The notes under the pieces: generated by a model | Database searches by the model: none | What the model saw: the letters and a program-made list of their open reading frames with translations, nothing else | What the model was told of the DNA's origin: nothing | Origin: an archaeon | Lineage (GTDB): Archaea > Asgardarchaeota > Thorarchaeia > Thorarchaeales > Thorarchaeaceae | DNA: 32,000 nucleotides | Direction of reading: 5' to 3' | Assembly: GCA_024275415.1 (NCBI GenBank) | Contig: JAJRZD010000081.1 | Location: 16,215-48,214 of the forward strand | Shown here: positions 1 through 32,000 of the stretch, in pieces | How the letters are laid out: each line of letters starts with the position of its first letter | Numbering within the stretch: the first letter of the stretch is position 1 | Translations under genes and position numbers: made by a program

Positions 1-1461
1 AATCTCTTGTTCGACGATCATCAATTCATACGAGTATTCGATGATTGAATCCTTTGACCAGAACCCTGAGAATGGAGGTATCCCAGCAAGCGCAAGAATG
101 CCAATCCACATGACAGCAAACGTCTTTTTCATGTGCTTTTTCAGACCACCCATTTTCGACACGTACTTCGTGTGGATAGCATGGATGACCCCACCAGAAG
201 CAAGAAAGAGAAGTGCCTTGAACGCACCATGTGAAATGATATGCAAGATACTTGATAGATATGCCTTGTCATATGCGATATGAAGCTCGGTCAGATTCAA
301 GACTTCATGAGCATAAATCCCGTAAAACGCAAGCAGCCCTGCGGCGCCAAGTCCCAACATCATGTAACCTAGTTGACTCAGGGTCGAGAACGCCAGGATC
401 TGCTTTAGCTCGTTCGAGGCGATACCCATAGTTGCAGTCAGCAAAGCTGTGACCGCACCAATAACAGCTACAACGATGAAGAAGAATGTGATCACATCTG
501 CCCCGGAAAGCTGTAGAAGGGATAGTCCGTGCTCTCCACCACCGCCATCTCCTGCTGAAACAGCTTGAGCACTGACTATGGTCAGAAGGAATCGTGCAGT
601 GATGTAGATACCAGCCTTGACCATCGTTGCTGCGTGGATGAGGGCTGAAACTGAGGTTGGACCAGCCATTGCTTCTGGTAGCCATACTTGCAAGGGGGCT
701 TGTCCGGACTTGCCAATCGCTCCCATGAAGATGAGGAGGAATGTAGGAACAAGCATTCCAATCCCAGCCATGACACCCCACCAGTTTTGAAAGTTCTCGG
801 ACATAAGGCTGAAAGAGAAAGTACCTGTGAATGTGAAGAGCAAGAGGATTCCGCCAAGCATGAAAGCATCACCAATCCTTGTGACGATGAATGCTTTCGT
901 ACCAGAATGCGTGTTGTATTGCCCCTCTGTTTCGAACTGGAGAAGAGGGTTCTTGTATTCTATTGGGTCAGGCTCGACCTCCGGTGGATTACGCTTGTCA
1001 TTCCAGAAACCGATGAGTCCATAGGAGCAGAAGCCCATTATCTCCCAGCCGATGAATGCAATGAGAAGGTTATTGCTCAGCACAAGTGTAAGCATTCCTC
1101 CACCAAATGCAAGCATGAGGAAGAAGAATCTGTCGCGGTCCTCTTCATGCGCCATGTATTCGGTGGAGTAGACATAGATGAGAAAACTCAGTGTGCTGGC
1201 AAGTACTGCCATAATAATGGAAAGAGGGTCAAGGAGCATCTCAAAGTTGATGCCAAGATATTCAATCCAGACCCACGAAGTAGTGCCAGTAGGATTGTCT
1301 GCTTCAGCAAGGAGTGACCAGGATAGTACCATAGTGATTCCCATGATAATCGCAGGAGTCCAGTCTCTGAGCTTCTCACTGAATTTTCCAACCACTGGAA
1401 CTAGTAAGGAACCGGCAAGAGGGAGCACCAAGATGAGATAGTAGGGTAAGCCAAATATCAT
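1..1461 (-). CDS. nuoL: Complex I-like antiporter subunit NuoL/MrpA (3'-truncated by window edge; absent from ORF track)
   Basis: Manual translation from ATG at 1461 (GAGGTGA 7 nt upstream): MIFGLPYYLILVLP...LDPLS...WEIMGFCSYGLIGFW...KAFIVTRIGD...GKSGQAPLQVWLPEAMAGPTSVSALIHAATMVKAG...LKQILAFSTLSQLGYM...HGAFKALLFLASG...LAGIPPFSGFWSKDSI. No stop seen before position 1. Confidence 0.95.
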   Translation of the reverse strand, partial: MIFGLPYYLILVLPLAGSLLVPVVGKFSEKLRDWTPAIIMGITMVLSWSLLAEADNPTGTTSWVWIEYLGINFEMLLDPLSIIMAVLASTLSFLIYVYSTEYMAHEEDRDRFFFLMLAFGGGMLTLVLSNNLLIAFIGWEIMGFCSYGLIGFWNDKRNPPEVEPDPIEYKNPLLQFETEGQYNTHSGTKAFIVTRIGDAFMLGGILLLFTFTGTFSFSLMSENFQNWWGVMAGIGMLVPTFLLIFMGAIGKSGQAPLQVWLPEAMAGPTSVSALIHAATMVKAGIYITARFLLTIVSAQAVSAGDGGGGEHGLSLLQLSGADVITFFFIVVAVIGAVTALLTATMGIASNELKQILAFSTLSQLGYMMLGLGAAGLLAFYGIYAHEVLNLTELHIAYDKAYLSSILHIISHGAFKALLFLASGGVIHAIHTKYVSKMGGLKKHMKKTFAVMWIGILALAGIPPFSGFWSKDSIIEYSYELMIVEQEI

Positions 1462-1473
1462 TTCATGATCACC

Positions 1474-3027
1474 TCATGGAGTTGGGGCTTGGAATGGTAT
1501 GATGTTCGCAATTTCACTGACAACCGGCACAATGACATCTAGTGCAACACCCGGGAATATCCCAAAGAATACGATAAGGAATCCCAGAATGATCATCGGG
1601 ACTGTCATGGAACGCGGCCCTTCGACAACATCCGCAAGTTCTTGAGGGTGCGGGCCTAAGAATACCTTCCATAGGAATCTGAGCATGTAGCCTGCACTCA
1701 ATATCGAACTTAGTACAGCCAGTATACTGAGACCCAGCATCAATGGCTGCACAATGGCTTCACTTCCTGGAGGTGCGGCAGCATGGAACCCTCCAACGAA
1801 CATCATCCACTCACTCGCAAATCCAGACAGCGGTGGACTACCTGCAATGCTCATCGCACCGATTGCAGCCATGAATGCCGTAATGGGCATCTTGTTAGAA
1901 AGGCCTCCCATCTCGTCGATGTTACGTAGTCCGGTCTGGTGCATCACTGCTCCAGCAGTCATGAATAGCAAGCCCTTTGAGAATGCGTGGTTTATTAGAT
2001 GGAAGAGACCTCCTGATACGCCATAGACCGAGAAGACACCCAGAGCAAAAAGGACATAGCCCATCTGGCTCACAGATGAATACGCAAGCAATCTCTTGAT
2101 GTCTTTCTGAACGAGTGCCATGAACCCACCGTAGAACATGGTAATTACACCAATCGCAGCAACATATACCGAAAGGTCAAATGCGGCAGAACCGAGGGTA
2201 ATGGTGCCGAACCGTACGAGCGCATATGCGCCAGTTTCAATCATAGCACCTGACAGGAGGACCGAAATGGGCGTAGGAGCCTCAGCATGAACGGGAGGGA
2301 GCCACCAGTGAATCGGGAACACAGCTAGCTTCACCAGAAATCCTGCAGCGAGTAAGATGAATATGATCTTCAATAGCTCCGATGCACCGACATATGACGC
2401 AATCATTCCTTGGATGACTGCCAGCTCGAATGTCGTGGCGCCACTGAGGAAATAGAGAAGACCGAAGCCGATAAGGATACAGACAGCTCCACTCTGAGTG
2501 TATAACCAGAACTTGAGAGCGGTTCGTTTCCGGGTTTCAGGAAGTCCCCAGAACAGAATCAGGAAGTAAGAGGGCACCAGCATGAGTTCCCATGCGATGA
2601 AGAACTCGATGAGGTTTGTCGCAAGGGTGACCCATTGCATACCCATAATGAAAAAGAGCTGGTTTGCAAAGAACGTCGGGCGACTGTGCTCGTGGGATGT
2701 ATAACCCACTGCATAAACAACTGAAAGGAATCCCAGAATGACTACTGCAAAAGTGATTGGGAACGCGATCCCATCGAGCCTGAGACCGAATGCCCCTAAG
2801 ATGTCGGACCATGCAAGGGTCTCTTGAGCAATGTTATACAAGCGCTCTTCGAACATGACACGGTAGAACGGAGGTAGCATCAGAACTACTGCGAGCCCCG
2901 ATACCAACGCAGCAATCTTTCCTGCGCTTTTTTCCAGCCTGCCTCTCATAAGGTAGATGGCAAGAGCTCCAATAAAGAGCACAGCGAGAGATGTGCCCAT
3001 GAATGGAAATTCAAACGCAGTCTGCAT
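1474..3027 (-). CDS. nuoM: Complex I-like antiporter subunit NuoM
   Basis: FFIAWELMLVPSYFLILFWG, KLAVFPIHWWLPPVHAEAPTPISVLLSG, DIKRLLAYSSVSQMG, HAFSKGLLF, AGSPPLSGFASE; multi-TM, 517 aa. Confidence 0.9.
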   Translation of the reverse strand: MQTAFEFPFMGTSLAVLFIGALAIYLMRGRLEKSAGKIAALVSGLAVVLMLPPFYRVMFEERLYNIAQETLAWSDILGAFGLRLDGIAFPITFAVVILGFLSVVYAVGYTSHEHSRPTFFANQLFFIMGMQWVTLATNLIEFFIAWELMLVPSYFLILFWGLPETRKRTALKFWLYTQSGAVCILIGFGLLYFLSGATTFELAVIQGMIASYVGASELLKIIFILLAAGFLVKLAVFPIHWWLPPVHAEAPTPISVLLSGAMIETGAYALVRFGTITLGSAAFDLSVYVAAIGVITMFYGGFMALVQKDIKRLLAYSSVSQMGYVLFALGVFSVYGVSGGLFHLINHAFSKGLLFMTAGAVMHQTGLRNIDEMGGLSNKMPITAFMAAIGAMSIAGSPPLSGFASEWMMFVGGFHAAAPPGSEAIVQPLMLGLSILAVLSSILSAGYMLRFLWKVFLGPHPQELADVVEGPRSMTVPMIILGFLIVFFGIFPGVALDVIVPVVSEIANIIPFQAPTP

Positions 3028-3459
3028 CTAACGAAACCTCCTTCCTCTCCACTCCAAAGGCTCTCTGTCGAGCGTTGTAATCTTTTCAGGGCCATAGATC
3101 AGGTCTTCTCGCTCTCCCTCTGCCATATCGACAATTGGAGTGTGGTAGAGGGCATCGAACCTGCAAGCGTCCACACAGAGCCCACAGAATATACAGCGGG
3201 TATAGTCAAAGTAGAGTGCAGCATCCTTCTCGTACATCTTATCTGCCTTGTCAATTCGGATGGCAAGAACTGGACAGGCACGCACACATTGAGCACAAGC
3301 TGTACAATTCTGACGGACATGTATGTGTCGCCCGCGAGTACGTTCAGGGTAGGGTCTATCCTCGAAGGGGTAGAGGCTAGTAAACGGTCTCTTGAAGATT
3401 TGTCGGAAGATATGCTTCAGTATGGTAAAGACTTCGCCAAGATTTCTAAGGAATCCCAT
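3028..3459 (-). CDS. nuoI: Complex I-like 2x[4Fe-4S] subunit NuoI
   Basis: FTSLYPFE...RGRH; CTACAQCVRACP and CIFCGLCVDACR ferredoxin motifs; located between nuoH and nuoM. Confidence 0.92.
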   Translation of the reverse strand: MGFLRNLGEVFTILKHIFRQIFKRPFTSLYPFEDRPYPERTRGRHIHVRQNCTACAQCVRACPVLAIRIDKADKMYEKDAALYFDYTRCIFCGLCVDACRFDALYHTPIVDMAEGEREDLIYGPEKITTLDREPLEWRGRRFR

Positions 3460-3465
3460 CTCATT

Positions 3466-4608
3466 CTAACCTCCCACAAGCAAAAGTGCCAGTCCAGGCA
3501 CATAGACAATGGCAAGCATTGCTATTATGACATTCAACATTGATAACGGCAGCAGGTACTTCCAGCAGTATCTCACAATTTGATCCTGCCTGAGCCTGTG
3601 AAACGATGAGCTCACTGTCACAAAGACAAAGAGCATGATCAAGAACTTGATGATGAAGTTCACTGCCCCAGGTAGCCATGGAACCCCATAGAAGCCTCCA
3701 AAGAAGAAGGTCACCATGAGGGCTGAATAGAGCATCTGCTCAGCAAACTCCGCAAAATAGGTAAGTGTGAAATAGACTCCTGAGAATTCCGTGCGCCACC
3801 CAAAGATGATCTCAGAATCTGCAACAGGAGCATCGAATGGGAACACACCTACAGAGATTATAGATGCAGTCAAGAACGTCGCGAAGTTGATTGGTAGCAG
3901 AAAGATGAACCAGACCGAACTTTGAGCTAGGGCAATACCCATGATGCTGAGAGACCCAGCCAGCATAGCAGGACCCACTGACGACATGATCATCGGAATT
4001 TCAGCGGCAAATTGATTGTTAGCAGCCCTGAATCCTCCAATAAGTGAGTATTTGGATCCACTTATCCATCCGGCAAGCAAAGCTATCACAGGTACTGCTG
4101 CAAGGAATGCGAATACGAGCACCAGACTGACAGATAGATCTGCAATGAACCAGACCGTGTCCCAAGGAATGAAAGCGAATGGAACCAACACCACCACTAA
4201 GAGCAGAGATGGCAAGAACCGGTATGCCCACCGATGCGCTTTGTCTGGAATGATGATCTCCTTGGATATCAACTTGATCGCATCAGCAAAAAGCTGGACT
4301 CCACCGTACTTGCCCATGTGCATCGGGCCCCGACGCATCTGGATACGTCCCCAGAGCTTTCGTGTGAACCAGACAAAAAAGATGAGCCCCATCACAACGA
4401 AGATGAGCCCTGGAAATATGACAGCTTTGAACAAGAAGAAGATATTGTCGATGACAAGCGTCCATAGAAGATTGATCACGACCCATAGCCAATCATATAT
4501 CCCATAGATGATTCCTCTAATCACCTCGATGATATTGAATACCCATTGTGGGAGTCCCCTTAGCCAATCTACGAACCATTCGAATTGCAAGACTGCGCCT
4601 CCTGTCAT
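3466..4608 (-). CDS. nuoH: Complex I-like membrane subunit NuoH with N-terminal extension
   Basis: RKLWGRIQMRRGP, GGVQLFADAIKLISKE, PFDAPVADSEIIFGWRTEFSG, FHRLRQDQIVRYCWKYLLPLS. Start chosen at the ATG overlapping the nuoD stop (TAATG); a TTG at 4590 after GGAGG is an alternative. Confidence 0.92.
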   Translation of the reverse strand: MTGGAVLQFEWFVDWLRGLPQWVFNIIEVIRGIIYGIYDWLWVVINLLWTLVIDNIFFLFKAVIFPGLIFVVMGLIFFVWFTRKLWGRIQMRRGPMHMGKYGGVQLFADAIKLISKEIIIPDKAHRWAYRFLPSLLLVVVLVPFAFIPWDTVWFIADLSVSLVLVFAFLAAVPVIALLAGWISGSKYSLIGGFRAANNQFAAEIPMIMSSVGPAMLAGSLSIMGIALAQSSVWFIFLLPINFATFLTASIISVGVFPFDAPVADSEIIFGWRTEFSGVYFTLTYFAEFAEQMLYSALMVTFFFGGFYGVPWLPGAVNFIIKFLIMLFVFVTVSSSFHRLRQDQIVRYCWKYLLPLSMLNVIIAMLAIVYVPGLALLLVGG

Positions 4609-5744
4609 TATCTGTCCCACCACCCCGGATACGGGTCTAGACTTCCGAATATCACAATGAAGTCAGCAAACCTCGCACTTGGAACCAAGTGCTTCAATGC
4701 ATAATATGAATGGAAACACGGCCCACGGATCTTGGCTCGATAAGGAGTCTGCGCCTTTTCCAATGTCTTTAACCAAAGCGAAGTGATGCCTCTTGCGCCC
4801 TCGACTCGGCCATATGCCTCTCCTTCTGGCAAGCGGTTAGCCTTGGCGCGTGCCTTGGGGTCAATAATCGGACCATCGGGAATCTGTGGAATAAGCTGTT
4901 TAATTATGTCCACTGAGGTCTTCACTTCGTTGAATCGCTGAACCATCCTGTCATAGGCATCACTCTCTCCTGGGTGGTCGGGGTGCTCTAGGATCGGAAC
5001 CTCCCAGTCCACCATATCATATGCCAGATTCGGATCCGGCTGATCCTTTCTCAAATCCATTGGGATGCCACATGCCTTGATGTTGGGTCCTGAAAGACCC
5101 CAGCGCAAAGCCTCTTTAGCCGAATATTGTCCTACGCCTTCAGTACGCATCCTGAAAAGTGGGCTTTTCATCAACATATCCTCGAATTTTGGCATGTTAT
5201 ATTCTAGCACTTGAATGGCTTTCTCCAGTTTTGCCAGAACTTTCTCAGTAAAGTCGAATCGTAATCCTCCAGGAGTGCTAAAATGCGGCGAGTGTCGCAC
5301 ACCTGTGAGTTCCTCGAAGGTATCCAGAAAGAACTCCCTGTCAACCCAGGGCCAGAGTGTCATCGCAAAGAATCCCATTTCAGCAGACAGCTGTCCCCAC
5401 CAGAATTGATAGGAATGTATCCTGCTGGCCTCCATCATGATCGTCCGGAGCACCTTTGCTCGTTCAGGTACTACTAACCCGGCGATCTGCTCTACAGCGC
5501 TGATATATGGGTACTCCGCAAGGAAAGCTTCGAGCATACATAATCGCTCAAGGATTGGTGAACCCTGTCGAAAGTTACGATACTCGAGGCATTTCTCTGC
5601 AGACCTGTGAAAATACCCGGCATGAGGATCACACTCCACTATGAAGTCGCCTACAAGTTTCAACTTGGTGGCCCAGCCATGGGCAGATACGTGCTGAGGT
5701 CCAAACCAGACCTCCACTGTTTCATCAAGGATGTCAGGTGTCAT
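4608..5744 (-). CDS. nuoD: Complex I-like subunit NuoD (hydrogenase-large-subunit fold without a NiFe site)
   Basis: FGPQHVSAHG, GYFHRSAEK, ELTGVRHSPHFSTPGG, EGARG, C-terminal GSLDPYPGWWDR. Only one of the four NiFe-ligand Cys positions is present (ERLCMLE). Confidence 0.9.
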   Translation of the reverse strand: MTPDILDETVEVWFGPQHVSAHGWATKLKLVGDFIVECDPHAGYFHRSAEKCLEYRNFRQGSPILERLCMLEAFLAEYPYISAVEQIAGLVVPERAKVLRTIMMEASRIHSYQFWWGQLSAEMGFFAMTLWPWVDREFFLDTFEELTGVRHSPHFSTPGGLRFDFTEKVLAKLEKAIQVLEYNMPKFEDMLMKSPLFRMRTEGVGQYSAKEALRWGLSGPNIKACGIPMDLRKDQPDPNLAYDMVDWEVPILEHPDHPGESDAYDRMVQRFNEVKTSVDIIKQLIPQIPDGPIIDPKARAKANRLPEGEAYGRVEGARGITSLWLKTLEKAQTPYRAKIRGPCFHSYYALKHLVPSARFADFIVIFGSLDPYPGWWDR

Positions 5745-6247
5745 TTCTTAGCACCTCCTTCAGGTCTGGGTTTCCTGACTGGAAGACCGGTTTCTGCTTG
5801 TCTGCTGCGGTCGGTCTGGAAGCTCTTACGCATCGGGTATTTGCCTACGAGCTCGTCCGGTAAAAGAAGCGGACGCAGGTCAGGATGACCCGTGAACATA
5901 ATTCCGAACATCTCGTGTGTTTCACGTTCGTGCCATTCTAAACCAGAAAAGATGTCACAGCATGCTGGGAGTGAAGGGTTCGAGCCCTCCAAGTTCACCT
6001 TGAGTTGGATGATCATCCGGTCTTTGTGCGACCAGAACATGTAGTTGACCTGGTACTTGTCATCACCCAGATCAACACCGAACGCGGATTCGGGAATAAC
6101 CTCTGGGAAAGTTTCATCGACCAAAGTGATGACATCGCGAATTATGTCCTTGCCCACTGTGAACTCGATGTGATGTTCGTTTATCGTCTTGACATCTATG
6201 TCAGGAAATTTGGTGGTGAATGTCCGCACAATCCCTGCTGCATCCAT
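5741..6247 (-). CDS. nuoC: Complex I-like subunit NuoC
   Basis: WHERETHEMFGIMFTGHPDLRPLLLP...YPMRKSF; its stop overlaps the nuoD start. Confidence 0.93.
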   Translation of the reverse strand: MDAAGIVRTFTTKFPDIDVKTINEHHIEFTVGKDIIRDVITLVDETFPEVIPESAFGVDLGDDKYQVNYMFWSHKDRMIIQLKVNLEGSNPSLPACCDIFSGLEWHERETHEMFGIMFTGHPDLRPLLLPDELVGKYPMRKSFQTDRSRQAETGLPVRKPRPEGGAKK

Positions 6248-6248
6248 C

Positions 6249-6560
6249 TCATTTCACCTCTGCTTGTACTGGACTGCCAAGATCCACATGTCCGTACCTG
6301 CGGTTGTACAATAGCATAAGAACCAAAGCAAGGGCTGTGTGTGCAGCTGCTATTGCGATCACTAGGATGACAAGTCCTTGAGGAGTGTAGGAGAAGACTC
6401 CGCCGTAGACTGCAAAAGCTACAAGGGCGATGTTCACACCATTCCCCATTATCTCAGCCCCGATAAGGATACGAATCAGGTTCCTTTTCACTATCATGCC
6501 ATAAGCACCTAGACCGATGAGCATGAATGCCACAACCAGATACCAACTCAGTGGAACCAT
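6249..6560 (-). CDS. nuoK: Complex I-like subunit NuoK
   Basis: GAYGMIVKRNLIRILIGAEIMGNGVN...AIAAAHTALAL; 3 TM, 103 aa. His stands where the second conserved Glu usually is (AAE). Confidence 0.9.
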   Translation of the reverse strand: MVPLSWYLVVAFMLIGLGAYGMIVKRNLIRILIGAEIMGNGVNIALVAFAVYGGVFSYTPQGLVILVIAIAAAHTALALVLMLLYNRRYGHVDLGSPVQAEVK

Positions 6561-7180
6561 CAGTTCGTTGCCTCCTCTGTCTTCTCATCATCGGGCATTG
6601 GGGCCGCCTCGACTCCGAACTCGGCTGTGATGTCCTTCAAGGTCTCTGCCTTTTCCATCTTCATCAGAGCGAGTGTCCCAACCAGTGTAGTAAGGATGAT
6701 CAAAGCAATAATTTGAACGTAGAGCCCGTGGGATTGCCAGAGCCATTCCGCCAGTCCTTGTAGACTCTGGGCATATTCCGGCATTCCTTGAGGGATGTCT
6801 GTTGACCATGGAAATACCAAAGCAAGCCCTCCAGACATTGCCATGACGAAAGCAGAAAGAAGCAGCCCTATTTTCCGTGCACGCGGCGAGGGAAGCACTT
6901 CCAGTGTCCGATCCTGTGCTCTGGGAAGAAGCAACACTCCAAATATGATCAATGCACTGATACCACCAGTGTATACCGCTATCTGCATCCCTGCTATGAA
7001 AGGCGCTTCAAGTAATAGGAAAAGTCCTGCAACGAAGCTTGCCATGACGCCAAAGAAGAAAGCAGCATATACTATGTCCTTGTGCTCAAGGGCCAGATAT
7101 CCAAATACCAAGATAATGCCAGCCAATAGGAGGAATTCGACTTGCTCGAATAGCTGCAGGAGTGGGTCTAGTTCTTGCAT
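6560..7180 (-). CDS. nuoJ: Complex I-like subunit NuoJ
   Basis: LEAPFIAGMQIAVYTGGISALIIFGVLL signature; five hydrophobic segments. Confidence 0.9.
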   Translation of the reverse strand: MQELDPLLQLFEQVEFLLLAGIILVFGYLALEHKDIVYAAFFFGVMASFVAGLFLLLEAPFIAGMQIAVYTGGISALIIFGVLLLPRAQDRTLEVLPSPRARKIGLLLSAFVMAMSGGLALVFPWSTDIPQGMPEYAQSLQGLAEWLWQSHGLYVQIIALIILTTLVGTLALMKMEKAETLKDITAEFGVEAAPMPDDEKTEEATN

Positions 7181-7191
7181 CTCATTTCACC

Positions 7192-7623
7192 TCAATGCAT
7201 GTGCTTAGTTTTCTGGGCTTTCTTGGCTTCATGATAGAGTTCCAGTGTTTCTTTCCCGTCCAGTGCTGCCTGCGGCAGAATCCTCATTGAAAAGCTGATG
7301 GCTCCCATGATGAGAGCAATGAAGATCAGTGCCTGCCAGAGAATAAGTGCCTCTAGCCTTAGGGTCGAGGCAGAGAGAAGCCAGAGAAAGGCGCCCATCA
7401 CGTCGATCACCACGAACAATATCGTATAGACGATGTAGTTGTAAGGGTAGGAAATACGGGCAGGGCCGATTGGATCCTCACCACATTCGTACGGGGATGT
7501 CTTTGAAGAGTTCTGAAGGACATGCGGTCGTAACACCCAAGAAGCCAGAAGCATCACAATGACAAGAACCACAGCCAGAAGGGCCCACACAACTACAGGA
7601 ATAAAATCCACAAATAGCCTCAT
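7192..7623 (-). CDS. nuoA: Complex I-like subunit NuoA
   Basis: KTSPYECGEDPIG...YTILFVVIDV. Start moved to ATG 7623, preceded by GAGGAGG. Confidence 0.92.
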   Translation of the reverse strand: MRLFVDFIPVVVWALLAVVLVIVMLLASWVLRPHVLQNSSKTSPYECGEDPIGPARISYPYNYIVYTILFVVIDVMGAFLWLLSASTLRLEALILWQALIFIALIMGAISFSMRILPQAALDGKETLELYHEAKKAQKTKHMH

Positions 7624-7707
7624 AATCCAGATTCCTCCTCGCTCAGATGAAGGGGTTGATAGCATCTGCGAATAACCTTGGCAATCCTAGACAGTTTGGA
7701 ATAGGTG

Positions 7708-7715
7708 CTTATATA
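7708..7715 (-). promoter_or_regulatory. Possible TATA box for the nuo operon
   Basis: TATATAAG on the minus strand about 85 nt upstream of the nuoA start; no clear BRE. Confidence 0.3.
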
Positions 7716-8116
7716 CGACTGGACAGGACTATGACACAAGGTCGAACGACACGCGATGCTGACCACACAGAATCGTTCCCAGTGCCGTTTCTGGGAGGAC
7801 AAAACTCTGGTGTCCGGATTTGCCCCGATTACAATTAACGGTAGGTAACTCATCGCTTGACCAGTGAAATCAATGATCGACGTTTGAAGCATTATTAGTC
7901 CTTCTCTTAATGTTTCCATGTGATCGATTGCGAGCGACAGGAATAGTAACCAAATGATAAACTTCTCGTTCATCTTTGGAACAAGCCCTGTAGCTTGAGA
8001 ATGGCGACATGCACTGCCCTATTAAAAACTCTTCGCAGGACGGGGTCTTTCTCGGAGAAGTTAAATATCCCAGTTATTCCTTACAGGCTTGGTTCAAAAC
8101 CGTTAGGAGAAAGATA

Positions 8117-8467
8117 ATGTTGAATCGAGACGAAGGAGGTTTCTTCTACTATGTTGCCCTACTGGCTGGAATGTTTCTCATCGGCACGTACCTATGGCAT
8201 ATCCTAGTCACACCTACTGGATATCAAGGATTCCATTTCATCATGTATGCCACTGGGTTCCTGTTACCTGTTTCAGCATTTGGATTTGCATTCGCAAAAG
8301 CAAGAACTTCGCGGGTGGGGTTAACTGTCATCACAGGGGTAATTGCAGGCATTCATTTCTTCTTAGAAATCACACTATTTGGGTCATTCGTGGGTGTGAT
8401 ACTGTTCGCGTGGATGTCGTTTGGCTTACTCCTCGCTTTTGCAGCTTTCAGTTGGTTGCTTGAGTGA
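8117..8467 (+). CDS. Small hypothetical membrane protein (~4 TM)
   Basis: ATG 8117 after AGGAG; 116 aa, almost entirely hydrophobic. The track's 8009 start adds a non-hydrophobic leader. Confidence 0.75.
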   Translation: MLNRDEGGFFYYVALLAGMFLIGTYLWHILVTPTGYQGFHFIMYATGFLLPVSAFGFAFAKARTSRVGLTVITGVIAGIHFFLEITLFGSFVGVILFAWMSFGLLLAFAAFSWLLE

Positions 8468-8488
8468 AACTGGGCGACATGCTCAGTT

Positions 8489-8980
8489 TTACTCTTTTTC
8501 AGTTTCTACCGTTGTAGCTTCTAATTCAAATTCGACATCAGGAGCAACAGGACCATAATGGAGCTTGCTCACATCCATTATCCCTTCGGTGTATGCTTCG
8601 TCATCACGCGTCATCTTCAACATTGCTGCACCACCAGATGCGACGATAGCAGAACCGATTCCCCACGAGGCATACCAGATCGTGTCAGCTACGTCCCATT
8701 GGAATGACACAAGAGTCAGGATAATGAACATGACTGACACAAAAGATGCGATAGATAGAAACAGGTTCTTCATCTTCCCTCGATCGGGTACGAAATAGCC
8801 AAGTAGCAACACCGACAACAGAATGGGGCCACCAAGTAGAAAGGCCAGATTGGAAGTTTCGAAGGCCGCTGACCCTGTGGTCATCTTGAAGATGAACTCA
8901 ACAAAATATGCGGTCATCATCACGACTCCAATCCAGAACATGCAATACCTATCTGCGTCCTCATTCAACCTGCGATTCAT
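8489..8980 (-). CDS. Hypothetical 4-TM membrane protein with acidic C-tail
   Basis: Four hydrophobic helices. Start overlaps the stop of the upstream fusion gene (ATGA at 8980-8977). Confidence 0.8.
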   Translation of the reverse strand: MNRRLNEDADRYCMFWIGVVMMTAYFVEFIFKMTTGSAAFETSNLAFLLGGPILLSVLLLGYFVPDRGKMKNLFLSIASFVSVMFIILTLVSFQWDVADTIWYASWGIGSAIVASGGAAMLKMTRDDEAYTEGIMDVSKLHYGPVAPDVEFELEATTVETEKE

Positions 8981-10932
8981 TGGATCATCCCCATTGCATC
9001 TTGATTCTCGTATTTCCTCTGCCAGTGCGTTGTACCGGCACGAATCTTGTTCTGAAGGATAAGATGGGCTCTAATGAAATCTACGGGCTTGGGGGGGCAT
9101 CCTGGCAGGTATACATCTACAGGCACGACCTTCTCAGGGGGAGTCATCAAGGAATATCCATCCCAGAACAACCCGCCACTGGCCGCACATTGCCCGAAGC
9201 TTATGACGTATTTTGGTTCGGGCATCTGTTCATAGATACGGCGTAGTCGGGGAGCCATCTTCTTCGTGAGGGAGCCCGCAATCCACAGCACATCTGCCTG
9301 CCTTGGACCAAATAGAGGAAGCATTCCAAAGCGCTCTATGTCCCAACGGGATGCTACTGCTGCTGCACCGTCCACCATGCAACACCCAATACCGTACTGT
9401 ACTGGCCACGGACTATGTGCACGGCCCCATCTCAGCATCCATTTGAGTGGCGGAAGGTTCTGCAACCATTTCAACAGGATAGGTGCAATTCGCCCAAACC
9501 CATTTCGGAAGAGATCATAGCCAATCCACATGAAGTACTTCCCAATTTTAAGGATGAACGGTAACCAGTAGGCAAAGATCTTCCCTGGATTAGCAATCTC
9601 GTTTTTATCGAGTTTCAATTTCGCAGCCCGTATCTTTGCAAGTCTGCGCTCGCCAAAGTATTGCGGAGCATAGTTTGCAAACCAAATCCCAATCCCATGG
9701 GGGTGTCCACCGTGTCGTTGTGCAATCTTGAATATGACAAAACTCTGGGACCATGAAAGCATGAAGAATCTGCGCCGCTCGTCTTCAAGGAAGTAGCCCA
9801 TGATTGTGACACCGTTCTTTGAGGTCACATACCCGTCAATGCCGGCCCTTGCTGACGCCTGCTCGAACTGAAAGTCAGAAAGCACAGCCTCCAGATTCTC
9901 TAATGGAGCAAAGGCCTGCCCGACGACCAATGTGGGCCCTGCCTTCTTCACGCGCATCGGATAGAATCGATCCTTCCATTCGTGGGCAGCAACATGCTCA
10001 TCATATACTGTGCCATGATATTGTTCTGTGATGTTGCGAACGACCTCAAAGCCTTCTTCAATCTCCTCCTCTGTCCCTTCGTAAGCGATGAGGACAGTAC
10101 CATGATGCACTGGGAATGGAAACGGCTCATCTGAGTCCCAAATCTGCTTCTTGAGGTCAGTGTATTTGGACTCCTCGAACTTGATCGTATAGGGTAGGGG
10201 TCCTTCTTCAATCATCTTCTCCATCGCAAGAACCATTTGATAGTTCTCAGGAAAGCTTACCACGATAGGCTTGACTGGCATAAGGGGCTTGACCCTAAGG
10301 CGAATCTTCGTAATGATGCCCAAGATGCCCTCGGTATCGCAAAAGAGGTCTGTGTCAGTACTGGTTATTATCTTGCCATCAGGCAGAACCACTTCGAAGC
10401 TTAGAACATTGTCATTGATCTTCCCGTATTTCAAGGAGCCAATCCCATCGCCTCCTTGAGCCACCCATCCACCGATAGTGGCTGACAACCCAGACGACGG
10501 ATAGCATCGGAGATCCAGTCCAACTCGGTTCAGTTCGAATTGAAGATTTGCCCAGGAAATGCCTGGTTCCACAAGAACCGTCTGGTTCGCTTCGTCAATT
10601 TCGAGAACATTATCCATCCTGCGCATATCAACAATGACCCCTCCCTTACGAGGGATCGCGCCTCCATACCCACTTGTTCCCGCACCTCTGGGAATGATAG
10701 GAATTTTCTCTTCGTTGGCAATCCTGTATAAAGATTGTATTTCTTCAGGAGTTTCTGGTTGAACAGCTGCATCAGGGTTGTTATTCATCATGTAGCCGAC
10801 CTGTTTGGGTAGTGCACCTACATCAGTAGAGAAAATGACTAACTCATGCTTTGATGTGATCAGCCGGTCGCCAAAAACGTGTGATAGTTTCTCGAATTGC
10901 TTTTTCTTGAGTCCCATCGGAGATGTCTCCAT
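8977..10932 (-). CDS. nuoB: Fusion: FAD-linked oxidoreductase (FAD_binding_4/FAD-oxidase_C, GlcD-like) + complex I subunit NuoB
   Basis: N-part has PRGAGTSGYGGAIP, VEPGI, ATIGGWVAQGG.G..SLKYG, EGILGIIT and ends at NPGKIF. C-part has WGRAHSPWPVQYGIGCC, PRQAD, MPEPKYVISFGQCAASGG, VDVYLPGCPP. Single uninterrupted frame; start could be ATG 10917. Confidence 0.93.
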   Translation of the reverse strand: METSPMGLKKKQFEKLSHVFGDRLITSKHELVIFSTDVGALPKQVGYMMNNNPDAAVQPETPEEIQSLYRIANEEKIPIIPRGAGTSGYGGAIPRKGGVIVDMRRMDNVLEIDEANQTVLVEPGISWANLQFELNRVGLDLRCYPSSGLSATIGGWVAQGGDGIGSLKYGKINDNVLSFEVVLPDGKIITSTDTDLFCDTEGILGIITKIRLRVKPLMPVKPIVVSFPENYQMVLAMEKMIEEGPLPYTIKFEESKYTDLKKQIWDSDEPFPFPVHHGTVLIAYEGTEEEIEEGFEVVRNITEQYHGTVYDEHVAAHEWKDRFYPMRVKKAGPTLVVGQAFAPLENLEAVLSDFQFEQASARAGIDGYVTSKNGVTIMGYFLEDERRRFFMLSWSQSFVIFKIAQRHGGHPHGIGIWFANYAPQYFGERRLAKIRAAKLKLDKNEIANPGKIFAYWLPFILKIGKYFMWIGYDLFRNGFGRIAPILLKWLQNLPPLKWMLRWGRAHSPWPVQYGIGCCMVDGAAAVASRWDIERFGMLPLFGPRQADVLWIAGSLTKKMAPRLRRIYEQMPEPKYVISFGQCAASGGLFWDGYSLMTPPEKVVPVDVYLPGCPPKPVDFIRAHLILQNKIRAGTTHWQRKYENQDAMGMIQ

Positions 10933-11118
10933 CAGGTTGTCCAGACACCACTTGCTTTGCGATTGACTTCATGCCTGCATAAAAACCTAGCGAGTGACCT
11001 ACATCTTAGCGTAGACTTGAATGGGAAGGTATTTGTGGACTTTAAGCTTGGTTCTGATAGCAAGAAAAAGGAATTCGATGCGATACACATTTCAACGCAA
11101 AACAGTGAGGTAAGAAAC

Positions 11119-12342
11119 ATGGAATTTCCTAGTCTCAAAGCATACGGACTCCAAGATATGCCTTTTACATGCGCCCAATGCAGCTTTTGCCAGGTTGGCA
11201 ATGGAGCGTGTCCCACATACAAAGTGAAACGCCTTGATAGCTACTCCGGTAAGGGGAAGATGGTGATTGCCCGTAACCTGTTGCAAGGACGCCTTAGACC
11301 ATCTGAGGGGCTCGAAGGGCTAAGGGATGCTATCTTCAATTGTACACTGTGTGGTGGGTGTGAAGAAATATGTCAGGTAGATATCCCCTTTGTGAAGATC
11401 TATCAGCTGTTACGACACGAGTTCCTAAAGAGAGACATGTGGCCTCATGGACTTATGATGGCTAGGGACACTCTTCTAAAGACAAACAACATCCAGGGAC
11501 AATCCCAGATGGATCGCATCGAAGGCTGGTCCTATTGGCATCCTGATGAAGATATGGTACTAGACCTCCAAGGAAAGAAAGCCAAGACCGCTTTCTTCGT
11601 TGGATGTACCTCGTCATTCAAAGGAGTGTCAATTCAGGCAACCATCGCTTCCACTCTCGTTTATGACAAGGCCGGAGTCGATTTTACACTTCTGGGCGAG
11701 GAGGAATGGTGCTGTGGCGCACCGATGATAATGACGGGAGATTTTGACACTGCTAGGAAGTATGCCATGCACAACATCGAGAAGTTCCATGAGCTCGGTG
11801 TTGAGAGAGTTGTCACAAATTGCCCAGGCTGTTACAAAATGTGGGCTCACGAATATCACGAGTTCTTGGATATTGACCACGGTCTTGAGATTCTGTACGG
11901 TGCCGAATTTCTGATGGAAATCCTTGATGAGAACAAGCTGGATTTCAATACCCCCTTGGATAAGGGCATCACGTTCCATGATGGATGTGATGCTGGTAGA
12001 AATGCTGGATTCTATGAGGAACCTCGGAAGGTCTTGGAGTACATTCCAGGAATCGAGTTCGAGGAGTTACCGCACAACAAGGCCAATAGTTACTGCTGTG
12101 GTTCAGGGGGCGTCCTTAGAGCTGTAGACAATGACTTTGCAGTCAAGATAAACGAGCTTAAGGTGAAGGACATTGAAGCCACAAATGCTGAAATCGTCGT
12201 ATCACACTGTCCCTCCTGCGTTGACTTCATGCATAACCAATTGCCCGGTGCGGGCTCAAGCAAGACCTCGAAGGATCTAGTCGTACTGGTTGCACAGGCA
12301 TTGGGACTAGAGTGGGAAGGTCTTGAGGAAATCTATGGCTAG
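11119..12342 (+). CDS. HdrD/GlcF/GlpC-like Fe-S oxidoreductase (2x[4Fe-4S] + two CCG domains)
   Basis: CAQCSFC...CP, CTLCGGCEEIC; FVGC...WCCG...CPGC and HDGC...YCCG...CPSC. Start moved to ATG 11119 after GAGGT. Confidence 0.9.
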   Translation: MEFPSLKAYGLQDMPFTCAQCSFCQVGNGACPTYKVKRLDSYSGKGKMVIARNLLQGRLRPSEGLEGLRDAIFNCTLCGGCEEICQVDIPFVKIYQLLRHEFLKRDMWPHGLMMARDTLLKTNNIQGQSQMDRIEGWSYWHPDEDMVLDLQGKKAKTAFFVGCTSSFKGVSIQATIASTLVYDKAGVDFTLLGEEEWCCGAPMIMTGDFDTARKYAMHNIEKFHELGVERVVTNCPGCYKMWAHEYHEFLDIDHGLEILYGAEFLMEILDENKLDFNTPLDKGITFHDGCDAGRNAGFYEEPRKVLEYIPGIEFEELPHNKANSYCCGSGGVLRAVDNDFAVKINELKVKDIEATNAEIVVSHCPSCVDFMHNQLPGAGSSKTSKDLVVLVAQALGLEWEGLEEIYG

Positions 12343-12407
12343 TACTGGACAGGCACACACACCGGCAGTAGGTAATCAAATAAGCCAGTGTGCATGTTAT
12401 AGAAATA

Positions 12408-13661
12408 ATGCCATTGCGCAAGGATGAACTAGAGGATAGGTGGCTATACGAGCAGATTGTCGAAAGAGTGCCTCCGTTCAAATGGTTACCGCCCACATTC
12501 GATGTGATGACTCAGCTGTTGTTAGTCGAAGCTGGGGGGATTCTCGCATTCCTGTACTTCCGTTTGCCAAATGAGGCTATCTTCTTAGGCACGTTGGCGA
12601 TACTCTATACGGTCGTCTGGTCCGCTGGCTGTCTCTATGTCATCCCTTTTTTGAGGAAACTACGGGATCCTACGAACGAAGAGGAACGCCGTGTCCTTAC
12701 AAAGTACAAACACGACCTTCTTGAGGATAAGATGCTCGAGCTGATTGGAAGCATCGCATGTTACATCGCAATCACGTCGTATCTGTTATATGACCAAGAA
12801 TTGCTTCACCGGTTCCTTGGTCAGGGCTACGGAAATCTCATTCTTTATGGACTCCTGCTAATCCTCTCATGGGATATTGCATACAGGTTATGGCTTTCTT
12901 TCTTCACGGCATTCTCATCGGCACGCAGATCCATAAGCTTAGCGAGAGCAGCAAGAAAGAGAAGAGGTCTCAAATACACAGCTTATTCAGAAGTGCAAAC
13001 GCTAAAATCACTAGATATGATCAATCTCTACTGGGCCGCTTCTGCAGTCCTGCTAGTCCCAATTGCCATTTCCACTGAGATATTGCTCTATTCAATCGTT
13101 GCATTCTTTCTTTCCATTGTGATCCTGTCATTCGTGAGCCTGCTGGCGATGGAAACGATACCCTGGTTCCCACCGGATGTCGAGGACATCCTCTTGAGAG
13201 AAAGGTTTGCCTATGTGGCTGCATACAACAAGTCAACCCTTCACACAACTCCAGTGATCTTCGTCTACGACGGGAAATACATCTATTTCGCAATCAGCGT
13301 GAAATCAGCAAAATACCGGTTGATAAAGAAGAACAATAGGATTGCAGTTCTTGTAGATATGAGGGACGCCAAGAACGCAATGAATAACAGGTCAATACTA
13401 ATGCGTGGGAAAGGACTTGTCCTCGGACAGGTCAGCCCCTTCGGACTTATCCGGTTGTTCCTGTACGGCCTGTGGATGTTGAGAGTAAGATCCCTGTTCT
13501 GGAAAAAATACCCCATGTATATGCGATATTATAAAGAAGAGGCTGACTCAATCCCGCTGGCATGGCAGGATAAGCCCTTCGTGTCACGGGTTCTCGTAAG
13601 GCTCCAAGTAGAGAAAGCGACATACTGGAGAGAGGCGTTGCCGACATTCCTAAGGGTGTGA
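12408..13661 (+). CDS. Membrane protein with C-terminal PNPOx-like (split-barrel flavin/F420/heme-binding) domain
   Basis: Several N-terminal TM helices, then FAYVAA...HTTPVIFVYDGKYIYF..SVKSAKYRLIKKNNRIAVLVD. Start ATG 12408 (track GTG 12390). Confidence 0.7.
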   Translation: MPLRKDELEDRWLYEQIVERVPPFKWLPPTFDVMTQLLLVEAGGILAFLYFRLPNEAIFLGTLAILYTVVWSAGCLYVIPFLRKLRDPTNEEERRVLTKYKHDLLEDKMLELIGSIACYIAITSYLLYDQELLHRFLGQGYGNLILYGLLLILSWDIAYRLWLSFFTAFSSARRSISLARAARKRRGLKYTAYSEVQTLKSLDMINLYWAASAVLLVPIAISTEILLYSIVAFFLSIVILSFVSLLAMETIPWFPPDVEDILLRERFAYVAAYNKSTLHTTPVIFVYDGKYIYFAISVKSAKYRLIKKNNRIAVLVDMRDAKNAMNNRSILMRGKGLVLGQVSPFGLIRLFLYGLWMLRVRSLFWKKYPMYMRYYKEEADSIPLAWQDKPFVSRVLVRLQVEKATYWREALPTFLRV

Positions 13662-13723
13662 TCTAATGAGTCTAACAATAAGAGTCGTTGGAGGGATATA
13701 AGAACGTGACAGCAAAGCATTGT

Positions 13724-14173
13724 ATGATGCGACTGCATACAGGAGCCAGAAAGATATTGCGTGAAGGGTTCTTCGCGTACTTCACAACTGGGAATCCAAG
13801 ATCGTTCCCACACATCACAACAATGTTCTATATCTGGGACGAGGAATCATGTACATTCTATGTGATCACATCTGAATCGACAAAGAAGGTGAAGAATATC
13901 CAGCAGAACCCAAATGTCGCCCTCACCATTGATGAGCGTGACCCGCTGTCGCCTGCTGGTAACTGTGGTGTCTTGGTTCGTGGAAAGGCAAGAGTAATCC
14001 CCATCGAGGAGATGGGTGACATCCTCATGAACAAATACTGGGCAAAATACCTTAACGTCCTCGGACAGGGTTTTCCTATGGGCTCACGCTTGGCGATAGA
14101 AATCACTCCTCGTGTGATTCACTATTGGAGCGGAATACACTTCTTCAAGTGGGTTGACCACAGACACGCATGA
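13724..14173 (+). CDS. PNPOx-like (pyridoxamine 5'-phosphate oxidase family) split-barrel protein
   Basis: PHITTMFYIWD...FYVITSESTKKVKNIQQNPNVALTID...GVLVRGKARVI. Confidence 0.85.
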   Translation: MMRLHTGARKILREGFFAYFTTGNPRSFPHITTMFYIWDEESCTFYVITSESTKKVKNIQQNPNVALTIDERDPLSPAGNCGVLVRGKARVIPIEEMGDILMNKYWAKYLNVLGQGFPMGSRLAIEITPRVIHYWSGIHFFKWVDHRHA

Positions 14174-14343
14174 CATGAACAATATCGTACATAGACTGAA
14201 TCGTTATTCGAAAGGCCTTACTATAGACGCTTACTTGTAGATAGTGAAACGGGAGCCTGAGATTCACTTGATACAATCCTGCTGCCCCCCTCAGAGCTCA
14301 CCAATCGCTGCATCATAAGACGACAGCATATCTTAGATATGTG

Positions 14344-15390
14344 TTACATTGCCGGAGGAGGTCGCGTCAGGTTACGGTACTGGATAGCACAAATCACGAC
14401 TAGGACTATTCCCGCAATGGCCAGATAGATCAGATTTGATGTAAAACCCTTGAGGATATACCCTGCTGTGAGGCTCAGTGTAATGAGAAGATGTAGCATG
14501 ATAGTCGCGGCGTTGGCGGGAACCAACCGATTCGGAGCCTCATACTCTCGCATCATGATTCGTACTCCCAAATAGCCCAACGGAATTAACGTCAGAGCGA
14601 GGAGCGATTCAAACGCAATCAGCCCACTCACGACACAAACGACAATCCATACGAACACAGCTGCTATAAGAACAGCATAGCCCTTCGCAGCTTTCTCGCG
14701 TCCAAGCCGCACCACAACCGTTCTTTTTCCAGAATCCCTGTCTGCTGCATAGTCCTGAAATTCATTGATATAGAGAATCCCAGCAACAAGAAGTGCTGTA
14801 GGTATCGACGCAAGTATTGGCTCAAGAAGGATGTTCTGAGCTTGAACGTAGTAGGATCCGAGTACCATCAGAACGCCAAAATTAAGGCCGATAAATATCT
14901 CCCCAATGCCACGCTTCACCAATCTGAACGGAGGTGCGGAGTAGAACAGCCCAGACGCAGCACCTATCATGCCAAAAACAAGGATCAGGATGCCTCGAGT
15001 CAGAGCGAGATATACACCTATCAAACCAGTGATTGCAAAGAAGACCATAGATTCAGCCAGCACCTCACGAGGTGTTAGAAGACCAAGCTGAATCATCCGA
15101 CTCCCACCAGTGAAAGGACGGACGAATTCCGTGTTTATATCATCCGAACCCGTGTTCTCTGGAGTGTGGTCGAAATAATCGTTCGACACATTGGCTGCAA
15201 TGTGAAGAAATGCTCCTGCAATGACCGTCAAGAGAAAGACATCAAGCAGGAAAACCCCAGTCGTAGCCCAAGCTATCGCTGTGCCCAGAAAGACAGGTGA
15301 GATAGACGCGGTCAAGAATGGTGCTCTCAATTCCAGAAAGAACGCCTTCTTCTTAGATATTTGCATTGGCTCCTGAATGATTTCCGTCAT
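14344..15390 (-). CDS. menA: 1,4-dihydroxy-2-naphthoate polyprenyltransferase (UbiA family)
   Basis: LRAPFLTAS, ANVSNDYFD, FTGGSRMIQ, YSAPPFRL, INEFQDYAADRDSGKRTVVVRLG. Confidence 0.85.
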   Translation of the reverse strand: MTEIIQEPMQISKKKAFFLELRAPFLTASISPVFLGTAIAWATTGVFLLDVFLLTVIAGAFLHIAANVSNDYFDHTPENTGSDDINTEFVRPFTGGSRMIQLGLLTPREVLAESMVFFAITGLIGVYLALTRGILILVFGMIGAASGLFYSAPPFRLVKRGIGEIFIGLNFGVLMVLGSYYVQAQNILLEPILASIPTALLVAGILYINEFQDYAADRDSGKRTVVVRLGREKAAKGYAVLIAAVFVWIVVCVVSGLIAFESLLALTLIPLGYLGVRIMMREYEAPNRLVPANAATIMLHLLITLSLTAGYILKGFTSNLIYLAIAGIVLVVICAIQYRNLTRPPPAM

Positions 15391-15541
15391 CAGCTCTATG
15401 CCTCAATATGCAGTTTCGTAGATAGTCCATTCAAAACCTTTGCGGTGAGTTTTCAGAATTCCTTAAATGTAGAAAGTGTATCTGCGGAGCAACGCCAATA
15501 CGAAGGCAAACCTTTTGAACTGATACGAGAAGGTCGCAAAC

Positions 15542-16567
15542 ATGGATACATTGGATTACCTTTCCGACAGACTCGACAAAACGTCGGACAGCATTTTTCT
15601 CACAGACCTTCTCAAGAATGAAGATATCAAATCACGATTAGAGATGATCAATTCAGAGATAGATATCCATCTAGGAAAGGATGGAGAACCAAAGATTCTG
15701 TACGAAACGGCAAAGCATCTCCTCAAGGCAGGCGGGAAGAGACTACGTTCGTTGTTAGTAGTGCTCTGTTGTGAAGCGGTCGGAGGTGACATCACCAAGG
15801 CAGTTCCATTCTCTGTAGCCATCGAGCTGGCACAAACGGCCAGTCTTATCCACGATGATGTGATTGATGAGGACACACTCCGCAGAGGTGTGCGGTCAAC
15901 ACACGAACAGTTCGGCCATAAGATGGCAATTTTGGCTGGAGACCTCCTTGTGGCTCAGGCTGTCAAGATGATTGGAAGTCTTGGCACACCAGAGATAATT
16001 GTACAGATTGCAGAGGAGGGAATCAGGATGTGCGAGGGGGAGGCTGCAGATATACTCCTCAATGCTGACAACCCGAATGCCATGACAATCGAAAACTATC
16101 TTGAGATGATTCAGAAGAAGACTGTATCATTCATCAAGGCTGCAACGTCGGTGGGTGCTTCCATCGGCAAGGGCACGAAGGAGCAAATCAGCTCGTTACG
16201 CAGGTATGGAGAGAATCTGGGATTCGCATTCCAGATCCGTGATGATGTGCTCAACATAATCTCATCGTCTGACATCTCAGGAAAGGATGAATACAGTGAC
16301 CTCCTTTCGAAAAGATGCACATTCCCTTTGGTTCACGCTTTGGACAAATCATCGCCAGAGGATAGAGAGCGGTGTTTGCAGGCACTATCTGAGGGTGACA
16401 TGTCTGTCGCCCTTCATCTCGTTGAAAGGACTCGGGCAATCCCAGCTTCCATCGAGAAAACTACAGAGTACATCAGAAAGGCAAAGGCCACATTGAAAGA
16501 GCACGATTTTGTGAACGCACATCTTCTAGAACAGGTAGCCGATTTCGTTCTCCAGAGACTGCACTAG
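15542..16567 (+). CDS. trans-Polyprenyl diphosphate synthase, probably medium/long-chain
   Basis: GGKRLR, ASLIHDDVIDEDTLRRG (FARM), AILAGDLL, KKT, FQIRDDVL. Confidence 0.9.
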   Translation: MDTLDYLSDRLDKTSDSIFLTDLLKNEDIKSRLEMINSEIDIHLGKDGEPKILYETAKHLLKAGGKRLRSLLVVLCCEAVGGDITKAVPFSVAIELAQTASLIHDDVIDEDTLRRGVRSTHEQFGHKMAILAGDLLVAQAVKMIGSLGTPEIIVQIAEEGIRMCEGEAADILLNADNPNAMTIENYLEMIQKKTVSFIKAATSVGASIGKGTKEQISSLRRYGENLGFAFQIRDDVLNIISSSDISGKDEYSDLLSKRCTFPLVHALDKSSPEDRERCLQALSEGDMSVALHLVERTRAIPASIEKTTEYIRKAKATLKEHDFVNAHLLEQVADFVLQRLH

Positions 16568-16568
16568 A

Positions 16569-17681
16569 TCAAGCATTCTGGAACAATGTATCCGCATTTT
16601 GAATGAGTGTGCTGAAGAGTTTAACCTGCGCCGTCAGACCAGTAATCTGCTTATCGAGGTTCTCCCAGACGGCAGTCATCTCATCTGATGAAGGAATCTC
16701 AGGATCTTCCTCTTTCAACCTATCTAACAACAACGCACCCCTTGGCAGACTGGAACACAACTCTGCCACACTATCAATGTGCTGTTTATAATGATTCAAA
16801 ATATCCTGTATGACTTGGAAATTCCGATTCAGCAGTTGTTTGAACTTCTCAACCAAAGGATGGTTTCTGAAATCAGGCTTCAGATGCCATGAGCTTCTAA
16901 TCAACGGGGGATCATTTCGGTTCAGCAGCGACTTGGGATAGCGAGTTGCACTCTGAATTATTCTCCAACGGTCACGAGCCTCATTTTCAAGGGCTTGTGC
17001 AAGATTCTTGATAGAAGTCAGATAGGACTTTAGGAGTTCACGGTTCATCTTCCCTTGATGTCCTTTCAACACCATAGTCAATGTGTAATCAGAAACCAAG
17101 TCCAAGTTGATGGCAGAACTCCTCATGGCATCGGCATACTTCTGGACCTCATTCACTACCTGGATCAAATCGACGGGAACCTTGTACTGCTCTAATGCGG
17201 GAATATCAAGGAACTTTGTGTCTATTGAATCGTGAATGGAAGTGATTAGTTCCCACTCGATTGTTTCAAGCGCGTTCATGAATTTGGTTTGGTCGTGGAG
17301 ATTGGATGTTATTTCCCGAATTGAATCGTCGCCAGTAGTTGCAGTCAATGAAAAAATACGGTTCATCATGTTGCTCAGAATGACCCTGTACTTGGTACTC
17401 CTTCGGACGAGCACATTGCGAGATTCCAAGAGGTCAAGGATATCTACCTCAGTACTTCCTCGTAACTTGATAGGTGCAATATTGACCTCAGCATCAAATT
17501 GCACAGGGAGAGATTCTCCACATTCGTAACTGGTCAGCAGTTGACCTATTAGTGTGGCATGGACACAGAGTTCGCTCAGACCTGTAATAGCCTTGACAGC
17601 AGCAGAGCTTGCATATCCTGTACTCAGTAGCAGTTCTCTGGCAGAGTCCTCACTTTCAAGAAACTTGGAAGAATAACTCAT
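16569..17681 (-). CDS. Hypothetical protein, predicted mostly helical
   Basis: 370-codon ORF filling the gap between convergent and divergent genes; no motif recognised. Confidence 0.75.
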   Translation of the reverse strand: MSYSSKFLESEDSARELLLSTGYASSAAVKAITGLSELCVHATLIGQLLTSYECGESLPVQFDAEVNIAPIKLRGSTEVDILDLLESRNVLVRRSTKYRVILSNMMNRIFSLTATTGDDSIREITSNLHDQTKFMNALETIEWELITSIHDSIDTKFLDIPALEQYKVPVDLIQVVNEVQKYADAMRSSAINLDLVSDYTLTMVLKGHQGKMNRELLKSYLTSIKNLAQALENEARDRWRIIQSATRYPKSLLNRNDPPLIRSSWHLKPDFRNHPLVEKFKQLLNRNFQVIQDILNHYKQHIDSVAELCSSLPRGALLLDRLKEEDPEIPSSDEMTAVWENLDKQITGLTAQVKLFSTLIQNADTLFQNA

Positions 17682-17883
17682 TATAACATCTCCTGCCCCA
17701 GCTCACTTATAGAAATAATGTGTTTGGATACGCTAAATTTACTGTTCGTGTTGTTTGTTGCGGTTGTTTCAGAATGCACAAGGAAACCAACTGAGTGTTC
17801 CATAAAGCTTATTATTTACATTTCGTAACTACTCGTCAATCTGGGTCTTGAGTTTTGAACATCGGCAAGACTAGGAACGCTAT

Positions 17884-19629
17884 ATGCTTGATGGAAGGAT
17901 GATTAGAGTGGTAAACCTTCGAAAACTAGCCGAGATTGTGGGAGAAGATTACTTTTCGTCTGAAGATTACATGTTGGACTTGTACTCTGCTGATATCGCT
18001 GCGCTCCCCGAGATGGTGAATGACCTGCTCCGTACAAAAGCTGATGCGGTTGCTCAACCCACTTCTACCGAAATCGTTTCTAGAATCCTGAAATATTGTA
18101 TGGACAAGAGAATTCCTGTGATTCCTAGGGGGCATGGTACGAGCGGGTACGGAGGAGTCGTCCCTACTAGGAGGGGTCTCGTTCTTGAGATGACCCGAAT
18201 GAATGAGATCCATTCTATCGACAAAGGGAAAATGACAGTCGAAGTGGGAGCTGGGATTATATGGGGACATCTATTAGAAGAACTCGAGGATGAGGGGCTC
18301 ACCGTCGCAGCCTATCCAACCAGCGCACCATCCAGCACCGTGGGAGGGTGGGTTGCTGCTGGGGGTACTGGCATCGGAAGCACAAAATACGGTGGCATTC
18401 GAGAACAGGTCGTTGACCTTGAGGTCGTTTTACCCGATGGGACTGTAATAAGAACCGCAAAAGACGGCAAAGTAATCGCACAGTTCCTCAAGGGGAGTGA
18501 TTACGTTTTCAACCCGGGACATGATCTATACCAATTCGGGTTCCTTGAAGACGAAAGGGTCAATGATAATGTGACGGATCTATTCGTAGACAGCAATGGT
18601 GCATTGGGAGTCATAACAAAGGTAGTCCTGAAAATCATACCACTGCGGAATCTCAAGCCCCTAGTTGCATCCTTTCGAAGCGGTCAACTTATGACCCATG
18701 CTCTTGAGAATATCGTTGCGGCCACACGACCGTTCTTCCTGCATTTCATAACCGGTGATTTCTATCAGATGCAGGCAGAACTGGGACTGGCTCCGAAAAC
18801 ATCCGGGGAGTGGATTATCCTAGCAACTTACGAAGGAACAGAAGACGAGCTGGCTGGCGAAGTCGAGAAGTTCCACCACTTTGTGAACCGGAACAATGGT
18901 ATCGTGGAGTCGGAAGAAATTGCACAGCATGAGTGGGAAGAGAGGTTCTATCCCATGCGGATCAAGCGTCTGGGACCCAGTCTTGCACCCTCAGAGGTCT
19001 ACGTCCCACTAGACAACCTTGAGGAATTCCTAGAAGCCGTTGACCAACATTTCAAGAACGAGCGGTATGCAATTGAAGGGGCTGTCACCAACAAAGGAGA
19101 GGTTGCCGCGCTAGCATGGTTCCTTGATGATGAGCGGAAGAAGATATCGTTCCTGATGGGCTGGTACAGATCCCTTGACTTCATCGATATCGGTCTTAAG
19201 AAAGGAGGCAGGGCTTATAGTATTGGGATGTGGAATGCGCCTCTTTCACGTTCATTCTATGGAGAAAAGCGGCTCAAGACAATGTATAAGGTCAAACGCC
19301 AGACAGACTCAAAGAACCTGATGAATCCAGGGAAAGTATTCTCAGGCCCTCTTAATCTATCATTTAGGTTCAACCTATTGATCCTATTTGCTGTGACAAT
19401 CGCCATACCAACTGTCTTGTTCCTTGCAGGACTATTGGTTCCAGAAATCACTAATGCCTATATCCCATGGCTGGTTCCAGATACGTTTTCGAAATTACTG
19501 TGGCTCATCGGACTGGGGCTAATCCTTGGTGTGGTTGCGATTGAGGTCGCGAACATGATCCCGATAGGATTCGTACTGACTATGGGTAGGCCATTCATGC
19601 GATTGTTTCGAAGAATATGGAGGAGCTAG
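17884..19629 (+). CDS. FAD-linked oxidoreductase (GlcD-like) with C-terminal membrane anchor
   Basis: PRGHGTSGYGGVVP, STVGGWVAAGG.G..STKYG, GALGVIT, NPGKVF, then about two TM helices. Close paralogue of the fusion's FAD part (HEWEERFYPMRIKRLGP vs HEWKDRFYPMRVKKAGP). Confidence 0.88.
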   Translation: MLDGRMIRVVNLRKLAEIVGEDYFSSEDYMLDLYSADIAALPEMVNDLLRTKADAVAQPTSTEIVSRILKYCMDKRIPVIPRGHGTSGYGGVVPTRRGLVLEMTRMNEIHSIDKGKMTVEVGAGIIWGHLLEELEDEGLTVAAYPTSAPSSTVGGWVAAGGTGIGSTKYGGIREQVVDLEVVLPDGTVIRTAKDGKVIAQFLKGSDYVFNPGHDLYQFGFLEDERVNDNVTDLFVDSNGALGVITKVVLKIIPLRNLKPLVASFRSGQLMTHALENIVAATRPFFLHFITGDFYQMQAELGLAPKTSGEWIILATYEGTEDELAGEVEKFHHFVNRNNGIVESEEIAQHEWEERFYPMRIKRLGPSLAPSEVYVPLDNLEEFLEAVDQHFKNERYAIEGAVTNKGEVAALAWFLDDERKKISFLMGWYRSLDFIDIGLKKGGRAYSIGMWNAPLSRSFYGEKRLKTMYKVKRQTDSKNLMNPGKVFSGPLNLSFRFNLLILFAVTIAIPTVLFLAGLLVPEITNAYIPWLVPDTFSKLLWLIGLGLILGVVAIEVANMIPIGFVLTMGRPFMRLFRRIWRS

Positions 19630-19632
19630 ATA

Positions 19633-20010
19633 ATGCAAGGATTTCCTAATTATCATATGACCATTCTACTTGGACTCCCAGCAATCATTCTGTTGGGTAT
19701 TGGTGCACTACTTTACGAGATATCAAGAGAGAAGTACACACGACACCACGGCATTTGCGCAGGTCTTTCGATTCTTCTTACGACAATCAACATCATCGGC
19801 ATCATCCCAACAACTATCATTGTACTGACAGGGACATGGTTCGATTTATTTCACATCGCTCACATTCTTATCGGGATCGTTGGATATATCTTCGGAGTGG
19901 TCGCGTTCATCACTGGAATTTCGGGAATAAGAACAAAAATACCCGGATACATCGCTCTTATCTCGTGGACGACGGTATTCGTGATGGGCTATGTGCAGTA
20001 TCTACTATGA
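19633..20010 (+). CDS. Small 4-TM membrane protein, DUF420/cytochrome b561-like His pattern
   Basis: Four TM helices; H8, H38-H39 (RHHG), H74/H77 (FHIAHILIG). Family call by resemblance only. Confidence 0.6.
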   Translation: MQGFPNYHMTILLGLPAIILLGIGALLYEISREKYTRHHGICAGLSILLTTINIIGIIPTTIIVLTGTWFDLFHIAHILIGIVGYIFGVVAFITGISGIRTKIPGYIALISWTTVFVMGYVQYLL

Positions 20011-20020
20011 GGTGGTTGCT

Positions 20021-21499
20021 ATGACTGAGATTGTTCAAGAAATCAAAGACATTTCTGATGTCGAATGGGTAAGTACACGGATCACAGAACGGCTTGCTGC
20101 TAGTGGTGATACGACTGGTATCCCTTACTACCACTTCAGATGGAAGAAAAAGTGGCTCGCAGATTATGTGGCTTGGCCTAGAAATGCAGAACAAGTCGCG
20201 GCCATCATCAAGTTCGCGCAGAAAAACCAAATCGCAGTGGTTCCCAGAGGTGGCGGAACATGTTACTACGGGTCGGCTAGCCCCACACGAGGGGGAGTGA
20301 TTGTCGATACGAAACCGCTAGACAAGATCATTGAAATCAACAAGGAGAAGATGTGGGCTCATATCCAGTCAGGAATAGTGTGGGAGGTTCTTGATAGGAA
20401 GCTCGCAAAGCAAGGATTGGCCTTGAAAGTGACACCTCAAAGCGCACCTGCATCGACTATAGCTGGATGGTTAGCCATTGGGGGAAAGGCTGGAATTGGG
20501 ACTCCTAAATATGGGACGATACTTGATAACATATTAGAGATGGAAGTGGTTCGGCCAGATGGAACCATCGAAACAATCACTGGAGCTGACATGGAAACAT
20601 TCTATGGAACAAGTGGGATTGCAGGTATCGTCGTATCACTGAAACTAAGCATCCGTGAGATGCCCGAAAGAACAGATGGACTCATGTTCTCCTTCGATTC
20701 GATTGAACATGCATGCCATTTAACAGAGGAATTGGCAAGTACCAGCATAAAGCCAGTCTATCTACGAGTCACAGATCCCGAGTATGAGTGGAGGTCTCAA
20801 GGAGGATTACCCCAGAACTCGCGGAAGGGATGCTTCGTATTGGTCACCTATGATGGGACAGCAGACCAAGTAGAAAAAGGAATCGAGTACGCTCGAAACC
20901 TGTTCAAGAAGGCTGGTGGGACTGACGTAGGAAAGGAACATTATCAAAAGAGCTGGGATGACAGATTCATCATTGAGATGAAACTCAAGCTGGAAGTGCC
21001 GACTCTGTCGATGCAGAACTTCTGGATGAAACCCAAGAACGTAAGTCACCTTGCTAGGAAGATGTATGAGATTGCAGACAAGTACAAGATCAACTCCTGC
21101 TATTATATGGTCTTGGGAGCTGGGGGGATGGTCAGGTTCTGTGCGTTCGCTCCGTCCGACCATCGCTACTGGATGCATTTCATGTCAGGGAAAGCAATGC
21201 TACACAAACTTGTCAAGATGGGGTTCAAATATGACGCAAAGCTCTACACGTTGGGGCTTCAGAACACGGTGTATCTCAAGAAATACCAGAAGAAAGAGTA
21301 TAACCACTTCAAGACGGTCAGGGATCAATGGGATCCAAACGGGCTGATGAATCCGGACAAACTCACTGGCTCGAATCTGTCCTATTCTCGTCTCAACTTG
21401 ATGTTTACCATGAATGGGTGGATTCGCAGACTGATGACACTGTTCCGGGTTGCTAGGAACATCCTGCAAGTACCAAGATGGGTAAAGGAGAGGACATGA
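20021..21499 (+). CDS. FAD-linked oxidoreductase (GlcD/GlcE-like), third paralogue
   Basis: PRGGGTCYYGSASP, STIAGWLAIGG..GIG..KYG, GTSGIAGIV, MNPDK. Start ATG 20021 after GAGGTG. Confidence 0.87.
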   Translation: MTEIVQEIKDISDVEWVSTRITERLAASGDTTGIPYYHFRWKKKWLADYVAWPRNAEQVAAIIKFAQKNQIAVVPRGGGTCYYGSASPTRGGVIVDTKPLDKIIEINKEKMWAHIQSGIVWEVLDRKLAKQGLALKVTPQSAPASTIAGWLAIGGKAGIGTPKYGTILDNILEMEVVRPDGTIETITGADMETFYGTSGIAGIVVSLKLSIREMPERTDGLMFSFDSIEHACHLTEELASTSIKPVYLRVTDPEYEWRSQGGLPQNSRKGCFVLVTYDGTADQVEKGIEYARNLFKKAGGTDVGKEHYQKSWDDRFIIEMKLKLEVPTLSMQNFWMKPKNVSHLARKMYEIADKYKINSCYYMVLGAGGMVRFCAFAPSDHRYWMHFMSGKAMLHKLVKMGFKYDAKLYTLGLQNTVYLKKYQKKEYNHFKTVRDQWDPNGLMNPDKLTGSNLSYSRLNLMFTMNGWIRRLMTLFRVARNILQVPRWVKERT

Positions 21500-21502
21500 A
21501 TC

Positions 21503-22720
21503 ATGCGACGACTATTCACAAAGAACTTTGATTTTGATCCTGACAAGATCGTGATGTGCAGCAACTGCTCCACATGCAGATGGACTTGCACGAGCTATGA
21601 GGAATGGGGTAGTGAGGCCATGTTCGCAGGAGGGAGGCTCAGGATGCTCAGAGCTTATGTCGAGAAGAACCTCCCTATAGACGAACACTTCGTCGAAGCG
21701 ATTTATTCCTGCTCGGTCTGTGAACAATGTGTAGAACGTTGCCCTATCAAGGTTCCCTACGGCGAAATCGTTGAAGACCTTAGAAAAAGACTGGTCGAGA
21801 TTGGTAAAGGACCGTATGGCAAGCTCGGTGCAATGGGGGATCGGGTGTTTCACGAGCACAACCCCTACGGAGGAGAAGCAAAAGAGCGGGCGAACTGGAT
21901 CACACCAGACCTAAAGATATCGGATGACTCGAACATAGGTTATTTCGTTGGGTGTACTGCGTCATATCGGAGACCTGAGATAGGTGTAGCCACTGTCAGG
22001 ATGCTCAACCATTTTGGTATTGAGCCTCAGATCCTTGGTACTGATGAGTATTGTTGCTGCTCTCCGCTGATCAGGACAGGTCAGATTGTCATGCCCATAT
22101 TCAAGAAACAGGAAGATGGCTCGAAGAAGAAAGTGGGCACTCTTGATGTCAAGTCGATAATCAACCACAACATCGAGGAGTTCAAGAGCAGAGGGGTAGA
22201 CCAAATCATCTATTCATGCTCGGGGTGCTTTAGAACCACGACGTTAGACTGGCCCAAGTTCTATCGAGAAAAGGGAGGTATTCTACCATTCTCCACACAA
22301 CACCTCTCGCAATTCCTTGCAGTGAAATTGAAGAAGGGTGAGATGAAGTGGAAGAACGGGTACAATGAACGAGTGACGTACCACGACCCATGCCATCTTG
22401 GAAGACATGTGGGCGTGTTCGAAGAGCCTCGTGAGGTCATCAAGAGCATCCCCGGCATCGACCTTGTAGAAATGGACAGGAACAGATACGAGTCAAAATG
22501 TTGTGGAGCAGGAGGGGGACTGAAAGGAGGATTCGGCGAGAATGCGACAAATATAGCCTCGCGTAGGATCGAACAGGCATTAGAAGTCGGTGCGACGACT
22601 TTGATATCGTCCTGTGTGTTTTGCAAACTTAATTTCCTCGATGCTGTCAAGAGAGACGGACATGACATCAAGATAGTGAATATCGAAGACCTCTTCAGCG
22701 ATCTCATGGAACTTGGATAG
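21503..22720 (+). CDS. HdrD/GlcF-like Fe-S oxidoreductase (2x[4Fe-4S] + two CCG domains)
   Basis: CSNCSTCRWTC, CSVCEQCVERCP; FVGC...YCCC...CSGC; YHDPCHLGR...CCGAGG...CVFC. Confidence 0.9.
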   Translation: MRRLFTKNFDFDPDKIVMCSNCSTCRWTCTSYEEWGSEAMFAGGRLRMLRAYVEKNLPIDEHFVEAIYSCSVCEQCVERCPIKVPYGEIVEDLRKRLVEIGKGPYGKLGAMGDRVFHEHNPYGGEAKERANWITPDLKISDDSNIGYFVGCTASYRRPEIGVATVRMLNHFGIEPQILGTDEYCCCSPLIRTGQIVMPIFKKQEDGSKKKVGTLDVKSIINHNIEEFKSRGVDQIIYSCSGCFRTTTLDWPKFYREKGGILPFSTQHLSQFLAVKLKKGEMKWKNGYNERVTYHDPCHLGRHVGVFEEPREVIKSIPGIDLVEMDRNRYESKCCGAGGGLKGGFGENATNIASRRIEQALEVGATTLISSCVFCKLNFLDAVKRDGHDIKIVNIEDLFSDLMELG

Positions 22721-22771
22721 ATATGGATTGTTTCAATCGCAGTTCTCCTGCGTCCACTGATAGATTTGGGA

Positions 22772-23962
22772 TCACAGGTACTCCATAATCCGCCTAAGAA
22801 GAGGAGTCAGAAAGGACAACGGGCGGGGTAGTCTGCACTTGATGACATCCTCCAGATACCTTGACCCAGTTATCCGCATTGCGACATCCGTGAGCGAATC
22901 GCTCATCATCATTAGGTCTGCGACCCGTAAGATTGCAAGAGACGCATACAGTTGCGCCCCAAACTCCTGTTTCCATGCAGATTCGTACATCGAAAGGGGA
23001 GAACCATTCTCCAGATGAGCGATTGTGACCTCGCCTGCTATGGAACCGGCAGCCAGTGCCGTAGGTATCCCACCACCGTTGGATGCCATGACATGCCCTG
23101 CCGCATCACCCACCAACATCGTATTGTCTGAAAAGGTACGCTTCAGAGGGCCGCCCACAGGAATGCTGGCCCCTACACGAGCGATAATCTTTCCGTCCTT
23201 CAGGCATCCACCAAGGATGTTCTTGTTTCGTACCAGATGTTGTAGATAGGCGCCTAGGGACTTGCCAGAATCCATATAGGAACGCCGAAGTCCAAAACCC
23301 ACATTCGCTGAATGTCGAGATTTCGGGATGACCCATGCGTAACCACCAGGTGCTACCTGATGTCCGAAGAACATCATGGGCTCCACGATGGGTTCTCTGA
23401 TGTCCTCGATGACGTACTGTAATGATTGGCTGATGTCACTCTTAGCATCAGGATAGGAAAAGCCCAATGATCTCGCAATGATAGAGTGAGGGCCGTCAGC
23501 ACCAATCACCACACGGGCCCTGAACTCCTTGATTCCCGTCTTTGTCCGAGCAAAGACCCTATTGTCCGCAGTTTTTGCGACCACACGGGTTCCAAGCAAC
23601 AGCTCGGCCCCAGAGTCCACAGCCTTCGCTGCAAGGTGCTTGTCGAAAAGTGCCCGGTCGATGACATTCGCTTCAAGAGGGAAGTGATATTCATCGAACC
23701 GTGGTGAGAACAGTATCATCTCACTGGTTGGATACGTAGTAATGTCTGATGGTACACGGGAAATGGACTGTAACCGAGGGCATTTCGGGAACATGGATGC
23801 CATCTCACGAGGAGTGGGAAGGAACTCTCCACACTGCACAGGGACACCGACCTCACGACGACGTTCGATTATCAGTGTCCTTAGTCCTTGTGATGCTACT
23901 TGACCGGCAGTCACACTTCCCGCTGGTCCTGCACCCACAATAATGACATCATATTCGGTCAC
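22772..23962 (-). CDS. Geranylgeranyl reductase family FAD oxidoreductase
   Basis: YDVIIVGAGPAG, VQCGE, IDRALFD, IGADG, PGGYAWVIPK, LVGDAAGHV...GGGI; GTG start. Confidence 0.9.
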   Translation of the reverse strand: MTEYDVIIVGAGPAGSVTAGQVASQGLRTLIIERRREVGVPVQCGEFLPTPREMASMFPKCPRLQSISRVPSDITTYPTSEMILFSPRFDEYHFPLEANVIDRALFDKHLAAKAVDSGAELLLGTRVVAKTADNRVFARTKTGIKEFRARVVIGADGPHSIIARSLGFSYPDAKSDISQSLQYVIEDIREPIVEPMMFFGHQVAPGGYAWVIPKSRHSANVGFGLRRSYMDSGKSLGAYLQHLVRNKNILGGCLKDGKIIARVGASIPVGGPLKRTFSDNTMLVGDAAGHVMASNGGGIPTALAAGSIAGEVTIAHLENGSPLSMYESAWKQEFGAQLYASLAILRVADLMMMSDSLTDVAMRITGSRYLEDVIKCRLPRPLSFLTPLLRRIMEYL

Positions 23963-24017
23963 TGCACTTCTCGATTTCAGAGGGGGACTAGTATAAAATC
24001 ATATGCGTTAAACGAGG

Positions 24018-24497
24018 CTAATAGTTGCCTGACTGCCCTTTTTTCTTCAGGAAGTAGACAATCAATGTTAGCCCTGCAATAGCAATCATCCCCATCAGAG
24101 AATACCAAACTAGAATGTTCATCTTGGTATCAGGGGGAAGTTCTGGAGCGCTGGGAAAACATTAGGATCCTGCTCTATTGTCAGGAATCCAGTGATCTGA
24201 CAAGTACTAGTGGACGTCAAGTTCACGTTGGAGAATACCAGATGCCATGTGCCCTGAAGGAGTCGTGAAATCAAAAGTGTAGAAGCCATCTACCCTGAAA
24301 GTCATAGACCGAACGGACTTTCCATCCAACCACTTTGTGAAGTTACCATGTATCCGAATCCCTGCCGGTGCCGCTAAAGAACGGTCATAATATTCTCCTT
24401 AGTCAACTATGCGTTCAGACTCTACGTTTCAGGAGCAATCTGTAAGAGAATAACCGATGTTATATCATAATAGGTAGGCAACCAGACTACACCTCAT
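24018..24497 (-). pseudogene. Degraded gene for a secreted, C-terminally anchored beta-rich protein
   Basis: Fragments in shifting frames: signal-like MRCSLVAYLL/ITSVILLQIAP after GGTGA; GEYYDRSL...NFTKWLDGKSV...YTFDFTTPSG; TWHLVFSNVNLTSTSTCQITGFLTIEQ; PSAPELPP...ILVWYSLMGMIAIAGLTLIVYFLKKKGQSGNY* (TM plus basic tail). Confidence 0.5.
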
Positions 24498-24664
24498 TGC
24501 CTTCACCGTCTGGACTTGAATTGGACACTTTTTAACATGTTTCATTGGTTCGCAGTACTGTAGACCATTACTTCTAGAAAAATCGAGGTTATTCCTCAAA
24601 CATTAGTTTAAGGAAGCATCACCGGAGGTTTCCAGAAAGGGGTTCAAAAAGCGACCCGCATAAC

Positions 24665-24686
24665 ACTTATTTTGGTGTAAATAAGT
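24665..24686. repeat. Inverted repeat ACTTATTT-N6-AAATAAGT, possible regulator site
   Basis: Perfect 8-bp arms with a 6-nt spacer, about 195 nt upstream of mutS. Confidence 0.35.
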
Positions 24687-24880
24687 AAAAATGCGCCCTG
24701 TTTGAATCAGACTAGAAGTTAAGGTCGAAATTGGCTTGATATATGATTCAATGAATCGCATTCATTCTTGGATTGTCTACCTCAGTAATATCTTGGAAAA
24801 GGATGCCAGATGAAATGTCACACAAGACACGATTTGCGAATTGATTATTAGGATATACTCGATGCATTTGCTGGAGAAGG

Positions 24881-27478
24881 ATGAAAAAGCAGACCCCGAT
24901 GCAGAGGCAGTATCTTGAGCTGAAGAGAAGGTATCCAGATTGTATCCTGATGTTCAGGCTAGGCGACTTTTTCGAGATGTTCAACGAGGATGCGAAGAAA
25001 GCAAGTGAGGTGTTGGACATTGTCCTCACGTCCAGAGGGGAAGGTGTGGACAAGTGGCCCATGTGTGGCGTTCCCCATCATGCGGTCGACGGGTATATAG
25101 CAAAGCTCCTTGGGGCAGGACTCACAGTGGCATTGGCAGATCAGGTAGAAGATGCATCGCAAGCAAGAGGGCTTGTGAAACGCGATGTTGTACGAGTGAT
25201 AACCCCTGGAACTGTCTTGGAGTCCAACATGCTTGATGACACGTCGAACAACTATCTGCTGGCACTGGTAGAGCATTCTGGGACTGTGGGGCTTGCGGCA
25301 GTTGACGTTTCGACGGGCGAGTTCAGCGCAACCGAGATCACAGTGGACATCACTGATGACACGGTCTTGAACGAAGTTTCGAGGCTGAACCCTTCAGAGA
25401 TCCTACTCCCTGACTCGCTCAGGAAAGATGCACGACTGACACAGGTGTTCGGTGCGGTGGATGCCCTTCTGACCTACCGTCCTGATGTTGACTTCTCTTC
25501 GAGATCTGGAGAGGACAGGTTGAAGAAGGATCTCAACGTCACGACATTGGAAGGGTTCGACCTTCACGGTAAGCGAGTAGCAATCGGCGCAGCGGGGGCG
25601 ATACTGGCGTATCTTGAGGAGATGCACAAGGGGAACACATCGACGATAACAAGCCTCAGCACGTACTCGATCTCAAAGCACATGATAATTGATTCGACAA
25701 CCCAGCGAAACCTCGAACTAGTCAAGAACGCAAGAGACGGAAGCACACGAGGAACCCTGTTTGAGGTGCTCAACCGCACTAAGACGCCCATGGGAAAGAG
25801 GAGGCTGAAGCAGTGGATGCTACAGCCACTTCAGGACATCCGAGAGATCAATGCTCGGTTGGACGCCGTTGACGAGCTGGCGAGGACTGCGGCCTTGAGG
25901 GACTCCCTGTCCACCAGCATGAAGCAAGTGGGGGATCTAGAACGAACTGTCAGCCGCATCGTGTTCGGCTCGGGGGGTGCTCGGAATCTTGTGTCCTTAA
26001 GGAACGCGCTCTTGAAGCTGCCCAAGATCAAGGAGATACTCAGTTCCTGCACTTCAGAGATGTTGACAGAAGCAGAGAGGACTATCGACCCCCTGACTGA
26101 GCTATGCAACACTCTTGTGAAGGCGGTGGTGGATGACCCTCCGGTTTCAGTGAGGGACGGGGGTATGATCAAGGATGGGTACAGTGCCGACCTCGACATG
26201 CTGAAAGGTGGAATCAGCGCCGACAAGAAATGGATTGCGTCATTGCAGGCGCGTGAACGAAGAAGGACTGGGATAAAGTCGCTCAAGGTGGGATACAATA
26301 AGGTCTTCGGCTATTATATCGAGGTGACAAAGGCAAACCTCGACCTTGTTCCCGATGACTACGAACGCAAGCAGACCCTGACCAACGCTGAGCGCTTCAT
26401 CACACCAGAGTTGAAAGAAAAAGAGGCTGCCGTCCTTGCAGGTGAAGACAAGATCAACAAGATGGAATATGACCTGTACGAACGGCTACGAGAACTCGTA
26501 CACAACAACCTCCCGGTCTTACGTGGCAATTCTACAGCGATAGCGACAGTGGACGTTCTCTGCTCTCTCGGAGAAGTGGCTGTGACTCGGAGATACGTCA
26601 GACCGAAGCTGCATGAGGACACGATAATCAGAATCGTTGATGGTAGGCACCCATCGCTGGAGAATATCCTTGGTCCAAACGAGTTCGTGCCAAACTCACT
26701 GGAGATTGGTGATGGGAGCTCCACTCTCATCATCGTCACTGGTCCGAACATGGCAGGGAAAAGCACCTACATGCGTCAGGCCGCACTTATCATTCTCATG
26801 GCACAAATGGGGTCGTTCGTTCCAGCGAAGAGTGCAGAGGTAGGCATCGTTGACCGGATTTTCACCCGAGTAGGGGCGTTCGACGATTTGACAGCACGAC
26901 AAAGCACGTTTATGGTGGAAATGATCGAAACCGCAAACATCCTCAACAATGCGACAAAACGCAGCTTTGTAATCCTAGATGAGATAGGCAGGGGAACTTC
27001 GACCTTTGATGGAATGGCACTTGCGTGGGCGGTGGCAGAACGGATAGTGTTGATGAAGACCCGAACCCTCTTTGCGACGCATTTCCATCAACTCACAGAT
27101 ATGGCAGAGAGGTACCATGGCGTGAAGAATGTCCACACTCTCGCGCGGGAGTCTGGCAACACGATAGTATTCCTTCACAAGGTGGCAGAAGGGGGAACCG
27201 ACAGGAGCTATGGCGTGCATGTGGCCGCACTTGCAGGGGTTCCATCAACGGTCGTGAAACGTGCCAAGCAGATACTGGCCACATTAGAACGCTCGAACTC
27301 TGTGAACCTTAATGTTGAGGACTCATCAAGTCAAGATGTGCAGGCCAGTCTTGAGGCTCTCACGCTTGACGACCCGATTGTTGAACAGATAAAGCACCTC
27401 GACCTTGATAGGATGACACCTATAGATGCCCTCATCAGATTGAAGGAATTCCAAGACGAGGCTAAGAAACGTGGGTAA
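24881..27478 (+). CDS. mutS: DNA mismatch repair protein MutS (MutS1 type)
   Basis: TPMQRQY, FRLGDFFEMF, PMCGVP, TGPNMAGKSTYMRQ, STFMVEM, ILDEIGRGTSTFDG, TLFATHFHQL, SYGVHVA. Confidence 0.97.
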   Translation: MKKQTPMQRQYLELKRRYPDCILMFRLGDFFEMFNEDAKKASEVLDIVLTSRGEGVDKWPMCGVPHHAVDGYIAKLLGAGLTVALADQVEDASQARGLVKRDVVRVITPGTVLESNMLDDTSNNYLLALVEHSGTVGLAAVDVSTGEFSATEITVDITDDTVLNEVSRLNPSEILLPDSLRKDARLTQVFGAVDALLTYRPDVDFSSRSGEDRLKKDLNVTTLEGFDLHGKRVAIGAAGAILAYLEEMHKGNTSTITSLSTYSISKHMIIDSTTQRNLELVKNARDGSTRGTLFEVLNRTKTPMGKRRLKQWMLQPLQDIREINARLDAVDELARTAALRDSLSTSMKQVGDLERTVSRIVFGSGGARNLVSLRNALLKLPKIKEILSSCTSEMLTEAERTIDPLTELCNTLVKAVVDDPPVSVRDGGMIKDGYSADLDMLKGGISADKKWIASLQARERRRTGIKSLKVGYNKVFGYYIEVTKANLDLVPDDYERKQTLTNAERFITPELKEKEAAVLAGEDKINKMEYDLYERLRELVHNNLPVLRGNSTAIATVDVLCSLGEVAVTRRYVRPKLHEDTIIRIVDGRHPSLENILGPNEFVPNSLEIGDGSSTLIIVTGPNMAGKSTYMRQAALIILMAQMGSFVPAKSAEVGIVDRIFTRVGAFDDLTARQSTFMVEMIETANILNNATKRSFVILDEIGRGTSTFDGMALAWAVAERIVLMKTRTLFATHFHQLTDMAERYHGVKNVHTLARESGNTIVFLHKVAEGGTDRSYGVHVAALAGVPSTVVKRAKQILATLERSNSVNLNVEDSSSQDVQASLEALTLDDPIVEQIKHLDLDRMTPIDALIRLKEFQDEAKKRG

Positions 27479-27632
27479 TCAGTACTGAGCGATAACAAAC
27501 ATCATGGTATACCCATGATGATACTTCAAAAAATCAACCCGCTTGTCGATGACGGTGTCACTAGCAAACAGGTTCGCAGATTGTTTACCTTTCAAACAAA
27601 TGTTTTTTACTATCAATGGACTCGGTGGAGCT

Positions 27633-28724
27633 ATGGCACTCAGCATTACCTTTAGTGCATTGGTACTTCTGGTTTCTACCATCCCTGTGTTGGTAGCAAT
27701 CATCATCAGCACAAAGGGTTACATCCAACGCCGTTATTCCGAGTATTTCTACATGTCGATAACATGGATTTTCTTGTGGTGCGGAAATCTTCTGATTGGA
27801 TTGTCCTATCTCACACTCGACCTGTTCATCTATCGTATCGGGATTGTGGTGACAGGCCCAGTACTTTTTGGAATCATCTTCTTGGTAGACTCGGTTTCAC
27901 GAAACAACATAGACCCTCGAAAAATCCTCATCGCGACTGCAAGTTCCATAGCGCTTGCGATATATTCGACAGAGCCTGATTCGGTTATATTCAACACTTC
28001 TGCACTCGGAGAATTGGGACCATCATTGGGAGGTAATTTTGAGATTGCTGGATCAATCACTTTTCTCACCGCGGGACTATTCTGGCTATACTACATGACA
28101 TTAATTCACATCCGAGCCCCTGTCCACCTGAAAAGATATTCGCTCATCAGTATGTTAGGTGCGATTGTAGCAGGACCGGGTAGTGTGATTGCTTTTGTGA
28201 CAGGTATTGTATGGTTCCTCCCCGGGGTAGATTACCTTCTTATCGCGATTGGGGCACTTTTGACATCTTATGCATTCAGTAGACAGCCAAAACTTGCATA
28301 TGTATTACCATTCAAAGTTTTCCGAGTGATAGCGTTTGATGTGGAATCCGGCATTCCTGTCTTCACGTACACATGGGATTCGCGTGGTCTTGGGGACAGC
28401 ACACTCTTCACTGGTGCGCTCTCAGGTGTCATCAGTCTGCTGAAGGAATCATTGGGAAGGGGGGTCATAGAACACATCGCATTCCAAAAGGGAATGCTCC
28501 TCATTGACTACATTCCCGATAAGGATATAGGATTCGCCTTAATAGCATCCAAATCAAATGAAACCCTCAAGCTGGCACTAAGACTTTTCTCCGAGGCATT
28601 CATCAATGAGTTCGAGAAGGTATTAGAAGGTGACAGGTCACAGGTGGATCAATATTCAGAGGCATGGCGTCTGATAGATAAAGCATTCCCATTTGTTGTG
28701 AGTGTGGAATCGGCTTCACGATGA
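27633..28724 (+). CDS. 7-TM membrane protein with C-terminal longin/roadblock-like domain
   Basis: Seven hydrophobic helices, then VIAFDVESGIPVFTY...LFTGALSGVISLLKE...IEHI...FALIASK...LRLFSEAFINEF. Start ATG 27633 after GGTGGAG. Confidence 0.7.
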   Translation: MALSITFSALVLLVSTIPVLVAIIISTKGYIQRRYSEYFYMSITWIFLWCGNLLIGLSYLTLDLFIYRIGIVVTGPVLFGIIFLVDSVSRNNIDPRKILIATASSIALAIYSTEPDSVIFNTSALGELGPSLGGNFEIAGSITFLTAGLFWLYYMTLIHIRAPVHLKRYSLISMLGAIVAGPGSVIAFVTGIVWFLPGVDYLLIAIGALLTSYAFSRQPKLAYVLPFKVFRVIAFDVESGIPVFTYTWDSRGLGDSTLFTGALSGVISLLKESLGRGVIEHIAFQKGMLLIDYIPDKDIGFALIASKSNETLKLALRLFSEAFINEFEKVLEGDRSQVDQYSEAWRLIDKAFPFVVSVESASR

Positions 28725-28789
28725 ATCTCATCATGACCAAGTTCCCGTGTATTTGACCACTCCCATACTCGTAATCCATTTCACACCCA

Positions 28790-30360
28790 CGAGGCTCGGA
28801 GAATAAACTGTGATATCATTAAAATTATGATGGCAGGAAACAGGTCTAGTGGTTATACAGATCATTCTATCATCAAGCTGAGAGGATATGCCTTGATGCC
28901 ATTAAGTAATGATGTTTGTTCCTTGAGCAGCAATAGAATGGATTTAGTTTGGACATCATAAACGCCCTCTTATGGTTGGAAAAAAGTCCCCTTAGAAAGA
29001 CCTTTAGCACTTGTGCTATTATGTCAAGAAAGGATTAATGAGGTCTTCTATTGTCAATTTCCTTAGATGGTGGCGATATTCGGCAAATCGACATCAATTA
29101 TACCGAGAGAAACGAGAACGCTGAAGGTTATGGCGTCGTATTTCTTAGGAACGACGCCTCAGATATTAAGGCATTCCATTTCACCTTTGTCATCGATATC
29201 AACGAGTTCTGTCAGCGTGCCGCAATGCTTGAGATTGCCGCATCTGAGCAGGATTTCGTACTCAACATCCACAAGAAATCGCAGCGAACCATGGGATTGG
29301 AGATCCGCCTAGTAAGTACTTTGATAGGTACGGAGTACAGGAATCTTGCCTGCCCGTCATGTAAGCTGATAAACATCTTTATGGTCGGCATAGGATAGGT
29401 ATACTCAGTTATGCTGTCGGTTATTTCTCTTGGTTGATACAATGATAAAGAACATTGCATATGAGTCAGATAGATTGAGTTTCTTCTGCTCACTCAAAGC
29501 ATTACTTTGCTCAAATCATCAGAGCTAGTGTATTTTAATGCTTCATTCTTGTGGAGTTCATCAAGTCCAATCAGTAAACGGAACAGCGATCCACCATTAG
29601 CTTCGACTTTCCGTATTAGATTCAAAAGACTTGAGCGCCCATCAAGTTCAGCACTAATTGATGCGATTTCCTTTGCTCCAGTGTCATCGGCAAGAACATG
29701 TTCACACATGACTTCAAACACGTTTCGCTTCAATATGATCATAGGGGCCAAGGTATTACATCGAGCGACATTCGTAATCAAAGAAAGCTCAGGTATGGAA
29801 TTGTGTACCAGCGAGTCTTCTATAAGTTTTAGAACAAGTACCAGCGTTATTGGTGAAAGTGGAGGGAGGTCATCGAGAGCAGCCAACGCCTTGGAGAAGA
29901 GATCATGGATAAGTTCCTTCTCTTTGTGATCGCTGACAATAAGACGAGCCTTTAACCTACCAGAAGGAGAGGTAATCGTGCCGATTGTAGGTCCTGCTTC
30001 AGAGAGTGAAACTATTGCAACACCTTTGGAATCTGCGAATTCGATACCTTTGATTTTACTCAATTCGCTCAGCAGGTCGGGTAGGGTTGCCAGTCGATTC
30101 AGAGATTCTCGTTCTTTGAGTGCAATGTCAAGGACATCCAGCGTGGCTTCTTCGGATACTACCATTTTATGTCCCTCGATGCCGCGAATACGAAAGTGTG
30201 CATCGATATAGAGGATCATAGAATGGTTGGGTTTGCCGTACTATACTAACACAGAAACAGGGTAAGAGGACGCCTTTTCAACCATCTCTACTTGGACATC
30301 AACATCAATCGCGTCCTTACATATCGGACATGTGGCAGACATCTTCTTCATTTCAGACAT
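28790..30360 (-). pseudogene. Interrupted gene: N-terminal CPxC zinc-binding-like domain + helical (winged-helix-like) segments
   Basis: One frame from ATG 30360 (MSEMKKMSATCPICKD...YPVSVLV*YGKPNHSMILYIDAHFRIRGIE) has TAG at 30243-30241 and TGA at 29496-29494 and stays open to 29212. Further protein-like fragments with stops and frameshifts continue to about 28790; the 3' boundary is uncertain. Confidence 0.55.
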
Positions 30361-30525
30361 GAAACATTACACTTCCAAGATAATTAGACCATCATGGAAA
30401 TAGCAAGAATGGACCATTCACATCATCCTTTGGACTAACCCGCATATAGTGATTTTGGTGATAGGCTCAGAGGAAAACAAGGGCCCAAGGAAGATGGAAT
30501 ATAATGCTGAAAGGGAAAAAAGAAT

Positions 30526-31047
30526 TCAAGTGTCATGCGAGTTGATATCTTTGAGGATTGTAGATATACGTTCCTTTAACTCATCGATGTTGTGTCCGGT
30601 CTTCGAACTAACGGATATGTAGTCGATTCCACCGAGAATATCGCGGTATCGACGGATCTCTTCTTCGTCGATTCGGTCAGATAAATCAGATTTGGTTCCC
30701 ACAAGCAGTTTTCTCTCAAGAGGGAGATGCATAGTGATACTAGCCCATTCGGCGAGAGCAATTAATGTTCGATATTTAGTGCAGTCAAAGACCAGTAGTG
30801 CAATTTTGGCTCCAACAATAAGGGGTGTCTGAAAAAACCGGAATTGCTCCTGGCCTCCAAAGTCAAAAAGTGATGCTTTAATCATATGCGAGTTGTCAGT
30901 AGAAATCAGCCATGATTCAACATCAAATCCGACAGTCATTTCCACGTCAATGTAATCGCCAGATATTACTCTCCGGATTAATGTGCTTTTTCCTACTCCC
31001 CCAGCACCAAGAACCACAAGCTTGACCGTTTTGATGTTGTCAGGCAT
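30526..31047 (-). CDS. Ras-superfamily small GTPase (Rab/Roc-like)
   Basis: G1 GAGGVGKS, G2 MTVG, G3 DFGGQ, G4 TKSD, G5 SSK; 173 aa; no C-terminal prenylation Cys. Confidence 0.92.
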   Translation of the reverse strand: MPDNIKTVKLVVLGAGGVGKSTLIRRVISGDYIDVEMTVGFDVESWLISTDNSHMIKASLFDFGGQEQFRFFQTPLIVGAKIALLVFDCTKYRTLIALAEWASITMHLPLERKLLVGTKSDLSDRIDEEEIRRYRDILGGIDYISVSSKTGHNIDELKERISTILKDINSHDT

Positions 31048-31344
31048 TCTGACTACTCCATTATGATGTTTATATCATCGCCCATTTCAGACATGCAATC
31101 GCTACTGGAGCGACACCTACATGCTCAGAACAACTCAACGGCTTTCAACGAGCATACAGGTACAAAAACACAACAATTCGCGATAGATAAACTTATTCCA
31201 TTATTTTGAGGTTGTTTAGAAATAAAACTAAGATATCATTTGTGTCAAGAACAGTCACCTAGACTACAACATACTGTCAATAACAAACGTATTATAGGAC
31301 TGCATGACATAGTACAATTTAGCATTTGAGCGTGGGGATTCATC

Positions 31345-31755
31345 ATGGATCGTGATAAGCTTGCAGAGATTTTCGAGAGCCAGATTGAAATCGAAGAGAA
31401 AGCCATCAAGGCGTACGAGGAAGCAATGCAGATGATTGGGAATTTTGCATTCAGACTCGTATTTGAAGAGCTGCTGATGGATTCTCGAAAACACAAAAGG
31501 ATTTTTGAGGTGCTCAAGCAACACATTACTCTTCAGCCTTCTGAATGGGATCTAAAACTAAGTAAGAAGATTGGGGAGTATGTATCTCCTACCGAGATTG
31601 AAGCGCACATCAAACTTGAGGAAGATATGATCAGGATAATAAAGGCAACAGCCAAAGATGTCGAAGACGAAACTGTTCGACGTTTGCTTGAACATGTTCT
31701 GGAAGATGAAAACCGTCATCACTCGGTTCTAAAGAAACTTATAGAGCAGATTTGA
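31345..31755 (+). CDS. Ferritin-like (rubrerythrin-type di-iron) protein
   Basis: Duplicated helix pairs EIEEKAIKAY...DSRKH and LEEDMI...EDENRH. Confidence 0.85.
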   Translation: MDRDKLAEIFESQIEIEEKAIKAYEEAMQMIGNFAFRLVFEELLMDSRKHKRIFEVLKQHITLQPSEWDLKLSKKIGEYVSPTEIEAHIKLEEDMIRIIKATAKDVEDETVRRLLEHVLEDENRHHSVLKKLIEQI

Positions 31756-32000
31756 TTTAACCACCTCTTCTCAGTGAAAAAGTGCATGATTAGTCTTGGG
31801 TTGTCAATATCTGTACAAAATCTAGACGATCCCGGACATCTTGTTGTGGTGCTTGTATAGTTTCGACGAAACATACTCAGTGAGGGCATCCATGACACAC
31901 GTAGGATCTCAGAGTCCACCCAGTGCCGTACTCTGGAAGTACAACACTCTGGTGTCAAAGCTTGTACAACTTACAATAAACGGTAGGCAATAGTGTTTCA

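Follow-up and report, generated by a model that had tools for sequence, protein, structure and literature searches.

The window analysed here, a stretch of 32,000 nucleotides in all, carries on its minus strand the operon of a complex I-like ion pump from a member of the Thorarchaeaceae. The gene at 4608..5744 encodes a NuoD-like subunit of 378 aa. The original prediction located this gene correctly but left its strand unstated; the forward strand of the interval gives a translation full of stops, and the open reading frame lies on the minus strand. To one side, and in the same orientation, are NuoC (5741..6247; Pfam Complex1_30kDa, 96.1 bits), NuoK (6249-6560) and NuoJ (6560-7180), both named by synteny and by tblastn in relatives, and NuoA (7192-7665; Pfam Oxidored_q4). 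To the other side are NuoH (3466..4623; Pfam NADHdh, 281.8 bits), the membrane subunit whose tunnel leads to the pocket, and NuoI (3028..3459; Pfam Fer4 families), a ferredoxin-like subunit with two [4Fe-4S] clusters at which the electron donor probably docks. Then come an additional antiporter-like subunit (1474-3027) and NuoL, of which the window contains the N-terminal part (1-1461), all likewise on the minus strand. NuoL continues upstream of the window, beyond which lie two more antiporter-like genes, giving four such subunits in total, each of them a Proton_antipo_M gene. The 2M-type of complex I was reportedly defined by Chadwick et al. in 2018 by an extra NuoM-like subunit and four antiporter-like subunits, and the extra NuoM-like subunit is present in this operon. 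The NuoEFG head is absent from the pump.

The head gene of the operon (8977..10917, minus strand) encodes its sole NuoB, not as a free-standing protein but within a fusion of FAD_binding_4 and FAD-oxidase_C domains to NuoB (646 aa counted from Met6). The NuoB domain contains the ligands of the N2 cluster as a tandem CC and two further Cys (GCC, GQC and PGCPP, with GIGCCM beginning at residue 514), and the tandem-Cys arrangement that marks the Thor NuoB was also found in G025, G112 and G026. Ligation of N2 by two consecutive Cys and two more is typical of NuoB from quinone-reducing complex I and NDH (PMC8165549). NuoH scores 167 bits against its Escherichia coli counterpart, versus 49.6 bits against MbsM and 46.8 bits against MbhM, and judged by sequence both NuoB and NuoH are clearly of the complex I type. 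Divergently transcribed from the fusion gene is that of an HdrD/GlcF-like iron-sulfur protein (11119..12342, plus strand; start MEFPSL) with Fer4_8 and two CCG domains, a protein that probably partners the FAD domain. The fusion itself is universal within the Thor clade, with none found outside it, and in three genera its gene and that of the HdrD/GlcF-like protein form a divergent pair, the latter being kept beside the fusion gene in G236 and G164.

The NuoD sequence scores 207.7 bits against Pfam Complex1_49kDa (PF00346; cut-off 24), which places it in the family, and its PDB matches in phmmer are led by MbsL (211.6 bits), with Nqo4 at 194.3 bits. The NCBIfam equivalog models for NuoD stay below their cut-offs (NF004739, 319.3 vs 360; TIGR01962, 267.8 vs 459), as does the FpoD model NF040602 (241.5 vs 600). 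An AF2 monomer model has a mean pLDDT of 93.6, and Foldseek matches it to both complex I NuoD and MbsL with a TM of ~0.9; the model and these matches confirm the NuoD fold only and do not separate complex I from MBS. The description of this subunit as intermediate is a fair one, for its top PDB match is MbsL yet the NuoB and NuoH that accompany it are of the complex I type. The gene encodes the pocket-forming NuoD of a complex I-like ion pump that is confined to Thor-type Asgard archaea of the Thorarchaeaceae.

Direct translation yields the three motifs on which the original prediction was built, each encoded on the minus strand: QHVSAHG in the β1-β2 loop (5676-5696; His18 and His22), ERLCMLE at the L1 position (5529-5549; Arg67, Cys69, Met70 and Glu72) and, directly before the stop codon, DPYPGWWDR at the L2 position (4611-4637; Tyr372, Trp375 and Trp376). 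Two independent alignments, one by phmmer against PDB chains and the other a MAFFT alignment of 126 homologues, agree on the columns that these residues occupy. His22 is the counterpart of Nqo4 His38, a quinone ligand, and Glu122 (5379..5381, minus strand) aligns with Asp139 of Nqo4, the acidic residue paired with the loop His; in complex I, these two constitute a proton-donor dyad. Arg67 shares a column with Nqo4 Arg84. Met70 falls in the column of Nqo4 Tyr87, and the quinone-ligating Tyr of the R-x-D-Y motif is therefore absent from the Thor protein. In both alignments, Cys69 lines up with MbsL Cys85 and with the first L1 Cys of hydrogenases, Glu72 with the second NiFe Cys of L1, and Trp375 with the second Cys of L2. 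Tyr372, encoded by TAT, occupies the column of the first L2 Cys, of MbsL Cys385 and of Nqo4 Val403, which we take to be the equivalent of V407 in Rhodobacter capsulatus NuoD, a site of piericidin resistance. In all NiFe sites, the L2 Cys position lies next to that of L1. As had been predicted, only one of the four positions that ligate NiFe (L1 R-x-C-G-x-C, L2 D-P-C-x-x-C) is occupied by Cys, the rest being Glu72, Tyr372 and Trp375. This residue set occurs in none of the characterised relatives examined (Nqo4, NdhH, MbsL and Methanosarcina FpoD), and the acceptor pocket is thus atypical, as first proposed.

The conservation of the RLCM and PGWWDR motifs was followed through 59 orthologues, 71-100% identical and all from Thor-type Asgard MAGs, in which the pocket residues are invariant or nearly so, and the pattern is thus no accident of a single sequence. 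His18, His22, Arg67, Cys69 and Glu72 are kept in every orthologue, and position 70 is Met in 57 and Leu in two; where the residues are present in the alignment, Glu122, Tyr372 and Trp376 are kept in 58 of 58 and Trp375 in 57 of 58. The nearest relatives are Asgard NuoDs from operons of identical gene order. A sister clade at 50% identity (G025, P0177) has S-M-E at L1 and Y-E at L2, and so shares Met70 and Tyr372 with the Thor clade, has Ser at the Cys69 position and is devoid of the Trp pair. On these alignments, Met70 and Tyr372 appear as the defining features of this type of NuoD and the Trp pair as a trait specific to the Thor clade. Because the sister clade has Ser in its place, Cys69 looks vestigial, a likely relic of the NiFe site. 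Cys69 was also considered as a catalytic thiol and rejected, both for this Ser and because the homologous MBS Cys is dispensable (PMC7684303).

The next clades carry C-F-[D/E] at L1 and C-D at L2. Among them, two-Cys Asgard NuoD-like proteins (G112 and G026; P0178) form a sister group in every tree and derive from operons that match the Thor order, J-K-(B)-C-D-H-I-antiporter-L-antiporter-antiporter, again with four antiporter-like subunits. Their pockets hold two Cys and a Phe but no Tyr (L2, D-V-C-P-A-D), and their NuoB, tandem-Cys as in the Thor pump, is free-standing inside the operon whereas the Thor NuoB is fused; no MenA was found in G112. A careful tree groups the Thor clade with these two-Cys forms (support 98/87). 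Short tree searches proved unreliable, a constrained tree being 37.7 lnL better than the quick free tree. Placement of the Thor clade with the Tyr-bearing NuoD/Fpo lineage is 10.3 lnL worse and is not rejected by the AU test (p = 0.294), and we therefore make no claim that this lineage never had Tyr87.

Set against complex I (T. thermophilus 4HEA and E. coli 7P7J), the Thor NuoD has the same fold and retains the loop His with its acidic partner (the change from Asp139 to Glu122 being conservative), the Arg84/Arg67 position and the C-terminal D-x-x-x-G-x-x-D-R frame, and the two complexes have in common a tandem-Cys N2 in NuoB and complex I-type NuoH, A, J and K subunits. The differences from Nqo4 are the replacement of Tyr87 by Met, of Asp86 by Cys and of Val403 by Tyr, as well as Trp-Trp where complex I has Asp/Glu-Val before the final Asp-Arg. 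Unlike complex I, the Thor pump is without NuoEFG and has its NuoB fused to a flavoenzyme. An identity as FpoD was rejected. Although the F420H2:methanophenazine oxidoreductase of Methanosarcina (FpoD cluster P0194) is likewise an archaeal assembly of the 11-subunit type that does without NuoEFG, and the first Cys of L1 persists in vestigial form there too, FpoD has R-I-C-Y, in which Tyr87 is kept, retains the L2 Cys and has Pro for the loop His, the opposite of the Thor pattern (PMC4758237).

Genes for quinone synthesis lie close to the operon. A MenA-type 1,4-dihydroxy-2-naphthoate polyprenyltransferase is encoded at 14344..15390 on the minus strand (TIGR00751, 113.4 bits vs a cut-off of 102.15), and its ten best NCBIfam matches are all MenA or related prenyltransferase models. 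It adjoins a polyprenyl diphosphate synthase gene (15542..16567, plus strand; Pfam polyprenyl_synt, 220.8 bits) and lies 8.6 kb from the NuoD gene and 3.4 kb past the fusion gene at the operon head. MenG/UbiE is found above cut-off elsewhere in the genome. Among 55 Thorarchaeaceae genomes with the Thor-type NuoD, 48 encode MenA, including 27 of the 28 that are at least 90% complete. MenA and NuoD share a contig, 8-35 kb apart, in more than 20 genomes, which belong to a single family and so do not count as independent evidence. MenA also occurs in Thor genera that do not have the Thor-type NuoD (g4, g12 and g14), and is thus not specific to the complex. Of the genes for the naphthoquinone head group, neither MqnA/D nor MenD was found in this genome (92.9% complete) and MenB was seen only below cut-off; a search for an NrfD-type quinol oxidase likewise found none. 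These absences, along with the occurrence of MenA without the Thor-type NuoD, count against a quinone as acceptor, as does the fusion of NuoB to an FAD domain with an HdrD-like partner, which could route electrons otherwise. A membrane-anchored 7-haem cytochrome c adjoins the operon, and in G164 adjoins the fusion gene; it could serve to re-oxidise a quinol.

A naphthoquinone is favoured as the acceptor because MenA and MenG are encoded and many related genomes have MenA close to the operon, and quinone reduction, if in an unusual mode, is still the most likely function because a conserved new Tyr stands on the opposite wall of the pocket and MenA is nearby. The non-quinone acceptor raised by the original prediction is thus less likely than was implied. 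That the Thor NuoD serves a complex I-like pump reducing naphthoquinone through a remodelled pocket is the best explanation at hand, though we hold it to be evenly balanced between true and false. A low-potential donor, probably ferredoxin, would deliver electrons at NuoI, from where they would pass through its two clusters to the complex I-type N2 of the NuoB domain and on to a membrane naphthoquinone that MenG and the adjacent MenA would produce. The quinone head group would sit between Tyr372 and His22, the latter fixed in place by Glu122 as it is in complex I. Tyr372 is on the C-terminal loop at the former L2 Cys and may assume the role of hydrogen-bond partner and proton donor left by the missing Tyr87. 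Met70 and Cys69 would only line the pocket, and in the Thor clade Trp375 and Trp376 would provide a further wall, an aromatic one. Tyr372, at the L2 Cys position and kept at 50% identity, is probably the kind of nearby, structurally substituting Tyr that the original prediction had named as speaking against its view of the pocket.

A different course for the electrons is possible, if unlikely: no diffusible quinone would be used, the pocket would be closed or re-used, and N2 would exchange electrons with the fused flavoenzyme and its HdrD-like partner. The universality of the FAD-NuoB fusion in the Thor clade, with none found elsewhere, is consistent with such a route, as are the divergent pairing of the HdrD/GlcF-like gene in three genera, the absence of Tyr87, the failure to find a pathway to DHNA and the presence of the Trp pair in exactly the clade that bears the fusion. 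A pocket closed by these Trp, with pumping coupled to exchange between ferredoxin and the flavoenzyme/HdrD-like module in place of pool quinone, is a form of this proposal that we regard as rather improbable. In another variant, flow could run in reverse, with the ion gradient driving substrate oxidation and the reduction of ferredoxin. There is precedent in the head-less Fpo-like complex and HdrD proposed for the Methanomassiliicoccales, which resembles the Thor system in having no input head and an HdrD-type CCG protein (PMC6019823); there, however, HdrD is separate, the acceptor is the CoM-CoB heterodisulfide and no quinone genes take part, whereas the Thor system has the FAD-NuoB fusion along with MenA and MenG. 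Modelled Asgard complex I-like complexes are also predicted not to admit quinone (bioRxiv 10.1101/2024.07.04.601786). Against the flavoenzyme as exchange partner, Met70 and Tyr372 are older than the fusion, as the sister clade has both with a free-standing NuoB of 186 aa, and the Thor complex retains His22, Glu122, the tandem-Cys N2 and a NuoH of full length and of the complex I type. Further, MenA and MenG are present, with MenA linked to the operon, and as the FAD domains are N-terminal to NuoB and joined by a linker of ~45 residues, the flavin would be expected to lie far from N2.

It is far less probable that the complex is an MBS-like reductase of sulfane sulfur (polysulfide), with catalysis at the proximal iron-sulfur cluster. 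MbsL of Pyrococcus furiosus (6U8Y) is the top PDB sequence match of the Thor NuoD, both proteins have R-[IL]-C-x-x-E at L1 and neither has Tyr87, and the best tree sets the Thor clade beside two-Cys forms. MbsL, however, has a second Cys (C385) where the Thor protein has Tyr372, and is without the loop His that the Thor protein keeps; of the features that mark MbsL, namely the C85 and C385 pair, a three-Cys cluster and the absence of both His38 and Tyr87, none is found here in full. The chemistry of MBS relies on the three-Cys proximal cluster of MbsJ (PMC7684303), as opposed to the four N2 ligands with tandem Cys in the Thor complex, and its membrane arm is Mrp-like where NuoH and the remaining Thor arm are of the complex I type. 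The original prediction held that MBS keeps one Cys per motif for polysulfide reduction; the Cys are indeed conserved, but mutagenesis has shown them to be dispensable for that reaction (PMC7684303). The reading as a group 4 [NiFe] hydrogenase that reduces protons, which has been put forward for other complex I-like complexes of Asgard archaea, has a probability close to nil and, in agreement with the original prediction, is refuted at the sequence level by the one metal-ligand Cys of four in all 59 orthologues, the similarity of the NuoD N-terminus to PF00374 being weak and below cut-off (23.5 bits vs 25.8), even with maturation genes presumably present for the other NiFe hydrogenases that this genome encodes.

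Literature on Thorarchaeota with NuoD, Nuo/Mbx/Fpo or menaquinone yielded no description of the Thor NuoD site. Few residues in the complex I superfamily are as conserved as Tyr87 of NuoD, and current models of quinone reduction and of its coupling give it a central place. In the Thor lineage, a natural and well-conserved one, Met stands in its stead and the opposite wall carries a Tyr where a NiFe ligand used to be; the change from Cys to Tyr takes a single transition (TGT to TAT). The lineage thus offers a natural experiment on the conversion of a NiFe site to a quinone site, and predicts that, in a model complex I, adding Val403-to-Tyr to Tyr87-to-Met would restore the activity that is lost when the latter substitution is made on its own. 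If the flavoenzyme/HdrD-like route were the true one, it would represent a new class of acceptor for the complex I superfamily beside quinone, protons and polysulfide. The Thor lineage comprises abundant Asgard archaea that are usually described as fermenters, and a ferredoxin-driven pump tied to MenA and a multihaem cytochrome would alter the view of their energy metabolism.

The NuoD-like subunit is encoded by a single open reading frame of 378 amino acids on the minus strand (4608-5744), which Pfam assigns to Complex1_49kDa (PF00346, 207.7 bits) with a sub-threshold match only to the NiFe hydrogenases, and no second PF00346 protein occurs elsewhere in the genome. Direct translation yields the motifs QHVSAHG, ERLCMLE and a C-terminal DPYPGWWDR, as the original prediction had them, and its reading of the site is upheld by alignment with Thermus thermophilus Nqo4, Pyrococcus furiosus MbsL and Methanosarcina FpoD: Cys is found at one of the four NiFe ligand positions and Met at that of the quinone-binding Tyr87 of Nqo4. 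The residue columns from phmmer against solved chains and from a MAFFT alignment of 126 homologues are concordant. At the first hydrogenase motif, L1, Cys69 occupies the position of the first Cys (MbsL Cys85, Nqo4 Asp86), Met70 that of the following residue (MbsL Val, Nqo4 Tyr87) and Glu72 that of the second Cys (MbsL Glu, Nqo4 His89). At L2, Tyr372 takes the place of the first Cys (MbsL Cys385, Nqo4 Val403) and Trp375 that of the second (MbsL Asp, Nqo4 Asp406). Neither His22 (Nqo4 His38, absent from MbsL) nor Glu122 (Nqo4 Asp139) has a metal-ligand role. Conservation across 59 orthologues is invariant or nearly so, being complete for Cys69, His18, His22, Arg67 and Glu72, with Met70 kept in 57; Tyr372 and Trp376 are each present in 58 of 58, and Trp375 in 57 of 58.

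By itself, NuoD scores slightly higher against MbsL (211.6 bits) than against Nqo4 (194.3 bits; phmmer), and its AF2 model (pLDDT 93.6) superimposes equally on complex I NuoD and MbsL (TM ~0.9). Judged by sequence, the partner subunits are clearly of the complex I type: NuoB has the tandem-Cys ligation of cluster N2, a criterion for complex I-type NuoB (PMC8165549), NuoH matches that of E. coli at 167 bits vs ~50 bits for MbsM and MbhM, and NuoA, NuoJ and NuoK are all present. The genes form a tight minus-strand operon that opens with an FAD-oxidase-NuoB fusion (8977-10917), followed by a small membrane protein, NuoA, NuoJ, NuoK, NuoC, NuoD, NuoH, NuoI, an extra antiporter-like subunit, NuoL (crossing the window edge) and two further antiporter-like genes; NuoEFG are missing from it. 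The four antiporter-like subunits and long NuoL (~773 aa; window 1-3027 and 12296-16376 of L003, the adjoining DNA upstream of the window) constitute a 2M-type architecture, which is also found in the outgroup genomes G025, G112 and G026. Between the fusion gene and nuoA lie two small multi-pass membrane proteins of no Pfam family (8489-8980, minus strand; 8009-8467, plus strand), which tblastn places at the same position in three other Thor genera and which may be extra subunits or anchors.

All orthologues (71-100% identity) come from Thor-type Asgard MAGs, the next matches lying at ~35%; 1.8 billion cluster representatives, when searched, added only two intermediate steps, at 51% and 40% identity. 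Among 301 Asgard genomes, the majority of the genera in the window's family have this NuoD, while four genera lack it; closest outside the clade are G025, with two copies (~50%), G112 (same gene order, 40%) and G026 (38%). The second G025 copy (L028, 10003-11091), also S-M-E / Y-E, is isolated, with further nuo genes absent within a distance of 10 kb. The window additionally encodes a Ras/Roc-family small GTPase (173 aa; 30526-31047, minus strand), a typical Asgard eukaryote-like signature protein.

Compared over L1 (first Cys, Tyr87 column, second Cys) and L2, hydrogenases read C-G-C / C-C with a variable loop His, and canonical NuoD reads D-Y-x / V-[D/E] with the loop His. FpoD (C-Y-V / C-E) differs from the Thor clade (C-M-E / Y-W, loop His present) in its Tyr at the Tyr87 column, its L2 Cys and its lack of the loop His, whereas MbsL (C-V-E / C-D) shares the first Cys and the Glu but retains an L2 Cys and also lacks the loop His. 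The loop His is present in G112 and G026 (C-F-[D/E] / C-D) and in the G025 clade (S-M-E / Y-E). Since Met70 and Tyr372 are common to this sister clade, they define a wider type; the Trp pair is confined to the Thor clade. The MBS Cys had been credited with polysulfide reduction, but the homologue of Cys69 is dispensable for catalysis there (PMC7684303), and because the position also alternates between Cys and Ser by clade, Cys69 is best read as a relic. An unrelated metagenomic protein of MBS-like grouping (P0207, JGI) has R-I-C-M-Y-E at L1 and D-I-Y-P-G at L2; having arrived independently at C-M-E / Y, it suggests that Cys-to-Tyr beside Met may be a recurrent solution.

The Thor and G025 clades were joined in all four trees (100/100), and the pair was sister to G112 and G026 in each; this sister placement has support of 98/87 in the careful tree, built with a mixture model, and of 93, 93 and 86 in those made faster. 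Independent support for the grouping comes from an unusual gene order that these genomes have in common, J-K-(B)-C-D-H-I-antiporter-L-antiporter-antiporter; an AU test (p = 0.294) did not reject placement of Thor and G025 with the NuoD/Fpo lineage that bears the Tyr. The favoured reading is of a two-Cys, Phe-bearing ancestor whose L2 Cys would have become Tyr (codon TAT in Tyr372) by one transition. G025 combines the Met/Tyr pocket with a free-standing NuoB (186 aa), and NuoB is likewise free, within the operon, in G112 and G026; the pocket change therefore preceded the fusion, which, together with the coinciding Trp pair, is found in the Thor clade only.

A gene at 14344-15390 scores above cut-off as MenA, with a polyprenyl synthase adjoining and a geranylgeranyl reductase close by, and MenG/UbiE scores above cut-off elsewhere in the genome; counting against a quinone, MqnA/D and MenD were not found and MenB was sub-cut-off only. 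MenA is present in 48 of the 55 family genomes carrying Thor-type NuoD, the other seven all being ≤90% complete, and lies on the same contig, 8-35 kb away, in >20 genomes; it also occurs in genera without this NuoD. The segment 14344-23962, which further holds a second GlcF-like CCG protein and two GlcD-like FAD oxidases either side of a 125-aa ORF, is probably a prenylquinone and 2-hydroxyacid island. Downstream of the operon are a membrane-anchored c-type cytochrome of 473 aa that has seven CxxCH motifs and is hydrophobic in segments at its termini (L003 9799-11220, minus strand) and a CcsA-like assembly protein (L003 5057-7111, minus strand); in G164 the cytochrome immediately follows the FAD-NuoB gene. 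In this Asgard archaeon it may act as a module for quinol oxidation or for extracellular electron transfer. The complex itself is most likely, at about even odds, a ferredoxin-driven naphthoquinone reductase, in which electrons from ferredoxin would pass to naphthoquinone and the role of the canonical Tyr would have moved to the relocated tyrosine.

The main rival, rather doubtful by comparison, is a route that would use no pool quinone and run through the fused flavoenzyme and its HdrD-like partner; the analogy is with HdrD and the Fpo-like complex of Methanomassiliicoccales (PMC6019823). The FAD domain, fused ahead of the operon's only NuoB, best matches the D-lactate dehydrogenases LDHD and LctD in the PDB, and in its alignment the His/Glu metal ligands of LDHD are not kept. 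The fusion gene forms a divergent pair with an HdrD/GlcF-like protein bearing two CCG domains (11119-12342, plus strand). Fusions of this kind occur in ~45 protein clusters, those named being nearly all Thorarchaeota, and none was found outside them. Between the HdrD-like gene and MenA lie a DUF7530 and PNPOx-like membrane protein (12390-13661, plus strand), also adjacent in G236, and a separate PNPOx-like flavoprotein (13688-14173, plus strand). The tested features speak against both hydrogenase activity and an MBS-like reduction of sulfur.

Publications on the complex I-like enzymes of Asgard archaea concern forms that keep the NiFe site, and a head-less Nuo complex reducing menaquinone has been proposed for the Asgard classes Sifarchaeia and Jordarchaeia (PMC9723677); no description of the C-M-E / Y-W pattern was found in this literature. 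What is new here comprises the limits of the tree, the named comparison with FpoD, the survey of MenA and MenG, and the sister clades with the order of events.

Follow-up and report, generated by a model that had tools for sequence, protein, structure and literature searches.

The window analysed here is a stretch of 32,000 nt (positions 16,215 to 48,214, forward strand) of contig JAJRZD010000081.1 from the Thorarchaeaceae genome GCA_024275415.1. It contains a gene in which a flavoprotein and the complex I subunit NuoB form one protein, a nuo operon downstream of this gene, and a divergently transcribed gene for a protein resembling HdrD and GlcF. The features of the locus, with the evidence for each in brackets, are:

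8977..10917, reverse strand: fusion gene, 646 aa, flavoprotein + amphipathic tail + NuoB (ORF, three Pfam domains, homologues)
9553..10917, reverse strand: VAO/GlcD-fold flavin domain, residues 1-455 (Pfam, alignment to mouse LDHD 8jdb, AF2)
9415..9567, reverse strand: three-helix amphipathic tail forming the linker, residues 451-501 (alignment, AF2, hydropathy)
8980..9447, reverse strand: NuoB domain, residues ~491-646, predicted N2 ligands Cys512, Cys513, Cys577 and Cys607 (NCBIfam, alignments)
8489..8980, reverse strand: membrane protein, 163 aa, 3-4 hydrophobic segments, start overlapping the fusion stop codon (ORF, hydropathy)
8009..8467, forward strand: small membrane protein (152-aa ORF), lying between nuoA and the 163-aa gene but on the other strand (ORF, homologues)
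7192..7665, reverse strand: NuoA (Pfam Oxidored_q4)
6560..7180, reverse strand: NuoJ (Pfam Oxidored_q3)
6249..6560, reverse strand: NuoK (ORF; the L018 orthologue carries Oxidored_q2)
5741..6247, reverse strand: NuoC (Pfam Complex1_30kDa)
4608..5744, reverse strand: NuoD-like subunit (Pfam, PDB alignments, motif comparisons)
3466..4623, reverse strand: NuoH (Pfam NADHdh, E 9e-84)
3028..3459, reverse strand: NuoI, 2x[4Fe-4S] (Pfam Fer4 families)
1474..3027, reverse strand: M', extra antiporter-like subunit ahead of NuoL (Pfam Proton_antipo_M)
1..1461, reverse strand: NuoL-like subunit, clipped by the window edge (Pfam Proton_antipo_N, Proton_antipo_M)
11119..12342, forward strand: HdrD/GlcF-like protein (the CCG protein), 407 aa, 2x[4Fe-4S] + 2x CCG, divergent from the fusion, predicted partner of the flavin domain (Pfam, NCBIfam, synteny, complex prediction)
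14344-15390, reverse strand: MenA-like prenyltransferase (NCBIfam menA TIGR00751, 113 bits vs 102)
15542-16567, forward strand: polyprenyl diphosphate synthase (synteny)

The maximal open reading frame of the fusion spans 8977..10932 on the reverse strand (651 aa) and has an in-frame ATG at 10932, upstream of the one at 10917. The ATG at 10917 is the likely start codon because homologues measure 646 aa; these full-length homologues share 74-90% identity. Pfam placed FAD_binding_4 at residues 53-190 (E 6e-41), FAD-oxidase_C at 223-452 (E 1e-13) and Oxidored_q6 at 518-622 (E 8e-24). The original prediction, of one reading frame carrying an FAD-oxidase, an amphipathic linker and a NuoB with all four N2 cysteines, was confirmed by ORF, Pfam, NCBIfam and alignments, and its boundaries agree with ours (flavoprotein end NPGKIF at ~9574, NuoB homology from ~9447). 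The full-length fusion was present in ~52 of the 87 Thorarchaeia species genomes and also in the closed 3.16 Mb genome CP070761.1. The possibility that a sequencing error had joined two adjacent genes, making the fusion a pseudogene or an artefact of assembly or annotation, is effectively refuted and has a negligible probability. One genome (G023) does carry the gene broken by a frame change, but the break falls near residue 430, within the flavin domain and away from the junction. The junction itself lies in an open frame in the ~52 independently assembled species genomes (75-88% identity) and in the closed chromosome, and the operon has no other nuoB to fall back on.

The NuoB part scored 84.2 bits against Pfam Oxidored_q6 (cut-off 27) and exceeded the NCBIfam thresholds of NF005012 (180 bits vs 116) and TIGR01957 nuoB_fam (173 vs 143). 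Cys512, Cys513, Cys577 and Cys607 (motifs GCC, GQC and PGCPP) aligned with the ligand positions of NdhK and Nqo6 (E ~1e-43), and the matches to MbsJ (E 8e-31) and MbhJ (5e-27) were weaker. The domain thus resembles canonical NuoB/Nqo6/PSST/NdhK/FpoB in its ~50% identity to NdhK, its tandem-Cys N2 ligation, its nuoB_fam score and its position as the only NuoB of a nuo operon, but a 500-residue flavoprotein plus tail stands in place of the N-terminal ~24 residues. Known NuoB fusions join NuoC/D, not a flavoenzyme (PMC11237513, PMC12361115).

Upstream of NuoB, the flavin domain was modelled with high confidence (AF2 pLDDT ~90). It failed the GlcD equivalog cut-off (TIGR00387, 154 bits vs 568) and fell below those of PRK11230 (97 vs 897) and YdiJ (95 vs 1350). 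In the alignment to mouse LDHD 8jdb, the His/His/Glu metal/substrate site (GHxGDGNxH ... EHGxG) was lost (GYVTSKNGVT, HPHGIG), and sequence comparison showed this site to be missing throughout the flavoprotein subfamily, which is marked by the signature motifs RFYPMRxKxxGP and DER. The FAD-binding motifs of the fused flavoproteins are intact. The original prediction of a GlcD-like flavin dehydrogenase acting on an organic substrate therefore holds for the fold (FAD_binding_4, FAD-oxidase_C), but the claim of an organic 2-hydroxyacid substrate is weakened, because the domain lacks the His/His/Glu site and fails the GlcD equivalog; the flavin site may be non-catalytic. Members of the same subfamily were fused to Fer4+CCG in many bacteria, and to NrfD inside a cytochrome c/NrfC-type membrane module, again with a CCG gene nearby.

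The tail has three predicted helices (451-472, 474-486 and 491-501) with hydrophobic moments of 0.51-0.63, and hydropathy analysis found no stretch hydrophobic enough to span a membrane. AF2 confidence was low here (pLDDT 52-61), and the model of the fusion resolved the domain folds without usable inter-domain geometry. Unfused flavoprotein orthologues end in PPLKW, and their C-terminal tail aligned as a homologue of the fusion linker; the alignment shows the linker to be the conserved amphipathic C-terminal tail of the flavoprotein itself. Among fusions, the tail is 71-91% identical, compared with 70-86% for the flavin domain. The tail probably rests at the surface of the membrane, near where NuoB contacts NuoH at the foot of the peripheral arm.

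Downstream of the fusion, the window operon runs A-J-K-C-D-H-I-M'-L. In relatives the operon goes on to L, M and N, so that with M' the antiporter-like subunits number four, and the order A-J-K-C-D-H-I-M'-L-M-N was common to all 13 genomes examined in detail. The adjacent nuo operon had been predicted to lack nuoB: none was present in the window operon, and in none of the 13 genomes was nuoB found between K and C or elsewhere in the operon. The check for another nuoB suggested by the original prediction was extended to the whole genome (92.9% complete), where no NuoB was found beyond the fusion. Four other Oxidored_q6 matches each adjoin a [NiFe]-hydrogenase large subunit and are hydrogenase small subunits. 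The genome has one NuoH and one NuoD, both within the window operon. Taking window and relatives together, the core set of A, B, C, D, H, I, J, K, L, M and N is complete, without NuoEFG, and the search of the genome for NuoF was negative; the complex is of the head-less (11-subunit) complex I or Fpo-like type, a pump without an N-module as proposed. By analogy with NDH-1 and Fpo-like complexes, NuoI is the presumed end of the cluster chain that faces ferredoxin. As a possible alternative input module we considered an orphan FrhB/FpoF-like gene (G000:C66:30691-31761). It occurs in every one of the 17 Thor genera, also where a Nuo-type complex is lacking, so that its distribution does not follow that of the complex. 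Two CofE genes were found in the genome, but no CofH.

The fusion lies at the head of the nuo operon in 9 of the 13 genomes; in the others it is apart from it, by ~25 kb (G007) or ~6 kb (G025), or on another contig (G003 and G024). Across genera g1-g12, the fused form and the Nuo complex with the ERLCM motif in NuoD co-occur. In genus g14, which lacks such a Nuo complex, the flavoprotein is unfused, carries the same C-terminal tail and is accompanied by its CCG partner. Genome G001 carries a stand-alone nuoB inside the same operon type and no flavoprotein orthologue, and L044 also has a stand-alone NuoB. In these unfused lineages, the flavoprotein/CCG and Nuo machines can each work without the other. 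Together, the unfused flavoprotein genus and the stand-alone nuoB genome show how the fusion arose.

The proposed domain-architecture search (FAD_binding_4 + FAD-oxidase_C + Oxidored_q6) was run exhaustively on 1.84 billion protein cluster representatives, and only one 50%-identity cluster carried the combination. P0315 is no flavoprotein fusion but a protein with tandem Oxidored_q6 domains. A full-text literature search found no description of a flavoprotein-NuoB fusion, in line with the original prediction, which had suggested that the architecture might be new. The comparisons of sequence and gene order confirm that the only NuoB of a complex I-like pump in Thor-type Asgard archaea and a lactate-dehydrogenase-like flavin enzyme form a single protein.

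The original prediction implied that NuoB takes the place of the usual CCG partner of such flavoproteins. This was contradicted by the CCG gene, whose product is predicted to bind the flavin domain. In 12 of the 13 genomes this gene and the fusion stand head-to-head; the exception is G045, with the CCG gene ~5 kb upstream. CCG orthologues (407-409 aa) share contigs with the fusion. The predicted complex of the flavin domain and the CCG protein had an ipSAE of 0.88 (best control, 0.00). Of 80 solved complexes, 58 attain the mark of the predicted complex, as do 2 of 110 mismatched pairs. Three runs shared at least 95% of contacts, and the pLDDT of the partner was at least 89. The predicted interface involves the 2x[4Fe-4S] domain of the CCG protein and the flavoprotein motifs RFYPMRxKxxGP and DER, and the tail takes no part in it; a sequence search turned up no comparable solved complex. 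Any association of the CCG protein with the pump would run through the fused flavoprotein. No cytochrome b gene was found at the fusion/CCG locus.

The 163-aa membrane protein gave no Pfam or NCBIfam match and no informative Atlas match; 12 of the genomes examined have its gene next to the fusion, and the 13th (G007) has it upstream of nuoA. The small membrane protein is probably ~116 aa long, starting from Met37. Its homologues measure 118-140 aa, apart from two genomes whose gene calls give 168 and 213 aa, and occupy the same position in 12 of 13 genomes; in G005 the ORF is ~2 kb from nuoA. The CCG/flavoprotein pair has MenA-like and polyprenyl synthase genes in its vicinity, in fused and unfused lineages alike (L017, L026, L029, L033-L043). 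These genomes have many FAD/CCG pairs, and adjacency to membrane complexes could therefore partly be chance.

The NuoD-like subunit has one of the four NiFe cysteines (RLCMLE, DPYPGWWDR; motif ERLCM) and keeps the His38 equivalent. A hydrogenase role was rejected because of this single remaining cysteine; paralogous Thor complexes keep all four. Its best solved match was MbsL of Pyrococcus furiosus (E 1.6e-61). Met replaces the quinone-ligating Tyr87 (T. thermophilus numbering) in every Thor NuoD orthologue, and all quinone-type NuoDs among the distant homologues compared keep D/E-Y. MqnA/D, MqnC and MenD were sought in the 92.9%-complete genome and none was found, which weakens menaquinone as the obvious acceptor. 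Canonical quinone reduction by N2 is doubtful because of the Tyr87 replacement and the missing head-group pathway. Of the proposed tethering of a flavin enzyme to an N2/quinone module, the covalent attachment to the only NuoB stands, but the quinone part fits poorly with a NuoD without Tyr87 in a genome where no menaquinone pathway was found. Judging from standard potentials, a four-antiporter pump would demand roughly 0.4 V per electron pair; lactate to menaquinone would yield ~0.12 V, far under this value.

Three readings of the fused enzyme were weighed. In the one we favour, the flavin enzyme is probably seated on the pump along with its HdrD-like iron-sulfur partner. The flavin domain would bind the HdrD/GlcF-like protein through the 2x[4Fe-4S] domain of the latter, and the fusion would therefore fasten to the pump a full flavo-iron-sulfur oxidoreductase with FAD, two [4Fe-4S] clusters and two CCG sites, and the two machines would act in series. 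Electrons would pass from ferredoxin to NuoI, to N6a/b and to N2, and from N2 to the CCG/FAD module, either directly or via a lipid carrier cycled locally and made by the neighbouring MenA-like genes; a substrate X would be reduced at the CCG or the flavin site. In reverse, the ion gradient would drive electrons from XH2 up to ferredoxin. We infer ferredoxin as the donor from the missing NuoEFG and by analogy, and the series coupling, the direction of flow and the nature of X are likewise proposals. As a whole, this reversible ion-translocating ferredoxin:X oxidoreductase is the best explanation, and we consider it about as likely to be right as wrong. Its boldest form, in which the fusion is the genetic fossil of a supercomplex and no free quinone pool stands between the pump and an HdrD-type flavo-iron-sulfur enzyme, the two exchanging electrons directly, is a tentative possibility.

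The reversible ferredoxin:X supercomplex, akin to the proposed Fpo-like/HdrD system, is preferred over a simple input module. The latter was the model of the original prediction: the flavin domain would oxidise an organic substrate and pass electrons to N2, directly or via the CCG clusters, and on to quinone with forward pumping, replacing NuoEFG/FpoF. GlcD-type enzymes are normally dehydrogenases; this, the covalent link to the N2 subunit and the MenA-like and polyprenyl synthase genes adjoining the pair all agree with such a role, and a complex without NuoEFG, whose distribution the orphan FrhB/FpoF-like gene does not follow, would need another input. On the other hand, the lost His/His/Glu site and failed GlcD equivalog score, the NuoD without the quinone-ligating Tyr, the menaquinone head-group pathway that was not found and the gap between the ~0.4 V needed and the lactate-to-menaquinone yield all speak against it. 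Entry at N2 would also skip NuoI, yet NuoI is conserved. We regard this model as unlikely. Less probable again is a tether without series electron transfer, in which two independent membrane-associated enzymes would be co-localised or co-assembled after the flavoprotein tail had by chance become joined to NuoB, the flavin domain being an assembly, anchoring or redox-sensing appendage and any exchange passing through a general carrier pool. The parts do function apart (unfused flavoprotein + CCG in g14, stand-alone NuoB in G001 and L044), the tail lies outside the predicted FAD-CCG interface, and the known catalytic residues are gone from the flavin domain. Nevertheless, at least 12 genera have preserved the fusion (75-88% identity), with a highly conserved tail, intact FAD-binding motifs and a strictly retained CCG partner, and the independent fusions of the subfamily to NrfD and to Fer4/CCG modules point to a redox, not a structural, role.

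A close known parallel to the favoured ferredoxin:X reading is in Methanomassiliicoccales, where a head-less Fpo-like complex and HdrD have been proposed, in the work cited in PMC7374477 (Lang 2015; Kroninger 2016, 2019), to form a ferredoxin:heterodisulfide oxidoreductase that converts energy. Both systems lack an NADH/F420 head and have an HdrD-type CCG protein without the cytochrome b subunit HdrE, none being encoded at the Thor locus, and for both a direct coupling of pump and CCG protein is a proposal. In the Thor system, however, the link is genetic, the predicted CCG-binding flavoprotein being covalently fused to NuoB/FpoB; it also adds an FAD site and four antiporter-like subunits, and no methanogenesis or CoM/CoB context is known. 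The FAD + Fe-S (CCG) 2-hydroxyacid dehydrogenases of the GlcDEF (glycolate oxidase), Dld-II and YdiJ types share the two flavin domains, the Fer4 + 2x CCG partner and a likely membrane association, but the Thor flavoprotein fails the GlcD and YdiJ cut-offs, lacks the His/His/Glu site and forms a separate subfamily. FpoF/FqoF, the input subunit (flavin + Fe-S) of archaeal F420H2 dehydrogenases, is likewise a flavin module on an archaeal complex I homologue without NuoEFG; its fold is unrelated (FrhB family, compared with the VAO family here), and FpoF is a separate, dissociable subunit. The Thor NuoD, like MbsL of the Pyrococcus furiosus membrane-bound sulfane sulfur reductase MBS (PDB 6u8y), has a NiFe cysteine remnant and no quinone Tyr. 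By contrast, the Thor NuoB belongs with those of complex I (E 1e-43 vs 8e-31 to MbsJ) and the membrane arm has NuoA/J/K/H and a long NuoL, not Mrp-type subunits. The 2M-type complex I also has an extra NuoM-like antiporter subunit, and the proposals made for it are that more ions move per electron and that it may run in reverse, toward ferredoxin (Chadwick et al. 2018, cited in PMC9040806). The Thor complex differs in being archaeal, in gene order, in lacking NuoEFG, in its non-canonical NuoD site and in the flavoprotein-NuoB fusion.

The fusion bears on the question of how electrons enter and leave the head-less complex I homologues found in anaerobic archaea and bacteria. To our knowledge, the direct coupling proposed for the Fpo-like complex and HdrD has never been demonstrated physically. 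The gene fusion is strong genetic evidence for a flavo-iron-sulfur oxidoreductase seated on the N2 subunit, and the analysis delimits an uncharacterised flavoprotein subfamily repeatedly joined to membrane redox modules (NuoB, NrfD, Fer4/CCG). It also provides a defined structural and biochemical target, namely one polypeptide and one partner protein on a pump with a non-canonical NuoD site. If the boldest form of the favoured reading is true, this would be a new reversible ferredoxin:X respiratory machine in Asgard archaea, X being a disulfide or an organic acceptor, and direct coupling of the Fpo-HdrD type, long proposed, would have its first hard evidence. The energy metabolism of Asgard archaea bears on models of eukaryote origin and on carbon cycling in anoxic sediments.

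The open reading frame at 8977..10932 (minus strand), which the original prediction read as a flavoprotein joined to NuoB, is real, and its three Pfam domains share one frame:

Fusion residues 53-190: FAD_binding_4 (Pfam, E 6e-41)
Fusion residues 223-452: FAD-oxidase_C (Pfam, E 1e-13)
Fusion residues 518-622: Oxidored_q6 (Pfam, E 8e-24)

As the homologues are uniformly 646 aa long, the ATG at 10917 is the likely start codon. The C-terminal part passed the NCBIfam nuoB subfamily cut-offs (NF005012, 180 bits vs. 116; TIGR01957, 173 vs. 143), and the fused NuoB domain matched NdhK and Nqo6 with E about 1e-43, MbsJ with 8e-31 and MbhJ with 5e-27. Alignment with NdhK and Nqo6 demonstrated that all four predicted N2 ligands are intact (Cys512, Cys513, Cys577 and Cys607). 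Homology to canonical NuoB starts at approximately its residue 24 in the alignment, indicating that only the short NuoB N-terminal extension is replaced. The architecture is very probably a genuine flavoprotein-NuoB fusion.

The class-wide search covered 87 Thorarchaeia species genomes. The whole 646-residue protein was present as a single open frame, with 75-88% identity, in about 52 of them (genera g1-g12), and several further matches end at contig ends. The fusion is also encoded in the closed 3.16 Mb chromosome CP070761.1. This continuous frame, in the species genomes and in the closed chromosome, rules out an assembly artefact. In one genome the gene lies in two overlapping frames (G023:C5:93253-95186); the change occurs near residue 430, within the flavin domain and away from the junction, and there the sequence is in error or the gene is a pseudogene.

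The genes downstream of the fusion are arranged as follows:

8489..8980, minus strand (as the fusion): 163-aa membrane protein, start overlapping the fusion stop codon
8009..8467, plus strand: small membrane protein, between the 163-aa gene and nuoA
After these two, minus strand: nuoA-J-K-C-D-H-I-M'-L

The operons of relatives go on with M and N, giving four antiporter-like subunits. Synteny was inspected in 13 genomes, which represent ten or more genera. All 13 share an identical nuo gene order, and none has a nuoB between nuoK and nuoC, in line with the prediction that the neighbouring operon lacks nuoB. The fusion and the 163-aa gene are immediately upstream of the operon in 9 of the 13; in the rest, the fusion is approximately 25 kb away (G007, where the 163-aa gene remains next to nuoA), approximately 6 kb away (G025) or on another contig (G003 and G024). 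The source genome (92.9% complete) harbours a single NuoH and a single NuoD, both in the nuo operon, and no NuoF was found in it. Its four other Oxidored_q6 genes each adjoin a [NiFe]-hydrogenase large subunit, so the fused NuoB is the only candidate B subunit. The two small membrane proteins belong to no known family; in the 13 genomes they occur with either the fusion or the nuo operon. They were not found beside the stand-alone-nuoB operon of G001, a genome from another family of the order, and may be lineage-specific accessory subunits.

The original prediction also implied that NuoB takes the place of the usual CCG partner of the flavoprotein. This did not hold, since the fusion has a head-to-head CCG neighbour:

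11119-12342, plus strand: HdrD/GlcF-like protein, 407 aa, 2x[4Fe-4S] and 2x CCG, cysteines all invariant

This arrangement was conserved in 12 of the 13 genomes (in G045 the CCG gene is approximately 5 kb upstream), and orthologues of the CCG protein track the contigs carrying the fusion. Complex prediction with fusion residues 1-500 and the CCG protein gave an ipSAE of 0.88 in 3/3 runs (best control 0.00), a value reached by 58/80 solved complexes and 2/110 mismatched pairs. Contacts agreed by at least 95% between runs, and the partner pLDDT was at least 89. The predicted interface comprises the ferredoxin-like domain of the partner (residues 13-88) and flavoprotein residues 20-34, 79-81, 142-145, 318-330 (RFYPMRxKxxGP) and 379-381 (DER); these two motifs are signatures of the flavoprotein subfamily. 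The tail between the flavin and NuoB domains is absent from this interface. No solved complex similar to the FAD-CCG pair was found by sequence. The flavin domain is thus predicted to bind the CCG protein, the score being model confidence and not a measurement.

The flavin domain was only partly as described: the VAO-type domains of a GlcD-like FAD oxidoreductase are present, but its GlcD equivalog score and hydroxyacid metal/substrate site are not. It scored far under the GlcD and YdiJ equivalog cut-offs, and when it is aligned by HMMER with mouse LDHD (8jdb), its metal/substrate ligands prove to be replaced (GHVGDGNFH by GYVTSKNGVT, GEHGIG by HPHGIG). This loss is common to all close relatives, including bacterial flavin-Fer4+CCG fusions of 900-1050 aa. 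The low scores and the ligand loss indicate an uncharacterised VAO-family subfamily and not a demonstrated hydroxyacid dehydrogenase. A member of the subfamily, P0243 (40% identical to the flavin domain here), is fused to NrfD in an archaeal locus (L045:3758-10657, GCA_046760505.1) with two multihaem cytochrome c genes and an NrfC-like Fe-S protein; close to this operon are genes for a CCG protein and a UbiE-like methyltransferase. Elsewhere the flavin domain is fused to Fer4+CCG, in one case also to GcvH. The metagenomic protein P0366 (1391 aa) combines three GcvH (lipoyl carrier) domains with the flavin domain, Fer4 and CCG, a hint that a protein-bound disulfide may be the substrate of some members of the family. 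At 17884-22720 (plus strand), the window encodes a further CCG protein, an ORF of 125 aa and two additional flavoproteins of the VAO type (581 and 502 aa), both of which likewise lack hydroxyacid dehydrogenase motifs in alignment A2. In Thor genomes, further FAD/CCG pairs adjoin true group-4 [NiFe]-hydrogenase operons with their own small subunits (L025, G053:C3; L027, G075:C7).

Relatives with separate genes do not refute the fusion but indicate that it is derived. Genus g14 (G075, G076 and GCA_004524445.1) harbours an unfused flavoprotein orthologue (about 499 aa, 57-58% identity) in a CCG-then-flavoprotein operon adjoining MenA-like and polyprenyl synthase genes; g14 genomes have true group-4 hydrogenases only and no Nuo-type complex. 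The unfused flavoproteins retain a hydrophobic/amphipathic tail of approximately 45 residues ending in PPLKW, exactly where NuoB starts in the fusion, so the presumed linker is the flavoprotein's own tail. Among fusions the tail is 71-91% identical vs. 70-86% for the flavin domain. Its AF2-predicted helices (451-472, 474-486 and 491-501; pLDDT 52-61) have hydrophobic moments of 0.51-0.63 and no transmembrane-grade stretch, which suggests an in-plane membrane anchor. The orthologous operon of G001 reads A|J-K-B-C-D-H-I-M'-L-M-N, with a stand-alone nuoB of 152 aa that shares 49% identity with the fused domain. A short JGI metagenome contig (L044:384-1369) carries, in this order, nuoA, a stand-alone nuoB (185 aa, 59% identical) and a radical SAM gene, with nuoA-nuoB divergent from nuoJ, and may represent an intermediate arrangement. 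We infer that nuoB moved from within the operon (J-K-B-C-D) to beside nuoA (A-B) and was then fused.

Among solved structures, NuoD (4608-5744, minus strand) has its best match in MbsL (E 1.6e-61), from the sulfane-sulfur reductase of P. furiosus, followed by Nqo4 (2.9e-56). The His38 equivalent is retained. In the comparison with distant homologues, all quinone-type NuoDs have DR(L/V)(D/E)Y, whereas the Thor protein has ERLCM, where Cys-Met stands for the quinone-site Asp-Tyr (Tyr87 to Met); DPYPGWWDR stands for the C-terminal NiFe motif. Both motifs are invariant among Thor orthologues, and the next relatives are only about 35% identical. The G001 orthologue has RACFLE/DVCPADLDR, a two-cysteine pattern shared with MBS, and paralogous Thor complexes with full RICGIC/DPCxSCxDR motifs are true hydrogenases. 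No MqnA/D, MqnC or MenD was found in the source genome, making canonical menaquinone reduction at N2 doubtful despite a MenA-like gene that passes TIGR00751. N2 may instead pass electrons to a prenylated carrier or directly on to another protein. By the CCG gene, 12390-16567 and 22772-23962 encode DUF7530+PNPOx-like and PNPOx-like proteins, a MenA-like prenyltransferase, a polyprenyl synthase and a GGR-like reductase, and this cluster may make a prenylated redox carrier. Other genes in the window are:

24881-27478, plus strand: full-length MutS
30526-31047, minus strand: small GTPase of the Ras family, as is typical of Asgard genomes
31345-31755, plus strand: rubrerythrin

The function was considered from sequence analysis and standard potentials. 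Four antiporter-like subunits would require about 0.4 V for each electron pair at typical ion-motive force. Ferredoxin as donor would suffice with an acceptor at about -200 to 0 mV, but lactate-level donors reducing menaquinone provide about 0.12 V, so the originally predicted forward pumping, with a flavin dehydrogenase feeding the N2/quinone module, is unlikely. A tether lacking series coupling is slightly less probable still; the NrfD and Fer4+CCG/GcvH fusions of the same subfamily favour a role in redox chemistry over a structural one. NuoI, which normally faces ferredoxin in head-less complexes, is conserved, and together with the energy requirement this favours a series arrangement. Electrons would pass from ferredoxin through NuoI and N2 to the CCG/FAD module and an acceptor X, the N2-to-module step being direct or via a local lipid carrier, and an ion gradient would let the entire chain run backwards as well. 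We hold this series coupling with about even confidence. The same logic was proposed for the head-less Fpo-like complex and HdrD of Methanomassiliicoccales (PMC7374477), and PMC9040806 links extra antiporter subunits to electrons flowing in reverse, toward ferredoxin. The source genome also harbours an orphan FrhB/FpoF-like gene (G000:C66:30691-31761, L047:5692-6762; 2x[4Fe-4S], FrhB_N and FrhB_C), which lies away from any hydrogenase and is present in all 17 Thor genera, and two CofE homologues; CofH was not found in this genome.

Searched exhaustively with HMMER, 1.84 billion protein cluster representatives yielded a single 50%-identity cluster combining FAD and NuoB domains. Databases name the fusion proteins plain NuoB. 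Surveys of archaeal fusions and complex I variants report NuoB fusions of the B-C and B-C-D types only (PMC11237513, PMC12361115), and a flavoprotein-NuoB fusion goes unmentioned in a recent study on complex I-like enzymes of Asgard archaea. In the Thor fusion we see a complex I-like pump carrying a hard-wired redox module that is new.

Follow-up and report, generated by a model that had tools for sequence, protein, structure and literature searches.

The four genes described here lie in a window of 32,000 nucleotides, the whole stretch of DNA analysed, from contig JAJRZD010000081.1 of a Thorarchaeaceae genome (GCA_024275415.1). They occupy positions 17884-22720 of the plus strand, run in the same direction and, by the open reading frame list and translations, are separated by gaps of 3, 10 and 3 nt. 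The features of the operon are the following.

17682..17883, plus strand: presumed operon promoter region, 202 nt without an ORF, between the operon and the divergent gene 16569-17681
17884..19629, plus strand: gene 1 (P0001, FAD1TM), clade-I GlcD-fold flavoprotein of 581 aa with a C-terminal two-helix membrane hairpin
19351..19587, plus strand: the membrane hairpin of gene 1 (aa ~490-568), followed by a conserved basic end, GRPFxRL
19633..20010, plus strand: gene 2 (P0002, TM4), four-helix (4TM) membrane protein of 125 aa with conserved H8, H39, H74 and H77
20021..21499, plus strand: gene 3 (P0003, FAD2), clade-II cytoplasmic GlcD-fold flavoprotein of 492 aa without a membrane segment
21503..22720, plus strand: gene 4 (P0004, CCG2), HdrD/GlcF-like protein of 405 aa with two CxxCxxCxxxC motifs and two complete five-Cys CCG domains

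This gene set and its tight spacing had been proposed by a sequence-only reading of the locus, and ORFs, Pfam and hydropathy bear out both. The 10-nt gap requires that gene 3 begin at the ATG at 20021, which has a Shine-Dalgarno-like GGTGG 5-9 nt upstream; the start at 19991 was rejected as that of an over-extended ORF. The ATG of gene 2 is preceded by GGAGG, and an A+T-rich stretch (~17800-17826) lies within the intergenic region upstream of gene 1. Domains and cluster ligands are complete (Pfam, translations), and neither the four-gene pattern nor the paralogy described below is the product of chance.

Genes 1 and 3 pass the Pfam cut-offs for the VAO/PCMH FAD-linked oxidase superfamily, in the GlcD/LDHD/AGPS branch, with FAD_binding_4 (E 1e-39 and 2.4e-36, respectively) and FAD-oxidase_C domains. 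In Kyte-Doolittle profiles, genes 3 and 4 show no membrane segment; gene 1 has two, at about aa 492-524 and 533-568. More than 120 full-length homologues of gene 1, 573-581 aa long, occur in Thorarchaeota, and its tail is present in 34 of 80 other thorarchaeal genomes (38-62% identity over 94 aa). The genera with the tail are the same five that hold the 4TM gene. The AF2 model of gene 3 (pLDDT 87.6) is closest in fold to mouse LDHD and AGPS (TM ~0.75, E 1e-28), a tie that allows no substrate call.

Two FAD_binding_4 proteins and one protein with two Fe-S motifs and two CCG domains are also what the E. coli GlcDEF operon encodes (b2979, b4468, b4467). Together with glcD as the best NCBIfam name and LDHD as the best fold, this would suit an ordinary glycolate or D-lactate dehydrogenase of the GlcDEF type that has gained membrane anchors. 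We consider such an enzyme barely probable, and the GlcDEF identity is largely refuted by the loss of the catalytic metal ligands and by NCBIfam scores far under the cut-offs. The His/His/Glu-His ligands of GlcD and LDHD are absent from every flavoprotein of the cluster to which these genes belong. Where GlcD and LDHD have HxGDGNxH (HAGDGNMH) and GEHG, gene 1 has GAVTNKGEV and GRAYSIG, and gene 3 has LGAGGMVRF and AKLYTLG; the motifs are kept in E. coli GlcD and in a paralogue on another contig of the same genome (G000:C73). Scores for glcD (TIGR00387) are 161.8 and 145.6 bits for genes 1 and 3 against a cut-off of 567.9, those for GlcE (NF008439) are 34 and 30 bits against 284, both flavoproteins carrying a full FAD-oxidase_C domain, and gene 4 reaches 63.5 bits for GlcF against 333, with the GlcF-type domain set of two ferredoxin motifs and two CCG domains present. 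Unlike those of GlcDEF, the thorarchaeal flavoproteins are both full length and belong to different clades with CCG partners of their own, and the operon adds a two-helix hairpin and a four-helix subunit. The earlier description of the locus as GlcDEF-like, with the same dehydrogenase chemistry, is thus not upheld.

Gene 4 has the feature set of HdrD, with Fer4_8 and two CCG domains in Pfam (E 5e-29). Its [4Fe-4S] motifs are formed by C19/22/25/29 and C70/73/76/80, and its two five-Cys CCG domains by C151...C184-186...C239/242 and C297...C333/334...C371/374. NCBIfam gives 196 bits for TfrB against a cut-off of 385. The closest solved structure is mycobacterial EtfD (9ojn_A, phmmer E 1.5e-33), in which residues 406-721 align with gene 4 residues 64-383, the motifs HDPC.LGRH and CCGAGG being conserved. 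EtfD, the ETF:menaquinone oxidoreductase of mycobacteria (PDB 9OJN), passes electrons from flavin to CCG clusters, two [4Fe-4S] clusters, haem b and menaquinone (PMC13083937). The cofactor logic of the thorarchaeal operon is similar, with haem and quinone putative here. However, EtfD receives electrons from soluble ETF and carries its membrane part as a fused N-terminal five-helix HdrE/NarI-like haem b domain, whereas the operon encodes a GlcD-fold flavoprotein and a separate, apparently unrelated four-helix protein.

That four-helix protein, gene 2, is a previously undescribed, small His-rich membrane subunit. It was modelled as a four-helix bundle (AF2 pLDDT 85.5); among 14 sequences of its family, H39, H74 and H77 are invariant and H8 nearly so. 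Three of the four conserved histidines sit at the outer face, so bis-His ligation of a membrane-spanning haem pair is not obvious. Gene 2 matches no Pfam family, and the profile leads are weak (DUF420, E 0.23, for P0002; Cytochrom_B561, E 0.029, for the homologue P0129). The ESM Atlas gave unnamed clusters and again weak DUF420 and cytochrome b561 leads (cosine 0.88 and 0.81). Fold searches yielded nothing but generic four-helix bundles (best Foldseek E 0.16, COX3 bundle and Dcytb; VIA Z ~12, alongside designed proteins), and no family could be assigned. No NarI/HdrE-like chain was among the fold matches, a missing match that is not proof of difference. The family is small, with 57 clusters in 1.84 billion proteins, and at the loci examined its gene always neighbours genes for Hdr-like CCG proteins. 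In one genome (G228), it precedes HdrC-like and HdrB-like genes instead of a FAD-CCG pair, which indicates that the 4TM protein is constantly partnered by an Hdr-type protein. Gene 2 is probably a haem- or carrier-binding anchor, as its conserved histidines and gene neighbours suggest.

About 7 kb from the operon, the window has a paralogous flavoprotein fused to NuoB; a CCG gene is divergent from this fusion.

8977..10932, minus strand: clade-I flavoprotein fused to NuoB (Pfam FAD_binding_4, FAD-oxidase_C and Oxidored_q6; NuoB family 180 bits)
10897..12342, plus strand: clade-I CCG protein, divergent from the fusion (Fer4_8 and two CCG domains; true start probably slightly later)

Over 482 aa, gene 1 shares 35% identity with the FAD-NuoB fusion (E 2e-95), and the two fall in one clade (SH-aLRT 96). 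The sequence-only reading had called the two paralogous, with transmembrane helices in one where the other has NuoB, and had named unrelated clades as grounds for dropping the idea; the paralogues are related, and gene 1 has its hairpin in the place of NuoB. Gene 3 is more distant (29% identity to the fusion, 28% to gene 1) and lies in a clade with FAD2b and the flavoproteins of two further Asgard families, f9 and f24 (support 100). Gene 4 and the CCG protein at 10897-12342 share 26% identity, and the latter groups with CCGa and CCGb (support 97). The FAD tree mirrors the CCG tree, with genes 1 and 3 in different clades, which indicates that every flavoprotein was duplicated together with a CCG partner of its own. 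Because the two flavoproteins belong to separate clades with partners of their own, the apparent set of two FAD proteins and one CCG protein results from a genus-specific rearrangement. We also considered a heterotrimer of two FAD subunits and one CCG subunit as the unit, and rated it below a triad plus an orphan clade-I copy on account of the mirrored trees and the gap of 70-300 nt that precedes the 4TM gene in other genera.

Other thorarchaeal genera have the operon as the end of an uninterrupted cluster of 13 genes that adjoins nuo genes and comprises five FAD/CCG pairs together with membrane and surface proteins bearing CxxCH-like motifs. Only the source genus showed the four genes on their own with gene 1 duplicated, and two FADTM copies occurred only in genomes of genus g1. 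The operon is a detached piece of this larger respiratory gene island, itself apparently undescribed. No description of the cassette was found in the literature searched, a search outside which most subscription-journal papers lay. The order 4TM-FAD-CCG recurs in thorarchaeal genomes and in eight of the nine loci fetched from families f9 and f24. By this synteny, genes 2-4 form the conserved unit.

The operon or its parent cluster adjoins nuo, FAD-NuoB or CCG genes in six genomes (G002, G004, G008, G011, G020 and G239), so that the lack of linkage that could have undone the proposed tie to nuo genes was not encountered. Genes 1 and 3 might then form hetero-oligomers with the NuoB-fused flavoprotein on the complex I-like pump, an alternative raised at the outset. 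GlcD-fold enzymes are usually dimers. The short distance to the fusion, the parent cluster abutting nuo genes in several genera, and the presence of the fusion in 29 of 34 thorarchaeal genomes with the 4TM gene (the other five being fragmented or incomplete assemblies) would fit such an association. However, gene 1 has a membrane anchor of its own, and the fusion occurs without a detected 4TM gene in 24 sampled thorarchaeal genomes, several of them 95-98% complete; in seven whole genera that have the fusion (g5, g8, g9, g10, g13, g14 and g16), both the 4TM gene and the tail of gene 1 are missing. Conversely, the triad is present where NuoB is almost never found (f9, triad in 19/68 genomes and NuoB in 2/68; f24, 4/7 and 0/7). 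We therefore regard completion of the fused enzyme by these subunits as very unlikely. The triad's occurrence in f9 and f24 instead indicates that the enzyme works without complex I, and it lends support to the independence from the pump implied by the original idea of a non-pumping branch.

We suspect, at about an even chance, that the product of genes 1-4 is a flavin/iron-sulfur oxidoreductase bound to the membrane, similar in kind to HdrDE, EtfD and GlcDEF and separate from the complex I-like pump. In this scenario, the core would consist of the four-His membrane subunit, the cytoplasmic GlcD-fold flavoprotein and the HdrD-like protein with two [4Fe-4S] and two CCG clusters, in contacts suggested by gene order. 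A cytoplasmic substrate other than a classical 2-hydroxy acid would be oxidised at the FAD, and electrons would travel by way of the Fe-S and CCG clusters to the membrane subunit, a probable haem b protein, and on to a prenylated carrier whose synthesis would involve the MenA-like prenyltransferase encoded nearby. This route, from substrate through FAD, clusters and His-rich subunit to a membrane carrier, resembles those of EtfD and HdrDE, and we think it may be right or wrong with similar probability; electrons could equally flow in the reverse direction. Gene 1 is an extra copy of the flavoprotein type that is also fused to NuoB, self-anchored by its hairpin and duplicated when the source genus split the ancestral 13-gene cluster, and its co-evolved CCG partner (CCGb) is encoded elsewhere in the source genome.

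Three further genes lie around the operon.

14344..15390, minus strand: MenA-like prenyltransferase (TIGR00751, 113-114 bits against a cut-off of 102)
15542..16567, plus strand: polyprenyl diphosphate synthase (Pfam polyprenyl_synt, E 2e-65; no NCBIfam equivalog at cut-off)
22772..23962, minus strand: geranylgeranyl reductase family protein, convergent with gene 4 (TIGR02032, 229 bits against a cut-off of 159)

The MenA-like gene adjoins the operon or cluster in G002, G004, G008, G011, G023 and G239, and MenA-like and polyprenyl synthase genes are adjacent in six thorarchaeal genomes. We take menaquinone as the carrier by assumption, and the enzyme may reduce a quinone. Apart from MenA, no component of the Men or Mqn head-group pathway was detected, searches for MqnA/D (PF02621), MqnC, MenD and MenB being negative or below cut-off. 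ALAD and PBG deaminase were not found in the source genome (92.9% complete), nor was ALAD in five relatives. The negatives for ALAD and PBG deaminase weaken the case for haem in the 4TM subunit and do not exclude it, because Ccm genes are present: a Ccm operon adjoins the thorarchaeal cluster. In f9 and f24, a CcmF/NrfE-like lyase (four loci) or a haem o synthase-like UbiA protein (four loci) is encoded beside the triad. The thorarchaeal organisms seem unable to make their own haem.

UbiA-family genes adjacent in three families (MenA-like in Thorarchaeota, haem o synthase-like in f9 and f24), a PNPOx-MenA fusion inside the cluster of G008 and the weak resemblance of P0002 to DUF420/CtaM could also point to an enzyme that tailors a membrane-bound prenylated cofactor, a haem or quinone precursor held by the 4TM protein. 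This is highly improbable in our view, since five FAD/CCG pairs beside a complex I-like pump are hard to square with biosynthesis, the flavoproteins belong to the GlcD/LDHD/AGPS subfamily and every similarity to CtaM is below significance.

More weight, though still well short of an even chance, goes to a reversed electron path. As in HdrDE or DsrMK, the membrane subunit would accept electrons that a reduced carrier or a cytochrome on the outside supplies, and the CCG protein or the flavoproteins would reduce a cytoplasmic acceptor such as a disulfide. That the operon is a terminal or recycling reductase and not a dehydrogenase is likewise rather unlikely. Gene 4 has both complete CCG domains, like HdrD, DsrK and TmcB; paralogous 4TM genes carry a fused surface domain that has a CX4CH or xCH motif; the same island encodes a CxxCH surface protein, Ccm proteins and a multihaem cytochrome; and its layout recalls the Tmc, Hmc and DsrMKJOP complexes. 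However, the 4TM protein of the operon is without the surface domain, and EtfD shows that the same module is able to work towards quinone.

HdrDE of Methanosarcina, DsrMK, TmcBC and HmcEF pair an HdrD-type cytoplasmic protein with a small integral membrane redox subunit, as the operon probably does, and the paralogous cassettes resemble this group also in having an outer-face cytochrome-like protein. The operon differs in its added flavoprotein. HdrE is a five-helix NarI-like dihaem cytochrome b, whereas gene 2 has four helices and no Pfam or NarI match, again not proof of difference. Methanomassiliicoccales and Methanomethylicia have a head-less Fpo-like complex, that is, a complex I-like pump without NuoEFG. 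Their GlcD-like and HdrD-like proteins are soluble or fused together and are proposed heterodisulfide reducers. In contrast to these, the thorarchaeal operon has dedicated membrane anchors. The hdrD and glcD genes of those archaea are co-located (PMC6421429), an association that the operon shares. In SdhE of type E succinate:quinone reductase, a CCG protein is the membrane-side partner of a quinone-reducing flavoenzyme (PMC2754724); SdhE is a monotopic anchor that has no transmembrane subunit beside it and serves an SdhA-type flavoprotein, and the operon differs in both respects.

Thorarchaeota are usually described as fermentative or acetogenic. The operon and its parent cluster point to modular membrane electron transport built from Hdr-like Fe-S proteins, a new family of small membrane subunits and unusual GlcD-fold flavoenzymes that lack the established catalytic site, in a system that adjoins a complex I-like pump, cytochrome c maturation genes and a MenA-like prenyltransferase. 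We tentatively propose that the His-rich 4TM proteins are an Asgard-specific family of haem-bearing partners for Hdr-like proteins and that the island is a complete, undescribed chain for anaerobic respiration or extracellular electron transfer. Its parts could be the five FAD/CCG pairs, three 4TM-type membrane subunits, the CxxCH/CX4CH surface proteins, Ccm, the multihaem cytochrome, a MenA-type carrier and the FAD-NuoB pump, an assembly that we find possible and by no means likely. Models of how eukaryotes arose depend centrally on the energy metabolism of Asgard archaea, the nearest known relatives of eukaryotes. If the model is true, respiration in these organisms could be tested on expressible targets, namely a putative haem protein of 125 aa and a core of three subunits, and HdrD-type proteins would gain in the 4TM family a membrane partner of a third kind, alongside the HdrE/NarI-like domains and the monotopic SdhE.

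The operon lies on contig C62 of the source genome, an assembly of 3.5 Mb that is 92.9% complete, and close homologues of its proteins carry the database label Thorarchaeota.

17884-22720 (+), operon of four ORFs, all in one direction: gene 1 (FAD1TM), gene 2 (TM4, the 4TM protein), gene 3 (FAD2) and gene 4 (CCG2)
19991-20020 (+), 5' extension in the longest gene 3 ORF, which runs from 19991 and shares 20 nt with gene 2
16569-17681 (-), 370-aa protein, divergent from the operon

The intergenic spacings of 3, 10 and 3 nt read from the sequence alone hold if translation of gene 3 begins at the 20021 ATG. This start, preceded by a Shine-Dalgarno-like GGTGG motif (GGAGG precedes gene 2), is more likely than 19991. 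In several relatives, the small 4TM gene is masked by an over-extended gene 3 frame. Genes 1 and 3 encode FAD_binding_4 and FAD-oxidase_C domains, and gene 4 encodes Fer4_8 and two CCG domains, with both five-Cys CCG sets and the full complement of eight ferredoxin-type cysteines readable in the translation. C-terminal to its flavin domain, gene 1 has two hydrophobic segments (residues ~492-524 and 533-568); none were found in genes 3 and 4. The divergent 370-aa protein has no family match, and its homologue in a genome of the same genus (G002; 48% identical) is on the opposite side of the operon, between the GGR and CCG2 genes.

Gene 2 encodes a 125-aa protein predicted to form a four-helix bundle (pLDDT 85.5), and no profile or fold match identifies it. 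The family is small: at 50% identity, a set of 1.84 billion proteins contains 57 clusters of it, and all of its named members are Asgard. Three histidines (H39, H74 and H77) are invariant, and a fourth (H8) nearly so. Most members also begin with a surface beta-domain in which a CH motif is conserved. Based on the positive-inside rule and on where the surface domain sits in the long forms, three of the four histidines are placed at the outer face.

Paralogy of gene 1 with the NuoB-fused flavoprotein, suspected from the sequence alone, was borne out (35% identity, E 2e-95, common clade I).

8977-10932 (-), FAD-NuoB fusion, a clade I flavoprotein fused to NuoB
10897-12342 (+), CCGnuo, a CCG protein encoded divergently from the fusion
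12390-14173, free PNPOx-like genes
14344-15390 (-), MenA-like UbiA gene

Gene 3 shares 29% identity with the fusion and 28% with gene 1, and gene 4 shares 26% with CCGnuo. A maximum likelihood tree of 33 flavoproteins has two clades: clade I (SH-aLRT 96) groups the NuoB fusion with gene 1 and the remaining tail-anchored paralogues, and clade II (SH-aLRT 100) groups gene 3 with its paralogue FAD2b and with the flavoproteins from two further Asgard families (f9 and f24). The CCG tree mirrors this topology, with CCGnuo, CCGa and CCGb clustering together (support 97), CCG2 clustering with CCG proteins of the other families (support 88) and CCGc on a long branch. Thus, the flavoprotein and CCG genes were duplicated pairwise.

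The gene 2 family occurs in 57 of the 301 genomes of the phylum (33/76 in Thor family f1, 19/68 in f9 and 4/7 in f24), and eight of the nine f9 and f24 loci retrieved show the order 4TM-FAD-CCG. NuoB was rare in f9 (2/68 genomes) and was not detected in f24 (0/7), and therefore the triad needs no complex I. The sequence-only reading had proposed a branch separate from the ion pump, and this distribution supports an independent membrane enzyme. It had alternatively considered that these subunits complete the fused enzyme. Among sampled Thor genomes, the fusion-type NuoB occurs in 53 and the 4TM family in 34; both are present in 29, and the five with the 4TM family and no detected fusion are all incomplete or fragmented assemblies. 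The five genera in which the gene 1 tail occurs are also those of the 4TM family. An obligate hetero-oligomer is disfavoured, given that 24 of the sampled Thor genomes have the fusion alone, and the preferred reading is that the operon product is an enzyme in its own right.

Further FAD/CCG copies are carried on contigs C38 and C99 of the source genome. The last gene of C38 and the first ORF of C99 share overlapping sequence (loci L025 and L003), and the contigs therefore join, giving a ten-gene sister cluster of the operon, numbered separately:

gene 1, CX4CH surface domain joined to a 4TM domain that is homologous to operon gene 2
gene 2, FAD2b
gene 3, CCGc
gene 4, amine-oxidase-like flavoprotein
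gene 5, CCGa
gene 6, FADTMa (FADTM, tail-anchored flavoprotein)
gene 7, 203-aa surface protein with CxxCH
gene 8, 165-aa His-rich membrane protein
gene 9, CCGb
gene 10, FADTMb

In other Thor genera, including a genome assembled as a single 3.16-Mb contig (G239), this row runs straight into TM4-FAD2-CCG2 to form one 13-gene cluster that adjoins CCGnuo, the FAD-NuoB fusion, nuo genes and the MenA-like gene, with 70-300 nt between FADTM and TM4. The detached four-gene operon, located between polyprenyl synthase and GGR genes, is found only in the genus of the source genome (G000, G002 and G004), as are two FADTM copies; thus, the layout of two FAD genes and one CCG gene in the window reflects a split of the cluster and duplication of FADTM. 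That a FADTM copy was kept in both halves hints that the protein may matter to both sides. In a further Thor genome (G008), a gene between CCGnuo and the fusion gene (L032:6002-8314) encodes a 770-aa surface protein that has PKD-like domains and is related to the 203-aa CxxCH protein.

The sequence-only reading also assigned GlcDEF-like chemistry to the operon, and this was not supported. The HxGDGNxH and GEHG metal ligands of mouse LDHD and E. coli GlcD are absent from every paralogue of the system, in which the second motif position is a conserved x-Y-[ST]-[IL]-G-x-x-N, and scores for the GlcD, GlcE and GlcF NCBIfam equivalogs are far under the cut-offs. A lactate or glycolate enzyme is very unlikely on both counts. 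The gene 3 model (pLDDT 87.6) matched LDHD and alkyl-DHAP synthase equally well. Two other GlcD-fold paralogues are encoded in the genome. One (C73:8973-9452) keeps both LDHD/GlcD metal-ligand motifs and is likely a true 2-hydroxy acid dehydrogenase; the other (C11:53619-54173) carries SHQHGVG, which resembles the His loop found in alkyl-DHAP synthase.

Among solved proteins, gene 4 is closest to mycobacterial EtfD (9ojn_A, E 1.5e-33), in which electrons pass from the ETF flavin via two CCG-bound clusters, two [4Fe-4S] clusters and haem b to menaquinone (PMC13083937). We propose that the operon enzyme follows the same logic, except that its own flavoprotein would be the donor to the Fe-S/CCG clusters, and the 4TM protein may occupy the place of the EtfD haem domain. 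For the direction of electron flow, the substrate and the acceptor, this scheme is an inference. Its weak points are the outer-face placement of three 4TM histidines, the failure of profile and fold searches to identify the 4TM protein, and the negative results for haem biosynthesis and head-group genes given below.

Genes for haem handling are found near the system. Triads in f9 (L075, L076, L080, L081, L079, L082) and f24 (L077, L078) adjoin either a CcmF/NrfE-like lyase (four loci) or a haem o synthase-like UbiA (four loci; TIGR01473 200-217 bits, cut-off 210). The lyase stands alone, at loci where the 4TM surface domain has a single-Cys or CX4CH motif. Just upstream of the window, on the contig that also carries the nuo operon, locus L088 (C62:1-11220) encodes the complete system I machinery for cytochrome c maturation (CcmA, B, C, E and CcmF, the last of 684 aa) together with a multihaem cytochrome c of 473 aa (Cytochrome_C554/C552, DmsE-like), and Ccm genes abut the FAD/CCG cluster in three genomes (G005, G020 and G239). 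Neither ALAD nor PBG deaminase was found in the source genome, and searches of five related Thor genomes found no ALAD; beside the Ccm genes, this suggests haem uptake or another pathway. In Thor genomes, the UbiA gene adjoining the operon or cluster is MenA-like (113-114 bits, cut-off 102). Of the other menaquinone head-group genes searched for, MqnA/D, MqnC and MenD were not found, and matches to MenB were under the cut-off. The MenA-like gene of G008, inside the FAD/CCG cluster, has an N-terminal PNPOx-like domain (L031:16876-18414), and free PNPOx-like genes follow CCGnuo in all Thor loci seen.

Database names for the operon proteins are only 'FAD-binding oxidoreductase', '(Fe-S)-binding protein' or 'heterodisulfide reductase subunit D', and literature searches found no account of a 4TM-FAD-CCG cassette. 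The ninth f9/f24 locus (G228, f9; L080:7307-14360) has two tandem cassettes, each with a surface-4TM gene, a gene for a 420-460-aa protein whose C-terminal dicluster domain is HdrC-like, and a CCG gene of HdrB-like type. Here, the gene 2 membrane family occurs without a GlcD-fold flavoprotein. Thus, what stays with the 4TM protein across these cassettes and the triads is an Hdr-type Fe-S protein, and the flavoprotein is a module that can be exchanged. We class the operon product as a membrane-bound flavo-iron-sulfur oxidoreductase of the Hdr/EtfD/GlcDEF type, in which the membrane subunit family and the flavoprotein clades are new.
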